NCBI GenBank assembly: GCA_965112735.1
Contig: OZ218962.1
Location: 310,001 to 374,000, forward strand
Length of the DNA stretch: 64,000 nucleotides
Reading direction: 5' to 3'
Source of the DNA: Phaeosaccion multiseriatum
Lineage: Eukaryota > Protista > Ochrophyta, other classes
In this document: piece by piece, positions 1-64,000 of the stretch
Position numbering within the stretch: position 1 is the stretch's first letter
How the letters are laid out: every line of letters begins with the position of its first letter
The notes under the pieces: model-generated
Database searches by the model: none
Seen by the model: the letters and a program-made list of their open reading frames with translations, nothing else
Told to the model about the DNA's origin: nothing
Translations under genes and position numbers: made by a program

Positions 1-539
1 GCATTGGTCAGGGCCTGCCCTATCCGACGCACCATGCCGCCCGTCGCCTGCTCGATCTCCAAGCGAGCTGAGGCGTCCGGCACAAAGGACGCCTTGCTGG
101 CATTCCAGATGAGCGGGGTCGTCAGCGAGCCGTCGTACTCGACAAACAAGGCGGATTCATCACCACCCGTGCCGCTGCTGGTACTGCTATCAATGCTACT
201 ATTGGCGGCTCCACTGCGGCTGCCTCCACTGCTGCTGCTGCTGCTGCTGCTGCCCTCGCTACCACTACTTCTTGTCCTCTTCCTCCCGCTCGTCGCGCTG
301 TAGTCGCCATCAGATGATGACGAGGCATTCCTGCGGCTGCCGGCAAAGGGCCGCCTCCCGCGTCGCCGTCTCCCCTGTTGACACACTTGCGCATGCTTAC
401 CGGGTCCCGCTGGCAGGCCTCTCGCAAGTCTATCACCTAGAGCACGGCGCTGAGAGTGCGTCGGTAGAAGAAGCCCGGAGGTGCTACCACCACAGAGCAC
501 AGCGACGGAGAAGAGGTGCGCACCTTTTCGAGCCCCCAT
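1..539 (-). CDS. 5' part of a probably plastid-targeted protein running off the window edge (possibly RUS1/DUF647 family)
   Basis: Open frame from ATG at 539: MGARKGAHLFSVAVLCGGSTSGLLLP (signal-like), a Ser/Arg-rich transit-like stretch, then ALFVEYDGSLTTPLIWNASKASFVPDASARLEIEQATGGMVRRIGQALTNA. No stop before position 1, so it is absent from the ORF track. The family guess is weak. Confidence 0.45.
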   Translation of the reverse strand, partial: MGARKGAHLFSVAVLCGGSTSGLLLPTHSQRRALGDRLARGLPAGPGKHAQVCQQGRRRRGRRPFAGSRRNASSSSDGDYSATSGRKRTRSSGSEGSSSSSSSSGGSRSGAANSSIDSSTSSGTGGDESALFVEYDGSLTTPLIWNASKASFVPDASARLEIEQATGGMVRRIGQALTN

Positions 540-963
540 CCTCCCCATCTGAGCCCCGCTGGCCGCGCTACTCCTCTCCCCGCTCCTTCCTTCCTCTTGC
601 AGTGGGGAAGCGTCTGCCTCTCCCACAGAGGAGCTACCGCTGTTGCTGCTGTGCGTTTCTCCAAGGACAAGCGAGGGACCAAGTCCTCTTTATTTCTCTC
701 TTTGGCCTGGCCTGTCCCTGCCCCATTGCATGGAACCCATCATCTTCGCCTTACAAAGAGGGGAAGACGCTTCTCAGAGGCTGCTACCTCTTGCCGCTCC
801 CGTAATAAATTTAATATGAGCCGAGTCCACAAAAAAAAAAGGGAAAGGGGTACTTCGTATGCCTCTAATTTTTTTCGGCTGTGCCCCCTCCCCTCTTCTT
901 GTCGTATCGTGGTTCCTCCCTGCTCTCTACAACTTCCCTTTTCGAGACACCTTACCTAAAGCC

Positions 964-1918
964 ATGGCAGACCTCGACAAGAAGGAGAGCGGCGAGGGGA
1001 AGACCGCGGCCGTGGACGGCGAGGGGTGAGTTACCGTCGCCCACAATGTCCAAAATCTTGTTTGAAATTGAGGACGGTCAAGGGCAAGGACAGCAGCATG
1101 GCTTGCCCTCTAACGTGTAGGGGCTGGACTCCCTTTGCCTCTTTCTGTCCTACTCAAGCATTTGCACTGCTCCTTGCCTAAGCGCGACCCCTCTGTACTC
1201 TTGTCACGGACCTTGCTGCAACTTCACAGCAAGAAGGTTGCGGCGGAGGAGAAGGCAGACACCGAAAAGGCCTCGGCCGCTCCCGCTTCCGAGCCCTCCG
1301 AGAAGTCCTCCGAGAAGCCGCTCTCGGAGCTCAAGAAGCCTCCTCCTGCAGCGGCAGGAGCTCGGGCAGCAGGGGCTGATGATGACGACGATGACGATGA
1401 TGAGGAGGAGGAGGAAGGCGGCAACGACAGCGACGACGGGGGGAATAGGAAGCGAAGCGCAGAAGCCGCTGCGGCAGGGGCATCCTCGTCGGCGAAGAAG
1501 AAGAAGAAGAGCAAGAAGGGGGACGACGGAGACGACTCCGACGTGTCGGACACACTACACGATATCTCGGAAGGTGGGAGCTGAGGCATGTTCGGGTTGC
1601 AAAGAGGGCCGCCTTAACACGAAGTAGCGATGCATGGGGAACGTGGCTGCCTTGGTTTTGCCTTCGTCGTCTTCTCTCGCTTTGCCCCAACCTCCCCACG
1701 GGCCATGGATCTTACCTCCAATTCCGTGCCTGTTGGTGCTGTTTGTGCCCCCCTCCCCTCTTCTCTCCAACCCAGACGAGATCGGCGCCTTAGACCAGAG
1801 CAACATTCTGCCCCGCACCTCTCGACGGAAAGCCGCCACCGTCGCCAACCTTATGAACGCTTCGGAGGTGGCCAAGTACGAGGACAGCGACGAGTCGGAG
1901 CAAGAGTTCGATCTTTGA
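964..1918 (+). CDS. Acidic histone chaperone with CHZ (Chz1-like) domain; 3 exons
   Basis: Exons 964-1025, 1230-1573 and 1776-1918 join in frame through GT-AG introns. The product has an acidic D/E tract, a basic KKKKKSKK patch and DISEDEIGALDQSNILPRTSRRK, resembling the CHZ motif (E-I-D-x-S-N-I-x-x-R-T-R). Confidence 0.75.
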
Positions 1919-3425
1919 AGTAGAGGAGCTCGACCTTTGAAGTAAAGGAGTTCCGCCTTTGAAGTAGTGTAGTGCGAGGCAGAGCCGGAGTTGTGGTCTG
2001 TGGAGTAGTAACGAGGGTGACACTGATGCGACTCTATCGGGCTCGGTAGGAGGGGAGAAGACGGGACTGGACAGAATAGGAGGAGAGGGGGGAGGAGTAC
2101 GAACGAAAAGTAGCTCCATCAGAGACCCACCCAGCGCCACCACCATCAGCAGCAGCAGCAGCAGCAGCAGCAGGACCGCCATCGGACGGGACATGGCATC
2201 TGCTATTGCTATTGCAGTGCCATTGCAGGAGAGGAGGGCGTTGGTGCTGCCGCTGCTGCTGATGCTCCGTACGTGATGGAGCGCGGGGTGAAAACGCGGG
2301 GGGTGGCGCTCCCCCCTGCGGCAGCGGGTCGAGAGCTGTCGAGAGTGTCGAGAGCAAGTGCTCGCCATCACATTGGGGCCCAAATTGGCCCTTGCGCGGT
2401 CTTGTGATGGGCGGTATCGGTCCTGCTGAGGCCGAAAAGCTTCTCTCCAGGCTCTTGTTCTGAATGGGCCTTGGGGCAGGGGGCGCGAGAGGAGCCTACT
2501 GCGTCCAGTTTAGGTGCAGAGTCATGTGTCGACCCCCCATCTCGATCTCAAGCTCAAACCTCAATAGGAGTAGGAGGCCCAGCATAATAACGGCTTGCCT
2601 GGGATACTCGACACGCTGTTCTCGGCCAAGGCCCTACTTCGCCCCCTCTCTTGAGGACCTCTCTTCTCCCTCTCCTCCCTCTTCTCCCTCTGCTCCCTCT
2701 CCTCCCTCTCTCGGTGCTCGGCAGGAGAAAGCCGCACAAGTGGAGACCCCTCCTGCATGCAAACAGCCGCCCTGACGGCCCTGACTGGGGCACAAAGCCA
2801 ACAAGTCCCAAGCGAGACAAGACACCACACGAGAGCACGCTTCCCCGTACAGTTACATCAGTATTACATACACTATTGTAGCGGCATGGCAAAGTGCCGC
2901 TGCCTCGACAGGAGCCAGGAGCGCAGACACACACACACACACACACACACGCGTCCATGTTCTGCCTAAAACCCCCTCCCATCCGATCCACTCCCTGCCT
3001 CGCGGTCCTGCTCCTCCCCACTGCCTTACTGCTGCCTGCGTTGCGGCTGTGCCTTGCTGCTCCTGGCGGAGTCAGTGCTGAGCACAGACGCAAAGGTGCC
3101 CCCGCAGAGACGCGACGGACGGCACACAGACAGGCCTTTCTCCTCCTCCTCGTGTTGGTCGCACGTCTGAACCACATGTGAGTGTAGAGATGGGCCGTGC
3201 GTCTCAGCCCCTCCTCCCGCCTGCCGCCGTGCCTCAGTCTCAGCCTGGTCGGAGGTCGAAGGAAGAACAAACAACACCGCGCGCCCCCCGCTGCGGCTGC
3301 TGCGGCTGCTGCGGCTGGTACACCACTGGTGGCGCTTCTCAGCAGCTGACGATAAGAGATGTCGATATCCGACTGGCCTATCCCTTCTTGGCCTTGCCGA
3401 CCCCCTTCTTGCTCTATAACTACTT

Positions 3426-4234
3426 CTATGCCTTGTCTGTGGGGGTCGACTGGGGGGCCCATTTGTTCGGAGTCTCATTGACCTCGTTGAAGGCGCCGTT
3501 TGTCCGTGTTTCCAGATCCTGCCGGGGGAGGGGGGAGGGGCGTGAGCGGGTGTGGTTAGAGAAGGAGACAGGCAAGACTGTACACCAGTCTCGCAGAGTC
3601 AACAACACAGGCCACAGAGATGCGACAACCAGCGGTGCAGACCCAATACATCCCCACTCCTCCCCAGTCGGGGTGCTTGTATTCGCACTTGAACAAGAAG
3701 GGAGGCAGGGATGCAGCCACGGGGAGTGTGTGCGTCTGTCTGACAGCCGACGCACACCCTCCTCACTCTTCCCAGACCCCCCCCAAGTAAGAACCTCGGT
3801 CTGTGCTCACCTCTCTTTTGACCCTCCCTCCCTGATACGCCGCGCCTCCGCACATCGCCAGCACCGCTGCTCCCTGGGCAAGCACTCTACCACGCATCAT
3901 GTTCTGGAGGATTTCAAGAAAAGGAAGGAGGGGGAGGACTTAGAGCAAGGAGGACGAAGGCAACTTACCCTCACCACCCTGACTCTCAACTCCTGCCACC
4001 CAAAGAGGATCGTGTTCAATTCCCTATCTTGCTCCTACGCCCCCCCTCCTCCCCCTGTCCGCGCGCACACACCTGCTGAAACCGCTTGTCCTTGCCCCTC
4101 AAAAAGCTTCCCACACCCACTGCGAGAAAGCCCACAGTCGCCAAGCAGAAGATGGGCACCAGCGGCTCCTTCCCAAACTTCCGGATGGCCTTCTCTTGAA
4201 AGGTCTCCTCATGCTCTCCGTCCGCTGCGCTCAT
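3426..4234 (-). CDS. HIG1-domain (Rcf1/HIGD2-like) mitochondrial inner-membrane protein
   Basis: Exons 4234-4073 (ETFQEKAIRKFGKEPLVPIFCLATVGFLAVGVGSF), 3903-3811 (NMMRGRVLAQG) and probably 3518-3426. The 'EK..RK..EPLVP' and 'MMR.RV.AQG' motifs are typical of HIG1. Confidence 0.85.
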
Positions 4235-4530
4235 CCTTCTGCTCCTCTTTGACCTTGCGCTGCTTTGTTTTGTTTTCTGGCCAAGATTCCTGACAGTATC
4301 GTGCACCCCTGTGAGTCCGAGAGTGAATAACAACACGCGAACATACTCGACCCCCATCAATTTTCCCCATCCGTCACATACATTTATAATCATCGATCTT
4401 TACATACATTTAATCATCGATCTTTACATCCTTCTGTCGCCCGCAAGCCCGAAAACCCTTCCCTTCGCCAACGTTGCTTCAGAGTGATATACAACTACCC
4501 AGGACTATGTGACAGAAGGGGGGCTGGATC

Positions 4531-6579
4531 ATGGGGAGCCTAAATCTCGCCGAGGAAGCCAACCCGAAGAAAAGGCAGAAGACAACCTCGACGACAAAGC
4601 CTGCCTTCTCCGCTTCGACCGCCATCGACAGTAGACAAGGGGGGAGGGGAAGAAAGGGGTCGGCAGCCGTTGACCGTAGAGCGGGGGGGAGGGCAGGAGA
4701 GGAGCTCGGCGGCGATGAGGCGCCTCCTGAGAGCGGCACCGCTGCTGCGATCCACTGGGACTCACCGCTTTCGATCGGACACGACCGTTTAAGCCCCTCG
4801 TCTGAGGAGCCAGAGGAGAGCGCTGCTAGGGAATTCAAAGAACAAGAGAGCTCCGCCTTCAGCTTCAGGCCGATGGGGAGCAGTGCTGATGAAAAGGAAG
4901 CGTCTATCCTTATGATGATCACTCCCTCTCGACCAATGTCGCCGATGAACGGCAGAAGACGTTGGTATTGCCACATCGGCGCCTGCCCAAGCGTTGCAAC
5001 AATCTCCGGCAAGTGCAAGAAGCACCACCGCATGTGGATCAAGGCCAAGAGGGCCAAGAGTCGGACGACTCCGGCCAGGGCCAGCACCATGGAGCTCCGT
5101 GAGCCTGCCTCCCCTGCTTCGACTGCTGCTGTCAGTACAGAGGAGAGGGGGACCGGGGACTCCGGTGGAGAGGAGAAGCGGACCGATGAGCGTGGCACGA
5201 ATGCTTCGACCAAGTGGAAGCCACCTCTCTCCATCCAACGCGACAGCTTGCGCCCCTGTTCGGAGGAGCCGGAGGAGATTGCTGCTTGCGAACTCAACGA
5301 AGAAGAGAGCTCCGCCTGCAGCTTCAGGCCGGTGGAGAGCAGTGCTGATGAAGAGGAAGACTCTATTATCATGGTGGTCATGCCCTCTCGACCGATGTCG
5401 CCGAGGAACGGCCGAAGGCGTTGGTATTGCCACATCGGCGCCTGCCCAAGCATTGCAAAGAAATCCGGCAAGTGCAACAAGCACCACCGCATGTGGAGCA
5501 GGGCCAAGTGGGTCGAGGAGGAAGGGGCTAGGCCTCAGAGCTCCGCTGCCGCGACTGACGGTGGAAAAAGCAAGCCTGATGACAGCTTACGGAGAGGGGT
5601 GTGGACGGTGGAGGAGGAGGAGTACGCAGCTGCTGTCATTCACCACTTCAGCAGGGGCTCCCTGCCCACGCCGTTACAGGAGGGCACGTCTCTGTTGGCC
5701 TTCCTCGCTGAGAAGCTGGCATGCAGCACCAGGCGAGTTCAAAGAAAGTTCCATGGTCTCATACATTGGAGCAGCATGAAGCAAGCGCATCACAGCGCCC
5801 TCTCGGGGGTGGAGCGCGACAAGGTGGAGACAGAGCTCCGGGAGCTGGAGGCAAGGTTCCAGGCGGGCCTGGACTCGGCCTCAGGACAGGCCCTTGTCGA
5901 CTCGGAGACGGCCCCTCTCGTATCCTCGGGGGGGTTGTCCCCTCCCCCCCTGCCGCAGGGGGTTGGACCGGACGCGGTCGGTAGCGCTGAGTCTGGTGGG
6001 GAGACGAAGGCTGGCCAAGAGCTTCGAAAGGAAGGGACAGGGCTGTCAGCGGGTGATGGTCTTGAAGTAGAGGAGCGGGGTGATGAGCAAGCGGTGCCTC
6101 TGAGGGGAGAGGCCTCAGTCGAACACGGTGTCGAGAGGGAGGAGGAGGCCAAGGCAGCTGCCCCTGGGGGCACGCTGAGTATCGGGGACGAGGTGGAGCT
6201 GCCTAACAAGCGCTGGAGGAAGCTTGACGACCACTTCCCGGCTGACTTGGACGGAGAGGGGCAAGAGGAGGCCGTGGGCGCGACTTCGAGGGGCGTGGTC
6301 GTGACGGTATGCTCCAAGAAAGTCCGGCTTCTCCCCCTCTACGCTGTAGGAGCCGAGTACATGCGGGGAGGGAAGCTCAGCAGTGGCGATGCTGCAGCGG
6401 TCAGAGGCTTCTTGAAGGCCTATCTGGAGGCCTACGATGCCTTCGAGGAGCTGAGCGAGACTCTCCCGAGGGAGTGGGCAGCGCTGGCGAGGCGAGTGGT
6501 GGTGGTGAGAGAGAAGAAGCAGGAGGGGAGGAAGGCGCGGAGAGAGATACGCCGCATCGAGGGGCCAAGCTATCTGTGA
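4531..6579 (+). CDS. Intronless 682-aa putative transcription factor: two C-x4-C-x8-C-x2-H fingers plus a stramenopile-type Myb-like 'LRRGxWT' domain
   Basis: WYCHIGACPS..SGKCxKHH occurs twice. LRRGVWTVEEEEYAAAVIHHFSRGSLP..GTSLLAFLAEKLACSTRRVQRKF matches a motif I recognise from oomycete/diatom proteins. Confidence 0.7.
   Translation: MGSLNLAEEANPKKRQKTTSTTKPAFSASTAIDSRQGGRGRKGSAAVDRRAGGRAGEELGGDEAPPESGTAAAIHWDSPLSIGHDRLSPSSEEPEESAAREFKEQESSAFSFRPMGSSADEKEASILMMITPSRPMSPMNGRRRWYCHIGACPSVATISGKCKKHHRMWIKAKRAKSRTTPARASTMELREPASPASTAAVSTEERGTGDSGGEEKRTDERGTNASTKWKPPLSIQRDSLRPCSEEPEEIAACELNEEESSACSFRPVESSADEEEDSIIMVVMPSRPMSPRNGRRRWYCHIGACPSIAKKSGKCNKHHRMWSRAKWVEEEGARPQSSAAATDGGKSKPDDSLRRGVWTVEEEEYAAAVIHHFSRGSLPTPLQEGTSLLAFLAEKLACSTRRVQRKFHGLIHWSSMKQAHHSALSGVERDKVETELRELEARFQAGLDSASGQALVDSETAPLVSSGGLSPPPLPQGVGPDAVGSAESGGETKAGQELRKEGTGLSAGDGLEVEERGDEQAVPLRGEASVEHGVEREEEAKAAAPGGTLSIGDEVELPNKRWRKLDDHFPADLDGEGQEEAVGATSRGVVVTVCSKKVRLLPLYAVGAEYMRGGKLSSGDAAAVRGFLKAYLEAYDAFEELSETLPREWAALARRVVVVREKKQEGRKARREIRRIEGPSYL
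4750..5510 (+). repeat. Intragenic duplication, two ~300-bp copies (~4750-5050 and ~5215-5510)
   Basis: Near-identical DNA, e.g. gaagagagctccgcct..agcttcaggcc and cgttggtattgccacatcggcgcctgcccaagc, is present twice. Confidence 0.85.
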
Positions 6580-6714
6580 GTCAGTGAGCTAGTATACTAG
6601 TACGTAGGAGTACATTCTTTTTTTAATTTGTGGGATCACTGCAATAGTTGTACAGAGCAAGCCTGGCAGCCAGGCGGGCCATTGGGTGCCATTTCTTCTG
6701 CTGCGAGAGTCCAC

Positions 6715-7030
6715 TCCCGCCCCCTCGACTCTCTCGCTCGTTTCGAGGCAGTCATCTCTCTCCCCTTCAATGAGAGTCTTGCTTCGTTCGCTTGGAAGCG
6801 TCATCGGCTCCGCGCATGCCTGCGGCCACTTCCAGCATGGTCTCGGAACAGACGCCCCTCTCCTGCGGCGGTAGGCCCCTCTCCTTGCCGAAGGTCAAGT
6901 CGCACGTCCGCATAATGTCCGCAGGGCTTTGCGAGTCGAAGTACCGCTTGTCTGCAACCAGAAGATGATGAAGGACCTTTTGCAGGGCACGACGCGCTCG
7001 AGTCAGAGCCTTGCCCACAGACGCAGCGCC
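6715..7030 (-). pseudogene. Truncated 3' remnant of the ankyrin gene family found at 61393-63222
   Basis: ASVGKALT...ADKRYFDSQSPADIMRTCDLTFGKERGLPPQERGV..LEVAAGMRGADDAS aligns with the C-terminus of the 61393-63222 ORF. Sequence beyond the stop is also similar. No ankyrin repeats upstream. Confidence 0.8.
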
Positions 7031-7118
7031 AACGCCTCCACGCCGCCATTGAAGTACACCGCCATTGAAGTACACCGCCATGACGAGTGGAGCCCATTGC
7101 GCTGGCTCTGAACATCCT

Positions 7119-9206
7119 TCACTCTTGCAGCACGAAAGACTCCTGAGCCTTGCGCGCTCGCGCCTCCCTTCTCCTTCGGTACCGCTGAGTCCAGCGCAAG
7201 GATCCCCGCGCCCGAACCGCCAGAGCATCGCGGCTGCCGTCGGCCCCTCCATCCCCACCTCGACCCCCTTCCTTTCCCCTCCTCCCTCCGTACAAGAAGC
7301 GGTTCTCCTTGTCCCTCACTCGCTCCTCTTGCTCTTCTTCGGCCGCCTTCTGCTGCAAGCGCATTGAGTCAAGGACCCAGGCCATGTCTTCGTCCCCACT
7401 CCTGCCCGCAACACCACGCTCTTCCTCCTCCTCCTCCTCCTCCTCCTCCTCCTCCTCCTCCTCCTCCTCCTCCTTCCCGCCTCCCCCCCCCTCTGAGACT
7501 CGTGCTCCCCAGTCTTCTCCCCAGGTGTGCGCCACTCCGAAGCGAAGGCTGGACTGCAGCAGAAAGCCCTGCCGCAGCACCGCCCCTAGCAGGAGCAGTT
7601 CCTTGGCACTAGCGGGGGCCAGCTGCACCACCTGGTCGGCGTACGGGCTGGTGAGCTGCAGCACAAAGCCAGTGGGGGCGGCGAAGTCCCCCAACGCGCA
7701 TTGGAGCACTCTCAAGCCGCAGTTCCGCAGCAGAGAGAGCCTCCGCCAGTCGCCATATGTCTCTTGCCGAGCCATCCCTCCTCCTCCTCCTCCTCCTCCT
7801 CCTGCTGCTGCTGCTCCTCTTCTCCTCCTCCTGCCGCCGATCGTGCCACCAGCCTTACCAGCGTCAGATAAGGTCTGGGTTCCTAAGATGCGGCCGCTGC
7901 GGGTCAGGAAGCTTCGTCCTCCTCCTCCTGCTGCTCCTCTTTCCCTTGTCCATTCCTCCTCCTCCTCCTCCTCCTCCTCCCCCTTCTCCTCCTCTCCCCT
8001 GTGCACTCCCCCTCCTCTGCCCGCCGAGCCCCCCTTCCCCCCGAAGAATCGCCTTGCCGCCCACACCACGCTGCCGTTGATCAGCAGCCCGCCCCTCTCC
8101 CACGGCTGTCCGTCGGGGTCCTGCCCTGCCCGGAGCGCCTTGACCAAGCAAGTCGTGCTGCGAGTCGTGGGTTCGAGTCCCTGCGCGAGGCGAACCTCCG
8201 CCAGAGCCCACACATCTGCCGTAATCTGCTCCACGCCTACGCCGTGTATTCGAACCACCGGCCGTGAAGGGGGAGCCGACGCTGACGCTGCCACTGAGGC
8301 TGAGGCCGAGGATGAAGCCACTCGTCTCTCCCCTCCTCCGCCGACTCCTCCTTCCCCCGCTTCCCTGACGCGCTCGTCGCCTATCGTCCCAGTCCTGACA
8401 CCTATCGTCCCAGTCCTGACACCTGGTGCCATCGCATCGCCAGAGGCAGCAGCTCCAGCTCCAGCTCCGGTATTTGCCGACGGGAGGGGCTCTTCAGCAA
8501 GTATCAGGCCTGAGAACGCCTCACGCGCTGTCAGCTGCCGGCGATGACCCCCCTGGGGCTTCCACGCCCCCCCCGGGGTGGGAGGAGAGGTCTCTCCCTC
8601 CGCAAACGGCTCCAGCTGCCGCCTCTGCTCTCCCTCTCTCCGCCTCCTGAGTGCGAGGGACGAAGGGGCCGTGGTGAGGCTTCTCCGGTGATGCCTCCCT
8701 GTTACTGGGCCCCTCGCTCCTGCTGCCGTTGCGCCCACCGAGCCCAACAAGCCTGCACCCCTCCCCCCGGCGTCTGATAGAGCGCCGCTGCCTCCCAGCC
8801 TGCCGATGCTGCTGCTGGCCCGCCTCCTGTGTGCACCTCCTCTGGAACTGACTGCGCTTCCGGGAAGGAAGGGAGACGGGAGTCCCGCCCCTCCCATGGA
8901 CCGTCTGCTCAAGCGCTTCTCCCTTGGGCTTGGGTTGAGGCTGCTGCTGCCTGTTCCTCCCAAGGGCGAGGTCCCAATGGAAGACGACATGGGAGACAGC
9001 CAGTCTCGCTCTTCTGCTGCTGTATCACCAACTGCTGCTGCCATACCGGGAGGTCTGGCGAACATGCTAACCCTACTCTCCCGCATTGCACCGCCCGAGG
9101 CCCGACTGTATGCTCCTCTTCCTGCTCCTCTGAGACCATCGAGGAAGGCCAGGCTTCTTTTCCGTGACAGCGGAGGGGGGAGATTTGCGCTGTCCGACTC
9201 GCCCGT

Positions 9207-9238
<32 letters not shown>

Positions 9239-10750
9239 CGCTGACAAGAGCGACATCATTACGACCCATTCCTCCATGTCCATCTTGGGTATGACCCCGA
9301 ACCTCGCCCTCTCCCTGCATGGGTTGTGAAACAGAGGGAGCAGATTCAGCGAGCCGATCGCGCACGCTTGGGACTCCTGTATCGGTCTCGATGTCACCCC
9401 TTTGCTCCAGACTCTTCCTGCTCTGAACTGTAGCGGGACTGTCGGTGTCGAGGCCTGTGCTCTCCCGAATGAGGCTACGTCTCGCTCTCCTGCCGCCCTC
9501 GTGCCCTTCCGGGAGGAGAGGTGTAGACGGTGCGGAGGACTGTTGTGGTTGGTCAGCCAGGGGGGGTGGGAGGGTAACAGCAACAGCAACAGCAAGAAGG
9601 TCAGGAGGAGGGAAGGGCCAGGAACAGGCATAAGGCGAGGGGAGGAAGAGGGCCGCGGGGCGATACTATTTGAGCAGATGGACAAATGGGGCGATACATT
9701 TGAGCAGCTGGACAGACAAATGGGGAAGAAGTCAGTCACGCAATCCATTGCTCACCCCAATTTCGCTCCCCTCCAGCGCAGAAACACCGGCCTTAAATGG
9801 AGAAGACGGAGGCCCCTGCGGCTCCGACTGCTGCTGCTCCTTTTGAGATGTGTAATACCACGCCGCGCCTCCTCGGCCTCCCAACGCTGCTGCAGCGGGG
9901 ACCACACCCTTCTGCTCTGCAGCCTCATTGCCATCTGCCACCCCTTCCCTCTGCTGGAGAGGAGAGGCGCCGACCGAGGACCCCCTCCGCCGCACCAGAC
10001 TCCCCTTCCGCGTCAACACCCTTACCCCGCTGCTGCTGCCCCTGCCGTGGCGGATGGGTTTGGTGGGCGGCCATCTGCTCGACAGGCTTCCCTTCTGCGC
10101 TCTCGTCGCATGGATCGGGGGAGAGGACGGGTTACTGTCGAGGTCGCCGGAATTGTTCAGGATGTTCTGCTTGCTGCTGCTGCTCACCACTAGCGACTGG
10201 CGCAGCCTTCGCACCTCGGCTCGGGCGTCGTCCTTGAGTCGCGCTTGCCTTGCCCACTCCCTCTCCGCGTCGATTCCAGGCAAGGAAAACGCAATCGACT
10301 TCCTCCCATTGTGCCGCCCTCCACCGGTGGTGACTCCCCGCCTTGCCTTGTTATTGCTGCTAAGATTGCTGGTGCCTTGCCCATTCTCTCCTTTCGGTGG
10401 CAACGGGGGAGTCGTAGCTGGGGGTGCTACTCCTGCGGCCGCCGCGTCCGTCACAGCGCTCCCCAGCTTCGACTGGGCTCGCTTGGCGCCAGACGAAGGC
10501 GTCACGGGGTGGTGCCCCACACTGCTGCTGCGTCTGTTTCGCCTGTTGGTCGGCCCTCGGAAGGGGCACTCTCCGCCAGCCTCATAGAAGCCCATCTGTT
10601 CAAGGTCCTCTCTCAAGAACTGGCGAGGGCCGACAGCGAAGATATAAAGAAGTCGAAGAGAAGGCACGAGGGGAGGAGGTACACTGGCAGTTTAAGGGCT
10701 TGGGGCCACGGGTTTGAGCAAGGAGAGAGAGAGGGAGAGAGAGAGGGAGG

Positions 10751-10797
<47 letters not shown>

Positions 10798-11067
10798 AGA
10801 GAGGAGAGAGACGGGGGGAGGGAGAAGAGAGAGAGAGCATAAGCATTAGCGCTAAAAGATCAGAACAGACCACTGAAGGAAAAAAAGGAGAAAGGAGTAG
10901 CGGAATCGGGATTTTCTCACCTCCTCCACCCTCCCGTCCGCCTGAGCGGACGCCAGGCCACCGGGGTTGGTGGCTTGCTTCAGAGCCACCGCCCTATCCA
11001 GCACATTCTTCCGGGTTATACCGCTGCTGGTACGGCCCCTCCTGTGTCTGTGTGCAGCAGCGGCCAT
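7119..11067 (-). CDS. Large low-complexity hypothetical protein (multi-exon)
   Basis: Co-oriented long ORFs 11067-10921, ~10620-9756 and 9365-7119 are separated by plausible GT-AG introns. There is a globular-looking stretch near the C-terminus (VVRIHGVGVEQITADVWALAEVRL...FVLQLTSPY). No family recognised and exon boundaries are approximate. Confidence 0.55.
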
Positions 11068-11803
11068 GCGTGTGTGTGTGAGGGGAAGTGAGGGAGGCAG
11101 TTGGGGACGTTGAATTTGCGAAAGCGGTAGCGGGAAAATGCACCCTGCTGCTTGCTGCTGCTAGTGCGTATGTCGTAGGCGTCAAAGACGAACACTTATG
11201 GCCCTGTAAGAAGTCTCGCACGTGCTCATGGGGGGCACCCTGCCCGCGAGAGGAAGAGGAATTGTGTGATAGGTGTCGCTTTCCATGACATAATACGTTC
11301 ACTTTTCACTTCCCCTCTTTTCAGGCGCTTTGTTTTTCTCCTCTCCTTTTTCCTTTTTCCTTTTTTTGTTTTTTTTTGGGAATTTAATTTTAGTTCATGA
11401 AGTGTGGCAAACTTTTGAGGAGGAGAGGAGTTGTGGAGGTGGAAGGTTTTTTTTTTTTTTCAGGTATCGGCCTAGGGAGTGGAGGGGTGGGAGTGTGAAT
11501 ATCAAGGTTCAAGTGCACAAGAAAAGCAGAGAAAAAGGCAAGCAGCCTCTGTAGTGATAAACCGAGGAGAGAGGAGAGACGGGAAATACAAATACGCAGT
11601 GAATAGAAGAGTGAGAGTTGAGAAGGACCCCGTGGCAATACACATGTATTGGACCGAACGAACGAACTGGGTGACTCTCTGACTAATGTGTAACGCTACA
11701 TGCGCACTTATCTGCGCTTGTATCTAGCCTACAGACAAGATGCGCGTCCCATGAGATCCTTGACATATGGTGATACTTCCTCCATGGCACCCCAGACTCA
11801 GTT

Positions 11804-11917
11804 TCAGATGGCGAAGAAGGACACGTCGTCGTACACCTTGGCTGCGCACTTCTTACAGCTCTTGTTGCGGGAGCTGGCCTTGGCGCAAGCAGTGCACAGG
11901 ACTGGGCGCGGGGGGGG

Positions 11918-11950
<33 letters not shown>

Positions 11951-13059
11951 CAGCCGCAGCAAGACGAACGTCACGGTGGGAAGGAGGGAAATGAATGGTT
12001 TATCCACAATCCTCCCATTCGAGAGAAACAGAGTTAGAGAAGCTGGCCCCTTGCTTATTACTCTCTAGTGCCATCCCCCATCCAACAAGGGAAGAAACAC
12101 AAGGGACGAGAGCATGCACCAAAGGGTGCACATAGTAGAAAACTCACCATGCTCGCACGGCGTGACCATTCTGTCCCTGGGTTCCTTGCCGTCACACGTC
12201 GGACACTGCTCCGCATCCACGCTATCCACGCTGTGGGCCGACCCGCTGCCCCTCTTGTGGCTCTTCCCCCCGCCACTACCTTGCGCTGAAGAGGGCAATT
12301 GTGGAGCACTCGAAGCACCACACGCGTCGGCATAGGCCGGCGGGCGTTCGCTGCCGAAGCCATCCTCCATCATCAGCGGCGGTGCCGAGGCGAAATCGCT
12401 GCTGCTGCTGGAGTCGGGGACATTGACAAAGTTCTCGGCCTCGAGGCGCCTCCGCTCTGCCATGTGCTCCTGCATCATGAGCCGGAGGCAGGTCGTCACG
12501 CACACGTCTTCCGCGGTTCTCCCGTACTGTGGAGGGTGGAGTGGCCATGTTAGAGATCGGACAGGCTCAGTAGCTGTGCAAGAGAAAGGGAGGGGCGGGT
12601 GACAGAGGCGACAAAGACGTCCGGGCTAACCAGCTCTTGTGACGGACGCACCTTGTCGGGTAGGTCGACCTTTGCGCCCCTGTTCAGCAGCAAACGGCAC
12701 ACCTCTTCGAAGCCGTGCATGGAAGCTCTGTGGATAGGCGTTCTGCCCTCCACGTTGCACAAGTTGGGGTCTGCGCCGGCCTCGAGCAAATAGGCCACAA
12801 CGTCCTGTTGGACCGAAGAAGGACGAGCGGAGGAAGTACGTGAGGGAGGGAAAACCTTGGCAAAGGAGGCATAGCGTGTGATTTACTGTTCCTCGCTTGC
12901 CCCGACCTTCTTGTTCTGCTCTGCAGCCTTGTACAGGGGGGTGCAACCCTCTTTGTCTTGCTCGTTCACGAGCTCCGCCTTGGCCCCTTCCCGCACGAGC
13001 TTCTTCACTCGCTCCATGTCGCCCTTCTCACAAGCCTTGAAGATGTTGGCCCCGAACAT
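11804..13059 (-). CDS. Ankyrin-repeat + C3HC4 RING finger protein (probable E3 ubiquitin ligase)
   Basis: Ankyrin motifs (IFKACEKGD, GCTPLYKAA, GRTPIHRAS). The RING is split by an intron: CPTC..PCEH|VLCTAC..SCKKC, with the stop at 11804. Confidence 0.85.
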
Positions 13060-13289
13060 CAAGAGCACCCCTCGTTCCCTCCACTCTCTAATCCCAGCCC
13101 TTCTTCTCTCTCGGCGGATGCTGCGCGATGGGATCAACGCTTGTCCGACGGCGGTTGGTCCAAAATCGAGGCTCGATTTCGATCCGATTTCCATCAAGGC
13201 AGATGGCACTCAATGGTGATTTCTGTGGGGTGAGCGATACAAGGCCACAACATAGACGCCATCGAGGCCGCATATAGAAGCTGGACAGC

Positions 13290-14431
13290 ATGGTGAAGAA
13301 GAAAGGGGCCAAGGTAGGGGAGGCGGGGGGAGGAGGGGGGCAGGCAGCCACAGCAGTAGTCTCAGGCGCCCAGCAGCCGTCTCGCAAGCGCCAGAGGAGC
13401 CTCAGCTTCGACCACCAGGTCGCTGCGGACGCGTCTTTGCTAGAGAGTATCGCGGAGCACGAGAAGTTCTTCTCTGCGATGCTAGAGATGATCCCCGAGG
13501 AGCTCGTGCTCCATACGCGGACGGGAGAGGATCAATACAGCAGCAAGTATATGAAGGTGAGGCGCAGGGCGAGATACGGCAGAAATGTACTACGGGTCGC
13601 AAAGTGGATAGTAGGGTCGCATCCCTGTACCTGGTCGCGGCGCTTGTTGTTGCCCGACGCGACTCTGGGCCTCTATTCCCGGACCTCCCCTCGCCCCTCT
13701 CCACCCTCCCTTAACTTATCGACTCCAACCCCCCCCCCAAGTATATTACTGTACTCGTTAAGGCTGGAAAGACACTCGCCTCCTGTACTCGCTGTTTCCT
13801 GGTGGGCCCTCACCTCCCCGTCCCCTCTTCTCCACCCCGCCCCCCCCTGGCTCTCGCTCGCCCCTTACTCAGAACAAGAAGGGCCATGCCGTGCAGCAGC
13901 ACAAGAAGGAGCAGAGCAAGAAGCACAAAAAGGCGCGGTACGACGCCGACAATGCCAAGCCCCTGCAGGAAAAGCTCCTCGAGAAAGGTGTGTGCGGATG
14001 GATGGGATGGGGTGGCCTCACTGTTGTAGAGAGGTCAACGCGAGGCGGGCTAGGCCGCGCTCACTTGCCACGCAAAGGACAACGCAAGAGAAACGACGGC
14101 CAGAAAGACGAAGAAGAAGGCAGCGCCGAGTGAGCGTTGCATCGACTGTGCCGTGGTGCCTGGCTTCGTTTGCTACCAAAGAAGGCTCTTTGCCTGTGCC
14201 TGCCCCGAGACGGCCTCTCTGGGAGCTGCAACTGAAACGGCGCCTAATTTGCCCCCCTTTCTGCTTTCTGCCTTCGCTGTGCACGAACACTCTCAGATTC
14301 AAAGAAGTTAAACGGGCACGCAGGAGAGAGTGATAGCGACGGGGAGGAGGAGGAGGAGGAGGAAGGAGAGAGAGCCGAGTCGGGGCAGAAGGGGCCAGGG
14401 GGGGGTTCGCACGCGAATGGCGTGCTGGACA

Positions 14432-14466
<35 letters not shown>

Positions 14467-16565
14467 ATGGATGCCTCAAAGGGCAAGACCAAGGCCAATG
14501 GCCACGCCCCACGGGCTGAAACTCATACTGCTGATGCCGGGAAGCGTCTGGAGAAGCCGGAGCGGAATTCCAAGTTTAAGTTGAGCAAGACGCTCAGCGT
14601 GGCTTCTGCCGAGGCCATGAGGGAGAAGGTCCGAGCCCGCATCGGTGAGGAAGGAAAAGGCTCATTTTGCCCAAAAAGTTGGGGGGGGGGGGCAAGTAGG
14701 CCCAAGACAGACCCCCCAAGTTGGGGACCCAGTCGTGTGCCCAAGCCGCGACCATGGATGCGCCTCCCAAGCCTCCAGATGGCATCTCTCTGATATCTGT
14801 TTAAACTTTGCTCACCTTGTGCCCCCGTGTCTGCTTGTTTCTGTATGCCTATGTGTGTGCGTGTGCGCGCGCGCGCGTTTCCTTCGTTCCCGTCCGACAG
14901 CGAAACTGGAAGCGGCGAGGGCGGGCAAGCCCGACGCGACGGGGCGCAGGGGCGTGAAGCGCAACATGATGGCAGCAGCGGGGCAGCTCAAGCCCAAGGG
15001 GCACAAGAGAGACCTCAAGGGCAAGAGGGGCAAGGACAGCAAGGTGAGGGAGGCGGATGCGCACACACTACGTGGAGTCGATTGCCTGGAGCAGGGGTAG
15101 TGTTCTACTTTTGGTAGAGGCTGATTAGTGCGTGTCAGGGCAGCGGCAGCGGCAGCGGTTGGTTACACAGCGACCGCTGACCAACAGCATCGTCCGGTCC
15201 GGGGCACGAGAAGGGGGGATATATGCGTGTCTCTGTAGACAGCACCAAGGGCCTCTTTCGCACGGGTCAGGGCCAGGGTCAGGGTCAGGGTCAGGGTCAG
15301 GGTCAGGGTCAGGGTCATGGTCAGGGTCAGGGTCAGGGTCAGGGCCCGGTGCAGCGGTCCAGCTGTCCAGCGGGGGGGGGCGTCTGCGCTCGATCTGTTT
15401 CCGCGTCCACATGCTGCTTGCTTCTCCTTGCTTCACCTCAAGTATCTCTTGTGCTTTGTTGTTGCCCCGCTCCTGTGCCCCGCTCCTGTGCTCCGCTACT
15501 GTTGCCTGTGTGATGCCTCCCCCCCCCCTTCGCTGTCCGCTGCGCAGAAGAAGCTTGGGAACGGCAAGGAGAGCAAGGCAGCGGCAGCAGCTAACTCCAG
15601 CCTCCTGCAAGCCTACCGACCTGCCCCTGACGCGCACAAGGCAGCCGCCGCCCCGGTGGAGCTGCCCCCTCGCCCCTCTGTGAAGGACGTCGGGGACATT
15701 GAGTTCTCGGGCCTGAGGGTGGCGCAGCTCCATCACCCCAAGGGAGGGCTCAAGGCACCCGCCCCGGGCTCCAAGGTGAAGAAGCTCAAGGGTGAGTGAC
15801 GTCACGAGTGACGTGGGAGAGTATGGTCATAGTATGACGTCAGTGGTGACGACGTGTACGATGTACCAATGATATCTGTGGGGCTCTTCTCCGGTGGTGT
15901 GCGTGGGCCCATGTGGCGGAGTCTGATGCTAAGCTTCATACATACGTCCTTCCCTCCCGTGTCGTGATGCTTGTGTGTGTGTGTGTGTGTGCGCGTGTGT
16001 GTGTATATACATATATGTGTGTGTGTGTGAATCACAGGCATGCTTGCGAAGGCGGAGGAGAACCAGGCGCGCTTCCAGGCACTGAGGCAGACGGAGGACG
16101 GGAAGGCCAGTCTTGCCAAGGAGCAATGGAAGGACGCCATGCAGGGGGCGGGGGGGGTGGGAGCCAAGAATGATGCCTCCCTGCTGCGCAAGGCCATCAA
16201 GAGGAGGGAAAAGGCCAAGGTGGGTGAGGAGGGAGAGGGGAGGGGGTGGCGGGCCGAAACCGTTCCCTTGTCTGTGAAGAAGGACAAGTGGGAGGGTGTG
16301 GGGATTGTGCGGGCGTGCGTGTGTGGCTCTCGCGTGTTGGTGCTCTGTCTGTGTGCATCTATCGATCCGTCTGCGTTTTGCGCTGTGCCGGTGCTAACGA
16401 AGCCGCCCCTCCCCGTGGCCTTGCCCTCCCTCCCATTCCCTTCTGTCCGCTCTCCAGGCCAAGAGTGCAAGCGAATGGCAGGAGCGCGGCAAGAGCGTGG
16501 CGACGAGCATAAAGGGCAAGCAGAGCAAGAGAGAAGAGAACCTCAAGAAAAGGAAGATGGTCAGT

Positions 16566-16626
<61 letters not shown>

Positions 16627-17040
16627 CTTGCGTGCGCGCTCTTGTAGTCGTCCCCCCCCCCTTCCGCTCTCATATGCTCTCTCCCCTCCCTCCGCTCACC
16701 TCCAGCCCTCGTCTGTAGAGTCTGACTCCGTCACCCCCATTTTGTGTGTGTGTTTTTGTTCACGTGTTGTGTGTCTGCGCCCACACAGGGCGACGCCTAT
16801 GTACCTCCTGCGCCCCCCGCGGGGTCCGAGCCGCCCAAGAAGGAGGGCCGCAGGGGCAATCGCGCCGGCTTCGAGGGGAAGAAGAACGACTTTATCAACA
16901 AGGAGAAGGTCGGGGGGGGAGGGGGAGGAGGAGGAGGAGGAGGAGGTGGAGGGGGCGGGGGAAGGGGGGGAGGCAGGGGCGGCGGAGCGAGTGGAAGAGG
17001 AGGCAGAGGGGGAGGCCGGGGAGGAGGAGCGAGAAGATAG
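13290..17040 (+). CDS. SURF6: SURF6/RRP14 nucleolar ribosome-biogenesis protein (multi-exon)
   Basis: N-terminal RRP14-like FFSAMLEMIPEE and KKARYD. C-terminal SURF6 motifs: W..AM..A.G...KND.SLLRKAIKRREK.K.KS..EWQER, KREENLKKRK and RAGFEGK. RGG-rich tail ends at 17040. Confidence 0.9.
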
Positions 17041-17270
17041 GCGTGTGAGGTCCAGCGGAAGCAAGGACGTGCGCGGAGGGCTTTGGCTGAGCAGCGGTGC
17101 GGCTTGGGAGGCGATGTGCTGCATAGCGGTGGTAGAGGGGTGGGAGCTCGTGCTTCCAAGGCCCTGGGCGGTTACTTTCCTCGTGTGGCGTGCGGGGCTG
17201 TGTGTTGGCGGGCGTATCGAATAGCGAAGGACAGAAGAGTCCCACACATACACATCGACCCCTGACGTGC

Positions 17271-17412
17271 TATTATGCTATCTGCTATCGCCGGCGCCAG
17301 CCGGCGTGCTATCTGCTATTGCCGGCGCCAGCCGGCGTGCTATGTGCTATCGCCGGCGCCAGCCGGCGTGCTATGTGCTATCGCCGGCGCCAGCCGGCGT
17401 TTTGTGCTATTC
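17271..17412 (+). repeat. Left subterminal tandem repeats (~31-bp unit, gctatcgccggcgccagccggcgtgctatct/gt, 4-5 copies)
   Basis: Directly visible tandem array adjoining the left TIR. Confidence 0.9.
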
Positions 17413-17664
17413 GCCCCCCCGGGGTCGGGGGTGGGAGGGTGCGCGTGCGGGGGGCTAGGAGCGGAGGAAGCAACTCACACGTGTTTCATTGCCATTAATT
17501 CGCGTCAGTTCTTGTATAGTATGCCTAAGGGAGTATATCAAGGTCCACCCTCTGCCTGGCCTGGCTGACCTGCTGCCCGTGCACCCCTACCTCTCCGCCC
17601 TGTGATTGACTGGCTCTCCGCTAGCTCAGCCGGCGGACGGCCCGATCGACATTGTGCTCGCCAA

Positions 17665-20600
17665 TCAGTCACTTTTACCACTAGGGCAGGCAGCATTCAC
17701 TCCGTCACAATACCAGTCCCCTTCAGGAAGCGTAGAGAGGGGAGGGGTCAGGCAGTACGTGTGAAACTCCTCATCGCAGCCGTCACATAGCAACATTTTG
17801 TCGTGGTCAACATCTTTCTGACAGACTAGACATGCAGTGGCTTCGCTGGAGCTAGAGTCTGCTGCTTTTGCCGTGCCACGAGACAAAGCCCCATAACTCT
17901 CGGGCTTGTTTACCGTGCGCCCACGTGAGGACATCGCCCCCACCACCTTTCCGATGATGTTCTTGCGCAGTGTTCTCAGGTTCAGCGCCTCCTGCTCGCC
18001 ATCACTGCTATCGTCCTCAGACATGTCCTCTCCCATGTGCACGCTTGGGTCGGGGGGGGCGTATCCCATCGCCTTGGCCACCTCTTGGCCCTCCGCCTCT
18101 CTGTTGACAATCTGCTTGCACTCCTCGTGCTGCTCCTCCGTGATGGCAAACCTCCGAAGCCTTCTCTGCGCGCACACCCCTCCTGAAGCTGCATGTGAGC
18201 CTTCGATGTACATTGCTTCGTGGTAGCGGGGCAATGCGCCATAAATGGCAGCACAAGACACAGAAGCCTCTTTCCCGCCGTCGACTTCGTAGACGACTGC
18301 TGCAGCCCCATCCCCGTCCTGGGACTCGTCGGTAGAGTCCTGTTCAGCGACGTGAAAGTATGAAACACCAGGCTTTGCCGGAACCACCTTCTGCTTGGAG
18401 CCTCGTCCCTTCTTCGAGACGATCACCTCCTTCCGAAGATCGACGCGAAGCTGTGCAAGAAAAAAGCTCTCCTCCGACCCCTTGTCTGCCCTGACTATCA
18501 CAACGTCATTTGCCCTGTAGAGAATGCGAGTTCGGACGGATTCACCGGTCTTCCGTCCTTTCTGTCCGCGCTTCCTCGCTCCCGAGCTCTCATGCAAGCG
18601 CGACAGGTATCCACTCGGGTCGTTGCTTTGCGCAGAGTTGGGAGCAAACGCCACCGAACGCGGGGCCGCTCCAACATTGTACTTCCTCTTGTTGGTTACA
18701 CGCTGCTGCGGAACCTTCCTAAGACGAGCCGCCGCATTGCGAAGCGTCTGCGTGTCCTTCTTGCGCTGCTTCCGTTGCCCTTCGTCAAGCTTCTCCGCTA
18801 CCCTTGGTCGCTTCAACACGGGTGAAGCCACCAATCTGCTCTCGTTTTGCTCCAGCTGGTATCCCGCCCTGAGCTTTCGACCGCTGCTGTTGACGCTGCT
18901 TGTGCAGTAGGCAAAACCCATGCTGGGGTTGGCCTTCTTCGCAGCCTCAAGCATCACAAGGCCCCTTCTTCGGGCATACTCAAGAGCGTCTGGAACATCC
19001 TGGCGGCCTTCCCTTTGCTTCGTGAAGAAAGTCTCAACATTGAGGGTCAAAACGCTCCTCATCTGCATCTTCTCCACGATGCCGCGAGGCACTCCCTGCT
19101 GACGGAAATGAGCGAGGAAGCATCAAGCAAGGAGCGAACAGCGAAGCCGTGAGACGAAAGGGCAAGGCTGATTTCCAAACGCACGCGCCCACGGACACGG
19201 ACATTTTTACTCACGCACTCACGCACACACACGCACACAGCCATGGGGAGCACCCCCTTCTCACCTCTGCAAGCATCCGATGTAGCATCCGAGGTAGTGC
19301 CTGCAGGCTCGCCTTGATAGCACCTCGAACTTCGCGTGATGGCATTCCTTCAGGGCCCTGGAGAGAGACCAGGGATTTGCCTGTGGCAGCTGATATCGCT
19401 TTCCCCATGTGACTGAGAGCCAAGTCGACCACATGAAGCTTGGCAATGCTCTCCTCCATCGTGCGTGCGTTGTTTTGCATGTCTTTGCCATTCTCATCCA
19501 AGTCTTCGCCCTGGAGCTGATACGCCTCACTCAACATCCGTTGTAGTGGGATGAGGTGCTGGGCGTAGACGTAGCAGTCCGAGATCATTCGAATGCACTG
19601 GTTTCCAGTGTCGGACAAGAAGAAAACGTTGTACACGAAGCAGCCGAACGTAGGTCTGAACAAAGGTACTTTCGATGCCGTACCGCTGGCAGTGCTCTCT
19701 CCGGGTTCTGTGTTTCCCTGTCCGCCCATCAGCACGGATGATCCCTTCCAGCTTAGCACCCCACTGTCACGACGAAGGAGAACCTTGACAAGCGCATGCA
19801 AACCTTCATCTAGCATGAGGATGACGATCATATCTTCATCATCGTATGCACCGGGTGGGGCCAACGTGAGTCCACAAGGCTGAGTCCCCACGTGAGACTT
19901 CACGCACGTGAGGTGTGCGCGCCTTGGCTTCTCAACAGTACCATCTTCCTCGTCATCAGTCAGAGCCATGAGTGTATCTCCGTCATTGCCACTGCCACCC
20001 TCTGGTCCTCCGGCACGTTCCACATTGCCCTCCCAGACAAAAAGCGAGCTGTCGGCGATGCAGGCAACGCAGTCATGCGAGAGTGCTGTGAGGCCCGCAG
20101 GTCCCTTGGGTAGGTCACACAGCTTCTCGCTCACAGGTGCAAAAGGGTTGCCAGCGTCAAATGAGAGCCGGTGTAGTGCTCCCCCCCCGCCAGGTTCCTC
20201 TTGGGTGACAAAGAGGTCGAACGCGCGCTCAGAGGACACGGCAAGCGCAATGGCAACGGGGCAACGGATGCCCTCCTCTTCTCTCTCCTCGAGGACATTC
20301 TCCTCAGAAGTGCAACGCTCCTGGATCCGACGGACCAAGGGCACTGCCTTCAAATTCAAATGCCGTTGCTGAGTCTGTCTCCCCCGACCACGCGCTGCTA
20401 CATGCCCGTCCGGTTGCTGGTCGTCGTCATCATCATCGTCGCCCTCCTCCGCCGCCGCGCGGGGTCCCCTGTTTCCTGGAAGAGCGGCCAGCACATGCAC
20501 CACCCAAATCTGATTCGCTCCACTGTCACACATGTACACGTAGTCGCCAACCACGACGAGAGACCCAAGACTCTGGAAGCAGTCGTCTCGCAGAACAACC

Positions 20601-22947
20601 TCTGTGGTACAAGGCACATGATGGGCCTTGAGCATGCGCAGATGCCTGCCTGAACGATCGGCGTTGAAGATCATGCCAGAGCCATGATGGTAGCCCATAC
20701 CAGTCGGCTTCTGAGTCTGCGAGGCCATGTTCTGATGCCAGAAACCCCACGGCTCCGGGCACACGGTCACCCCCACGAGAGCACGGCGCTTCTCCCGCTC
20801 CTCCTCTGAGAGTAGAGCCAACTGCAGAGACGCCGTCGTAACAGCGATTGCGCTCTCCACTGAGAAAGGATCCTTGTTTTCAATGGCGTCAAGGCCAACA
20901 TTGGCTTGTACTGCTTCACTTCGAGCCGGGTCCAGATCGTGGAATCTGGCGCGAAGAGTTCGCAGTCCGACTAGCCAGCCCTGGCAGACGACCCACCAAT
21001 TGAATGTCGTAGCACGAACACACTTTACAAGGTGAGCCCCGTCAGGCAGTGCCTCATACCACCCCAGGGGGTCGTCCTCTCCGAGGGTTCTTGCCGCCAT
21101 TTTCCGAATGAAGGCAAGCTGTGCGCCATTACAGTCTGTTGAGATGCACAATGGTCGGAGACTCTTGCACACGAGCCCTTTCCTCTTGCACCTCGAGCAG
21201 ACTCTGCTGGAGAACTGAGTCGCGCAAACGCACTCACTTTCACCGCAAGGACCCTCCCCTCCGGTGGGACAAGCTTGGTGGCAATCACACGCCTCGCCCA
21301 TCTCCACCCACGAGGGGTTCTCCCCCGTCAGAATCCGCTGCCAGAAAAGCTCGAGACAAGGGATGCAAACACGCAGCGCCTTCATGATTTCGGTCACGCT
21401 CGCGGCAACACTTTTGTAGTCACCCCCTGCGGTGTGAAGCTGAAAACCGATGGAGCCCGTGTATGCCCCTTTCAGATCCATCATCATAACTTCCATCATC
21501 TCGGAACCCAGCTTAGGTGCGTCCTCGTCTCGCAGCTGGAACAGAACGAGTAGCGATAAGGGAGGGTTGACAGGAGGCGAAGCAAAGGCGGGGCTGCAGC
21601 GTGAGCGAGCGAGCGAGGAGGCGTGATTAAGATTGACGATGGATCAACAGTGATTCTGCCCCGAAAGATCAGTGGGAAGGAGGGGACGCCACGCACCTGA
21701 GCATCAGACTTTTCCAGTATTGCCTTCGCCTGCTCCAGTGTTGTATTTCCAAACTGATGTGCATTGCCCCAATTGGTTTGGCTGGTTGTATCAGTATGAT
21801 GGCCCTTGGCAATGACGAAGCCATCCATTTTGACAGTCACGGGAACCACAATCTTCTCGTTGCCTTTGTCGCCAAGAGTGTAGGCTTGGTCGGCACAGAA
21901 GCGGGCGAAGACATTGACGACGTTGATAATGTCTTCGACTTGCAGACCGTACCTCTTGATTAGGCCAGGCCTGCGCCTAATGAGTGCTCTCGGATGAAAG
22001 CCGCCTGTGTTCGCCCTGCGGAAGTAGTCCTTCATGGCCTGGTCCCTGGAGACGTTGGGGCCACGAACCTTCTTTCTGCGGGGTGCCCCATAGGAGAGCA
22101 TGGAGCATGCTGAACCAAATACGTTCTGCTGGGTCTCATTAAACTGTCGCAGCGTCTCGTAGCCATTGAGCTGCTTGCTCGCGGCCACAGTCTGACGCCT
22201 GGACCAAAGGCCGCTGTTCATGACCCAACGATGCACCGTTTGATACATGAAGTGACTCCGAGTAAAGTGCCCTCGATCAAGATGGAATTGGATCGCAAAG
22301 GGAACAATGTCGACATCGTTTACGTCCCGGGTAAGCTCTACACGCCCGCTGTCCGCGTCTTCCGTCACAGCCACCCGCCCATGGTCTTCTTCTGTCGCGG
22401 ACGAGCCCGCGGCGCCCATCGCCTTTGTTTGTGGCCAAATGTGAAACGGCAGAATCTTTATTGGCTTACAGCTGGCTGGGCCCATGGCTGGGCCCCACTG
22501 GTTCAAAAGTCCTTCATGTCTGGCCGCGATGGAGGGAGGAGTTGGGGGGGGGGGGGCGACTACTACAACAGCAGGAGAGGCACGCCAAGTCCAGTTGGCA
22601 GCAGGAGTCGGAGCCGGGAGAAGGCCCCTGAGAGGGCGAGGAGAGGGAGGAGTGCCAGCAGGAGTTGGAGCAGGGAGAAGCACAGTGAGAGGAGGAAGCG
22701 AGGGAGAAATGCCAGCAGGAGTCAGAGTAGGGGGAAGGACACCGAGAGGAGGAGGGCAGGGAGAAGTACCAGCAGGAGTCGGAGCCGACCCAGATCCGGA
22801 GGAGGAGGAGGGAGGAGGGAAGGAGAAAAGGGTCGAAGCAAAGGGAGACGGGGCCGCAGTCCCAGCGAAAGAGGATTCCCAGCAGGCGCGAGGAAAATGC
22901 GTCGGAACCAAAGTCCCAGCGACAGGGGAGTACGCCGAAGCAGCCAT
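17665..22947 (-). CDS. Multi-domain P-like DDE transposase with Cys-rich insert, NHL-like beta-propeller insert, BAH-like segment and C-terminal PHD finger; 3 exons
   Basis: Exons 22947 (or 22485)-21697, 21535-19265 and 19095-17665 join in phase 0 through GT-AG introns. Motifs: VTVKMDG (D at 21823-21825), CISTDC (D at 21134-21136), PDGAHLVKCVR (DxxH), KDPFSVESA, LTLNVETFF..R....P..LEY (E at 19033-19035). PHD: CLVC..LLCDGCDEEFHTYCLTPPL..PEGDWYC. Confidence 0.8.
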
Positions 22948-24445
22948 TCACAACACGCTTCTCACGAGCTGGGGTGGGAGGAGGGGGGGCGGCTTGAGGA
23001 CACCTATCTCCAGAGTACGGCAACCTTGGCATCGTCTTCTGAGGCACAAGACTTCGATTATGCCTTGCCCCTGAGTGCAGGGATGGGACAGGCAAAACCT
23101 ACCCCTCTCATGTTCGCGCATGTGGGGACATTTCCAAGAGGATGCCTCAACCCCGTCGAGGCTGATTTCAGTCTCGGCACATCGGTGTCCTGCAACACGA
23201 CCGAGCTCTTCGAGACCTTGCCCTACACGTTCCAGCTGGCTAATGAAGACAAGCGATTCTCCAGCTTCAAGGCCTTCCGTGGACATTTGACCAGCGAATT
23301 GCTCTTTCAGACGGAACAAAAGAAGAACGACATCACGATCAGAGCCTCCACGGCATTCAGACGTGGCAGAGGGTTGGATACAATCCGCGACGACGTCTCC
23401 CTGCGCCGCGTGGTACGTGTCGGGTACAACTGCCTCTCGATGTTTGTGCATTGTCTGCTACGGCAGCAACCCTTTCTTAAACCCGCCCCCCCCGCCCCTC
23501 TCTGTCTCTTTCTCCAACACACACCCAATACAGGTGCGCTCGTTCTACACTTTCCCTCCGGGCCGTATCGATCCCGACAAACGGTGGAGACTGGATCTGT
23601 ACTGCGAGCTACGCCCGAAATCAGGGGCGAGACAGCAGGAGAACGTGCAAATTTGCCTGTCTTTCCCTACCCAATCTCTGGACAGCGCCACAGATTTTTC
23701 GACCCATACCCCACCCAAGAAGGCAGGTCATCGAGGTGGTGCTGCCCGTGTCAGTGAGACCACCAGTGATAGTGAGGGAGAGAGTGCCGGCGGGACGAAA
23801 GGCGGGAAGGCGGGGCAAGAGGGGGCACTGACGAAGAAGGCGAAGAGCTGGCTCCACGCGCAAGGAACCAAGTTCTTTTATCTTTTGCGGGAAATGCCTG
23901 ATGTGGAGATGCAAACTCTCAGCGGAAGCAAGGTCGGTGATGCAGCAAGCTTCGTGAAGATCCATACGCCAGCTTTGATTCAGCTTGAGGCCAAAGCGAA
24001 CTTCTCCATCAGACACGCCAGAACATCATTGGATATGCTGGTATCTGTTGTGTGCACCAGGCCTGCTTGTCAGAGCGCCGGGAAGGGCAAGTACAAGCCT
24101 CAGTGGACTCATTTGTCTGGCGTTAAGCGCCACAGAGACTCCCACTCATCGAGCGGTCAGAAAAGCATGCAAGCTGCACTCTCTCACTTCCTACTGAAGA
24201 CGGCGTTGGGGAAGCAGGAGGAGGAGGAGCAGGAGGAGGAGGAGGAGGAGGAGGATGATGGTGGTGGTGATGATGATGATGAGGAGGAGGAGGAGGAGGA
24301 GGAGGAGGAGGAGCAGGAGGGGGAGGAGGAGGAGCAGGAGGAGGAGGAGGAGGAGGAGCAGGAGGGGGCAGCAGCCCTTCTTCCCACCAGAAGAAAAGCA
24401 GGGCCATGCCTGCGGCACAATCAGTGGCCGAAGCTGAGCAGCTGA
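22516..24445 (+). CDS. Transposon accessory protein, N-terminal part: RS-rich repeats, unknown domain, C2H2/BED-like finger, acidic tract
   Basis: ATG at 22516. A GT-AG intron at 23413-23533 joins the 22231-frame and 23363-frame ORFs in phase 0. CTRPAC...HLSGVKRHRDSH is a candidate finger, followed by poly-Glu. Confidence 0.55.
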
Positions 24446-25317
24446 CAGGGGACATGAAGGCGAGGCTGCTTGTCCTCGGCGCTGAGCAGGACATGCACAA
24501 GGAAAAGGGGGAGTACACCTCCTTCTTTTTGGACGCGATGATGACCACTGTATCCGTGAACGGAAACAGGGCACTACTCCCGTGCGCGTCTCTTGGTCAC
24601 ATTTTCAACCCAGCTGTGGAGAACTCCCCCATGCCCAACGTGTTGGCGACGGCTCCGAAAGGGTTCCTGCCGAAAGGTTACAGGGAGTCTGGTCTTACAA
24701 TGACGAAGTGTGAGCTCCTCGTCCTCCCTGCGAGTTTCAGCGGCCATTTCTCGACTGTCGCTGTCCTTCTACCTACCTCTGCAGCTAGTGACGACGGGGA
24801 GGGTGCTATGGCGTACATTCTGCACTTTGATACGGTCCGAAATGGGCGCCTCGGTCACCACCCTTCGAAGCGAGTGCTCCAAGCGACGCAGGTGTATGTG
24901 GAGAAGGTCATGGAGGACGAAAGAGCCCCTGGGACGGCAGCCCTCCGATTCCGGCAGGTCTTTGTTGGTGTGCCACAGCAGAAGGCCGGCTCGAATTCTT
25001 GCGGTCCGGCAACAGCTCTATTCATGTCGAAATTGGCTGTGGCAGACACCAGCCCCGTGCGCAAAGTGCTCTATGGTGTTGAGCAAGACAACAGCTGGGA
25101 AAGGGACGACGGTGTAGCGATTTTGTCTAGTGCGGCGGGGGCAAAGAAGGAGACCGTGGACCGCTTCTTGGCCGCGTGTGGGCTGCCGTGTCTGACCTGC
25201 GAAGAGTATGAGGCAGAGAGAACTCGCCTCTTTCGGGCGTACCTGAGCTCCGGGATGCGCAACGGTTCCTTGCCCGACGTTTACAACTCGGCCTTGCATA
25301 AGTGCGTCCTGGGTTAG
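24406..25317 (+). CDS. Ulp1/SENP-like (peptidase C48) cysteine protease carried by the transposon
   Basis: Catalytic residues in C48 order: LVLPASFSGHFSTVAV (His), YILHFDT (Asp), VPQQKAGSNSCG (oxyanion Gln and Cys). Confidence 0.8.
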   Translation: MPAAQSVAEAEQLTGDMKARLLVLGAEQDMHKEKGEYTSFFLDAMMTTVSVNGNRALLPCASLGHIFNPAVENSPMPNVLATAPKGFLPKGYRESGLTMTKCELLVLPASFSGHFSTVAVLLPTSAASDDGEGAMAYILHFDTVRNGRLGHHPSKRVLQATQVYVEKVMEDERAPGTAALRFRQVFVGVPQQKAGSNSCGPATALFMSKLAVADTSPVRKVLYGVEQDNSWERDDGVAILSSAAGAKKETVDRFLAACGLPCLTCEEYEAERTRLFRAYLSSGMRNGSLPDVYNSALHKCVLG

Positions 25318-25485
25318 TGAAGGAGAGATGGCTGCCTCGCGAGAGAGGGAGATGGGGGGAGAGGGGAACGCCAAGGTTCGCCCAGTCACCATTGTATTGG
25401 TAATATAAGACTGAAGGCTCGCATACTCTCTGCGCTCGACGTATGCTGATTAGGCAGGCAGCTAGGAGTGGAAAGGCTGTCGCAG

Positions 25486-25615
25486 GGCGTCTGCTATCGC
25501 CGGCGCGACGGGGCGTGCTATCTGCTATTCGCCGGCGCCAGCCGGCGTGCTATCTGCTATTCGCCGAGTGCAAATAGCATGCTATTGGGCGCCGGGGCGC
25601 CCAATAGCATGCTAT
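25486..25615 (+). repeat. Right subterminal repeats plus a perfect 20-bp hairpin
   Basis: gctat(t)cgccggcg units occur in the same orientation as the left array. atagcatgctattgggcgcc-gg-ggcgcccaatagcatgctat spans 25574-25615. Confidence 0.9.
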
Positions 25616-25765
25616 CGCAGATAGCATAATAGCACGTCAGGGGTCGAATACACAGTGGCGCTCAAGAGTTAAGCAAAGTATAGACCTGTAGTCGATGATG
25701 TTAATGACAGTACCGCCGACGAGTACATTGTAGCCGTAGCCGCTCCATCGTCGGCCGTACTGTGG

Positions 25766-25926
25766 AGGTTCCAGGGCTCCGCCGTCGTGGCCCTGCAGGA
25801 GGCGGCCGAGGCCTACCTCGCGGGACTTTTCGAGAACACCAACCTGTGCGCCATCCACGCCAAGCGCGCTACCATCATGCCCAAGGGCATTCAGCTGGCC
25901 CGCCGCATCCGAGGAGAGAGGAGCTG
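25766..25926 (+). pseudogene. 5'-truncated, degenerate histone H3 fragment
   Basis: [53 protein letters not shown] is the H3 C-terminal half. It has changes at normally invariant sites (LVG>LAG, EDTN>ENTN, RVTI>RATI, PKDI>PKGI) and no N-terminal half upstream. Confidence 0.88.
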
Positions 25927-26496
25927 AATGCCTTCTTCCTTTGACGTCTTGTGTGATGAGCATCGAGTAGGCTCCTGAGACGAGAGAGATGTCAACTCAT
26001 TTTTGTCTACCGACTGCCACCGCACGCACGACAGAGCAAACAAACCCCTTGACCCCATTGAGACACTTTCACTTTTATTTGGAAGGGAGGAAGGAAGAGT
26101 CATTGGACGGAGGGGTGTGGAGCGGAGACTTGTATATATATACAGAGAAGAGCGCCTTCAAGCTACAGCGCTGCCGCATGCTCCTCCTCTCGGGCAGCAG
26201 AGAGAAGAAGCTCTGATGCAGCTCTCCCTTCTCCTCATGCTACCGCTACTGCTCCTCAGCTCCTCTTCCTCCTCCCACTGCTGTTGCTGCCGGAATGGGT
26301 GGCAGCAACGGGTCGGAGGCGACCGACACGGGAGACTCCACCCCTCGCAACAAAAAGCAATCCGGTCGTTTTACGCCCATTCTCCAGCGCGCTACATATA
26401 TATATACAGTGCTTCTAGTGCTTCTCTCGTTTCACGGGTGGTGTTGAGAAAACACCAGTTGTTTTTTGCTCCGTGCCGCAGCCGTTGAGTGCGTCT

Positions 26497-27530
26497 CTAT
26501 TTCTTGGCAGCTTTGGTCGTCTTGTTGATGAGACTCTTGTGGATATGAGGGATGACTCCTCCACCCGCAATGGTCGCCTTGATGAGCGTGTCCAGCTCCT
26601 CGTCTCCCCTAATGGCGAGCTGCAAATGGCGGGGCGTGATACGCTTCACCTTGAGATCCTTGCACGCGTTTCCGGCCAGCTCCAGCACCTCGGCAGTCAG
26701 GTACTCGAGAATGGCGGCGGTGTACACGGCAGAGGTCGCTGTCAGGAAGAGACGAGGGGAGGGAGACAAGTGAGGGGACGGGGTCAGCCCAGAGAAAGAG
26801 ACAGCCAAGAGAGAGCATCAGCAGCAACAGGAATAGCTTCTCCCTTCTCTCCGGAGCGTGGCATCGCCCCCCCCACCCCCCTAGGCCTCTCACCTCCGAC
26901 TCGCTGGTGGGAATGAACGCGCGACTTGAGGAATCGGTGAATACGTCCCACGGGGAATTGCAGTCCGGCCCTGGAGGACCTCGACTGCGGGTTCTTCTTG
27001 GAGGTGGGTCCCTTTCCTCCCTTTCCTCCCTTGCCTCCTTTTCCTCCCTTGCCTCCGGACTGTGGGAATGACGAACGAGAGGAGGTCAGCGGAGGGAGCA
27101 TGATTAGGAAGCTTGCATCGCTCCAAGGTGAGCGAGGACGTGCGGGGCGTAGGGCACAGAGGCTGCAGCGTTCCTAACCCTAACGGCCACAAATCATCAA
27201 CCCCCGTAAGTTCTTCGAGCGGCGTTGCTGCGGGGGGGGGGGGCACAATCTCAAAACTGAACGCCTCCGCAAGCGCAGCCCCTCCTACACACAAGACACT
27301 CATCCGTAAAGGCAAGTCTAGCTGCGTGTGCAGGCATCCCCCAAAGGGCGCAAGCACAGCACAGTCCTTCCCACGCAGAGATGAAGGTGCGCGGCGCGCA
27401 GGGCAAGAGGCAGCGTTCCTCCCCCGCCCCCAAACGGCAAATCTCAAATCCCCCCTTCCCGTGACAGCAACGCTGCTCCACGATGGCACATAAGCGCACA
27501 CAGCGCAGCCCCCCAGCAGCGTCTTACCAT
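26497..27530 (-). CDS. H2A.Z: Histone H2A.Z; 3 coding exons
   Basis: ATG-only exon 27530-27528, exon 27059-26894 ([20 protein letters not shown]) and exon 26738-26497 ([68 protein letters not shown]). These are H2A.Z-diagnostic residues. Confidence 0.97.
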
Positions 27531-27769
27531 AGTTAGATTGGAAGATGGAAGTGTTCCTCTCTCTCTCTTATATGAAGATGAAGAGAAGTCTTTTTTTCAA
27601 TCTCTTTGCTCCTCCCGTGGGAGAGAAAGAGGAGTCCGGGTGACTTCCCCAGGGGGGGAGGCGCTGATTTGCCCAAAATTGTCTTGGTTTTTGTATGGAC
27701 CGTCACAGGGAAATCGTTGACATAATTCAACCTCCCCTTTTCTCCTTTTCAACACCCATCCAACATCCC

Positions 27770-27852
<83 letters not shown>

Positions 27853-28496
27853 AACCTCCGAAGAGAGAGAAACATGACCGGCCTAGGGGCCTACTAATAG
27901 TAGGCCAAATGTCAAATGTCCGGCTGGGGCCGATGGTGATGGTGAGCGCCGGCACGAACCTCCATGGGCACTGGCACGTCGTCGCCACTGCGTCAAAACA
28001 ATGCAGCACTGTGTTTCTTGCACGTAATACCACGCTTTCAAGAGACATACCCAATAAAAAAAAAAATCTCCGTCTCTCTTCGCCCTCCTCGCTCGTCCAC
28101 CAAAAACCAATGCCACAGTATACGCCACAACAACAACACACTCACTCGCCACTCACGCCCTGAGCTACTTCAAGGATTTGCCCCAATTTTTATGGGAGAA
28201 AAAGTCCTTGGAAATTGCATCACATTACGATAGACCAAGCAAGATACGAAGGGAATGAATGTGCTCAAAAGTGGAGGTCACAGGGGAAAAAGGGGGGAGG
28301 GAGGCGATTTCGATTTTGGGCTTCCAGTGCGAACCAAAGGGAACACCATGAGGGGACCATCTCAACCGCCAGGATGCAGCGCTAACTGGAGAGAGAAAAC
28401 GCACTCAGCACTCAAGTCGTAGGCTAGTTAGACCCATTGTGTGCTGCTACTACTGCTACCGCTATATCACCAACTGCTGCTACTGCTACCGCTGTA

Positions 28497-30277
28497 TCAC
28501 CGACTGCTCCTCTTGCCGCTTGTGTATGTGGCAGCGGCCTCAGTGGCGGCTGCTCTTGGTGGACCTCCTGCCGCGGCTCTTGGCGGGAGGAGAGGCCGCT
28601 TGGCTCGGAAGCGCTCCCCTTCCTCCACGCCTCGCAGCAGCACCAAGGGCCCCGAGGGGGTGCCCGTCTCCGTCCCCGAGGGGGTGCGTTTCCCGCGGCC
28701 CCCGGGGGACATGGCGGAGAGGTCTTGCTTGGCGAAGACTTGACTCGTCAGCACCCTGCAGGGGCAGCAGCAGACACACAGCGGCAGTGTGAGTGCCAGT
28801 GTGGGGAGAGTTTGAGTGTAAAAGTGATGTCTCGGTGTTGTCGTGTCAGTGCGAGTGTGGGTTTCATTGTCAGGGTGAATGTCAGGAAGTGAGTTTGGCG
28901 CGGCGGTGCCCGTGCATTGTTTGTGGTTGGGGGGGGGCACAAGAAGAGACGGAGGCATATGAGAAGGGGTCGAGCCAGAGAGCGGGGAAGCGGAGGACGG
29001 GACGGGGAAGAGGTCGCTGCGGAGAAGGCAGGGAAGGCAGTCCATGGCAGAGCGAGGACGATCGAAACCGAAACTGCACCGCACCGCACCTCCTCTGCTC
29101 GCCCCCTGTTCCAAGGAAGCGGTCGAAGAAGGCGAGCAGGTCCGCCTTGCCCATCGCTGACAGGATCTTCGCCTCCTCCAGCTGCCTGAGGGGCGGCAAG
29201 AAAAGGCACAACACCCACACACGCACGCACGCACGCACGCACGCACATGTGTAACGAAGACGTGAGGAGTTCCTTGCTACATACGCTCAAGCTCACTACC
29301 CCACATACTACTTTTTTGTCCCCCGCTCATGCCCACTCATCCCCCTCTCGTGCCCCACATTCTACTTGACTTGACATACCCTTCAACAGAAGGACGAGCC
29401 CCCCACCCCGCGATTGAGAGAGTCCACTCATGCCCACTCATGCCCACTCACATCCCGCCCCTCCTCGTGCCCGCACGGATTGAAGCTCTGAAGCTCATCA
29501 TGCCATTCACTCACCGATTGAAGTTCATCTCCCCATCGGCGATCTCTTGCCAGTCCCTGCCCGCGGCCACGCCAAGCCTCTGCGGCGGCTCGAGCTTGCT
29601 CTCAACCAAGCCACTCACAAAGTCGCTGATCTGGGAGGCGCTCATGGCCTCAAGCTGCTCCCGCCACCCCTCCAGAAACGCCAAAATGCTGCACGTGCGT
29701 GCGTGAACGAGGGTGAGAGGGAGGTAAGGAGGGATGAACAAGGGGCAAAACGGAACGAGTCTCCCTTCCCTCTCCCCATCTCTCCCGCCCGCCCTCCCTC
29801 CCTCCCTCCCTCCCTCACCACTCACTAAAGCCACTCAATCACTCACTCAACTCACTTGACCCACTCACTGACTGACTGACTCACTGACCCACTCACGTAC
29901 TAACTCACTCAATCACTCACACACACACACTCACACAATCCCTCACTCCCTCCCTGACTGACTGACTGACTGACTGACTGATTGACTGACTGACTGACTG
30001 ACTGACTGATTGACTGACTGACTGACTGACTGACTGACTGGCTGACGCACCGATCTGTGAGGTAGACAGGGTCCTTGACATTGCTCTGGATCAAGTAGAA
30101 GAGGTAGCTAATGCCCTGCGAGTGCCAAGGAGTGAGGTGGAGCGGGAGAGCGAGGTGAGGGCGAGGTGTGTATTCGATTGATGGATGCACTGCTGAGGTC
30201 TGGGGAAGGACGTCTCTCAGCCACTAACCTCTACCCTCTTGATGCCTGTGTTCAGTTTGAGGTTGAGTGATCGAGAG

Positions 30278-30323
<46 letters not shown>

Positions 30324-31784
30324 GGTGAGCGAGAGCGAGCGAGAGAACAAAGAGAGTTGGATAGGGAGAGATGAACAAGATGGAGGAAGACAGAAAGACA
30401 GAAGCAACACGAGATAGGGAGGGACAGAGGCACAGAGAGAACACAGAAAAGGAAGGGGTCTACTCGCCCCCCCCTCCTCCACCCCTATCCTATCTGCCCC
30501 TACGCCTGCCTGCTGCCTCACCCGAGAAGACGAGATACCCAAGCTGCTGCTTCGTCCTTAGTGAGTCATAGAAGGCATCTTCGATGATCGTCGCGAACTG
30601 AGGCAGAGTGAGGAGTGAGGCAGAGCGTAAGAGCAGGCATGAGAATGAAGCCACGACTCTCTTCAGCGGTAGAGAAAGAGGAGAGGCAGGGGAAGGAGAG
30701 AGAAAGGTGTACATAGGTAGACAAGAGGGGGGGAAGAGGGGCACACAAAAGGGAGAGGCAGAAAGAGAGAGGGGGGACTGCAGGGCCCTGCTTCCCTCTC
30801 AAGCGAAGAGTCAAGAGCCTTCCTCCCGTCACTCACTCAGTCAGTCAGTCAGTCAGTCAGTCAGTCAGTCACTCAGTCACTCCCTCTCTTTGTATCACCA
30901 CCTGACAAACTGAATCACTGGCTTACTCACTCACCAGTTCGCTGAGCACCCTGGCGGGCCCCCCTCTGTCCTGTATCTGGAACTGCACCAGCGCAGCGCT
31001 GTAGTTACAAGGGAGAGGGAGGGTAAAGGATAACGCACCGCAAAGCACCGCAGAAGCGTCAAGCACCGCAGAAGCGTCAAGCACCGCAGAAGCGTCAAGC
31101 ACCGAAGAAGCGTCAAGCACCGAAGAAGCGTCAAGCACCGCAGAAGCGTCAAGCACCGCAGAAGCGTCAAGCACCGCAGAAGCGTCAAGCACCGCAGAAG
31201 CGTCAAGCACCACAGAAGCGTCAAGCACCGCAGAAGCGTCAAGCACCGCAGAAGCGTCAAGCACCGCAGAAGCGTCAAGCACCACAGAAGCGTCAAGCAC
31301 CGAAGAAGCGTCAAGCACCACAGAAGCGTCAAGCACCGCGTCAACAAACGTAGTAGGATCAAGTACCGTACCACAGTAGTGGATCAAGCACCAAGGGTCA
31401 GGGGGCTCAATCACAGAGGGGTTAAGTAAAGCACGGACACGGCAGTGGATGGCAGTGGATGGCAGTGGAGGGACAATGTATGAGTGTGAATGCGCTGCTG
31501 CAATGCCACCGCCATCCCCTGCCATCCCCTGCCATCCCCTGCCATCCCCTGCCATCCCCTGCCATCCCCTTCCCTCACCTGTTCTCATTCTCCGCGTTGG
31601 GCTCCTCCCTCTGCATCACCACTCCAGCCCCCCCCGGGGTGAGAGGCATGTCGGTGACGCGGCGGAAGGGCACGTCCTCGGCGGGCAGGGGAGAGAATTT
31701 GAAGGCCTCCTCCACAGGCCTGAGCGTCAGAGAGACAGACATAGAGACACAGGTAGAGAAGATGAGAGAGAGAGAGAGAGAGAG

Positions 31785-31825
<41 letters not shown>

Positions 31826-32536
31826 TGACAGAGGGAGAGAGATGGAGAGGATGATGTATACAGAAATGTCGACCCGAGATATCGACCCCAGATATCGACG
31901 CAAACATCGACGTCAAAACATCGACACACCTCCTCCCCCTACCGATGGCAACATATGGCAATATCGGCACCTCCCCCCACTACCGACCTTGTGTACGCGT
32001 CGGCCTCTCCCGCGCGTACGTTCCCTTCCAGCAGACTCAGACCCGCCGCTCGAGAGAAGCACTTGGAGAGGAAGGGGGCGAAGTCCGAGAGCTTGATGGA
32101 GGGGAGAGCCGCCCTGGGGTATGGGGGGTGGGTAGGGAAGGGTAGGGTAGGGTAGGGGTAGGTAGAGGGTAGGGGGGTATGGGGGGTGGGTAGGGAAGGG
32201 TAGGGTAGGGTAGGGGTAGGTAGAGGGTAGGGGGGTATGGGGGGTGGGTAGGGAAGGGTAGGGTAGGGTAGGCGTAGGTAGAGGGTAGGGGGGTATGGGG
32301 GGTGGGTAGGGAAGGGTAGGGTAGGGTAGGGGTAGGTAGAGGGCAGGGGGGAAGGGGGGTGGGCAAGCAGGGGCTAAGGGGTGTGGTGTGTGGTATTCGG
32401 TACGTGCTGACTGTGCCTCAGTGGCTGAGGGACAGGGCTCCATGCACATCGCGCCTCTCTCGCACACTGACTGAACAAGAGGCGCGAGGAGAGGAGAGCA
32501 GGGCAAGCAAGACAAGAGACAAGTCCGCACAGCAGC

Positions 32537-32568
<32 letters not shown>

Positions 32569-34523
32569 CACGGTAGGCGCTTGTGCCGAGCGGCAGTACT
32601 CAATCCCTCTCTTCTCTCTTGCTTGGCACCAAATGAGGAGGTCTAACAACCTGAAACTCCAATCCACCTCAACTTTGCTTCACCTGATGTCCTCGACGCT
32701 GTATCTTGGGGTCTCTGTGAGGGCTGCGGCGTTGAAGACGGCGTGGAAGTAGGGCTGCTGCTTGTCGAACGATGCAAGCTCACGAGCCACGATGTCCTGC
32801 ACGGTACGCACGCACGCACCCGCACGGCACGGGAGGAAAGCGTACGCATGAGACAAATGCACGCACGCACGCACGTACGCACTCACGCTCTCACGCTCTC
32901 ACAGAAAGCAGAGAAGGAAGCGGACTGACTGGAGGAGAGAGCGGCACTTCCGAGTCCCTCACGCCATTGAGGGCCATCTCATCCCTCCCTCCTCACCCTC
33001 CCCATCCCCTCCCCATCCCCTCCCGTCCTCACCATGAATCTATTGAAGGTGGCCTGATCGCTGGGCACATGTGTGGCGATGGTGCTGACCACGGTGCTGA
33101 TGTACTGTTGCATCTTGTCAGAGAAGCCGCCGAACGCAAGCCGCAGCCCTCGCGTTGTGAAGTCCTGACACCAAATAACAAGGAGGAGGAGGAGGAGGAG
33201 GAGGAGGAGGAGGAGGAGGAGGAGGAGGGCAAGGAGGAGTCGGGCATTGGGGTACGGGTATATGGGTGTAGACATGTGGGAATATAGCGACGGCGAGAGG
33301 CAGGCAGGCAGACGAGACAAAGAGGGATGGAGAGAAGGTCCAGTCCAAGAGGAACAACACGGGGGAGTTGTGATCAGTTGGGCGCTGTCAGTTGAGAGTG
33401 TTTTCCGTCGTGACTGACTGCGGGTTGTGTGTGTGCGGATGCGAACGGCAGTTGTCGGTTTCAGTGCTGTTCTATTTGTGCATGCCTGCCTGCCTGCCTG
33501 CCTGCCCGCCCGCCTACCGCTGATTGTTGACTTACTAGGTTGTAGCTGAGGCCGGCCACCTGCGCGTCGTAGGCGTACTCGTTGAGGGCGTCATCCACAG
33601 ACATCTGAAACAGCTTCAGGAGGGCCACTGCCCGGGGGGATGAGTACACCTAAGGGGATGGCAGTGGATGTACGGGATGGCAGCAGAAGGGGGGTGGATG
33701 GGGGGAGCGGAGAAGGTCACGCTGAGTCAAGTAGGGATCTGCAGGAGCATCCCTCCTTCTCGGGGGGTATTATGTGACTACAGGAGTGGGGAGGGGGGGA
33801 GGAAGCGAGAGCATCCCTCCTTCTCGGGGGGTATTATGTGACTACAGGAGTGGGGAGGGGGGGAGGAAGCGAGAGGGAGAGGGAGAGCGCGCCACGACCT
33901 TCACAATAAGAGTTTCGGCTCTTTCGAGGACGCACACCCAATACCCGATACCCAATACCCAAACCTCAACACCCAACGCCCTGCACCTGACCTCCCTTCC
34001 CTCTCTCCCTCCCTCCCGCCTTCCCTCCTTCCTTCCCCCCCTCCGTCCCTCCCTCTCTCCCTCCCTCCCTCCCTCCCTCCCTCCCTCCCTACCTCGGGGG
34101 TGAGCAGTTCGAAGAACGCGTACACCTTAGGCTGCGCAAAGAGCACGTCTTGCTTCACAAACACATGCCACTTTGGGCTGCGTGGCACCTCCGTGGGGGG
34201 CTTGTTTGGGTCCCCCTTCTTGGGCATCCGAGCCACCTCGGGGGAGCCCTCTTTGAGAGAGAGGTCCCTCGGAATGAAGGGATTGGGGGAGGGCAAGTGA
34301 AGCTCCGGCAACAAAGGGGCCGCCTCCCACTGGGGAAGGTTGGAACTGAGGTCCTCAACAGAGTATCTGAGGGGGTGGTAGGGGGTAAGGGGGGGTAAGG
34401 GGGGGTGGGTGTTGGTGGGTGGGTGTTGGTGGGTGGGTGTGCGTGTGGGTGTGGGTGTGGGTGGGGTGGGTGGGTGCGTGGGTAGTTGTGTGTGTGTGTA
34501 TGTGTGTGTGTGTGTGTGTGTGG

Positions 34524-34566
<43 letters not shown>

Positions 34567-35342
34567 TGTGTGTGGGTGAGTGGGTCGGCAGGAGAAGGGC
34601 CTCCCTTTCACACGTAGCTTGGAAGGCGCTGAAAGCAGTTGCTCCCCACTGACAATCTTCGGATGTCCTATCGCACAACCACACGACCGAGGCACTCCTT
34701 ACACCCCAGCAACCCCCTCAACAAGCTCACCGCCACAAGCTCACAAAGGCTCACCACTGGGAAGTACGTAAGTAAGTACGTAAGTAAGCTTACAAAGCAT
34801 GCCTGACTACATTCGCAAAAAGCCCGTATGTCATATGTAAGCACACAAATAACATGCACACACGTTACGTAATTATACGTACCTGGTGCCGTACCATTTC
34901 TCCTTGAGGTTTGCCTTGGCGGCGCACTCCTTGGCGACGAGCGTTACAAGAGGGTTGGAGGGTTGCAAGCGGGACAGCAGGGCGTTCGACAGGGACGAGG
35001 ACCGCGTGTTGCCGGTGTCCGAGCTGGGGTAGGGGAGGGGGGGTTGGAGTGAGGGAAGGGAGGGGAGGGGAGGGAGGGGAGAAGGGGGTCACTGATGCGG
35101 CCCAGAAGACCGGCTATCGTTGCAATAGAAAGACCATTGGCCTATACCACCAGCCTTTCGTCCCTCTCTCTTTCACGCCTCTCTTTCCCTCCCTCTCTCT
35201 CTGTCTCCCTCTCTCTCTCGGTCGCCCTCCCTCCCTCCCTACCTCCCTCCGTCCGTCCCTCCCTCCCTCACCTGTCTCTGAACCTGAGCACTGGGCCGGA
35301 GAGGACCTTGTTGGGACGATATGGACACAGCCACACACACAC

Positions 35343-35390
<48 letters not shown>

Positions 35391-38300
35391 ACACGCACAG
35401 AGAGAGAGAGAGATAGAGCGTCAGCTATCCCCGCCCCCCGAGATTGGCCCACAAGGAAAAAGCGAACCAACGCGAGGAGGGGCGTCCCCTTGAGCAATTT
35501 CAGTTTCAGCACTCGGGAGCACGAGGCCACGCTTCTGTCACTCTGCACGCACTCACGGGGTGGGGTCCCGCGTCACACGCCATACACGCAAACATGCATG
35601 TACACACTCACTCACTCATGCACTTGCTTACCTTCTCCAGGGGGTAGTTTTGCATGTTGGAGGAGAGGCCCTCCACCAGGGGCAAGGGCTAGGAGGAGGG
35701 CAGAGAGGCAGGACAGCGGGGTATGTCAGCCGAGGCAGTCAGCCGAGGCAGTGAGCGGAGCAAGTCAGTCAGTACTTGGTGTCAGTCAGTACTTGGTGTC
35801 AGTCAGTACTTGGTGTCAGTCAGTACTTGGTGTCAGTCAGCAGGGGGCAGTCAAGCAGGAGCCCCTCAGGGGACGCCACTTCCGTTACTGCACGTGAGTT
35901 TAAAGGCCAGGGCAAATCTCCTGATCCTCCTCCTCCTCCTCTTCCTCCTCCTCCTCATCCTCCTCTTCCTCCTCCTCCTCCTCCTCCTCCTCCTCCTCCT
36001 CCTCCTTCTCCTCCTCCTCCTCCTCCCCCTCCTCCTCTTTCTCCCTCTCCTCCTCCATCCACTGCCATCTCCTTCCCCACTCACCTTGCCCTTCTCCACT
36101 AAGTTCCAGCTAATGTCGGAAAGAAGCCTGAGCTCCTCAGCCACAAAGGATGGGATGCCCTCCTCACGCACCATGCGGAGATAGCTGAGAGGCATATGGG
36201 AGGGCGGCCACCCACATGCACACACACACACACAGAGAGAGAGAGAGCGAGAGAGTAAGAGAGAGGTACACACACATAGAGAGAGACTGACTGAGTGAGT
36301 GAGTGAGAGTGAGTGAGTGAATGGGTGAGGGATTGAGTGATTTGAGTGCGTGAGTGAGTGCGTGAGTGAGTGAGCAGGTGAGAGTGTGAAGTAAGTGAGT
36401 GAGACGTGAGTGTGTGGGTGACTGACTGACCTAAAGACAGCGGAGATGATGTCCAGGCGGTGCTTGAAACCCTCCTGAGTCAAGTCGATCTCCATCTGAT
36501 AGCGATACGCATGGGATGGGGACACACACATACACACATGCACACATGCACACATGCACACACGTACACACACACCACACAAACACACAAACACACACAC
36601 GCGCGCACAGAGGGAAGGGATGTAAGCCTAACCCTAACCCTAAGTAAGGGGTTCAGTAAGGGAGGGAGCCCAGCGCTCTCTTCCTCTTGCTCTCTGATCT
36701 ATTGGGGCACCTCTCCCGTCAGTCTTCTTACTACTGTGCAAAATACGAATACATAAGCACACGCCCACGTCCACATGCACATCCACATAGACACGCATGC
36801 GTAAACAGACACACCCACACCCAAACACACACTCTCTCACACATGCAAACACACACACATCTGCACCCACACGCGCTCGCTCACGATCCATCAGAAAACC
36901 ACCCCAATGCACAATCATAGTTACGTAATAGCACGGAATACGGTAGTAGGGGTGTGTAGTGAAGTTACGTAGGAGGTGCGCATGCGTCACGTAACAACTG
37001 ACCTGGAAGGAGAGCAGGTCGTCCACATTCTCCCCGATGCCCACGCCGAGACCGTTGGCCCAATTCCGCTTCTTGAGCAGCGACAGGAGGGAGCCAGGGC
37101 CCTCGTGGCCGAGCAAGGAGCCGATGGGGCCATCGGGCTTCATCAGGAGGAAGGCTGTGGGGGGGGGGAGCGGGGGAGGGAAAGAGGAGAGGGTCTAAGC
37201 CATGCGCGAGAGTATCTGGTTTCGTGTGGTTGTGTGTGTATGTGTGTGTGTGTGAGTGTGTTGTGTGTGTGCGTGTGCGCCCCTCCGACTGACCCTCTCG
37301 CGCGTCCGGGCTGTCCTGGGGGAGCATCCATGACAGAGCGAGCTTACGAGCGTCCGTTACGGGCACCACATTGTAGGAAGTCAGCGAAGCTGTTTAGGGG
37401 GTTGGGGGGGGGGGGAGTAGAGGCATATAGGCAGGGCAGGGAACAAGGAACAAGGCAGAGGAGACGGATGAGAGCAACGGGGCGGAGAGGAGAGGATCAA
37501 CATATAATAGAGGCGTATGGGGCACATATGACAGGACAGGGGCGGAGAGGAGAGGATCAACATATAATAGAGGCGTATGGGGCACAGATGACAGGACAGG
37601 GGCGCTGTACATCCCAGGGGGTTTGCCCACGTGGGCGCACGGTTCCGACAGTTCCCAAGTGTGCGCGTGCGTAACCCGCCCCCGTGCTTGCGTGCGTGCG
37701 TGGGTGCGTGCGTGCGTGGGTGCGTGCGTGCGTGGGTGCGTGTGCGTGCAGTGCTTACATGCTGGTAAGTAGGGCGGTATGTTGCCTTGCCATCGGGAGG
37801 AGGCGGGCGGGGGGAAGCCCCTGCTGGGTATATCACTGAAAGTCTTCTTGACGAGCTTCTGCAGCTGGTTCAGGCTCTCCTTGCCTGTAGTAGAGGCATG
37901 TGGAGAGAGGGCATAGCAGAGGCATATGGGCAGGATCAGGTTGGGAGGGGAGAGGGGAGGGAGAGGGGGATAGAGACGTACAAACTCTTACTCTGACTAC
38001 AGAAACTGAAAGTTGGAAGTGTCACAACACACACACACACACACACACGCACCCAGGACACAGAGTGCCATCCGATTGGCGGCGTAGTTGGCCTCGTAAA
38101 AGTCGAGGAGGGCCTGCCTTGTGTCGATGCCGAGTCTCTTTGGCTCCTCGAGCAGCGTGTTCATGTTGCCGGTGCCGAACTTGGATTGGGGATGCAGGGG
38201 GTTGGCGCGGCTCTTCTCCAGTTGGTAGACCCTGTGATTGTGAGGACAACCAACACCGCACGGAGGAGGAGGAGGAGGAGGAGGGGTAAGATGAGCGCTT

Positions 38301-39274
38301 CAGCTGACATGCACTAACTGTCGTGACATTTGCTCACTCCGTGTCCTGACACCCACTCCCTCCTCCACCTGAAACTGTCACCTGAAACTGTCGCTCTGCA
38401 AGTTCTTCTTGTTCTCGCTCTCAATGGCGTTGAGCTCCCTCTCCGTGGCGGCCGTGGTGAACTGTGGACTGATAAAGAACTGGGCAAATAGATCCAAGGC
38501 CCCCTGCGATCCGACCGACCGATAGACGGACAGACCGACAGATAGACAGACAGACCAATCAATCAAAAACAGCCCGTGGCAGAGAGGAGCAGAGAGAAGA
38601 GAAGAAGAAAAAGCAGAGGAAGCACAGAGTGGTGCATGCAAAAGAGGAAACGTCAGGGCAGAGGGCGGAGGCAGCAAACGGGACATCTTGGAAGGAAGAG
38701 AGGGGCGGATGAGGAAGGATGGGCCCCCACCCTTGCCACGAGCCCGGCAGCCGTGCACCTCCCCCGACCTCTAGATAGTCGGCGTTGACGTCGAAGAAAT
38801 AGCACGTGTCGTCAGCCTCGGTGTAGGCGTTGCTGCTGCCCCCGTGCTTGCTGAGGTAGGACGAGTACGCGTTCTCATCTGGGTACTTGGAAGTGCCCAG
38901 GAAGAGCACTGAATATACACACACACACACACGCACACACACACCACATCACATCGACAAGACCGAGGGGAAAGGAGGAGGGGGCGGAGCAGGAGGAGAA
39001 TGACGAGGAGGAGGAGGAGGAGGAGGAGAAGAAGGAGGAGAAGGTGTGCACAAGACAGACGATAGCGACATACCGGCTTTCTTTCCCCCTTTTGGGCCCC
39101 TTTTGGGCCCCTTTTGGGCCCCTTTTGGGGGGTGGTAAAGCACCACGAGCCCCTCCCCTTCCTACCGGCCCTATCCACTCCTCTCTACTCGGAAACATTG
39201 CAAGAGAGGTCATTCACAGATGGCCCCTCTCACTTTCCCAAGCGCTGCAGCGGTCCCCTCGTTTCCTTCAACGC

Positions 39275-39309
<35 letters not shown>

Positions 39310-40629
39310 CTTTTCTCTCTCTCCCTCTCTTGCTCTCTCTCTCTCTGTGTCACACACACGGGGCTGGTCTCACTCAGCTTCAGCCTGAGCCCGGCGCGGC
39401 GCTTGCTCTCTTTCACTGACTCACTGTGCTCGCAGAAGTGCGCCAGGCCGGGGATGACGTCAGGGTCGCTGTAGTGCCCCACGTGTACGTCCATCGCTGC
39501 CGCCGCGTTCTTGGTGCCAGGGTCGCTCACCAGCAGCACCTGATTCAGAGGCATACCGGGGTGTGGGGGGGGGAGGAAGGGAGGAGAGTGCAATGTTTAG
39601 ATTGAGTGAGTGTGTGAGTGTGTGAGTGTGTGAGTGAGTGAGTGAGTGAGTGAGAGTGAGTGAGTGAGTGATGAGAGAGGTGAGGTTTTGAACAAAGGGG
39701 GTCAAGGGTGAAGAAAGTGGGAAGGAGGAAGAGCAGCCAGCAATCGCAGGCCTAGCAAGGACTTTCCGGGCGAGCAAGTAGGCAGTGCTTTGGCCCCCCT
39801 CCGCTGCTCAGCTCACCTTGAGCCCGTTGGGCAGTACGAGGCCTCTGTACTCTCGGCTGTCTCTTGGAGACTTTTCTATCTCACCCACCACCACCATGGA
39901 GCGTCCAGCCGGGGAGTCTCGGGCGGACGCTGCCAACCCCGCCTCTGCAGATGCAAACATCGCCCCGAGGCTGGCCAGTGCCGCCGCCGTACTGGTGACG
40001 GCCTCTCGCCGGCTCAGAGGAGGAAGGACGTTCCCCATCTGCTGCGTGTCCAGCAGACTTGCGAAAGGTCCGAAGGGAGAGAAAGGAGTTTCCTGTGCAA
40101 AATCATCACGGTGTGGCCGCCGCCGCCGCCGTTGCTGTCGCTGATCACCCTCACTCTGCCCCTCTTCGTCGGCCCTTTCGGTGTCACCTTCCTCAGTCCT
40201 TTCACCCCCTTTCGCCTGCAGCAGCAGCATCCAATGGGATTGCCGGTGTCTAGTTCTCTTCTCAATACTTTTGCTGTGGCTTCCTCGCCGCCGCAGCAAC
40301 AGAGACGCGGTTCCTCCTTCTCCTCCTTCTCCCTTCCCTCCTTCACTCCTGCTCCTTCTGCCGGTCCTGCTTTCCGTGCATCCTCTGAAGGACAGCGACA
40401 AAGGAGAAGTGCCTTGAAACCCTTGGACGCCATCCGTGTGACAACAGAGGAGCAGCAATACTTGTGCCAGAACAAGGACAAGCACCGAAGTCTTCTTCCC
40501 TCTCCCTCCAGCAGCAGGAGTTTTGGAAGGCAGCCCTGCAGCAGCAAGCCCTGCAGCACGAGAGCAAGCAGGAGGGCAAGAGCCCGTGCTGCATCGCGAC
40601 ACCCTTCTGTGTCTGGTAGCTGGGGACAT
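28497..40629 (-). CDS. Insulysin/pitrilysin-like M16A metallopeptidase, probably plastid-targeted; many exons
   Basis: [43 protein letters not shown]|[13 protein letters not shown] (HXXEH), [61 protein letters not shown]. Hydrophobic signal-like segment near the N-terminus. Terminal exons are approximate. Confidence 0.92.
31042..31338. repeat. Intronic 18-bp minisatellite (aagcaccgcagaagcgtc, ~16 copies)
   Basis: Directly visible tandem array with cgc/cga/cac variants; no spacers. Confidence 0.95.
32116..32345. repeat. Intronic 58-bp G-rich minisatellite (4 copies) built from GGGTA units
   Basis: 'tatgg' recurs at 32120, 32178, 32236 and 32294. Confidence 0.92.
35763..35838. repeat. 17-bp tandem repeat (gtcagtcagtacttggt, ~4 copies) in an intron
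   Basis: Directly visible. Confidence 0.85.
37479..37603. repeat. 60-bp tandem duplication in an intron
   Basis: ggggcggagaggagaggatcaacatataatagaggcgtatggggcaca.atgacaggaca occurs twice. Confidence 0.9.
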
Positions 40630-40765
40630 CCCCAGCTGTGTGCTTACAGCAGGAGAGGGAACAGAAGAGGAGAAGATTGAAGATGCTTTTCGATTTTCTG
40701 AAGTCAATAATCAAACTCAAACTCAAACTGCCTTATTGACATCTTCCACTCTCTTCTGCCTTCAC

Positions 40766-42122
40766 TCAATCCAACAGCTTCGAGAAGAGAGTACTTGACA
40801 GCTGGACCTTGCGTGTTGGAGGGTCCCCGCTGCTGCTGTTGCTGCTGCTGCTGTCCCTACTGCTGGACGCCTCTTGAGCAGACGCTCCAGCACTCCCCCC
40901 CCCCTTCGCCGCCTGCTGCTGCACCACTCTTCTGAGCACCTCGCCTGCCTGGACCACGTTCTTTGAACCGACCTCGTCAAGAGCGGCGATGCGCTCCGAA
41001 ACAGCAGGACGGGCCTTTCGCTCTGACAGCTTGGGGCCGAACTTGCCGCCGGGCTTGTAATCTGCACGACGGAGAGGGGGGAAGGGAGAGGAAGGAGGAG
41101 GAAAGGCCGGGGGAGGGGGAGGGGAGGGTAAATGGGGGCGGGGCGGGGAGAGACTGAAGGAAACTGTCGAAACTGTCAAGGGGAGAGAGCAGCCTGAGTA
41201 AGACCTCTCGAAAAGGAGTCATTCGCCGCCATTGCGTGCCTCCGTTCCCCTGCCATGCCCCCCCCCCCCCCCCCTAGTGCTCCCTTCACTGCAGAGAGAA
41301 CAGCCCTCATTGACGGTAGGAAGAGCAGAAAGACAGACAGCAAACGAGTCGTACTACTTTACCTTCAACGTCGACGTACTCCACATTGGGGTCGGGGTTC
41401 TTATCCCTCTCCGCCTTCTCCTTCTCCCACTTATCCGTCTTGTCCTTCTTCTGCTGCTCCCTGCTGCTTATCATGTGCTGACTCACCACGTCCTGTTGGT
41501 GGAAGCGGTCTTCCGGAAGGATGTCGGTTTCAGAAAGCGGCGCCTCCATCGGAATGCTCCCGTCGCCCTCCCCCTCGTATACGCCGCTGTACTTATTGTA
41601 CCCCTCGGGGAACTTGAGATGAAACTTGTCCTCTGCAAACTCGGGATCCCCCCCCTCCTCCTCCTCCCCTCCCTCCTCCCCTCCCTTGTTCTTGCCGCCG
41701 CTGCTGCTGTCCCCTCCACCTGCCTCTCTCTGGAGAGCGCGAGCCAGCATGTAGGGTTGCGAGCCTGCGTCCGGAAGCACCGCTAGATCAGTCTTATCTA
41801 CCCTGAGCTCCACCGTGATGGCGCACATGTGGGGGTCCAATGAGGCCTCTGCAGAGCTGGGCAACACCGCGTAGGGCAGCAGCCGAGTGAGCGGGTGGTG
41901 CCCCGGCAGCTTGGCCACCAGTTGGTACTCCGACAGCCGCAAATTCACAGACCTCAGGCCGGCCTCAGAGCACAGCTCCGGGTCCAACCCTTGCAGTTCC
42001 ACCTCCAGCACATCGGGCCAGGCCTCTACCGGCTGCTCCAGCATGCTGTCGGGGGCCTCCAGAGCGGACATGTCTAGAGCTTCCTCCCGACCGATCCAGC
42101 GAGCTTTGATGCTGCCCTTGAG

Positions 42123-42180
<58 letters not shown>

Positions 42181-43846
42181 TCCGGGGAGTTCATTTGCGT
42201 ATTGCGTTTTGCGTGTAGAGTTTTGAGTTTTGGTGGTGTTAGAAGCGAAGTGAGGCAAAGAGAAGGAGTGAAGCACGCGTGAAGCATACGGTCGTGGTGT
42301 TGAGCAAAGCCAGCAAGCCTGGTCTGACACGTTGGGGGGGGGGTGAGGCAGGAGAGGACGCACGCACCCACAAGCCAAAAGCCAAGGAGAAAGGAAGTAC
42401 CACTTGTCCGCCCGACTCGGAAACCCAAACGAACCTGCGACAGGGGCTTGGACGGTGCAGCTGCAGCCCTCTGGGGTGCCCTCGCCTTGGGCCTTGTGTC
42501 GGATATCTCCTCAATCTTGGGCTCGAGCTTGATGTCTCGGATGTACTGGGCCACAGTCTCCACCCCCTCCCCCTTGTAGGCAAGCTTGGGTAGCTTGTAC
42601 TTTGGGTCCAAGGTGCATTTGTACTTTGTCTCAACGTACTGCATGGCCAGGTGGCAAATGAAGTCCCGGTGAGTGCCTGAGCGGAGGGGACAGCAGCAGC
42701 AGCAGCAGCAGCAGAGTAGTTCACCGTTCATTGTTCATGAAACAGTCGGTGGGTCAGCAATCTAAGCGGCATGGCTGTGGCCTTATCTGGCTTACAATCC
42801 GTCTCCCTCCTCACCTGTCTTATCGTCCTTGGCCTCCTGCAGCACCTTGGGATTGAACACGGCATCGTACACCGTGCACTCGGCGCCCTTGTTGTCCGTC
42901 ACCTGTCGGCCGGGCCCGATGCTGATGGGGATGTTCAGACCCTCCACCTCCTCCCCCTTGTCGTCCAGCTTCTTCTTCTGCGACGGCTCGGCGATGAGCT
43001 CGCTGGAGCACACGTTTATGAACACTTTGCTGCCATCCTCGCCCCCCTCGCCGCCCCCTCCTCCCTGACTGTCGGCTGCAGCTGGCACCAGAAGCTTGGT
43101 CTTGACGGCAAAGCCCTTGTCAGGCACCATCTTGATGCCCTGCTGCTTGGGAGCGTGTGCGCTCAAGCCAGGGAGGTCCATTTTCGCCGCCCTTGCAGCA
43201 GCCGAGTCCCCCTCCATTTCCCCTTCTACACCCAACCCCCCTGGCCCTCCCGGCCCTCCCAGCCCCCCACTTCCAGTTCCTATGCCGCCCGTCCCCGCTG
43301 CTGCTGCTGCTGCTGTTGCTGCCGAGCCCCCTCCCCCTGTGTTCAGTGACTTGAGGGCCTCAAGCAGCCCCTCCACCCCTTCTCCTCCGCCTGGACTTTG
43401 CTTCCCCTGTTGCCCCGCAGGTGCAGGACGTGCGGCCGCCTCCTCCGCCAGCATCTGCGCGTAGGCCTCTGGGTTCTCTGCGGCAAGCTTACTCATCTGT
43501 TCCATGTACTGCATCAGCATCTCGTACTGGAGAGAGTTTGTGGGGGCAAGAACGGACAGAAAGGAGGGGCGCAAGGCCGTGAGTAAGGCACGAGCGAAGA
43601 GGCCAGCGAAATGGAAGTGAGAGGAGCGCGGCTCCCCTCATCCCGCTCCGGCCTATCGCTGGGAAGGAGTTGTCTCCGCCCGCTTAGTGGCCTCACCTCT
43701 TCAGGATTGTTCTGCTGCAGCTTCATGAGCTGTTGCACTTGCATCGCTGCAGCACTGTCCTCATCGCCGTCTCCGCCCATTTTCCCAATAGCAGGCATCT
43801 TCACCTCCTGAATGCTACTCTTCACCTCCTGTATGGGGGCGACCAT
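40766..43846 (-). CDS. PIH1-domain protein (R2TP-like / axonemal dynein pre-assembly co-chaperone family)
   Basis: MVPDKGFAVKTK..KVFINVCSS..LNIPISIGPGR..DNKGAECTVYDAVFNP..FICHLAMQYVETKYKCTLDPKYKLPKLAYKG is a PIH1 N domain. It is followed by a CS-like region and an LPEDRFH motif. The exact subfamily was not assigned. Confidence 0.88.
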
Positions 43847-43914
43847 TGCCGCTAGTTTCTCTCCTTGAATTGAAGAATCAAGGGAAAGGGGAAAGGAAGA
43901 GATAGATGAAACCG

Positions 43915-44005
43915 CGAGAGAGGGTTCAGATCTTTCCTACTGGCATACGATAACGCACAACGAGAGAGGGTTCAGATCTTTCCTGCTGGTACACGACAAC
44001 GCACC
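43915..44005. repeat. 46-bp imperfect tandem duplication immediately upstream of the PIH1 gene
   Basis: cgagagagggttcagatctttcctRctggYaYacgaYaacgcac occurs twice. Confidence 0.8.
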
Positions 44006-44307
44006 ACTCGCCCCCGGGTGCCGCGTTTGGAATCCACAACCACAACGGGTGATGATGTCGACGTTTCTGTGATTTTTGGGCCACCAACACGCAAACTGGC
44101 CTTCCTCCCCCTTTGATTTGATATCCTCTCAACACTTTTTAAAGGAGGATCAAAGGAGAAGGAGCTGTGCTGCAGGTGGAGATGGTGTCCTTGCTTCCGC
44201 AGATAGGTAGAAGTTCTTCCCCAAAGGAAGCAGGCTCAGTCGTATGGAGAGAGGAGAGGAAAGGCACGTGTCAGGGACTCGAAGGGACGAGGTGGTCGCC
44301 TCCAACT

Positions 44308-44826
44308 TCGGCCCCGTGCACGCCTAGCGGCCTAGGCCTATTTTGGAAAATTGCCCGGCCTAGCGAGGGCTGTAGGCCCTCGGCCTATTTATAGGCCGCC
44401 TAGGCGGCGGCCTAGGCGGGGGCCGGAGGCCCGCGGCCTAGGGCAGACGCCAACTAGGCGCAGGTCCAGGGCGGGAATAAGCTCGTATGCCCCTGGGCTG
44501 GCCCGGAACCCGCCCAAGTGTCGTCAGTTTTAAGCAAATGTATTGCATGGGATAAGTGAGGAGTAGACTTGGTTCGTGTTGTCTCTTTCCGCCTCGCTGG
44601 CCCTACGAGGAGTGCAGGCCTACAGGTGTGCTGCTACCCACTGGCTGGGCGGCACCACGCACGCGCCCACGGTCTGGGAGGCTGCCTAGAGGCGGGCTAA
44701 GGCCGCCTAGGGCTGAAAAGTGAGCGGCCTAGAGCGGCCGGAGGCCGCCGGCCTAGGCCTATTTCAGCCGAAGGCCGAGCGGCCTAGCGGCCTAGAGCCT
44801 AGGCCGCTAGGCGTGCACGGGGCCGA
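44308..44826. mobile_element. 519-bp MITE / non-autonomous TIR element
   Basis: TIR TCGGCCCCGTGCACGCCTAGCGGCCTAGGC (44308-44337) is the exact reverse complement of 44797-44826. TCCAACT flanks both sides (44301-44307 and 44827-44833). Many internal GGCCTAG/CCTAGG motifs; no coding capacity. Confidence 0.93.
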
Positions 44827-44829
44827 TCC

Positions 44830-44883
44830 AACTATCGAACTATCGAACTATCGAACTATCGAACTATCGAACTATCGAACTAT
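44830..44883. repeat. 8-bp tandem repeat (aactatcg, ~6.7 copies) starting within the MITE's right TSD
   Basis: Directly visible. Confidence 0.9.
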
Positions 44884-45815
44884 TGTACAGCGGGGAACGG
44901 CAGACAATGCAGAGAGGGGTGTCGCGAGAAAAGTTGAGGAGGCGACAGCAGCGGGGCTAATGAACGTAGACTCGACTCGGAATGACTGATGACTAAGACA
45001 GTCGGACTGACTGATGACTAAGACAGTGTGACGAAGCGTCGTGTCGTGTGAGCTCGCTCTTACGTACCGTAGGTCGACAATACCGAGACCAAAAAACTGA
45101 AATTGACAACCCTCTCCTCTCGCTTCCCCCCCGCCTCTCTGTTTCTCGCCCCGCCGCCAGGGCTTTCTCCCTTTTTTTATCGCTCCTCTTCTTTCTCTCT
45201 CTCTCTCTCTCTCTCTCTGACTCCCTCTCGTCTTTCGTTTCGCGTTCCTCTCAAAAAATGATATGAAGCACTGGCTCATTCCCTGCAGTGGTAGGAGGAG
45301 GAGAAGCAGCACCACGATCAGCAGCCAAAGCAAGTGTTTCCTTTCGTTTGCTTTGGCTGCTGATCGTAGTGCTGCTCCTCCTCCTCCTCCTCCTCCTCCG
45401 CCGAAGGATATACATCGGTCCTGACACCGCCCACTCCTTAAGAACATGGACTAAGATGGACTTGCGTCCGTCACACATGTACCATCAGCAGCAGCAGCAG
45501 CAGCAGCGGCAGCAGTGTCGTTCCCGGCTCTCCTTCGCAGACACAGGAGCCACTTTCGCCTCTCAAACGCTGTAGCAGCAAAGGGGGGGGCAAGAGGGGA
45601 GGGTCAGGACACCGCTTGCGGCACGACGGGACGTTTGAGTTGGGCACCAACACGTGTCTGCCCCACGGAAGAGGAGCGCCTAGCAGGCGGGCAGGGAGTG
45701 AAGAGAGCACAAACAGACAGCACCCCGAGCTCTCTCACCCCTCTACCTACCTACCCGAGCTGTCCTCAGCCCCCCCTCCCCTCTGCCCTCCTCCCCGCCC
45801 GTCCACCCGGGTCCT

Positions 45816-46796
45816 CTATCGTCCCGGTCCGTTCTGTCCCTCACCTGCGTCTCGGCGCCGTTTGCCTGCCTCAGCCATTATCAAGGCCGCGACATCGCCG
45901 TGGCCCCTCTCCTCCGCCATCTCCAGGGCAGTCTGACTAGCGTGCCGCCACACGTTAGGTCCTGAGATAGCGTCAAGGTCACAGCCAGCGCCAAGGAGGA
46001 CTTGCACAGATGCGAGGTGGCCCTGGGCAGAGGCGGACATCAAGGGTGTCAGCTCTCCCAGCCCTGACCTCATGTCGACGTCCGCCCCCCAGGCGAGAAG
46101 GACCCTGCAGATCTCCGATTGGTTGTAGATGGCCGCCAAGTCGAGGAGGTTATCGTCAGTGTCGTGCCCCGCCTCTGAGGCTTCCCCCACCACACCGCAC
46201 CTTTCCTCCTTGGACTCGTAGCGGTCCTTGAATTCCAACATCAGCTGCACCGCCCCCATCTCGCCGTGGCGTATCAGTTCTCTCAGCGTCACTGCGAAAT
46301 GGCTCTCGTAGATCGGGCTCTCCTTGCCTTGCCACTCCTCCAGAAACACCCGCAGCAGCGCCAGGCTTCGGCTGCGGGCGCAAAAGAGGAGCACTGATTG
46401 GTGCTCTGTGCTTGGCGGCTCTCCAGACGCTGCCTCCCATGTAAGAAGAGTCCGCAAGGCCTCGGGATTCAGGTCGTTGACAAGGGCCAGGAACACAAAC
46501 GCGATACTTGCGGTCGCAGCTCCGGAAGAGAGGAGAGCTTCCATGCAGTCCACGTGATTGTTCAAAGTCGCCAACATCAACGCGTTCATCTCACAGTCAT
46601 CGTGCGTCCGAGCCCCCGCTGCCACCAGAGCTCGAACAACCTCGACGTGCCCGGCATCCGAGGCTTCCTGCAGAGGAGACCGAGTACGTGTGCTCGCTTC
46701 GACGAGCCTGGCATCTTGTGCAATGAGAGCCTCCACCGCCGCGGTGTTCCCCTCTCCAATGGCTTCAAAAAGCGCGTCCTCCTTCGATTCTCCCAT
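45816..46796 (-). CDS. Intronless ankyrin-repeat protein (326 aa)
   Basis: ALFEAIGEGN, SPLQEASDAGHVEVVRALVAAGA, NALMLATLNNH, TPLMSASAQGH, TALEMAEERGH. Confidence 0.88.
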   Translation of the reverse strand: MGESKEDALFEAIGEGNTAAVEALIAQDARLVEASTRTRSPLQEASDAGHVEVVRALVAAGARTHDDCEMNALMLATLNNHVDCMEALLSSGAATASIAFVFLALVNDLNPEALRTLLTWEAASGEPPSTEHQSVLLFCARSRSLALLRVFLEEWQGKESPIYESHFAVTLRELIRHGEMGAVQLMLEFKDRYESKEERCGVVGEASEAGHDTDDNLLDLAAIYNQSEICRVLLAWGADVDMRSGLGELTPLMSASAQGHLASVQVLLGAGCDLDAISGPNVWRHASQTALEMAEERGHGDVAALIMAEAGKRRRDAGEGQNGPGR

Positions 46797-47018
46797 CGCT
46801 CGCCGCTGCTTCCAAGGGAAAGCTCCGTGTATTACACCCTGAAGTGCCGATCAAGTGCCAAGACAGACCAAGGGTTGCGGGTTGCAAAGGGGTATCGCAA
46901 AGGGAAAATAAAGGGCAAGAGGGCGACGGATTACAACTCGGCTACCACAGATGGCGACGGACACATGAGTACGATCGATTTGAGGGGGCAGTGAGGAAAC
47001 CGTTGAGAAAAAAGGCGC

Positions 47019-48308
47019 ATGCCTGCACCCATGTACACACTGCTGCTGCTAGTAGTGCAGCTGCTTGTGCTGCGCGGCGCGGCGGTTGCAGCCTTCCAGG
47101 CTTCCGTAGGTCCTACTTTCAGGAGCAGGAGCGCCAGCAGCAGGATTGAGGGGAGGGGGGAGGGGGCAGCTCGTTGCAGAAGAGGGAGCTACCTTGGCGC
47201 GGTAGCGGCTCCGGCTCCCAGTAGGGGAAGCCAAGCCGAGGAGGACAAGGCCAGGATCCAGGCGGCCATCAAAAGTACAGAGTTCAACAGCCCCAAAACC
47301 GATCTGGATGAGGAACTCGAGGGAGTGGTGCTTCCCTCCGCGTTGTCGGGCTTGGAGGTGAGCTCAAGTCTTAGAGTACCTGATGGGGTAGTGAGGGAGG
47401 CATTCCCGCTCCAGGAGGCCCGCGCTGCAGTGCAGGAGTTGGAGGGACGGGTTGTACGGGCGTGTTGTAGTAGTTGTTGTACCACCCCAGCCCGTCTCAG
47501 ACGGGGGTCATTCGGCAGCCTGTGCGAGCAATTGACGCAGGACGCACGTCTGAAATTCCAGGTGTCTGCTCCTATCCATAGGCGGCAGCGTTCATGTCCT
47601 GTTTCGCTGCACCAGACCCCTTTGCACACCGACGTCCCTCAAGTCTCGTGCTGAAGGACTGACGGACGGACTGACCGACTGAATGCTTGCCTGCTCGCCT
47701 GCTTGCTGACTTCCTGCTGACTGCTCGACTAGCTGCTGACTGGCTGCCGACTGTCTGCCTGATTCCTGACTGCTTTCTGCCTGCTGCCTGCCTGCTGACT
47801 GATCGACCGTCCCTCCGCCCCTGCCCCCCTCCCCTCCCCTCCCCTCCACGCCAGCGCATCACCCGAGCCGTAACCTTTTGGAGCAATGTGGTACCCATCC
47901 TATTCAGGTAGGTAGGGAGGGTCGGCCAACAACACGCAAGGCAAGCTCTCGAGGGGTGGAAGCTCACTCACACGCACCCTCTCTACCCTCTCCACACCAC
48001 CACCCACCACACTCTCCACCACCACCACCGCCTCTCTCTCTCCCTCTCTCTCTCCTTCACTCTCTCTCTCTCTCCCATGCCTTAGATACTACATGGAGAG
48101 CAACAAGGCGGAGGGGACGGTTACAGCCGAGGATTGGGAGGCCACACACGAGTGGGGCAGTGAGAAGCTCAGCTCAACCATCATGGACCTCAAGGGATTT
48201 TACGTCAAGACGGGGCAGGTGCGTGTGTGTGTGCGCGGGATGTGGTATGCGCGAGTGTGTGTACGTGCGTGGATGTGTGTGTATGTGTGTGTCTGTGTGT
48301 GCGTGGTG

Positions 48309-48340
<32 letters not shown>

Positions 48341-50603
48341 TGTGCCCGACGCTCTTGGTCAGCGCATGCCCCCCCCTCCCTCCCGCCCGACCCGTCCCCT
48401 CCCCTCCCCTCCCCTCTCCATCAGGTCATGTCTACCCGTGTGGACCTGTTTCCTGAGCAATACACGTCTAAGCTGCAGGGCCTGCAGGACCGTGTTGACC
48501 CCATACCCATTGAAGTCGTAAAGGCCCTCGTCTCGCAGGTGATGGACAGGGAGGGGAGGGAGGGAGGGAGGGAGGAAGGGAGTGATGGATGGATGGGGGG
48601 AGGGAGGGAGGGAGGGAGGGGAGGGAGGGGGAGGGAGGGGGAGGGAGGGGGAGGGGAGGGAGGGATGGAGGGTTGGAGGGTGGGGGAGGGTGGGGCAGGG
48701 GGTGAAAGGGGAGGGGAGGGAGGGGGGCACGCACGTGATGGTTCCACGGACGTACAAACGCACTGACGTCACTCACTCACTGACTTACGAACTTGACTTT
48801 CTTGACTCGTTGACTTACTACTCCAGGAGCTGCTGGAGGGCGAGCCGCTGAGCACTTTGTTCAAGGAGTTCGACGAAAAGCCCCTGGGGAGCGCCTCCAT
48901 CGCACAGGTACAGTAGGGGGGGGGGAGGGGGGCAGAGTAGGGAGGGGGGCAGAAGGAGGGGGCACAAGGGGGCGCAGCACACGACACCGCATGCGCCTTT
49001 CGTCGTTTGGAGTCGTAGTTCTCTCCTCTCATCACCTCTGCCATCCACTGCCATCCCCCGCCATCCCCTGCCCTCCCCAGGTGCACGGTGCGGTGCTACT
49101 TGACGGGAGGAAGGTCGCCGTTAAGGTGCAACGCCCTGCAGAGGAGCCCAAGCTCAGGGGGGACATTCAGAATCTCAAGGTAGAGTAGAGGTGTATGGGC
49201 CCGCGTGGGGGGGGGGGGGGGGGTGTCAGGATCCAGAGCCTCGAGGTAGAGGAATATGGGCAGGCGGGGGTGGTGTCAGGCTTTTAGGGCCCAACTGTTG
49301 GTGTATCACCAACTGCTGCTACCGCTCTGGGCCTGCCACTTGCATGCATCAACGGGGCCGTGCTGCGCGGAGAGGGCAGTTTGGCATAGAGCAGACGCGT
49401 CTACGTATGGTGGGGAGTGAGGGGAGGTCACGCAGCTGACCCCCCCTTTCTCTCTGCTTCTCCCTCCCTCCCTCGCTCGCTCCCTCCCTCCCTCTTTCTC
49501 TCTGCTCCTCCCTCCTCTCCCTCCCTCCCCTCCTCCCTCCCTCCCCTCCTCCCTCCCTCCCTCCCTCCCTCCCTCCCTCCCTCCCTCCCTCCCTCCCACC
49601 CCCAATTCCCTCGGTCCCTCCGTCCCTCCCCACAGGCCTTCGCCCTCCGTTTCCGAGAGAGCTTGCCTGTGGACTACTTCCCCGTATTCTGTGAGCTAGA
49701 AAGGGCTCTCACCAACGAGCTCGACTTTCGAGCAGAGGCCCAGAGCACAGAGAAAATCGCCGCGAGTGTGTCCCACACCGCCGATGGAGAGCCCGCCGTG
49801 CCTCCCTTGTATGTGCCCAGGCCCATTCCCGGCCTCTGCAGCAAGCGGGTCATGATTCTCGAGTGAGTGTGTGTGCGTGTGTGCGTGTGTGCGTGTGTGC
49901 GTGTGTGCGTGTGTGCGTGCGTGCGTGCGTGCGTGCAGGGGAGTGGGTTTGGGGTGTGGTTTGGGTGTGGTTTGGGTGTGGGGCTGTCGCTTCTGGTGTG
50001 GCTCCTCTTGGGCCACCTTCCCTAAGGCCTTTCCCCCTCCCGTCCCCTCCCCCCCTCCCCTCAGGTTCTGTGAAGGCATCGGGCTGAACCGCCTTGCCGA
50101 CAAAATGGCCGAGATGGGCGTCATGGAGGCGTCTCCCGAGGCCAAGTTGCTCGGCACCAAGCTCCTCACCGCACTCACTGAGGCCTTCGGGAGGATGATT
50201 TTCGGCAGTGGCTTCCTGCACGGGGTACGATGAGTCGTCAAGTTGACGTTGAAGTTGACGTTGAAGTTGTCATTGAAGTTGAAGTTTGCGTTTGAGCCTC
50301 TCTCTTACCCTCTCGCTCTCCCTCCCTCCCTCCCTCCCTCCCTCCCTCCCTCCCTCCCTCCCTCCCTCCCTCCCCCAGGACCCCCACCCCGGCAACATCT
50401 TCCTATCTCAGGGCGGCAAGGTTGCGCTGATCGACTGCGGACAGGTCAAGCAGCTTCCTCGCTCTCAGCAGCTCAAGATGGCCACCCTCATCAGCACCAT
50501 AGGTCCGTCTGGCAAGCAACACTCTCTCCCTCCCTTCCTCGCTGCCCTCTCCTTCCACCAACACACACTCTCTCTCTCCCTCTCCCTCCCTCCCTCCCTC
50601 CCT

Positions 50604-50647
<44 letters not shown>

Positions 50648-51439
50648 CTCTCTCCCTCTCTCTCCCCCCCTCCCTCTCTCTCCCCCCTCCCACCCACCAC
50701 GCACCCACGCACCCACGCACAACCATCAGGCAAGTGGGGCCAGCCGGACGGCCCCTCAGTAGAGACTCTGGGCAAGCAAGTGGCGGACTTTGGCGTGACC
50801 ACGAAGGAGGGAGCAGGGGAAGACTGCCTCGCCGCTGCTGCGCTGCTGCTCTTTGGGCCCGCGGGATGCTCTCTGCCGGGGGGCTACAGCAATCAGGTGA
50901 GAGAGCGAGTGAGTGAGTGAGTGGGACAGTGAGTGGGTGAGTGAGTGAGTGAGTGAGCGAGTGAGTGAGTGAGTGAGTGAGTGAGTTGAGTGGGTGAGTG
51001 AGTGAGTGAGTGAGCGAGTGAGTGAGTGAGTGAGTGAGTGAGTGGGTGAGTGAGTGGGTGGGTCAGTGAGTGGGTGAGTGAGTGAGTGAGTGAATGAGTG
51101 AAGTGCAGGGTAGATATGCTTGTTGCGTTGCTTGTTTGTGTGTGTGTTGTACGTTCACTCGACCAGACATAGCAGAGACCTCAGGGGGGGGGGTGGGAGG
51201 GCTCCAGCCAAAGGGCATTGCCGTGTTTGGTACTGGCGCTAACGTATCCTCACGTAATCTTACGTACTGTCAGGAGCTGAGCCAGGAGAGCCCTCTGCGG
51301 CAACTCCTCGCCTTTCCACAGGAGCTCGTTATGATGGGCAGGGCCACCATCCTTATCAAGGTAAGGGGAGGGGGATGGCAGTGGATGGGAAGGAGAGTGG
51401 ATAGCAGTGGATGGGGAGGAGGAGGAGGAGGAGGACGTG

Positions 51440-51475
<36 letters not shown>

Positions 51476-52095
51476 AGAGGGGAGGAGGAGGAGGAGGGTG
51501 GGGGAGGACAGGGTGGTGACGGAGTGGCGGTGAGGGGTCCTTTGATGCCCTTCTTCTGTCCTCGTATCCGCGCTGACGTACCACTACGTAACACTACGTA
51601 ACACTACGTAACACTACGTAACACTACGTACCACCACACACGCTCCGTGTCCCTTCCTTCGTCTCTTGTCGCTGTCGCCCCCCTCCCCCCCCACCCCCTT
51701 CCATCTATTGCCATCCTCTCTGTGCCCCTCATCCCCCAGGGCGTGGCCTCAAAGCTCGACATCAAATGGAATCTCGGCGAGAAGTGGCGGGCAGAGGCCG
51801 AGACGTGCCTATCATGTGGGCTTGACGGCTGCTCTGTGCCTGTGTACGCCGCCGTGCCCGCCCCCCTGGGAGGCGCGTTGAGGGCATCCGACGGCGGGGA
51901 CATGTCCGCACGCCCTAAATTCAAGGTATGCGTGTTTGTATGTATGTGTTATGTATGTGTTGGATGCTACCTACATGAGCCTGCTCTACTCTTACTTAAT
52001 TGTCTCTACTCTTACGTAATTGTCTCTACTCTTAATGGAGATACTTGCTTGAGCTTGAGGGCAGGCATGTCTGTTTCGTCACCCAGAGCAGGCTG

Positions 52096-52156
<61 letters not shown>

Positions 52157-52530
52157 GGGGCTGGTGCTCTGGCTCGGTTTTCTTCCCTCATGGGACGCCC
52201 GTGAATGAATGCATTGCGACGCTAACTTGCTAACCTAACCGCTCCTGCTGTATCACCAACTTGTCCTGCTGTATCACCAACTTCTCCTGCTGTATCACCA
52301 ACTGCTACACCTCGCCTCTACAGGACGTGCGGCAGTCTCTGCAGGGCGTGGGTGGCCTTGCTCGGAGCTGGGCCTTGGGAAAAGGCCTCGAGGTGATGCC
52401 TGAGAATCTCAAGAAGAAGCTTATCGCCAGAGCCGCAGACCGAATTGAGGGCATAGAGGAGGAGGGGGGAGAGGAGGGGGGAGAGGGGGGAGATGAGGCG
52501 GTGGACAAGGCTGAGGGTGCGGGAGGGTAG
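47019..52530 (+). CDS. ABC1/UbiB-family atypical kinase (ABC1K), probably plastid-targeted; multi-exon
   Basis: Signal peptide ending AAVAAF. Motifs LKGFYVKTGQ|VMSTRVDLFP, LQDRV, EKPLGSASIAQ|VH..AVKVQRP, ELDFRAEA, FLHG|DPHPGNI, ALIDCGQVK. Confidence 0.93.
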
Positions 52531-54212
52531 AGGATCGAGGGGCGGATTGAGAGTAGAGAAGGAGAGAGGGAGGTACGCTGGAGGAGAGTTACACATGAGC
52601 TCGGGGGAAAACGTCCCATCAGGCGAGCGAATGGACGCGCCTCCCGTTGTGGCGGGGGCGGGCGGGCAAGAAGGGAAGAAGACTGTTCCCGTGTTGCTGC
52701 AGGGGTTGGTTGTACGGGTTGGGAAGTCCCCCACACCACCGAAGGATTTTCCAAGTCTTTTCCCCGCGTCTTGAGGGGGAAGAGAAGAGCAAGAGAGAGA
52801 GAGAGAGAGAGAGGGGCTGCTGCATAGTTTCATTGCGAATGCATGTCTGCGCAGCAGCAGACAGTGCTGTGATGCGAGGCACTCATAGAGGAGGGAGGTG
52901 CGAGGGGCGTGGCGAAGCACACATAGAGGGGGGGGGAGGGAAGGGGAAGGGAAGGGAGGAAGCAGGGGATGGCAGCGTATGCATACAGACCTTAAAGACT
53001 TGTACGCCACCACACATTTAGAGCGTGGAGTGGCGCATACTGTACTCAGGTTATTTTCATATATCGAAATGGCATTGGTCGTCGTAGCAATTCACCTGGT
53101 CATTTGGTTAATCCCTCCTCCCCTCCCCTCCGCGCCCTAGAAGGAAAGGAGAGCAATGAGCGCTCGCCAACTCTTGTATGCCGCGCATCTCCTCCCTTGA
53201 GCAGCCCTTGAGCAGTGGGCATCGTGTGCAGCCGTACGGCGGTTCGGGCCCTCGCTCGCCCGCCGCATCTGCCCCCCCCCCCCCCCTCCTCTTTCCCCTG
53301 CCCTTCGCCCGCCCCCCTCTGAGGTACTACGAAGTACTTTCTTGTTCTTTTTGTTCTCCAGCCACCCCCCCCCCCCCCCACCTTTCCCTCCTCCGCCACT
53401 CTAGCTACAGTCTAACTACAGCTTCCTTCCCTACATGATAACGAGTGGGGACCGACCCCACCCCCTGAACCCCTCGCAATACATAATACTACGAAGTATT
53501 ACGTAACACTGCTAAGCAACCCCATCCTGCCCCCTCCCACCTTGCTCCTTTCCCTCCCTACCAACAACTAAGCCTCCTCCCACTCCACTTCCTTTTAACA
53601 TTCCCTGCAGTGCGTGTGCTTGCGTGCGTGCGTGCGTGCGTGCGCAGACGTGGCCGGCCTACCCGGGCTGTGCGTGCGGCTGTGCTGCTGTGCATCCCCA
53701 AGTGCTGTGCTGCTAGTGCTCCTGCCGTGCTTAGGCGGCAAGGCGCTGGATCAACCTCGACGCGAGAGGGGCCAAGAACGCCGCTCGGGCCTGACGTGAT
53801 CGGAGGAGGAAGGGGCAATAAGACAAGAGGTGGAAAACATTCGAAGCAACGATGGCCGGTCAGGAGCATCCCGCCAGAGGGGACAAAGGGGGAGGGGACA
53901 AAGGGGGAGGGAGGGGGGGAGGGAGGGAGGGGGGGAGGGAGGTATTCACTCACTCACTCACTCACTCACTCACTCACTCACTCACTCACTCACTCACTCA
54001 CTAATTCACTCACTCACTCACTCACTCACTCACTCACTCACTCACTCACTCACTCACTCACTCACTCACGCACTCACTCACTCACTCACTCACTCACTCA
54101 CTCACTCACTCACTCACTCACTCACTCACTCACTCACCCACTCACTCACTCACTCACTCACTCCCTCACGCACTCACCTTCTTGGCGTCGCCCATGCGCC
54201 TCTGCTTCTCCC

Positions 54213-54881
54213 TCACCAGTGGTTCGTGGTCGAGAACGTTCCGAGCGAAGTCTGTGCCCCAGGGGGGGGTGCGACCCGAGGGGGTGAGGAGCGCAGCAGG
54301 AATAGGAGGGGAAGGGAGGCGAGGGGAGAGGAGGCGAGGGGAGAGCAGGGAGGCCGGCAAGAAGACAAAGAAAGTGTGAGTCGGAGCCTCTGGAGTGCCC
54401 CCTCCCCTCCCCATCTCCACCGCCAATACATCCACTCGCCATCCACTGCCATCCCCTCCCCGCCCCATGCCACCCCCTCGCCCTCACCAGAGTCTCTGTA
54501 GATGAGCCCCACGACATCTTGGGGCTTCAGCCAACTCGCCAGACCGGGCCGTTTGCCGGCACCATCACCATCACCGTTGGCAGCGTGTGCCTTGGCTTTG
54601 ACTAAGGCGGTGCAGCACAGCCAGTCGAACATCTCGTCCACGTCCTCCTCACTCCAGATGTCCGGTGCTGCTGCCTCCTCCTGCTCCGCCTGCTTCTTCT
54701 CCGCTTCCTCCTCCTCTTCCTCCTCCTGTTCTTTCTCCTCCTCTTCCTCCTCCTCTTCCTCCTCCTGTTCTTTCTCCTCCTCTTCTTCTTCCCCCTCCTC
54801 CTCCTCCTCTTCCTCCTCCTCCTCCTCCTCCTCCTCCTCCTCCGCCTCCTCCTCCTCCTCCTCCTCCTCCTCCTCCTCCTG

Positions 54882-54913
<32 letters not shown>

Positions 54914-57833
54914 TCTCTTCCTTCTTCTGTACCACCAACTGCTCCTGGTGAGCAGCAGTGGCTCCCTCCCCTTGGCTAAGCAGCGCGTTCTTCCGCAGCT
55001 CACCGACATCTACATCGACACTGACATTGACATCGGGCTCCGAGTCGCCGTTGTCGCCGTTGAGGGTGGGCCTGGCGTGCCCCTGAGTCTGAGTGCTTGG
55101 TGTGAGGAGGTCGAGGTTGAGGCTCGTAAGACTTCCACTGCCTAGACCCCTGCCCTGCTTGCCCTTCTTGCCCTTGCCCTTGCCCTTGCCCTTTTCATTG
55201 CCTTGCGTGGTCGCCATTTGAGTGGCCATGACCGCCGAGAGCCGGCCCGATCCCGACCTCGGCGCTACGAGGGAGGGAAATTCTGTCCTATCACTGCCAT
55301 CTGTCCGTCCACCGCCATCTGTCCGTCCACTGCCATCTGTCCGTCCACTGCCATCTGTCCGTCCGCTGCCATCTGTCCGTCCACTGCCATCTGAGGTGTG
55401 CGTCGCCCCTGGTGTGGCCATGCCCGCCGACGGCCACCCCGGTCCCGATGCAGGTGCTATGGCGGAGGGGTACCAGGTTGCTGCATCCCCAACTGCTTCA
55501 CCCACTCCTGCTGCCGGAGGAGGGGGAGCCACTCCTGAATAACCATCCAGCGCGTTTCTGTAGGAACGCGGCTGCTGCTGAATCACCAACTGCTGCTGCT
55601 GCTGGTGGTGGTGGTGCTGGTGCTGTTTCACTGTGCCCCCGTCTGCGTTCCCCTGTTGGGCTGCTTGCCGTGTATGACCAACTGCTGGCCCTGAGGCCGG
55701 GGCTGAGGTTGGGGGCTCTGTCCAGCCCCCTTTCTTGGCTACACTCGTTTGGGGTCCTGCGGTGCCCCAAGAGTGCCCACCAGCAACCCCGCGCACAAAA
55801 TGAGAGGAGGAGGATGTGGAAGAGCCGGTGGAGGAGGAGGAGGAGGAAGCCCTTGCCATCATCGATGCAGCAGCAGCAGCGAGATGAGTGGGTTCGTTGA
55901 CCCCTCCTCCCCAGGCTGGGGCAGGAGTACGAGCAGACCTGGCGTCGACCCCCCCCCCCCCTCCTCCTCCTCCTCCTCCTCCTCCTCCTCCTCCTCCACC
56001 CACAGTGAAGCTCGGAGCTTGGGCGGCGAACGAGGCAGCTTTGCCGGTGTCTTTCCCCCCTCCCCCATCGATTGCCATCTCTCCTCCTCCTCGGCTGTTC
56101 CGCAGTGCCTCGGCGAAGGTACGAAGGCGCGGGGGTGGGACAGCCCGGGCCTGAGGCGGCGGGTTCGATTCCGAGGCTTTCTTTGCCTCTTTCGCTTTCT
56201 CCTCCTCTTTGTCCTTCTTGTCCCTCCCGTCACCCTCCTCCCTCGCCGGAGCCTGCTGCTGCTGCTGCCTTCTTCTTGTCCTTCTTGTTCTTGCTCTTGA
56301 CCTTCTTCTTCCCTGTACGCTTCCGTCCCTCCCCCTCCTGCTCTGGCGTAGTGGAGTCGTCTCGAGTCGGATGTGTGCCACTGGCTCGGCTGGCTGGCAC
56401 GAAAGGAGCGGCGAAGGCATCCAGAGGCCTCCGCCCCCCCCCCTCCGCCCCTGGAGCTGGGAAGGACTCGGATGTTGTTGCGTCCCTGTCCTCTACAGTC
56501 ATGTTGCCGGGGCTGAGGACGTAAGAGGACGAGGAGGAAGAGGAGCTTCGGTCCCCGAGTGACCCCTGCCCGAGTGACCCGTTCGAACCCCACGGTGCCC
56601 GCAGCGGCACTGGCCCCGGTAGCTGTGGCGCGTAGGAGAGAGGAGGCGCCCCGGCCCCATCGGATCGATCGAAGCCTTGAAAGCTCCCGCCTTGACCGCT
56701 GCCGTAGCTGAGGTTCAAATTGCAGGACTGGGGGCGGTAGTAGGTGCTGTTGTGATGGTCGTGACAGTCCTGCTGCCCATGGTCGTTACTGCCGTTGCTG
56801 CCAAAGTCGTTGGTGTATCCGGTACCGGTGTAGTAGGGGCCTGTGGCGTAGGAGGGCCCTGGGCCAGCCCCTGCCGGACTCATCGTGCCGCCCGCTGCAA
56901 AGCCTCCTCCGCCCCCATTTACTGCCATCCCTCCTCCCCCTCCTCCTCCTCCTCCTCCTCCTCCTCCTCCTCCTGCTGCTACTGCTGGTGCAGCTGCTAC
57001 TCCTCCCCCCCCGCCGTCGAGCCTGTAGCCCGAGCCGGGGACGGGCTCCGTGAGAGGACGTGAAGGAGTAGCCGGACGACCGTGTGGGGGTTGGTATGGC
57101 GGAAGATGGTAGGGCGGCAGCGACCCCCCCACGGGCCCGACACCAGGCATCGCAGAGTTGGCCCCGCCAGTGGGGGGAGGGAGCATGGGTTGCTGCGTCA
57201 TCAACTGCTGTACCACCAACTGCTGTACCACCGGCTGCTCTTGCTGCGACTCGGGATAGTACTGGGGGCGGTAGAAGTGCGGCGGCTGAGGCGGCTGCGG
57301 CAACTGCTGCTGCTGTTGAAACGGTTGCTGCGGTTGCTCCCGATGAAAATTAGAGTGGACGTACTGCGGCTGCTGCTGCTGCGGCTGCTGCTGCTGCTGC
57401 GGGTAGGAAGGAGGCCCCTGCTCGTTTAGCTCCGCCCGATCCTCACCCGGCTGCTGTATCACCAACTGCTGCAGCTGCTGCTGGCACTCGCGGGCCGCAG
57501 AGGGACTCTGGCTCAGCGTGAGGGAGGGTTCGTCGATGCTGGGCGGAGGTGGGGGGGGGGGCGGAGGCGGCGACACCACCCCGGCCCGAGAAGGAGAGAC
57601 CATGGCCGAATGTGTTGGTGATACAGCTGCCAGTGGGCCATGCGTGGGTGTGTGCGCGTCACGCTCCTCACCGCGGTGGTCCTGGGAGGGAGAAGTGCCG
57701 GCGCTTCGGCCCGAGCCAGCGCTTCGAACCGAGCCAGGGCGGGTACTGGGGGCCGCCGCTCCCCTGGGGGTCCCTCTCTGCTGCCTCGCCCCCCCCCTGG
57801 GAGTCGTCCACCCGCCTCTCTGCTGTTGATGCA

Positions 57834-57867
<34 letters not shown>

Positions 57868-59958
57868 TTGCTGCTGCTGGGGGGGGTGGTGGTGGTGGTG
57901 CTGCTGCTGCCGGTGGTGTATCGCCAACTGCTGCTGTTGTTGGTGGTGCTGATGATGCTGCTCTATCGCCAACTGCCGCTGGTGCTGCTGCTGCAGGTTG
58001 TGCTGATGAAACATCTGCTGTTGTTGAAGCTGCAGCTGCCACTGCGAAGGGCCTACCCCGGGGTGGTCAGGAGCTCGCTGGCGACGGAGGCGATGGGCAC
58101 GATTTTCACGATTCTCACGGTGGTTGCCGGTCTGGAAGCCCCGTCTTCCTCCACCTCCTCCTCCTCCTCCTCCTCCTCCTCCTCCTCCTCCTCCTCCTCC
58201 TCCTCCCAATCCTCCTGCTCCCCCTCCCTGCTTGTTGGCCCCTCTCCACTCTTCGCGCAGGGCGTTGTACCTTGCGAGGTGCTCCTCGAGCTCGGCGGGG
58301 TCATGAGCGAACAGGCACTTCTGCTCCAGGGGGGGACGGGTCAGCACGCGAGACGAGGAGAGGAGAGGAGAGGCGAAGAGAGGAGGATGGATGGGGAGGT
58401 GCGGCGGTCAGTCTCTTGTTGGTGTGTGAGCGTGAGGCACAGTTAAGAAGAAGCCCAAGTGAGCCATACAGTAATGCAATGGTAATCCCGTTCATCAAGT
58501 GTGCAGCTAGCTCCGGCCAGCTTCGTGTGCTGAGAGAAGGACAAATAGAAGTATGAAATAAGCCCCAAGCCGTGTGATGCACGACGAATGGCTAACTTTA
58601 ATTTCCTTCCACTCCACGAGCCTGCCTACCGCCTGCCTGCCTGCCTGCCTGCCTTCGCCCACCTGCCCATACGCCTGCCCTTGTATCTACCTGCCTGCCT
58701 GCCTACGCGCCTGCCCGTATGCTGCCCCATTCGCCTACCTCACTGACTTACTCACCTGCCCATAGCGGCAAGGCTGTCCATTGGCCACCGCGATGCACAC
58801 GGTGGTCTTGTATCGATGTTCGTTGATGGTCTTGACCCTGCGAGGGGCCCTGTTGCTATCTCTGTTGCCGCCACTGCTGCCTCTGCTGCCGCTGCCCGTA
58901 GCGGAGGATCTCGAACCCCAGCTGGGTCCAGCGTTCGGTCCAGTGTTGGGTCCAGCGTTGGGTCCAGCGTTGGATCCAGTGTTGATCGCCCCACCGCGGC
59001 GGGGGAGGTAGTCACTGCTGCTCCGGTTGTGGGCGCTCCCCCCCTGCGAGGGGTGGGAATGAGAGCGATGGTGACTCGGAGGAGCATCGTGGAATCCGCC
59101 CTGAGCACCTAGCGGGTGGTGGTCACCCTGAATGCCCTTCATGGTGGGACCTGCAAACGCGAAGCACGGCGCCGGGGCTCCGCTGGCCGTCGCCGCCACT
59201 CCTGCTCCACGCGCCCCTCCTCTTGGTCCGGGCTGGTGGTGGGCGTGCTTCCCTCCTCTCTGGGGCTGCCCCTCGTCTCCGTCCTTGCCGGGCTCCGAGT
59301 GTCCCGAGCGTCGATCTTGGCGCTCATGGTCATCTTTGTGGTCCTTGCCCCCGGTTCCTCTCCACCACGACCCCGACCCCGACCCGCCTCCTCCTCCCTG
59401 ATGATGATGGTCGTTGGCTTTCCCGCCTCCTTCCCCAACCGCAGCAGCAGCAGCAGCAGAAGCAGGGGACGCGGACGAGGGCGAAGGAGCCAATGCATCA
59501 CCATGCTGCCCAAGCCCCCCACCTTCGCCCGCGGCTCGCTCCGCTCTCTCCTCTCCCGCCGGCTGCTGCGATACGAGGAAGGACAGCTCCTGAGCCGAGG
59601 CCGGTGAGGGTGGGACCATCTCTGCGTGCTGTTCCTCCTCCTCTCTCCCCCGACGCTCGGGGGGGGGAGAGGCCCGGCGCTCCATCTGGCTTCTCCCGGT
59701 GCTACTTGCGAGTCTCGAGCGTCGTTCTTCTTCCCCCTTCTTCGAGGCTTTTGCCCCCTCATGAGGATGGCCGAGGTTCGGACGAGAGCCCGAGCCTGGC
59801 TCCATCATGAGGTGGGTCCCAGTGGACGGCTCCGCACCTTGGTCGTTGGGCTTGGTGATGGTCGCGATGGTAGTACTGCTCTCTTCCTTAGGCATCTCCT
59901 CGAGAAGAGGTCCCTGTCCCCTGCCAATGGCTCCGTTGCTTGGATACAGCTCTGGCAT
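54213..59958 (-). CDS. Large low-complexity CCCH zinc-finger (TIS11-like finger) RNA-binding protein; 3' end uncertain, frame break near 56240
   Basis: RYKTTVCIAVANGQPCRYG|QKCLFAH forms a C-x8-C-x5-C-x3-H finger across an intron (~58756 to ~58325). Q/G/P-rich ORFs 58347-56230 and 56420-54213 follow. Confidence 0.7.
55296..55393 (-). repeat. Coding 18-bp tandem repeat (TDGSGR x5-6)
   Basis: ccactgccatctgtccgt repeated. Confidence 0.85.
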
Positions 59959-60489
59959 GCTGAGGCTCCCCGATGGGTCGACCGCGGGCGGCGCTTGAAC
60001 GTGTTCTAACTCCCGACGCAGCAGCTAAGCCAGCTTCGGGCCCTCCGCACAGTCCCTCCCCCCAAAGCGGAAACAGTGTCCAGCTCAGCTGACTGAGTCG
60101 ACTTATCCCTGTCTCTTCTCGCCCCTCCTGCTCAAGTCCTTCTCGCTTGACGAGCGCTATGGCCTCCCCCAGCCCTGACCTACGTCAAGTTCCCTCTCAC
60201 GCAGCTACGAGCGTCGTTGGCTGCCTGGCTGCGCTGGCATGGAGGGCGAAAGGGCAGCACAGCAATGAAGGTGAGCACCGCACAGATAGTAGATCGGGAT
60301 GGTGCGATGGGAGCTGTCTGCCACTGGCCTGCGCTCTCCCCCTGCTCTGCAACTGGGGGGGGATCTCGCGTTAATTCAGAGCCATTTCACCCAAACATCG
60401 CCGCGCAACCCAGCTGAGCGCCTGGAGAAGGAAGACAGCGACAAGACAGGAGGACAGGACGTCTGCGCAGGCCGCCTTACCTAATGATT

Positions 60490-60628
60490 GCGCTTGTTTT
60501 TTGTGTTGCTGCCCCTCTTCCCTTCTAAGGTTTAAGCTAGCGCAGGGGCAGCTCGACATTTAGCGTCGACATTGGGGGAGAAAAGTAAAACGAAGACACT
60601 TTTGTGGATGACGAGCCCTCGGGTGGAG
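60490..60628 (+). repeat. Direct repeat copy 1 (paired with 63771-64000)
   Basis: aagctagcgcagg(g)gcagctcgacatttagc..ttgggggagaaaa.taaaacgaaga and ttgtggatgacgagccctcgggtggag are shared by both copies. Confidence 0.85.
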
Positions 60629-61392
60629 GATGCAGGCTACGAAGGCACACAGAGTCGAGAAAGAGGGTGGATGAGTTGCCAAGGGAGTTGGTTCCTTCTT
60701 TCATAGCGGACGCGCTGCGAGTATGGAGGTGGGGGCTAAATTGCCAGCAAAGTACCCTGACAGTAAGTACATTTATCATCCCCGATGCCTGGGCAGAGCT
60801 CACGCGGGGCCAACTTTCCGCACCCTCTGCTACCCTCTCACACCATGCATACTAAACATTCCTCTCCCTCTCCCCCTGCTTCATGTACTACCCACGGCCG
60901 CTTCTCTTGCTGGGAGTGCGGCTGCATCCCGCCCTGCCGATGGCTGCACATCAAAGCCACTCCCTCATCAAACGCGTTGGCTTCTTTCTCCCTTTCCCGT
61001 GTACCCCACACCATGCTATCCTCCGTACCCTTTGGCTACACCAAGTACCACCAGCTGCAGTAAAGAGAGCCGCTGCCCCCCCCTTCGGCTGCGGTGACTT
61101 CAAAACTTTTCTCCCCTTGCCCTGCGCTCCCCTTTCTTTAGCCGCACAGTGCCATCCCACCTTCCCCCGTCATGCCGTGCTGCAGCTCCATCACTGGCCT
61201 CGTTTTCATTCCGCCACCCTCTCCACACTTCCATCTGTCTGTGTCGCTGCCCGCCTGTCCGTGGCTGGTGCTCCAACTAATCTATTGCATCCGACGCTTG
61301 CATCCACAGTCCCACTGGCGAATGCGCACTCCAACCCCCCCCCCCACACCCCCCTCCTCGCTCGCTTCGAGTCCATGATTGTTCTCCCCTTT

Positions 61393-63222
61393 TCAATGCG
61401 TGTCTTGCTTCGCCCACCTGGAAGCGTCGTCGGCTCCACGCATGCCTGCGGCCACTTCCAGCACATTGACGGAAGACACGCCCCTCTCCTGCGGCGGTAT
61501 CCCCCTCTCCTTGCCGAGGGTCGAGTCGCACGTCCACATAATGTCCGCAGGGCTTTGGGATTCAAAGTATCGCTTGTCTGCCATCAAAAGACGATCACGG
61601 ACCTCTTGCAGGAGACCCAGCTCTCGAGCAGCAGTCAGAGCCTTGCCCACAGACGCCCCTGCGCAGAGAAGCTCGTGCATCGCCCCTCCATGATTTCCGT
61701 ATGCTGCGAAGAGGAGGGGAGTTCTTCCTCTGCCATCCTCGCTATCCACCTCTGCCCCCGCCTTGAGCAGGAGATGCTGCATAAGGCCATGTCCTTCGCT
61801 CGCGGCGTAGTGCAGAGCAGTACGGCCGTGGTGGTCATGTCTATCCACCTCTGCCCCTGCTGATACGAGCTCACGCAGCACCTCAGCGTGTCCATTAAGC
61901 GTTGCCATCATGAGAGCAGTAGTCCCCTCATCATTGGCTGCATCCACCTCAGCCCCGGCCGTGAGCAGGATGTTCAGGGCATGCCCACGTCCGGCTTCCG
62001 CAGCGTAGTGCAGAGCAGTTCCCCCCCCCGCGCCATGTCGATCCACGTCTGCCCCTGCCGATACGAGCTGACGCAGCATCTCAGCGTGTCCATGTAGCGC
62101 TGCCCACATGAGAGCAGTAGCCCCCTTATTATTGGCTGCATCCACCTCAGGCCCGGCCGTGAGTAGGATATGCAGGGCATGCCCATGTCCGGCTTCAGCA
62201 GCGTAGTGCAGAGCAGGAAGGCCGTGGTTGTCATGTCGATCCACGTCTGCCCCTGCCGATAGGAGCTCACGCAGAGCCTCAGCGTGTCCACCATTCGCTG
62301 CCACCATGAGAGCAGTAACCCCCTTCGCGCCATGTCGATCCACGTCTGCCCCTGCCGATACGAGCTCACGTAGTACTCCACCTTGTCCCAGCTCCGCGGC
62401 CGTCATGAGAGGTGTCCTTCCGTCATCATCAGCTGCATCCACCTCGGCACCTGCTGCGAGAAGCCGCCTCGCTATCTCTGCATGACCATTGCCGATAGCC
62501 GCAAGAAGTGGCGAAGTTCCGTCGTTGCTCAGTTGGTTCACATTCGCATTGGCCGCGAGGAGAAGCTTCACTGTCTCCTCATTGTTGCCCCGTGAAGCGA
62601 AGGTCAGAGGTGTAGCTCCGTTGTTGTTGGCTCGATTCACATTGGCGCCCCCCGCGAGTAAAGCTCTGACGACTTCTGTGTGCCCACAGGCTGAAGCTGC
62701 ACTCAAGGCCGTCCCCATGCCCACTGCTTGATCTAAATCAGCACGGGCCTCCATCAGTATCTGCACAACGTTCAGATGGCCATTCATGCAAGCCCCTATC
62801 AATGGTGTGCAATCGTCAGGAGGAGTCATCGCTTCGTGGTTTGGAGATGCCCCTTCCCTCAGTAGAAGCTCCACGATGTCTGCTCTACCCCCCATCGCCG
62901 CTACAGTCATTGGAGTGTACCCCTCAGCACATATCGCGGTGTCGAGGCAAGCCTTCCTTCCCCCCTCTTTGGCAACAAGGGCGCTGATGGCCAGTTTGAC
63001 ATTCTTGATAGTCTTCCACCCGCGGATGGCGTTGTAGAGGCGCGTGGCCTTGTATCGGCCGAGGAAGAAGAGAGCAAGGGGGGCGAAAAGGGTGGGAAAC
63101 CAGAGGGGCGGTGAGTCACGGCTCTCGGGAGGCGAGCCGCTTAAGGGCGAGCCCTTCGCCACAGCAGCCAAAGGAATGGAACGGAGAAGAAGCGACAGAG
63201 GGAAGATAACGCGCATTGCCAA
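61393..63222 (-). CDS. Intronless ankyrin-repeat protein (609 aa) with two N-terminal hydrophobic segments and a family-specific C-terminal tail
   Basis: About 13 ankyrin repeats (G.TPL..AA..GH.E.LR.L..AGA.VD). Recent ~198-bp internal duplications at ~61720-62450. Hydrophobic stretches VIFPLSLLLRSIPLAAVA and LWFPTLFAPLALFFL. Confidence 0.92.
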   Translation of the reverse strand: MAMRVIFPLSLLLRSIPLAAVAKGSPLSGSPPESRDSPPLWFPTLFAPLALFFLGRYKATRLYNAIRGWKTIKNVKLAISALVAKEGGRKACLDTAICAEGYTPMTVAAMGGRADIVELLLREGASPNHEAMTPPDDCTPLIGACMNGHLNVVQILMEARADLDQAVGMGTALSAASACGHTEVVRALLAGGANVNRANNNGATPLTFASRGNNEETVKLLLAANANVNQLSNDGTSPLLAAIGNGHAEIARRLLAAGAEVDAADDDGRTPLMTAAELGQGGVLRELVSAGADVDRHGAKGVTALMVAANGGHAEALRELLSAGADVDRHDNHGLPALHYAAEAGHGHALHILLTAGPEVDAANNKGATALMWAALHGHAEMLRQLVSAGADVDRHGAGGGTALHYAAEAGRGHALNILLTAGAEVDAANDEGTTALMMATLNGHAEVLRELVSAGAEVDRHDHHGRTALHYAASEGHGLMQHLLLKAGAEVDSEDGRGRTPLLFAAYGNHGGAMHELLCAGASVGKALTAARELGLLQEVRDRLLMADKRYFESQSPADIMWTCDSTLGKERGIPPQERGVSSVNVLEVAAGMRGADDASRWAKQDTH

Positions 63223-63770
63223 AGTCTTCGAATGCAGTCCGGTTCAACAAACAGTGCGGCGATACCAAGCGCTTCCAATGGTAGCTGCCCCCTCTCCGCC
63301 CTCTCTTCTGTAAACGTACCTCTCCGCTCACTCGAGGGGGGGGTCCTCCGCTGCTCTGGGCCATGCTGGCGCGGCGAGAGACGAAAGAAAGCCTGTAGCA
63401 GGGCTAGCCGCAAGAGGCCCTCAGAGACGGTATTCACTCTGCACCGCCACCATCGCGCTTGCTATTGAAACAACGCCACCTCTCTCCCGGCAGCTAGAGA
63501 TTCCCCGGGGGGGGGGCTGCTGCAACAAACTTATACTCACACTCCATCTGTATGGCGCCCCTGTGGCTCACAGCACCCTCAACAGCACGGAGTACGGAGC
63601 GCTTGTAGCCTCAATGCAGAGCGCAACCCGCACTCTCATGATCATGACACGCTGCTTTTCTGTGTTATCCATTGTACCCGTGCGCAAGAGCAACGTCACG
63701 TTCCTAACCTAACTACCTTTTATGCGTGTGTGCGCGTGCGCCTCAGAACAATCGAGCTGCACCCCCCTTT

Positions 63771-64000
63771 GTGCTTGCCTTGTGTGTTACTGCCCCTCTT
63801 CCCGCTTCTAAGATCTAGGGAAGCTAGCGCAGGGCAGCTCGACATTTAGCAATTGGGGGAGAAAAATAAAACGAAGAGGCACTACACCGCCCCCCAAGCC
63901 ATCCCACACCCCCCCAGAGCGCGGCAGTTTCCTATGCCAAGAAATGTATACTCAAACTCCGGCCTTGTCTCTCTTGTGGATGACGAGCCCTCGGGTGGAG
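63771..64000 (+). repeat. Direct repeat copy 2 (with a ~95-bp insertion), running off the window
   Basis: Matches 60490-60628 at ~3.3-kb spacing. Confidence 0.85.

Follow-up and report, generated by a model that had tools for sequence, protein, structure and literature searches.

The window analysed here, a 64-kb stretch of the Phaeosaccion multiseriatum genome (OZ218962.1:310001-374000), contains an 8.4-kb element that is a real, complete cut-and-paste transposon. Its interior is occupied by two divergent coding units, a transposase gene and a candidate protease gene. Outside the genes, the following features are found:

17248-25654, whole element including target-site duplications
17248-17254, unstranded, left copy of the target-site duplication, ATACACA, identical to 25648-25654
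17255-17285, plus strand, left terminal inverted repeat (TIR), 31 nt perfect and 37 nt at 95%, beginning TCGACCCC
17276-17400, plus strand, left subterminal array, a 31-bp unit repeated directly four to five times
22596-22785, unstranded, three copies of a 57-bp tandem repeat between the two genes
25485-25560, plus strand, two right subterminal repeat units in the same orientation as the left array
25574-25615, right end, 20+20-nt palindrome rich in ATAGC/GCTAT, within the subterminal region 25485-25615
25617-25647, minus strand, right TIR, perfect partner of the left TIR
25648-25654, unstranded, right copy of the duplication, ATACACA, abutting the right TIR

The 31-nt TIR TCGACCCCTGACGTGCTATTATGCTATCTGC occurs exactly twice in the window with no mismatches, and no TIR match was found in 100 shuffles. 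The repeat grows to 37 nt when 95% complementarity is allowed. The termini have the form TCGRCCCC. Since the eighth flanking base is mismatched on both sides, the duplication is 7 bp long. No clear host exon appears at the insertion site when the flanks are joined. Each 31-bp unit of the left array carries GCTAT twice, along with a palindromic part rich in GC. GCTAT/ATAGC occurs 10-11 times per terminal 200 bp at each end as compared to 0.5 per kb in the interior, an approximately 100-fold enrichment, and the subterminal arrays are presumed to be transposase-binding sites. The initial annotation had described perfect TIRs, a 7-bp flanking duplication, subterminal repeat arrays, atypical TCG termini and two divergent coding units, and this description holds throughout.

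The whole window was scanned for inverted repeats ending in TC..CC/GG..GA and flanked by duplications of 5 bp or more. Only two elements were returned, both with 7-bp duplications: the 8.4-kb transposon and a non-autonomous element (MITE) of the same kind, whose termini read TCGGCCCC, whose motif arrays (GGCCTAG) are its own and whose duplication is TCCAACT:

44308-44826 (44301-44833 with duplications), unstranded, 519-bp MITE

Several near-identical copies of the 8.4-kb element are present in read contigs. The contigs from further copies break exactly at position 17255 and then enter different flanks. In read word depth, the element interior exceeds the flank-junction contig about 5-12-fold, and the left subterminal array exceeds the interior about 20-fold. 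Compared to the window copy, all four read runs carry an additional C after position 19252, in an intron, and an A>G substitution at 19626 (V878A). The runs behaved as DNA, and the contigs contain no splice joints. The near-identical copies with other flanks support the earlier suggestion of recent insertion, and the element is probably still mobile.

Transposase gene and its domains

The minus-strand gene is predicted to encode a transposase of 1474 amino acids:

17665-22419, minus strand, transposase gene, three exons
22419-21697, minus strand, exon 1 of the gene model
21823-21825, minus strand, catalytic D199 (KMDG), shared by all 28 relatives compared and placed on strand beta-1 of the RNase H fold
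21535-19265, minus strand, exon 2 of the gene model
21182-21364, minus strand, cysteine-rich insert with nine conserved cysteines, lying between catalytic D199 and D375
21134-21136, minus strand, catalytic D375, invariant in the family
within 21032-21136, minus strand, D406xxH409..K412 motif (PDGAHLVK), invariant in the family
19577-20779, minus strand, NHL beta-propeller of six blades, lying inside the domain inserted between DxxH and the catalytic glutamate
19095-17668, minus strand, exon 3 of the gene model, followed by the stop codon at 17667-17665
19033-19035, minus strand, catalytic E1019 (LNVETFF..R), conserved in 25 of 27 relatives
18106-18531, minus strand, beta-rich C-terminal domain, conserved in the family
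17704-17832, minus strand, PHD finger at the C-terminus (Pfam PF00628)

The intron borders are GTGCGT..CAG and GTGAGA..CAG, and the three-exon model is supported by intronless relatives, which align without gaps over both splice junctions. The D..D..DxxH..E core reported initially is conserved through the family, with the spacing D-176-D-644-E in the window transposase. The distance from the second aspartate to DxxH is 25-36 amino acids in most family members, and the distance from the histidine to the glutamate is 507-610 amino acids in all 24 long relatives with an aligned catalytic glutamate.

The AF2 prediction for exon 2 as a single sequence was unusable (pLDDT 35). The model of a relative, P0006, has pLDDT 85.8. 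In this model the first aspartate lies on strand 1, the second just past strand 4, and DxxH at the helix after strand 5; then follows the propeller, and the catalytic glutamate is on a later helix. This modelled order fits an RNase H-like fold. The cysteine insert, with the family pattern CxxC..C..CxxCx6C..CxxCx6C, is also modelled confidently; it is taken to be a zinc cluster and has a weak match to Zn2Cys6 domains (LEU3, E 0.6).

The insertion domain of 507-610 amino acids consists of the propeller, with six NHL-repeat blades, and helices on either side. Propeller matches dominate all five fold searches of the whole model (pdb, pdb_via_wide, afdb_swissprot, atlas, afdb_clusters), and the near-full-length structural matches are uncharacterised proteins from AlphaFold DB clusters. 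The beta-propeller of the initial annotation is confirmed. So is the PHD finger (45.1 bits with a cut-off of 24, E 1e-11), which is also present in relatives P0002 and P0003 and in the related element L001. It is the only match in Pfam scans of the six large ORFs of the window; the 762-aa, 483-aa and 303-aa ORFs have no match at E up to 10. On the other hand, the proposed BAH-like domain was not borne out. The beta-rich domain has no match to the Pfam BAH model (PF01426), its profile (A4) has no PDB match, and the atlas leads are weak (0.77) and split among PWWP, BAH, Agenet and Tudor. The beta-rich domain and the PHD finger probably read chromatin. As initially noted, there is no THAP domain; it is absent from the window ORFs and from 14 long relatives. 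The Pfam model of the P/THAP9 GTP-binding domain has no match.

Partner gene and related elements

The second gene is transcribed divergently from the transposase gene and consists of two coding parts:

23363-24445, plus strand, predicted upstream coding part
24053-24145, plus strand, C..C..H..H zinc-finger-like motif in the upstream part
about 24205-24365, plus strand, acidic (GAG)n tract in the upstream part
24406-25317, plus strand, Ulp1/C48-like cysteine protease part, assigned by motif order and atlas features

The candidate catalytic residues are His in SGHFS, Asp in HFDTV, Gln in VPQQ and Cys in NSCGP. The atlas features of this part score 0.95, and 72 of the 100 nearest clusters belong to the Peptidase_C48 set. 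However, the protease has no Pfam match, including PF02902, at E up to 10. A two-sequence protease profile has no PDB match, and among proteins its only matches were that of L001 and one close relative. A word-indexed homologue search found nothing for either the 762-aa exon or the protease. The Ulp1 protease of the initial annotation is a weaker assignment, made from the order of motifs and from language-model features. The two coding parts do not share a frame, and no intron is evident between them, so the gene may be broken in the window copy.

A search of 1.84 billion proteins recovered 103 representatives of family clusters (at 50% identity), from algae, cnidarians, molluscs and other hosts. 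The positions conserved in the family are D199, the nine cysteines, D375, D406, H409, K412 and E1019. One related complete element, L001, encodes a transposase 32% identical to that of the window. It has perfect 23-nt TIRs starting with TCGGCCCC, subterminal repeats, the same arrangement of two genes, the PHD finger and the protease. No target-site duplication was seen at its flanks, possibly due to chimeric metagenome assembly. A metagenome locus scan with alignment A5 found no loci.

The protease part is 30% identical to its L001 counterpart (E 9e-11), with the same motifs. The partner gene in another distant relative, L002, has these motifs as well, preceded by a similar Cys/His motif and an acidic tract, and the His/Asp/Gln/Cys order is common to the protease genes of all three elements. 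Judging by these sequences, the Ulp1-like gene accompanies the transposase as a conserved partner. The label "cargo" given to it initially is misleading, as the gene is retained beside the transposase in distant relatives and is not a recent capture.

Relation to P and other transposons

The profile of the N-terminal part of the transposase (A2) was compared with 177,635 PDB sequences, including Hermes (hAT), Transib, RAG1 and Mu-type transposases. Its best match is the P element transposase, 6p5a (E 0.093), and the alignment pairs D199 with P D230, D375 with D303, and PDGAHLVK with SDTPHLIK. For the independent profile of the C-terminal part (A3), 6p5a is the sole PDB match (E 1.1), with E1019 paired with P E531 in VEHFFGSMR. 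P is the only solved transposase matched by these profiles. The Pfam model TNP-like_RNaseH_N (PF21787) matches five of 26 family members (best E 3.6e-5) below the gathering score; three of these matches, considered in detail, have 13.5-17.7 bits against a cut-off of 24.6. No P-family Pfam model reaches its gathering score, and the window ORFs have no match to these models. The relationship to P elements suggested initially is supported by the choice of 6p5a by both halves and by the pairing of catalytic residues; the E-values are weak and the Pfam matches sub-threshold.

Other features are shared with the P superfamily (P, 1360/Hoppel, Galileo, THAP9). These transposases also have a DDE core of the RNase H type with D(2)H about 30 amino acids after the second aspartate (33 in P of D. 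buzzatii, PMC3698922). In them, too, a large inserted domain separates beta-5 from the glutamate-bearing helix, and the glutamate motif is of the EHFF..MR type. The P element likewise has TIRs of 31 bp together with binding sites in its subterminal regions, analogous to the TIRs and arrays described here, and MITE partners are known in the superfamily, as is the case with the 519-bp MITE. The 7-bp duplications of both window elements fall within the 7-8 bp of the superfamily; 1360 and Galileo have 7-bp duplications (PMC3698922).

On the other hand, the window transposase is twice as long as that of P. It has neither THAP nor a recognisable GTP-binding domain, contains the nine-cysteine module between the first two aspartates and the propeller within the insertion domain, and ends with the beta-rich domain and the PHD finger. 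The termini are TCGRCCCC rather than CA-type, and there is a second conserved gene, encoding the Ulp1-like protease. We consider the element an autonomous cut-and-paste transposon from a separate clade that is a distant relative of the P superfamily (P element, THAP9), with a probability of about three in four.

P elements have been curated in the GC-rich green alga Chlamydomonas reinhardtii, where active cut-and-paste transposition is represented by P-2_cRei, seen to excise and insert (PMC9977147). The window element would represent a distinct, possibly undescribed clade related to P, to which the C. reinhardtii elements could belong as well. No description of a transposase with NHL repeats and a PHD finger, or of a P-superfamily element with Ulp1, was found in the literature.

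The differences from P could also mean that the clade stands at superfamily level by itself, as a sister to P and Dada within the DxxH group of transposases, its likeness to P reflecting only the shared ancestry of the group. The absent THAP and GTP-binding domains, the different termini and the sub-threshold Pfam scores agree with this, as do the TCGRCCCC octamer common to elements whose transposases are only 32% identical and the longer spacings, about 170 amino acids between the first two aspartates as compared to 73 in P, and about 520 between the histidine and the glutamate as compared to about 190 (PMC7776569). However, both halves of the core select P alone among transposases, the EHFF..MRS and DxxHxxK motifs are strikingly P-like, and the duplication length fits P. 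A separate lineage is unlikely, if worth keeping in mind.

Membership in the Dada superfamily is much less probable and was rejected on anatomy and motifs. Dada transposases share the DxxH-bearing DDE core, are about 1400 amino acids long, are encoded by several exons and tolerate inserted domains, and the 6-7-bp duplications of Dada include the length observed here (PMC3706591). However, Dada elements have no TIRs and insert strictly into tRNA and snRNA genes (Kojima and Jurka 2013, PMC3706591), whereas the window element is bounded by 31-bp TIRs and sits in ordinary sequence, with no small-RNA gene seen in its flanks. The zinc fingers, catalytic spacing and core motifs all differ: Dada has N-terminal CCCC and C-terminal CCHC fingers and the spacing D-68-D-176-E, and its published alignment contains neither the DGM motif that the present family has at the first aspartate nor the family's EHFF-type glutamate motif, with DxxH reading LDSFH in Dada (PMC3706591).

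Kolobok, hAT, MULE, Transib, CACTA, PIF and piggyBac elements have duplications of lengths other than 7 bp. They were set aside on this difference and on the profile matches, where P is the only solved transposase. Finally, an inactive relic or a transposon-like cluster of host genes, for which the possible frameshift in gene 2 of the window copy could speak, is highly improbable given the perfect TIRs and duplication, the intact catalytic residues in an open three-exon frame, the near-identical copies with other flanks and the matching MITE.

Candidate mechanism of transposition

In the preferred reading, that of a distant relative of P elements, the three-exon gene would produce a DDE transposase with an RNase H-like core, which may bind the GCTAT arrays near both ends and cut at the conserved TCGRCCCC termini. 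Insertion with a 7-bp stagger would create the 7-bp duplication. The transposase may be targeted to chromatin, and the dependence on GTP may have been lost. The divergent gene would supply a zinc-finger and acidic protein ending in the Ulp1-like cysteine protease, whose probable targets during transposition are host repair or silencing factors conjugated to SUMO or ubiquitin-like proteins. A bolder version is that the element is an active founding member of a widespread unnamed DxxH superfamily, in which the propeller replaces or sits in the GTP domain, the PHD finger and the beta-rich domain read chromatin, and SUMO-type demarking by the Ulp1-like protease is obligatory. We regard this version as tentative and rather doubtful.

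A transposase combined with an Ulp1-type protease, sometimes with a PHD finger, is also found in Ginger1 and in Mutator-like KI-MULEs (PMC2836005). The shared combination suggests recurrent use of the SUMO/ubiquitin pathway in transposition. In those elements an integrase-like or MULE transposase, an unrelated type, has usually captured the protease or is fused to it, whereas here a separate, highly diverged protease gene lies beside a P-related transposase. With the pairing conserved, the role in transposition long suspected for SUMO/ubiquitin proteases becomes open to direct test. The propeller in the same position and the loss of THAP offer a natural comparison with the P transposase. The clade, with its 103 clusters, has no Pfam model, and so its description would improve repeat annotation and gene prediction in many eukaryotes. 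As a near-perfect, multi-copy, two-gene element with defined ends, the transposon might also serve for insertional mutagenesis of its host.

Ends, copies and related elements

The outer features of the window element are as follows:

17255-17285, + strand: left 31-nt terminal inverted repeat (TIR), TCGACCCCTGACGTGCTATTATGCTATCTGC
25617-25647, - strand: right 31-nt TIR, TCGACCCCTGACGTGCTATTATGCTATCTGC
17276-17400: left subterminal array of four to five 31-bp direct repeats

In the 64-kb window, TCGACCCCTGACGTGCTATTATGCTATCTGC occurs exactly twice with 0 mismatches; 100 shuffles yield 0 matches. The inverted repeat reaches 37 nt when 95% is accepted. The heptamer ATACACA adjoins the two ends on the outside; identity stops at the next base outward, which makes this a 7-bp duplication. 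The right end contains two subterminal units, oriented as on the left, and a 20+20-nt palindrome. The terminal 200 bp of each end contain 10-11 copies of the pentamer GCTAT/ATAGC, compared with 0.5 copies per kb in the intervening 8 kb. Thus the perfect TIRs, 7-bp flanks and subterminal arrays described in the initial annotation are all seen. The GC content of the sequence is about 59%.

Contigs from four runs of one sample were compared with the element. They cover it without splice joints and thus behave as DNA. For several contigs the match to the element ends precisely at 17255, from where they run into different flanks; this both fixes the element boundary and demonstrates other insertion sites. 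Relative to the window copy, every one of the four runs has an additional C after position 19252, which is intronic, and A>G at 19626 (V878 to A), and hence several near-identical copies exist. With the contig that spans the left flank as reference, word depth in the interior is about 5x (X2) to 12x (X4), and the terminal 200 bp are about 20x deeper again than the interior, as expected if there are many non-autonomous relatives with common ends. Variant terminal repeats TCGACCCCTGACGCGCTGTC and TCGACCCCTCACGCACTATC are joined to the same subterminal repeats in read contigs (17255-17320), which indicates sister subfamilies in one genome. The window element is real and complete, and it has probably been active recently. 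If its flanks (15500-17254 and 25655-27400) are joined without it, a 233-aa open stretch on the minus strand crosses the junction. This stretch has no recognisable protein character, and there is no clear sign that a host exon was hit.

The window was scanned for inverted repeats that end in TC..CC and are flanked by duplications of 5 bp or more; only two elements emerged, the 8.4-kb element and a miniature one (MITE). Similar ends were found in L001, a metagenome contig of 10,965 bp whose transposase exon, P0001, shares 32% identity with the window transposase:

44308-44826: MITE, 519 bp, ends TCGGCCCC, duplication TCCAACT (7 bp), arrays of the GGCCTAG motif
87-109 and 10791-10813 of L001: perfect 23-nt TIRs starting TCGGCCCC

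The contig L001 has its own subterminal repeats, the divergent two-gene layout of the window element, a PHD finger and the candidate protease. The terminal octamer TCGRCCCC is common to the otherwise unrelated ends of the window element, the MITE and L001. Their subterminal motifs are not alike. This pattern fits a conserved cleavage site combined with family-specific putative binding sites. No duplication was seen at the L001 flanks; the assembly may be chimeric. In the region 44308-44880, the MITE is directly followed, from about 44834, by a (CGAACTAT)n microsatellite.

The transposase and its probable relation to P

22419-21697, 21535-19265, 19095-17668, - strand: transposase coding sequence, 1474 aa, three long ORFs joined via two introns

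The intron borders are GTGCGT..CAG and GTGAGA..CAG. The three-exon model is supported by intronless relatives that align without gaps over both splice junctions, e.g. at the conserved E-G-x-P straddling residues 998|999. When exon 2 served as query in an exhaustive HMMER search, 103 cluster representatives were recovered, all of them unnamed proteins of metagenome or genome-assembly origin. Conserved in 35 long relatives are D199 (KMDG), D375, D406, H409 and K412 (PDGAHLVK), E1019 (LNVETFF..R) and nine cysteines between positions 298 and 364.

Residues 100-1290 of P0006, the closest full-length relative (33% identical), were modelled with AF2 from a 99-row alignment (mean pLDDT 85.8, pTM 0.79). 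The first aspartate lies on the long first strand, the second just past the fourth strand, DxxH opens the helix after the fifth strand and is followed by a large insertion, and the glutamate is on a later helix. This predicted order is consistent with an RNase H-like fold interrupted by an insertion domain, the fold on which the initial annotation had made its assignment depend. Nearly all of the 1191-residue model is covered by alignments to AlphaFold DB cluster representatives (A7RQ69, E 1e-43; three more near 1e-28).

The N-terminal (A2) and C-terminal (A3) family profiles were searched against all 177,635 PDB sequences. The best match of A2 is 6p5a, the Drosophila P element transposase, and the alignment covers D230, D303 and SDTPHLIK. 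The independent profile A3 has 6p5a as its sole match, with vvEhfFsvmRs aligned to IVEHFFGSMRS at E531. The three catalytic residues of the P transposase are named in the literature (PMC7776569). Both E-values are weak (0.093 for A2 and 1.1 for A3), but chance would hardly explain why two profiles fall on the same chain, colinearly and at these three residues. The TNP-like_RNaseH_N family PF21787 (P/THAP9) matches 5 of 26 members with a best E of 3.6e-5; the three matches detailed score 13.5-17.7 bits, below the 24.6-bit cut-off.

There are several differences from P. As claimed initially, there is no THAP domain in the window ORFs, nor in 14 long relatives. Most long relatives have 162-187 aa between the first two aspartates, where P has 73; the cysteine module accounts for this. 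Across the family its pattern is CxxCx6C..CxxCx6C, with a weak resemblance to the Zn2Cys6 domains of fungi (LEU3, E 0.6). Histidine and glutamate are 507-610 aa apart in each of the 24 long relatives with an aligned catalytic glutamate, as opposed to about 190 in P. Downstream of this glutamate there is a conserved beta-rich domain. The initial annotation had called it BAH-like; Pfam and PDB profile searches assign it to nothing, and weak atlas leads are scattered across PWWP, BAH, Agenet and Tudor, leaving that label unconfirmed. The PHD finger at the C-terminus is well supported (E 1e-11) and recurs in relatives.

We conclude that the element is probably related to P and has a distinctive conserved architecture; there is a substantial, if minor, chance that experts in the field would give it superfamily rank of its own. 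Dada, another DxxH superfamily with 6-7-bp duplications (PMC3706591), was rejected by comparison with its published description, as it lacks TIRs, targets small-RNA genes, has other fingers and spacing, and its published alignment does not contain the core motifs of the window family, whereas the window element has 31-nt TIRs.

The candidate protease partner

23363-24445, + strand: upstream ORF of gene 2, containing the motif Cys..Cys..His..His and an extended acidic stretch, (GAG)n
24406-25317, + strand: candidate protease ORF, 303 aa, with His, Asp, Gln and Cys in the Ulp1-type order

The assignment of the second ORF to Ulp1 proteases agrees with this residue order and with language-model features, which place it in Peptidase_C48 clusters (score 0.95, 183 shared features, 72 of 100 neighbours), but the ORF has no match in Pfam or in PDB. 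In L001, an ORF 30% identical to it (E 9e-11) retains the motifs and the same position beside the TIR. The contig of P0006, L002, also contains such an ORF, in convergent orientation, as well as a Cys..Cys..His..His motif and an acidic tract. The counterparts in both contigs argue that the candidate protease is a conserved partner and not a chance capture, contrary to its initial description as cargo. Ginger1 and Mutator-like transposons are known to carry Ulp1 and PHD domains as accessories (PMC2836005).

The two ORFs of gene 2 do not share a reading frame, and there is no evident GT..AG intron and no donor between them (24360-24410). This suggests either that the window copy is frameshifted or that an intron of unusual form crosses the (GAG)n tract. 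Between the divergent genes there are three copies of a 57-bp tandem repeat (22596-22785), with several frames open on both strands.

Earlier descriptions and range of the family

Full-text literature searches found no paper that describes an NHL propeller, a PHD finger or a Ulp1 partner for a transposase related to P. In Chlamydomonas, P elements have been curated and P-2_cRei was observed moving (PMC9977147); no published description of their architecture was found. Judged from the literature, the architecture is apparently undescribed.

The clade of the window transposase is broad and unnamed. The GC content of the contigs bearing relatives varies from 0.38 to 0.59, and some relatives contain PB1 or SAP domains. 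A distant member, P0035 (1475 aa; gene at 2028-6455 of contig L003), has an N-terminal PB1 domain and is encoded identically on L003, L004 and L005, AT-rich contigs (GC 0.38-0.39) from two NCBI assemblies and one ENA metagenome. The SAP domain is found in the family member P0071.

Follow-up and report, generated by a model that had tools for sequence, protein, structure and literature searches.

A predicted P element-like transposase of Phaeosaccion multiseriatum with an NHL-type beta-propeller apparently nested in its helical insertion domain

The window, that is the whole stretch of DNA analysed here, comprises 64,000 nt of the Phaeosaccion multiseriatum genome (assembly GCA_965112735.1, contig OZ218962.1, positions 310,001-374,000, forward strand). 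It carries a transposon with TIRs and a TSD and, on the minus strand, the predicted exons of a single transposase gene:

17255..25647, entire element from TIR to TIR, 8393 bp
17255..17291, plus strand, left TIR, 37 nt, beginning TCGACCCC, 95% complementary to 25611-25647
25611..25647, minus strand, right TIR, pairing with the left TIR
17248..17254 (left copy) and 25648-25654 (right copy), TSD ATACACA, a perfect 7-bp direct repeat read from the sequence
21697..22947, minus strand, exon 1, 417 codons as an ORF, with an HTH-like region and strand beta1
21536..21696, minus strand, intron 1, GT..AG, 161 nt, frame restored on removal
19265..21535, minus strand, exon 2, 757 aa, with RNase H strands beta2-beta5, Cys cluster, D2, DxxH, helical insertion domain, and propeller
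19099..19264, minus strand, intron 2, GT..AG, 166 nt, with a CA/GT-rich repeat inside, frame restored on removal
17665..19098, minus strand, exon 3, with the Glu-bearing helix, a conserved C-terminal region, a PHD finger, and the stop codon

The 18-nt terminal sequence is found at two sites in the window, which are the two ends of the element, with 0.05 sites expected. TIRs accompanied by a short TSD, here of 7 bp, are shared with the P superfamily; TSDs in this superfamily measure 7-8 bp, and 7-bp ones occur in P relatives, e.g., Galileo and 1360. The P element's own TSD is 8 bp (PMC7776569). Judged by its sequence, the 8.4-kb element is apparently an intact cut-and-paste DNA transposon.

Removal of the two predicted GT-AG introns joins three minus-strand ORFs into a single frame of 1651 aa. 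Homologues are colinear with this protein over both intron junctions, and the junction spacing agrees with that of relative P0014 for intron 1 (41 vs. 40 residues) and of relative P0002 for intron 2. The locus is presumably expressed and spliced in this form. Four sequencing runs cover the locus, none of them an RNA run; all four consist of unspliced contigs and derive from a single sample, which is probably the one behind the assembly. Because similarity to the relatives starts near codon 200 of exon 1, the ATG at 22419 may be the true start codon. The first 175 codons of the exon-1 ORF are of proline-rich low complexity and are overlapped by an ORF on the opposite strand.

The relatives were detected by an exhaustive HMMER search of 1.8 billion representatives, which was required, as a word-index homologue search with ORF2 alone returned nothing. 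Single-sequence phmmer searches against solved structures returned nothing for ORF1 or ORF2, and the N-terminal family profile found no match among solved structures. The HMMER search yielded 103 homologues at E<=1e-3, including 36 at E<=1e-10, numbers far beyond chance. The named members are Pelagophyceae sp. CCMP2097 and Priapulus caudatus (XP_014674326.1), accompanied by many marine metagenome contigs. The original prediction had pointed to similar unannotated proteins from marine invertebrates and proposed a survey of their taxonomic spread; the Priapulus protein is one such relative, and family members come from stramenopile algae, a priapulid worm, and marine metagenomes.

The encoded protein contains the following elements, the catalytic residues being predicted ones:

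21823..21825, minus strand, first catalytic Asp (D1), VKMDGF, exon-1 residue 375, invariant in 31 sequences
21143..21367, minus strand, Cys-rich cluster between D1 and D2, with nine Cys nearly invariant in the family
21134..21136, minus strand, second catalytic Asp (D2), ISTDC, exon-2 residue 134, nearly invariant, aligned to D303 of P transposase 6p5a
21032..21043, minus strand, DxxH motif, DGAH of PDGAHLVK, aligned to SDTPHLIK of P transposase
20780..21040, minus strand, helices preceding the propeller (N-terminal half of the helical insertion domain), equivalent to the N-terminal half of the GTP-binding insertion domain in P
19577..20779, minus strand, NHL-type six-bladed beta-propeller, exon-2 residues 253-653, from the AlphaFold2 model and structural and profile matches
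20470-20267 (acidic) and 19999-19952, minus strand, disordered loops in the propeller, within 19577..20779
19265..19576, minus strand, helices following the propeller (C-terminal half of the helical insertion domain), conserved in relatives
19033..19035, minus strand, catalytic Glu, TLNVETFF, exon-3 residue 22, invariant in 27 sequences
17704..17832, minus strand, C-terminal PHD finger, Pfam PF00628 (E 1e-11; bit score 45, cutoff 24)

P transposase uses D230, D303, and E531 for catalysis (PMC7776569). Family profiles place the window D2 on D303 and PDGAH on SDTPH of the P enzyme, and the invariant Glu aligns to E531 in IVEHFFGSMRS, in a profile alignment that is not significant alone (E 0.79). 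Weak Pfam matches to PF21787 in the relatives begin at D1, and in the DxxH region the D, H, and K are conserved at 90%–100% in the family. The motifs quoted in the original prediction all lie in one open minus-strand frame, with PDGAHLVKCVR at exon-2 residue 164 (21046-21014) and KDPFSVESA at residue 221, and the three codons that it proposed as catalytic are found where expected (D at 21825-21823, D at 21136-21134, and E at 19035-19033). It had also put the Glu more than 600 aa beyond the second Asp, and 645 residues separate them in the spliced model. The Asp of exon 1, the Asp of exon 2, and the Glu of exon 3 would together form one active site.

In the AlphaFold2 model of exon 2 (pLDDT 85.1, pTM 0.85), six blades form a ring; the first strand packs into the last blade and thereby closes it. 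The blade motifs extend from KPTGMGY (exon-2 residue 276) to FFLSDTGNQCIRMI (638-651). The best structural match of exon 2 is the NHL domain of TRIM71 (Z 24.9, rmsd 2.5 A, 250 residues), with further matches to Lin41 (Z 24.4), TRIM2 (23.6), and Brat (22.0), and Foldseek matched the model to Pizza6, PknD, and TRIM2; lactonase-type propellers score within about 1 Z unit, and the fold alone cannot separate NHL from SGL. The family profile matched solved NHL domains (SOQ1 NHL, E 8.5e-20), and 8 of 37 relatives match the Pfam NHL model (PF01436; best E 9.6e-10). The window's own protein matched neither the Pfam NHL nor the P-transposase models, and an ESM Atlas feature search gave a weak NHL/SAP lead (0.82). 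Six modelled blades, the TRIM71 match, and the profile match to solved NHL domains indicate that the blade-like motifs noticed in the sequence represent a genuine propeller. It shares the six-bladed fold (Z 22-25, rmsd 2.5-3.2 A) and, at the profile level and by Pfam for the relatives, the NHL sequence signature with the propellers of TRIM71/LIN-41, TRIM2, Brat, SOQ1, NHLRC2, and PknD. Unlike NHL domains of the TRIM71/LIN-41 type, it has long disordered or SAP-like loops in blade 2. Moreover, known NHL propellers are terminal or free-standing, whereas this one is internal, and both of its ends return to the helical domain. The ordered core is mildly acidic in most family members, so the overall charge gives no sign of nucleic-acid binding and lends no support to a general role of this kind.

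The insertion between D2 and the Glu was expected to hold the propeller, and the AlphaFold2 model together with the structural and profile matches bears this out, with the refinement that the propeller appears to be nested in a helical domain and does not replace its helices. The helical domain is present between beta5 and the Glu helix, and the structural alignment to P reaches residue 436: residues 52-502 of the P0014 model align through the pre-propeller helices to residues 128-436 of the P chain. Beyond the propeller, AlphaFold2 placed helices at exon-2 residues 654-671, 693-718, and 734-756 with pLDDT >90. Approximately 90 helical residues precede the propeller and approximately 120 follow it, in total roughly the size of the whole GTP-binding insertion domain of P. 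On this model, the helical insertion domain appears to be interrupted midway by a nested propeller of about 400 residues. In every complete relative, D, D, DxxH, and E are present, 540-640 residues separate D2 from E, and the propeller spans 310-410 residues, which argues that the nesting is old and selected. The insertion occupies the same topological position as the insertion domains of Hermes/hAT, Tn5, and RAG1, between beta5 and the Glu-bearing helix. The P insertion domain is almost entirely helical, with structural similarity reported for the Hermes, Tn5, and RAG1 domains, and in the reviewed transposases the insertion domain in the RNase H fold touches the transposon ends and target DNA (PMC7776569). 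A GTP contact position of P, D528, located three residues before the Glu, corresponds to Leu in the window motif TLNVE (family consensus T-L-x-V-E), so GTP use may differ from that of P. This raises the question of whether P-type enzymes can do without GTP.

Since the propeller dominates the exon-2 model, an Atlas shape search with this model returned only bacterial NHL/SGL propellers, as did a wide structural search; therefore a propeller-free piece of a relative was folded instead. The P-likeness of the fold was examined on the N-terminal half of P0014, from D1 to just before the propeller. Foldseek matched this half to 6pe2_A (E 3.3e-7) and 6p5a_A (E 1.1e-6), with all other matches at E>0.1, and VIA-align gave 6p5a_A a Z of 10.5 over 293 aligned residues, the next best Z being 5.3. 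No solved structure other than that of Drosophila P transposase matches this region significantly. The nearest ESM Atlas clusters are THAP9/P families, carrying PF21787, PF21788 (TNP-like_GBD), and PF12017. Together with the profile alignments to D303 and E531, these matches sustain the original prediction that the host protein is P-transposase-like. Like P transposase/THAP9 (6p5a, 6pe2), the window protein has an HTH-like region ahead of a core with the RNase H fold, a helical insertion domain that divides this core between beta5 and the Glu helix, and the D...D(+DxxH)...E motifs, aligned at D303 and E531. It differs from P in the six-bladed NHL propeller of its insertion domain, in the nine clustered Cys between D1 and D2, in its C-terminal PHD finger, and in having Leu in place of D528; no THAP domain was detected, and identity to P is only about 12% (11-13% in the structural alignments). 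We consider it highly probable, on the strength of the models, that the window enzyme is a distant P element/THAP9 relative with a propeller nested in its helical insertion domain, and the architecture as such, a P-like core with a nested propeller, is if anything slightly more secure.

Instead, the family might form a DDE superfamily of its own, of the DxxH type and on the P/Kolobok/hAT side of the tree, that is P-like in fold only, which we regard as unlikely. The low identity to P transposase and the missing THAP domain are in line with such a separation, and so are the Pfam results: none of the P-family models (PF21787, PF21788, PF21789, PF12017, PF12596) matched the window protein, and four relatives match PF21787 at 15-22 bits, under the curated cutoff of 24.6 bits. 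Furthermore, the Cys cluster, propeller, and PHD finger are without counterpart in the six structural domains of P (PMC7776569). However, among solved structures P transposase alone gives a significant match, and integrases, RAG1, and Transib trail far behind; every one of the closest Atlas clusters is THAP9/P, and D303 and E531 are exactly the positions to which the motifs align. The 7-bp TSD, likewise, fits the 7-8-bp range of the P superfamily.

Pfam revealed no THAP domain in the window ORFs and 37 family members, though one might be encoded by an exon farther upstream, and no other N-terminal sequence-specific DNA-binding domain was detected in the window protein. Such a lack of a recognisable end-binding domain, the predicted character of the expression, and the proline-rich, low-complexity first 175 codons of the ORF, overlapped by an opposite-strand ORF, would suit a relic or a gene nearing domestication, in which the propeller would serve the host. 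Three exons open in frame, catalytic residues that are all intact, TIRs matched at 95%, and a perfect 7-bp TSD make this very unlikely. Although the splicing is predicted, a gene-model artefact, with the propeller a separate captured gene and the three ORFs not one protein, is hardly credible, as D2, DxxH, the propeller, and the following helices share one uninterrupted 757-codon exon, exon 2 folds as a single compact unit (pTM 0.85), and unrelated contigs as well as two named species show the same part order in their predicted proteins.

In a P-like transposase with a nested propeller, the propeller would be located on the DNA-facing insertion domain and could provide a rigid docking platform rather than a catalytic element. 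Docking might serve transpososome assembly or, jointly with the C-terminal PHD finger, the recruitment of a protein or chromatin partner. We propose this role only tentatively and think it quite possible, short of probable. Our literature search found no paper on a transposase with a nested propeller, the full-text searches giving RAG and piggyBac papers only. The nested propeller would represent a new way to build a DDE enzyme, kept from stramenopile algae to a priapulid worm.

The PHD finger is the sole Pfam match of the three window ORFs, and relatives P0002 and P0003 have one too. Like RAG1-RAG2 and ProtoRAG/Transib, the window protein combines a DDE enzyme of the RNase H fold with a six-bladed propeller and a PHD finger. 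In the RAG system, propeller and PHD finger both reside in RAG2, a separate subunit, whereas here they are part of one chain; the RAG propeller is Kelch-type and the RAG core Transib-related, whereas the window protein has an NHL-type propeller covalently built into a P-like core. RAG1 and Transib match the P0014 model weakly (VIA-align, Z 4-4.7). On this comparison, the likeness to RAG is best described as an analogy in the parts list, not homology. Propeller and PHD finger might nevertheless act as a RAG2-like module in one chain, docking on the core and coupling cleavage or integration to a chromatin mark or partner, and the propeller might also have assumed the positioning of DNA ends, for which P transposase uses bound GTP. 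We find this reading rather unlikely; if true, chromatin-gated transposition would have been invented independently and convergently within a P-like lineage. With both parts on one chain, the enzyme may allow the regulation of a DDE cutter by a propeller plus PHD finger to be studied outside RAG1/RAG2, to which this question has so far been confined. A set of "hypothetical proteins" also gains a name, and a whole branch of P-like transposons appears to be missed by the current Pfam P-family models. As regards the remaining domain, the Cys-rich cluster was modelled with lower pLDDT in the AlphaFold2 structure of exon 2.

The transposase region contains three long ORFs on the minus strand, and the three exons, joined by the removal of two predicted introns, form a reading frame of 1651 codons; the window is eukaryotic, with a G+C content of about 59%. 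Its main features are as follows:

22947-21496, minus strand, first long ORF
21825-21823, minus strand, codon of D1, the proposed catalytic Asp of exon 1
21696-21536, minus strand, intron 1 (161 nt, GT..AG ends, frame restored by its removal)
21499-19211, minus strand, second long ORF (ORF2)
21136-21134, minus strand, codon of D2, the proposed catalytic Asp of exon 2
19264-19099, minus strand, intron 2 (166 nt, GT..AG ends, frame restored by its removal)
19092-17665, minus strand, third long ORF
19035-19033, minus strand, codon of E, the proposed catalytic Glu (residue 22 of exon 3)

The splicing is predicted from the splice signals, the restored frame and the colinearity of relatives over both junctions; the spacing is 41 residues at the exon 1/2 junction versus 40 in the family member P0014, and 16 residues at the exon 2/3 junction versus 17 in another member, P0002. 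The four public runs covering the locus are all unspliced contigs from a single sample, the one from which the assembly was probably made, and none is RNA. The three catalytic codons put forward in the original prediction are present, and the motifs quoted there from exon 2 were all found in their places.

An exhaustive HMMER search with ORF2 retrieved 103 homologues at E<=1e-3, of which 36 reached E<=1e-10, and this set provided the alignment for an AlphaFold2 model of exon 2 (757 aa; mean pLDDT 85.1, pTM 0.85). In this model, residues 253-653 (window 20779-19577) are predicted to form six four-stranded blades, the last of which is closed by the first strand, while the loops 356-423, including an Asp run, and 513-528 are disordered. 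Foldseek matched the model to the NHL domains of Pizza6, PknD and TRIM2 (target-normalised TM 0.67-0.79), and the top match in a structural search against representatives was the TRIM71 NHL domain (Z 24.9, rmsd 2.5 A over 250 residues, model 255-651), followed by Lin41, SOQ1, TRIM2, NHLRC2, PknD and Brat; lactonase-type propellers scored at most about one Z unit from the NHL domains in the same search. At the sequence level, the family profile matched the SOQ1 NHL domain (E 8.5e-20) and Pfam NHL matched eight of the 37 family members, the best at E 9.6e-10; in the window protein Pfam did not detect NHL, its sequence being too diverged. Judged by the model and the sequence matches, the exon-2 propeller is genuine, as had been anticipated for the segment between D2 and E.

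The host protein around the propeller is P-like, as far as modelling and sequence profiles indicate. Residues 1-502 of P0014, from D1 to the last helix ahead of the propeller, were folded as a propeller-free piece (pLDDT 85.8). The only significant solved structures found for it by Foldseek were two entries of the Drosophila P element transposase (3.3e-7 and 1.1e-6; all remaining matches E>0.1), in agreement with the kinship originally proposed, and a wide structural search aligned 293 residues with 6p5a_A (Z 10.5, model 52-502 versus chain 128-436; runner-up Z 5.3). The closest ESM Atlas clusters were THAP9/P transposase families with PF21787, PF21788 and PF12017; PF21787 matches the relatives weakly, beginning at D1. 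The profile-to-sequence alignments with P follow the same order as the fold. In P, D230, D303 and E531 are catalytic (PMC7776569). D1 is invariant across 31 sequences, and in the D2 region ISTDC aligns with VSD(303)LG and PDGAHLVK with SDTPHLIK of P. The profile of exon 3 has an invariant Glu; it places TLxVExxF on IVE(531)HFFGSMRS and lands exactly on E531; this match is weak alone (E 0.79), yet it is the second best across the PDB. The D-D-E residues would be expected to converge into one active site. No THAP domain was found in the window ORFs or the 37 family members, nor was any other end-binding domain detected.

The P transposase has an almost wholly helical, GTP-binding insertion domain that interrupts its RNase H fold between beta5 and the Glu helix (PMC7776569). 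The helices ahead of the propeller (exon-2 residues 166-252) prolong the structural alignment to P residue 436, about halfway along that domain, and downstream of the propeller about 104 further helical residues precede the catalytic Glu. The two flanks together are about the size of the P insertion domain. On alignment ranges and sizes rather than residue-level superposition, the layout is most economically explained as a nested insertion, with the propeller inside the helical insertion domain and the latter inside the RNase H fold. The GTP contact D528, three residues ahead of E531, is replaced by Leu in the window motif TLNVE (family consensus T-L-x-V-E), and GTP use may therefore differ from that of P.

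All complete family members retain D1, D2, DxxH and E, with a D2-to-E spacing of 540-640 residues and a propeller span of 310-410 residues. The propeller is therefore an ancient component of the enzyme kept by selection, not a local accident. The named members are Priapulus caudatus XP_014674326.1, in line with the marine-invertebrate relatives mentioned in the original prediction, and Pelagophyceae sp. CCMP2097 M885DRAFT_591231; the others lie on marine and further metagenome contigs. P-like DDE transposases are a known kind, and we rate the nested propeller domain as unprecedented; in the openly searchable full-text literature, transposases in connection with NHL, a propeller, an insertion domain or PHD appeared in RAG and piggyBac papers only.

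Further modules accompany the core. Nine nearly invariant Cys between D1 and D2 (window 21367-21143, minus strand), a region of lower model confidence, occur family-wide and probably form a zinc-binding module; no such module is listed among the six domains that make up the P transposase structure (PMC7776569). The window protein ends in a PHD finger (17832-17704, minus strand; Pfam E 1e-11), and so do P0002 and P0003, the full-length relatives closest to it. The sequence of this finger may resemble that of proteins reading unmodified histone H3 tails, e.g., AIRE and CHD4. SAP is a DNA-binding motif, and a SAP-like motif lies in the long blade-2 loop of one subgroup that includes the Priapulus protein (P0096 531-561, P0093 594-616, P0044, P0050 and P0056); the aligned window columns (20470-20267) are acidic and of low complexity, with the Asp run.

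The P insertion domain packs against the transposon-target junction (PMC7776569), so a propeller emerging from it would be positioned to contact DNA, a partner subunit or a recruited protein. Most members have a mildly acidic ordered propeller core, which speaks weakly against a general nucleic-acid clamp. Tentatively, the propeller could offer a docking site, either for assembling the transpososome or for targeting chromatin or a partner. RAG1 and RAG2 offer a parallel parts list of DDE core, six-bladed propeller and PHD finger; however, RAG1 and Transib match the P0014 model only at Z 4-4.7 and the propeller types differ, hence the likeness is at most convergence.

The first ~175 codons of exon 1 (22947-22420, minus strand) consist of proline-rich low-complexity repeats, and an Arg/Ser-rich ORF (22231-23757, plus strand) overlaps them on the other strand. 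Since homology with relatives begins only near codon 200, translation probably begins at the ATG at 22419. All four public runs have an additional C after position 19252 (intron 2) and, at 19626, a G where the window has A, a change that would turn Val637 into Ala in the last blade; these differences stem either from a minor discrepancy in the assembly or from an allelic variant. CA/GT-rich microsatellite-like repeats occupy 19212-19239, inside intron 2, and 16607-16634, and many short contigs of the read runs are stacked at these repeats.

Two ORFs in the other half of the element point away from the transposase:

24406-25317, plus strand, 303-aa ORF, with no Pfam match to the Ulp1/SENP protease family
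23363-24445, plus strand, 360-aa ORF, with nothing but a Glu-rich tail giving chance-level matches

The element harbouring the gene is 8393 bp long, has 37-nt inverted termini (95% matched) that are unique within the window, and lies between the two copies of a perfect 7-bp duplication, ATACACA.

Follow-up and report, generated by a model that had tools for sequence, protein, structure and literature searches.

Can a cut-and-paste transposase sense the chromatin around it? RAG aside, we know of almost nothing on chromatin sensing by eukaryotic cut-and-paste transposons. The question is raised by one locus in the window analysed here, a 64,000-nucleotide stretch of contig OZ218962.1 from Phaeosaccion multiseriatum. 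A preliminary description of this locus proposed a transposase whose C-terminus is fused to a BAH-like segment and a PHD finger, and which could choose its targets by reading histone state.

The locus belongs to a complete DNA transposon of 8,393 bp (17255-25647, minus strand) that carries the transposase gene and whose TIRs and target-site duplication (TSD) can be read directly. The 31-bp left TIR (17255-17285, plus strand) is a perfect match to the 31-bp right TIR (25617-25647, minus strand), and the 7-bp TSD, ATACACA, stands at 17248-17254 with its second copy at 25648-25654. A search of the window for the 19-nt terminal sequence gives exactly two copies, inverted relative to each other. 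In the sequencing contigs for the locus, which come from four DNA runs on one sample, many different flanks begin at 17255, and depth at the termini is about 20 times the internal depth; the reads suggest that there are several near-identical copies of the element. A search for RNA runs that cover the locus found none. It also contains arrays of subterminal repeats. Because its TIRs are perfect and its exons fully open, the transposon is an intact and apparently recently active cut-and-paste element.

The transposase gene fills the element. In the predicted gene model it has three exons on the minus strand, canonical GT-AG introns and a product of up to 1,651 aa. Exon 1 (21697-22947, minus strand; start codon uncertain) ends at the donor CAG/GTGCGT and contains the first candidate catalytic Asp in VKMDGF, which reads MTDEMML in the relative L002. 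Exon 2 (19265-21535, minus strand; 757 aa) holds the second Asp in TDCNGAQ, where D-C/N-x-G is invariant across the family, followed 31 aa later by a PD(2)H motif; the exon also holds a large insertion that may be propeller-like, on a weak lead. Exon 3 (17665-19098, minus strand; 477 aa plus stop) begins at the acceptor CGTCAG/CAG, and its minus-strand ORF (19092-17665, 475 aa) holds the peptides quoted in the preliminary description. At the junction of exons 2 and 3 the model differs by at most a one-residue indel from relatives whose ORF is continuous there. That an extra C after 19252, found in all runs, joins the two exons was rejected, since it lies within intron 2 and gives a closed frame.

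The first of the parts encoded by exon 3 is the putative catalytic Glu helix, TLNVETFFTKQR (19012-19047, minus strand), a family-invariant T-L-x-V-E-x-F-F-x3-R motif. The T, E and R of TLxVExFFxxxR are conserved in at least 90% of rows in alignment A3, and D-C/N-x-G, PD(2)H and E-x2-F-x3-R are kept across the long relatives. The D, D, D(2)H and E residues are invariant, with the order and spacing of a P/hAT-type RNase H fold, and the D, D and E residues would be catalytic. These motifs, and the position of the gene inside the TIRs, are the reasons for assigning it a transposase role. The family to which it belongs is unnamed, has P-element-like motifs and is without a Pfam model.

What follows the Glu motif in exon 3? 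A conserved basic segment (18643-18795, minus strand; consensus LR..A.LFK.VRQ.RVTDK.KE.VG..P) leads into the stretch first called BAH-like (18070-18537, minus strand; ORF aa 186-341), which is an all-beta domain of 10 strands and about 133 aa with a 23-aa helix behind it. Next comes an acidic linker (17932-18069, minus strand) that is predicted to be disordered (pLDDT below 50) and is acidic in relatives too. The PHD finger (17686-17832, minus strand) ends the layout and runs from C421 to C469 as Cys4-His-Cys3. It lies in one reading frame with the TLxVExFFxxxR motif, and the proposal that finger and NVETFF Glu share a single exon was correct. Just upstream of the finger is an SSRGRxV...Y..L motif (17884-17931, minus strand), clearest in this element, P0010, P0012 and P0013 and looser in P0015 and P0009. 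Homology of this SSRGR region to the segment of KDM5A before PHD1 was considered and dropped, as it gave a longer alignment without added score. The C-terminal part was modelled by AF2 with the family alignment; single-sequence AlphaFold of the C-terminal 309 aa gave a pLDDT of 36. An Atlas shape search with the C-terminal model was dominated by the PHD.

The finger itself bears out what was first said of it. The Pfam PHD model, PF00628, covers aa 421-463 with an E of 1e-11 and 45.1 bits, against a cutoff of 24. The best phmmer matches in the PDB are KDM5B PHD1 (2mny, 1.3e-13), KDM5A PHD1, Lid, BAZ2B and BAZ2A, and the PDB entries of the KDM5B/A PHD1 and BAZ2A/B matches are complexes with unmodified H3K4. 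The modelled finger, with pLDDT of 80-93, superposes on the PHDs of BAZ2A/B, UHRF1 and KDM5B with target TM of 0.6-0.8 and rmsd of 1.2-2.4 A, and it matches the ATXR5 PHD at Z 8.3. The H3-contacting positions of KDM5B PHD1 have been defined as D308, Y310, E321, L325/L326, D328 and W351 (PMC4225485). Their equivalents are largely kept in the element (D437 for D328, W460 for W351, L434/435 for L325/326), E417 replaces D308, and two positions are changed (H430 for E321, T419 for Y310). Two residues before the zinc-binding His there is Glu, not Trp, which leaves the finger without the aromatic-cage Trp. It is truly a PHD finger, belongs to the KDM5-PHD1/BAZ2 class and, judged by these residues, would fall in the subclass of H3K4me0 readers.

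What might such a finger do for a transposon? The explanation that we favor, and hold to be evenly balanced between right and wrong, is that the locus encodes the C-terminal third of an intact transposon's transposase, and that its PHD reads H3K4me0 to tether or license transposition. The PHD would bind histone H3 by its N-terminal tail, provided that K4 carries no methyl group, and this binding would tether the transposase or the transpososome to nucleosomes outside active promoters. The outcome may be a bias in landing sites, or a licence for activity like the one that the RAG2 PHD gives RAG1. As far as sequence can speak to it, chromatin-guided transposition is plausible.

How widely is the PHD shared? 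The family search found about 25 relatives, all on environmental contigs; single-protein searches of metagenome contigs for related loci found nothing. Among the 14 relatives with known C-termini, three (P0012, P0013 and P0015, with 25-33% overall identity to this element) carry a PHD at the same position, and these bearers are not a clade. L001 (1,064 aa) and L002 (1,072 aa) have the core, the beta domain and the PHD in single uninterrupted ORFs. The fusion thus recurs in three distant relatives, but the closest ones (P0009, P0010 and P0017) and most others are without a PHD, and the finger must therefore be dispensable for the family. It appears to be a patchy, lineage-specific accessory, probably gained or lost more than once. 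Moreover, the element's PHD is 55-61% identical to cellular PHDs and 39-44% identical to the family's other PHDs, and this closeness to cellular fingers, together with the scattered bearers, would argue for repeated capture. Repeated capture is one part of a bolder reading that is possible, although we doubt it: the protein would correspond, in a single chain, to RAG1 plus RAG2, as a DDE transposase with its own propeller, a beta domain that binds nucleosomes or DNA, and an H3-reading PHD, steered or licensed by chromatin state, and its PHD would have been captured repeatedly from host chromatin genes.

Could the beta domain be a second chromatin reader? It is a real domain: with the family alignment, AF2 models its roughly 135 aa and the helix at pLDDT of about 90-96, and it is conserved across the family of about 25 environmental relatives, including all those that lack a PHD. 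In a fold search with model residues 1-138, BAH was the most frequent class of match, at Z 4.0-4.8 and rmsd 3.3-5.5 A (EBS at Z 4.8, MTA1 at 4.7, PBRM1 at 4.4, and DNMT1, ASI1, AIPP3, ZMET2 and TNRC18 at 4.0-4.1). If the domain were a true BAH that reads a histone mark or the nucleosome, and formed together with the finger a BAH-PHD cassette like those of ORC1b or EBS, its size and all-beta content would fit, as would the alignment lengths of the eight BAH matches (74-97 residues, and 89-97 for six of them; smaller barrels align over 71-83). We nevertheless consider this cassette unlikely. The Z values are level with those of chromo-barrel, PWWP, Agenet and MazF barrels, and all lie far below the noise ceiling of about 8 given by the search tool. 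Pfam BAH (PF01426) has no match at E of 10 or less in the transposase or in about 25 family members, the family profile recovered no BAH among PDB sequences, and ESM-Atlas feature searches, run with this element's beta domain and with that of P0012, yielded no usable match.

The BAH claim of the preliminary description has accordingly been cut back: the segment that it pointed to is conserved and confidently folded, but it resembles BAH weakly and is not a demonstrable BAH, and it is on this weak likeness that the two-reader idea depends. Every PHD-less relative has the beta domain, so the domain does not belong to an acquired cassette of readers. It is probably a core part of the enzyme, a module that binds DNA, nucleosomes or another subunit. 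The proposed fusion of transposase and chromatin reader holds in that a transposase bounded by TIRs and TSD ends in a PHD of the H3K4me0 class, and fails in that the beta domain belongs to the family core and was not added on.

Is the PHD still functional? Seven of its eight zinc ligands are at canonical spacing, and between the seventh and the eighth there are 6 residues where the canonical number is 2. This last pair, C462-x6-C469, was noticed from the start as atypical against the canonical C-x2-C; its 4-residue insert is absent from the nine other PHDs in the alignment and so unique among the ten. We rejected the idea that an intron hidden after WYC brings the pair back to C-x2-C. Asp-Gly is followed by a GT, but between there and the TIR no AG precedes a Cys codon, and there is a single in-frame candidate intron, which would be 20 nt long. 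The insert could break the second zinc site and leave a decaying or neutral finger, a view with which the fall in pLDDT to 68 at the last Cys pair, the lack of a PHD in most relatives and the damaged ligand of P0013 (Gly at the seventh position) all agree. We find such decay quite unlikely, given that the finger keeps its other seven ligands and its H3-contacting residues, that identity to cellular PHDs is still 55-61%, that no variant reaches at least 10% of reads in the PHD codons, and that the element looks recently active, with its perfect TIRs and full open exons.

A working finger might also serve a purpose other than histone reading, and bind the transposon-end DNA or a protein partner in the manner of the piggyBac cysteine-rich domain (CRD), a precedent for a C-terminal PHD-like zinc domain with a non-histone role in a DDE transposase. 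The subterminal repeat arrays do need a binding module. However, PHD-less relatives must bind their own ends without a PHD, and the finger is canonical, closest to H3K4me0 readers and with its R2 and A1 pocket residues kept (PMC4225485), which makes this alternative very doubtful. That the gene is no transposase at all, and instead a host or captured chromatin gene caught between TIRs, is highly improbable: no transposase was matched in Pfam (transposase or THAP, at E of 1 or less in the three exons and of 10 or less in 14 relatives), in NCBIfam, by phmmer of exons 1 and 2 against the PDB (P transposase included), by the family profile against PDB sequences or by a word-index protein search (nothing for exon 2, unrelated PHD proteins only for exon 3), but the D, D, D(2)H and E residues are invariant in P/hAT-type RNase H order and spacing, the gene fills the element, the relatives found are all on environmental contigs and the reads suggest several near-identical copies.

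If the favored explanation of H3K4me0 reading is right, why would it matter? Here a naturally occurring and apparently active transposase carries a canonical PHD fused in cis, and its PHD-less sister lineages are built-in controls; for these two reasons, whether the PHD targets transposition is directly testable. Chromatin reading, if true, would parallel the RAG2 PHD independently and might provide a template for chromatin-targeted transposase tools.

How does the element compare with known systems? In its core it can be set beside P elements and THAP9. P elements have a 7-8-bp TSD and 31-bp TIRs, and the signature string of Yuan and Wessler 2011 reportedly makes E-x2-F-x3-R P-like. The signature of the P superfamily (PMC8230255) is DDE, the second Asp being followed by a [C/D](2)H motif. 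The element shares with P element/THAP9 the 7-bp TSD, the 31-bp TIRs, the DDE and D(2)H signature and a large insertion between D(2)H and the Glu helix. It differs in that its only Pfam matches are PHD-related, with none to P-element/THAP9-like models, in that no THAP domain was found in its exons or in 14 relatives, and in that its insertion is not the GTP-binding domain of the P element. Its C-terminal beta domain and PHD are without counterpart in P element/THAP9.

These C-terminal parts have their own likenesses. KDM5A/B PHD1 and BAZ2A/B are the best sequence matches to the finger (E of about 1e-13) and among the best structural ones, and are set apart from it by its C-x6-C, its changed Y310 and E321 equivalents and its transposase context. 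The BAH domain (PF01426) is likewise all-beta, as is the element's domain of about 135 aa, but sequence profiles do not support the match and Z stays at 4.0-4.8.

Other DDE enzymes also end in a reader or zinc domain. Chromoviruses are Ty3/gypsy elements whose integrases carry a C-terminal chromodomain taken to steer integration. They resemble this transposon in having a histone-mark reader at the C-terminus of a DDE integrase, and differ in that the enzyme is a retrotransposon integrase and the reader, in place of a PHD, a chromodomain for methylated H3K9. The piggyBac CRD is a cross-brace C-terminal zinc domain that binds TIR DNA, and the CRDs of Tetrahymena Tpb2p and Paramecium PiggyMac are said to contact histone H3 or heterochromatin marks. 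The diversity of the piggyBac family is a subject of PMC8086355, and its cysteine-rich domains, including those of domesticated ciliate enzymes, are treated at least in part there and in PMC4091102. In both systems a DDE transposase ends in a zinc domain; the CRD is divergent and PHD-like, whereas the element's finger is a canonical PHD.

A further parallel is RAG, a DDE cut-and-paste enzyme with a PHD that binds the histone H3 tail and a six-bladed propeller (PMC4411706, PMC7204232, PMC5175335). The element is like RAG1-RAG2 and ProtoRAG in joining a DDE enzyme to a PHD finger, and its own propeller is a weak lead in the same direction. The RAG transposase is Transib-type, whereas the element's core has P-like motifs, and the RAG2 PHD reads H3K4me3 through an aromatic cage, whereas the element's PHD is of the K4me0 class. 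Finally, RAG places its PHD and Kelch propeller on a separate subunit, RAG2, while here everything is carried in one chain.

The minus-strand gene of the transposon at 17255-25647 encodes a predicted P-like transposase that ends in a PHD finger. Its three long ORFs (22947-21496, 21499-19211 and 19092-17665) are joined by two canonical introns. The first runs from donor CAG/GTGCGT, following 21697, to acceptor TTCCAG/, preceding 21535; the second runs from donor GAG/GTGAGA, following 19265, to acceptor CGTCAG/, preceding 19098. Both predicted junctions are phase 0, and the joined product is up to 1,651 aa. The preliminary description placed the catalytic Glu in the same exon as the PHD finger. 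We found this to be correct: the Glu of NVETFF is aa 20 of the last ORF, the joined protein aligns continuously with nine relatives across the exon 2/3 junction (indel of at most 1 residue), and on two environmental contigs, L001 and L002, a single ORF covers what corresponds to exons 2 and 3. Therefore, the Glu and the PHD share one exon and one reading frame. The first ~175 codons of exon 1 (22420-22947, minus strand) are Pro/Ser/Thr-rich repeats (PAPTPAGT-like) without a counterpart in the L002 relative; the gene probably starts at the Met in MGAAGSS, unless it has a further exon upstream. L002 (7.7 kb), which carries the PHD-bearing relative P0015, has an intron between the equivalents of exons 1 and 2 and none between those of exons 2 and 3. 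It also has a divergently oriented 532-aa ORF (520-2118, minus strand) with no Pfam match and no similarity to the plus-strand ORFs of the window element.

The C-terminal PHD finger was confirmed by Pfam (PF00628, aa 421-463 of the last ORF, E 1e-11) and by an AlphaFold model from a 31-row alignment (pLDDT 80-93), which superposes on the PHDs of BAZ2A/B, UHRF1 and KDM5B (rmsd 1.2-2.4 A) and matches the ATXR5 PHD at Z 8.3. Its assignment to the KDM5-PHD1/BAZ2 class also holds, since its closest solved relatives in a PDB sequence search are KDM5B PHD1 (1.3e-13), KDM5A PHD1, Drosophila Lid, BAZ2B and BAZ2A. Several of these best-matching entries are complexes with unmodified H3K4. PHDs that read H3K4me3 carry a cage Trp two residues before the His ligand, where the window PHD has Glu. 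The H3 contacts of KDM5B PHD1, in which D328 forms a salt bridge to H3R2 and D308 a hydrogen bond to the K4 amine (PMC4225485), were transferred via sequence alignment to the PDB matches. The equivalents of D328 (D437), W351 (W460) and L325/L326 (L434/L435) are kept, that of D308 is Glu (E417), and those of E321 (H430) and Y310 (T419) are altered.

Do homologues keep the fusion? With the last ORF minus the PHD as query, HMMER searched 1.84 billion representatives in full and yielded 27 relatives (E 4e-26 to 8e-4). A PHD at the same position ends P0012 (1,064 aa), P0015 (1,072 aa) and P0013 (482 aa), but the eleven relatives with called C-termini and Lys/Arg-rich tails lack it (P0009, P0010, P0016, P0017, P0018, P0020, P0023, P0026, P0027, P0030 and P0032), so the fusion is kept in part of the family. 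The records of seven more sequences closely related to P0020 list no Pfam domain, and no PHD was found within 300-425 nt after the stop on the P0010 and P0009 contigs. P0012, P0015, P0010 and P0009 all come from one JGI sample (3300045993), with short contigs and prokaryote-style gene calls. In trees of the shared region, the four PHD-bearing rows are confined to one half of the family and interspersed with PHD-less rows; their distribution needs at least three changes, and a single PHD clade appears in no bootstrap tree. The window PHD shares 55-61% identity with cellular BAZ/KDM5-type PHDs, but only 39-44% with the family's other PHDs. The finger may have been gained repeatedly, or gained once and lost several times, two histories that 50 residues do not separate. 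A motif 20-30 residues upstream of the PHD, SSRGRxV...Y..L (17884-17931, minus strand), is clearest in the window element, P0010, P0012 and P0013. P0015 and P0009 have a looser version of it, and two of these relatives, P0010 and P0009, are PHD-less.

The last Cys pair of the window PHD is indeed atypical. Its C-x6-C ending contains a 4-residue insert seen in 0 of 9 other PHDs aligned, and model confidence drops to 68 there. A hidden intron restoring a C-x2-C ending was looked for, and none was found. The P0012 and P0015 endings are canonical (C-P-x-C), and in P0013 Gly replaces the seventh zinc ligand (DWFGPCC), so the last ligand pairs are damaged in two of the family's four PHDs. Such damage would fit a decaying finger, a rival explanation against which stand the kept H3 contacts. 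Another rival is a finger that binds DNA or a partner, like the piggyBac CRD; the kept D437 and the H3-bound PDB relatives favor a histone reader.

Upstream of the PHD, the segment YRANDVVIVRADKG...FFLAQL...VSYF, previously likened to a BAH domain, sits in a block conserved family-wide in the alignment of relatives (consensus VL.RAGD.V.VKA..G...F.AQL...V......KP.VRYF....G....F.FE....V....I.G......L..F.I.E......R..V.). With the family alignment, AlphaFold models this block as ten strands and a 23-residue helix (pLDDT ~90-96). The conserved domain is real, but its BAH identity is not established: no family member has a Pfam BAH match at E<=10, and BAH domains reach only Z 4.0-4.8, where Z <8 is, by the tool's own calibration, the range of common arrangements. 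In the exhaustive structural comparison, the top match was the EBS BAH (Z 4.8, 89 residues, 4.3 A), followed by the MTA1 BAH (4.7), MRG chromo barrel (4.6), MazF (4.5) and PBRM1 BAH1 (4.4), with the BAH domains of DNMT1, ASI1, AIPP3, ZMET2 and TNRC18 at 4.0-4.1. A true BAH-PHD dual reader would be consistent with BAH being the most frequent label among these matches and the one with most residues covered. However, the beta domain is present in all PHD-less relatives, which argues that it belongs to the core of the enzyme rather than being half of an acquired reader cassette.

The element begins and ends with 31-bp terminal inverted repeats that match perfectly (17255-17285 and 25617-25647), and the 7-bp target duplication ATACACA flanks it on both sides. 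The window is eukaryotic, with a GC of about 0.6, GT microsatellites and GT-AG introns. Public contigs from one sample (four runs, apparently DNA) span the whole stretch with no joints, and many different sequences abut position 17255. Read depth, which does not equal copy number, is ~20x the internal depth of the element at the terminal and subterminal repeats, and the internal depth is ~5-9x that of the unique flank contig. The depth at the subterminal repeats points to many short non-autonomous relatives, and we read the element as a multi-copy family that also includes a few near-identical full-length copies. Directly inside both inverted repeats lie arrays of a ~32-nt unit (GCCGGCGCCAGCCGGCGTGCTATNTGCTAT and variants; 17286-17400 and 25480-25616), probably transposase binding sites. 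An additional C follows 19252, within a GT-rich tract of intron 2, in each of the four public runs, and each has G rather than A at 19626, which would turn Val637 of exon 2 into Ala; these differences are either assembly error or strain difference. The plus-strand ORF at 24406-25317 had no match in a Pfam scan at E<=10, hence no Peptidase_C48, and the adjoining plus-strand ORF (23363-24445) has low-complexity acidic Pfam matches only.

Pfam, NCBIfam and PDB sequence searches returned no transposase match for the window protein or any relative. The transposase case rests on the position of the gene between inverted repeats with a target duplication, on invariant ordered motifs, on the P signature and on the repeat and duplication sizes. 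The first candidate Asp lies in VKMDGF in the window and in MTDEMML in L002. The second lies in (L/T)-D-C/N-x-G, followed 31 residues downstream by PD(2)H and then by the family-invariant T-L-x-V-E-x-F-F-x3-R. The P superfamily signature is DDE plus [C/D](2)H right before an insertion domain (PMC8230255). Here, an insertion of ~650 aa (exon 2, 19265-21535, minus strand) separates the D(2)H motif from the Glu helix; leads to a propeller within it are weak (Atlas NHL cluster, 0.82; Pfam SBBP, E 0.11 in one relative). That the gene is not a transposase, as the empty profile searches might suggest, is the weakest rival, given these motifs and termini. We call the transposase P-like by its motifs, and not a P member by sequence-profile homology.

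What might a PHD finger do for such an enzyme? The likeliest reading is that the finger binds an H3 tail whose K4 is unmethylated. The H3-bound finger would tether the transposase to chromatin, or license it there, at a distance from active promoters. In the literature searched, we found no description of a P-like transposase with a fused canonical PHD, although absence there is not proof of novelty. The 7-bp target duplication and short inverted repeats are compatible with the P superfamily; unlike P transposases, the window protein has no detected THAP domain, and its insertion is not the GTP-binding domain. The role proposed for its finger is analogous to that of the RAG2 PHD, although RAG2's own reads H3K4me3, and the proposed chromatin tethering has a further parallel in the chromodomain integrases.

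Follow-up and report, generated by a model that had tools for sequence, protein, structure and literature searches.

The stretch of DNA analysed here (64,000 nucleotides; contig 13, bases 310001–374000, of the alga Phaeosaccion multiseriatum), referred to below as the window, carries at 44308–44826 a 519-bp non-coding element. It is very probably a non-autonomous, cut-and-paste MITE, one of about 110–160 copies moved in trans, and part of a transposon lineage distinguished by TCGRCCCC tips and a propeller-bearing transposase. As a MITE it is ordinary, and a genuine mobile element; it is the lineage from which it comes that is unusual. The family corrects and sharpens the diagnostic signature of this poorly known group and, being young and abundant, provides a natural test of what the propeller-bearing transposase needs in a substrate. 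Since its similarity to the one resident family having intact transposase genes is limited to eight terminal bases, the MITE also raises the question of cross-mobilisation.

A preliminary description of this DNA had proposed terminal inverted repeats (TIRs) that are perfect over 30 bp, a target-site duplication (TSD) of 7 bp and short subterminal GGCCTAG motifs crowded at both ends, and all three are confirmed in the window copy (Table 1). The arms are complementary at 30 of 30 positions and are separated by 459 nt, and the TSD lies directly outside both of them. GGCCTAG is present eight times in the 519 bp (element positions 22, 50, 102, 128, 419, 443, 474 and 482), never more than about 135 bp from one end or about 100 bp from the other, whereas the other 63.5 kb of the window has three occurrences. 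These words are presumed to be transposase-binding sites. The core between the two clusters is kept across the copies of the family.

The MITE is flanked by a PIH1-domain gene (41307–43574, minus strand) and an ankyrin-repeat gene (45816–46796, minus strand) and is therefore intergenic. The window as a whole is about 59% G+C, with fragmented ORFs and microsatellites. A minisatellite of approximately seven 8-bp units (ATCGAACT, 44834–44888) begins directly after the right TSD, and because the TSD differs by one base from this unit the element must have inserted at the edge of the array.

Table 1. Features of the window copy of the MITE, and ends, duplications and subterminal words of related elements in the genome
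Feature	Position or locus	Strand	Sequence and remarks
Left TSD copy, 7 bp	44301–44307	.	TCCAACT; exact 7-bp match, a 6-bp reading fails for the window copy
Left TIR, 30 bp	44308–44337	+	begins TCGGCCCC; 100% complementary inverted repeat
Left subterminal region	44338–44445	+	GGCCTAG words and two GGGCYGNAGGCCC near-palindromes (44367, 44420); motif map
MITE core	44446–44680	.	non-coding, non-repetitive; no ORF of at least 150 aa and no Rfam family at threshold in the MITE interior
Right subterminal region	44681–44796	+	four GGCCTAG words and GGCCGGAGGCC; motif map
Right TIR, 30 bp	44797–44826	-	ends GGGGCCGA; inverted-repeat partner of the left arm
Right TSD copy	44827–44833	.	TCCAACT; read directly
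8.4-kb element, 8,393 bp	17255–25647	-	autonomous-type, separate from the MITE; tip TCGACCCC; TSD ATACACA
4.8-kb family	L032, L040, L054, L055		tip TCGGCCCCTGACAAGG; TSD of 6 bp, GAACCT (one element, on L032)
Second MITE	nested in MITE copy L031		tip TCGGCCCCTGACATGC
Two more TCGRCCCC-type ends	beside fetched MITE copies		TCGACCCCTGACGCAC, TCGACCCCTGACTTGC
TCGRCCCC-type end	adjoining a transposase fragment, contig 1		TCGGCCCCAGGCGAGG
7-bp TSDs of the MITE	window copy, L009, L031, L002		exact in the first three, one mismatch in L002
TSDs of the 8.4-kb family	seven copies		6 bp in four (AAATCA, CCTTCC, TTATCA, ATACAA), 7 bp in three (ATACACA, TCACTCA, TAAAGAT)
Subterminal word sets			GGCCTAG / GGGCCGNAGGCCC; GCTATCTGCTAT / GCCGGCGCCAGCCGGC

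The genome was searched as 67 Mb in 22 contigs, near chromosome level. With up to two mismatches allowed, the 23-nt TIR tip has 227 matches in it (116 forward, 111 reverse), 87 of which are perfect; the same tip read backwards has none, and chance is thereby excluded. A DNA search with the whole MITE returned dozens of full-length matches at 87–100% identity, the copies falling into size classes near 520–530, 497, 450 and 420 bp. The family thus stands at about 110–160 copies, over 100 of them recent, and accounts for about 0.1% of the genome sequence, a figure of some value for annotation. Among seventeen clean full-length copies pairwise identity averages 97.3% (99% between nearest neighbours), and nearly all of these copies are nearest to one consensus-like copy. 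This star-like pattern is that of a burst, and the amplification is recent. In 39 TIR ends an A replaces the G at position 9 (TCGGCCCCATGCACG), often at both ends of one copy, which suggests a subfamily and not random decay. CpG-driven decay was considered as the origin of this variant and is not claimed, substitutions among the 17 copies being no commoner at CpG than elsewhere.

Evidence of insertion comes from L022, in which one MITE copy is nested in another, giving a paralogous empty site. Once the inner copy and one TATATA are removed the outer sequence is collinear with uninterrupted copies, which have a single TATATA at this point; this fixes the exact ends of the MITE (TCGG ... CCGA) and a duplication of 6 bp. 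Further elements have inserted into copies L031 and L040. In the former (contig 1, 5488300–5489900; positions 245–1225) the copy contains the second MITE (tip TCGGCCCCTGACATGCTTCTGAG, with subterminal CTGCTTCCTGCTTCTGG words) along with about 700 bp of (TCCC)n, and another end, TCGACCCCTGACGCAC, starts 20 bp beyond the MITE. Two left-end fragments without a right TIR were also found. One, of 211 bp (L035; contig 5, 2167754–2168410), has intact ATAAAAA repeats (7 bp) on both sides, and the other, of about 210 bp (L048; contig 14, 1306384–1307039), has intact CTCTCA repeats (6 bp). They look like the products of interrupted gap repair after excision, and support a cut-and-paste mode with gap repair.

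The family has the characters by which MITEs are recognized, that is, a length below about 800 bp, no coding capacity, TIRs, TSDs at independent copies, and many homogeneous copies. One might argue that a non-coding sequence whose single-stranded DNA has a much stronger fold than shuffled controls (z = -8.4) is instead a dispersed structured repeat, either a hairpin or an RNA gene. We consider this to be wholly improbable, since the strong fold is a product of the long TIRs, precise direct repeats of 6–7 bp are present at 20 copies, the nested copy restores an empty site, other elements have inserted into copies, and no Rfam family was recovered.

The preliminary description took a fixed 7-bp TSD as part of the signature of the group and named differing lengths at other copies as one of the observations that would speak against it. 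Precisely this was observed: 6 and 7 bp coexist. Twenty clean MITE copies have TSDs of 6 bp in 16 cases, all exact, and of 7 bp in four, one of which (L031) is ambiguous in length, its site lying within a TG run. The 8.4-kb family, in which TSDs were read from the predicted ends of its seven copies, has 6 bp in four and 7 bp in three. Taken over three families, including the 4.8-kb one, 6 bp is found in 21 of 28 clean cases. About three-quarters of the duplications in the lineage are therefore of 6 bp and the rest of 7 bp, and the window shows the minority length twice. A fixed length is refuted, and the corrected signature is a TCGRCCCC tip with a TSD of 6–7 bp, mostly 6. The MITE targets are twenty different, unrelated sequences which are richer in A+T than the genome; the 6-bp TSDs have 37.5% G+C against 59% for the genome and are without a strong consensus.

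The TCGRCCCC tip heads at least six families in this genome besides the MITE (Table 1). The 8.4-kb family has seven copies with 97–100% amino-acid identity, five of them uninterrupted, and is the sole family seen with intact catalytic ORFs. The 4.8-kb family has at least three near-identical copies, with relatives on contigs 9 and 12. As it matches the profile of the catalytic N-terminal part only from position 275, it appears to be without that part and is probably non-autonomous. The copy on L032 (contig 3, 3065001–3075000; element at 4331–9128) has an open ORF of 570 aa and a PHD exon. The window also contains a solitary end, TCGGCCCCAGCCGGACATTTGACATTTGG (27870–27933, minus strand), followed by a GGCCTAC...GTAGGCC palindrome and then by (CA)n; this is probably a truncated terminus belonging to one more family of this lineage. 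The remaining TCGRCCCC/GGGGYCGA pairs in the window have neither a TIR past the octamer nor a TSD, and are not elements.

With the 8.4-kb element the MITE clearly shares its TIR over the first 8 bp only (7/8 identical), and BLAST of one against the other yields one 16-nt word and nothing more. Derivation of the MITE from that element by deletion is thereby excluded, in agreement with what had been stated on first inspection. The accompanying claim, that a second, independent and recently active family of the same lineage is present, also stands, for a family which is non-autonomous and TCGRCCCC-ended. The subterminal word of the 8.4-kb and 4.8-kb families is GCCGGCGCCAGCCGGC, which the MITE lacks; neither of those families, in turn, has GGCCTAG. 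Membership in the lineage is evident from the TCGRCCCC ... GGGGYCGA termini and from the mixture of 6- and 7-bp TSDs, as in the 8.4-kb coding family; the fact that this mixture is common to both strengthens the case for a common lineage.

When the 762-aa ORF of the 8.4-kb element was compared with 1.8 billion representative proteins, exhaustive search recovered 103 homologues, as against none with a word-index search. Pfam gave nothing for this ORF; in the last exon of the element it identified a PHD finger (E = 1e-11). A profile built from 37 homologues matched NHL propellers in the PDB (E = 2e-23), and propellers of this type were all that sequence and profile searches of the PDB returned, with no transposase among them. 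The AlphaFold (AF2) model (pLDDT 84, pTM 0.85) places the propeller at approximately residues 240–640, between two alpha/beta parts, and a Foldseek search with the whole protein was dominated by propellers. For structure search the N-terminal 250 residues were refolded alone (pLDDT 79). They resemble retroviral integrase cores (Z 5.5–5.7) and, somewhat lower, RNase H (Z about 4.4). Drosophila P element transposase occupies the top two Foldseek rows (6P5A and 6PE2) at weak E values of 0.46 and 0.72, and with VIA it gives the longest alignment (155 residues, Z = 4.1). PF21787, a TNP-like RNase H N-terminal model, matched two homologues, with E = 1.9e-4 (1 of the 37 homologues) and 0.023. Residues D122, D153 and H156 are conserved, the D153-x-x-H156 (DxxH) motif being invariant in 22 homologues.

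The lineage enzyme is thus a DDE-type transposase of RNase H fold whose catalytic domain contains an inserted NHL beta-propeller and whose C-terminus bears a PHD finger. The designation P-like might plausibly, if weakly, be applied to it; Pfam gave no THAP domain for the ORFs of the 8.4-kb element, and what is inserted is an NHL propeller. A degenerate full-length homologue of the transposase on contig 10 (2891745–2893880; 32% identity) is broken by seven stop codons, each of them TGA.

Judged by its end sequence, the closest relative of the MITE is an element from a metagenome, L073 (JGI metagenome 3300045993, contig Ga0485826_0002296; 10,965 bp, 50% G+C). This element is 10,727 bp in length (87–10813) and has perfect 23-nt TIRs which begin, as does that of the MITE, with TCGGCCCC. 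It encodes P0001, the best full-length homologue of the 762-aa ORF (32% identity, E = 4.8e-88, residues 3–751), with a PHD-finger exon after it, an arrangement also found in the 8.4-kb element of the window. It also carries two large genes on the opposite strand. By hand count, the first 18 terminal bases of the MITE agree with those of L073 at 15 positions and with those of the 8.4-kb element at 10. Each end of L073 has five 33-bp subterminal repeats built around GGGCCG(C/T)AGGCCC; their core is a 13-nt near-palindrome, GGGCCGYAGGCCC, which is also found subterminally in the MITE, the family consensus having GGGCCGTAGGCCC and GGGCCGGAGGCCC at positions 60 and 113.

The presence of TCGRCCCC on L073 indicates that the terminal octamer is conserved between organisms, being present in one other organism at least, and this makes the lineage searchable in other genomes. 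The search signature originally offered for the group therefore survives in its tip and fails in its fixed 7-bp TSD. No TSD was seen at the L073 copy, whose flanks may derive from different copies merged in assembly, and the 6–7 bp rule is thus one seen in the P. multiseriatum genome. Among the homologue-bearing contigs examined, only that of L073 contained a complete element, those bearing P0002, P0006, P0009, P0035 and P0045 being too short to include element ends.

The ends, TSDs, copy number, recency, nesting and TCGRCCCC membership of the MITE family are established, as is its dependence on an enzyme encoded elsewhere. Long elements with the MITE TIR and a propeller transposase, the check suggested in the preliminary description, were sought in this genome and none was found. 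Each of the 87 perfect TIR ends lies in a copy that is MITE-sized, truncated or nested, and the unpaired ones among them, every one of which was fetched, lie in copies that are diverged, truncated, internally deleted or interrupted. Genome searches with the window transposase, the catalytic N-terminal profile and P0001 converge on the same 14 or so loci. At none of these does a listed MITE TIR end lie on the appropriate side at a distance of 10 kb or less; the screen covers the listed ends, and a decayed partner could sit among the approximately 100 imperfect ends outside the listing. A lone TIR end near one transposase locus (contig 7) closes an ordinary MITE copy extending away from that locus, and the downstream ends of six others have different TIRs or none, never that of the MITE.

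Presumably the transposase supplied in trans would recognize the GGCCTAG / GGGCCGNAGGCCC subterminal words together with the TIR and would cut at the TCG tips, and the MITE would then be reinserted at target cuts staggered by 6 bp or, in about one-quarter of events, by 7 bp. As to which enzyme this is, we favour, at slightly better than an even chance, a lineage transposase resident in this genome, and so cross-mobilisation. We lean to the 8.4-kb family as its source because no other was seen with intact catalytic ORFs. The fact that this element and the MITE each lack the subterminal words of the other counts against simple cross-mobilisation by it, and this mismatch makes it nearly as likely that a partner similar to L073 has been lost.

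If so, a cognate L073/P0001-type element was recently lost, is unassembled, or exists only in other strains, and the copies are the fossil of a burst which the 8.4-kb family did not mobilise. We take this seriously, at somewhat under an even chance. In both its TIR (15/18) and the 13-nt word the MITE is much closer to L073 than to the coding families resident in the genome, not one subterminal word is common to it and the 8.4-kb element, and the genome loci nearest to P0001 are at 32–33% identity, none being closer than the 8.4-kb family. One would then have to reconcile this with the youth of the copies (97.3% mean identity) and the 87 perfect TIR ends, which indicate that the source enzyme acted recently, and with an assembly of 22 contigs that is near chromosome level. 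Nor did a scan of the metagenome collection with the 20-nt MITE TIR reveal such a partner, as it gave a single chance 20-mer on a bacterial-looking contig.

A wider proposal, which we put forward as speculation and rate as rather unlikely, is that elements with TCGRCCCC ends and 6–7-bp TSDs constitute a superfamily-level eukaryotic DDE lineage distinct from P, its octamer conserved across distant hosts, and that the MITE is a recent orphan mobilised by the enzyme of elements whose ends resemble its own in the octamer alone. Were this true, the octamer and not the subterminal words would be the main determinant of cleavage.

It could also be supposed that the tip arose by convergence and that the MITE derives from another superfamily, for example Dada, hAT or Mutator. 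Its TSD length of 6–7 bp coincides with that published for Dada (PMC3706591), and no coding partner links it directly to the propeller transposase. We regard this origin as very improbable. Dada is without TIRs and targets small RNA genes, whereas the MITE has 30-bp TIRs and diverse targets; the unusual 6/7 mixture of TSDs is common to the MITE and the 8.4-kb family; and the architecture of the MITE ends (tip, family-specific words, and GC-rich near-palindrome) is that of the transposase-encoding L073.

Among described elements a ready comparison is with BuT5, a P superfamily MITE with a P element partner in Drosophila (PMC3698922). Both are short and non-coding with TIRs and subterminal repeats, and each has two TSD lengths within one family (8/9 bp in BuT5, 6/7 bp here). 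BuT5 is mobilised in trans; unlike it, the present MITE has no partner that could be found in its genome. The published TSDs of the P superfamily are 7 bp (1360, Galileo), 8 bp (P) and 8–9 bp (BuT5) (PMC3698922), whereas those of the MITE are mostly 6 bp. The lineage transposase resembles that of the P superfamily in its RNase H fold and DxxH motif and differs in having no detected THAP domain and an NHL propeller in place of the GTP-binding insertion; the tips are TCG here, not CA. Dada elements have TSDs of 6–7 bp, are without TIRs, insert in U6, U1 or tRNA genes, and encode a DDE transposase of the hAT/P/Kolobok/MuDR-like group with a DxxH motif (PMC3706591). The TSD length and the DxxH motif in a DDE transposase are thus shared; the perfect 30-bp TIRs of the MITE and its varied, A+T-rich targets are not, and on these two grounds membership in Dada, compared here by description only, is rejected. 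The MITE family fits neither the P superfamily nor the description of Dada cleanly.

Plant MITE systems such as Stowaway/Osmar and mPing/Pong, which belong to other superfamilies and have TA or TAA/TTA TSDs, are likewise high-copy, homogeneous and non-coding. Their members are cross-mobilised and are tied to the enzyme by the similarity of their ends alone. The MITE of P. multiseriatum differs from these systems in that even its subterminal words are not those of the resident coding family.
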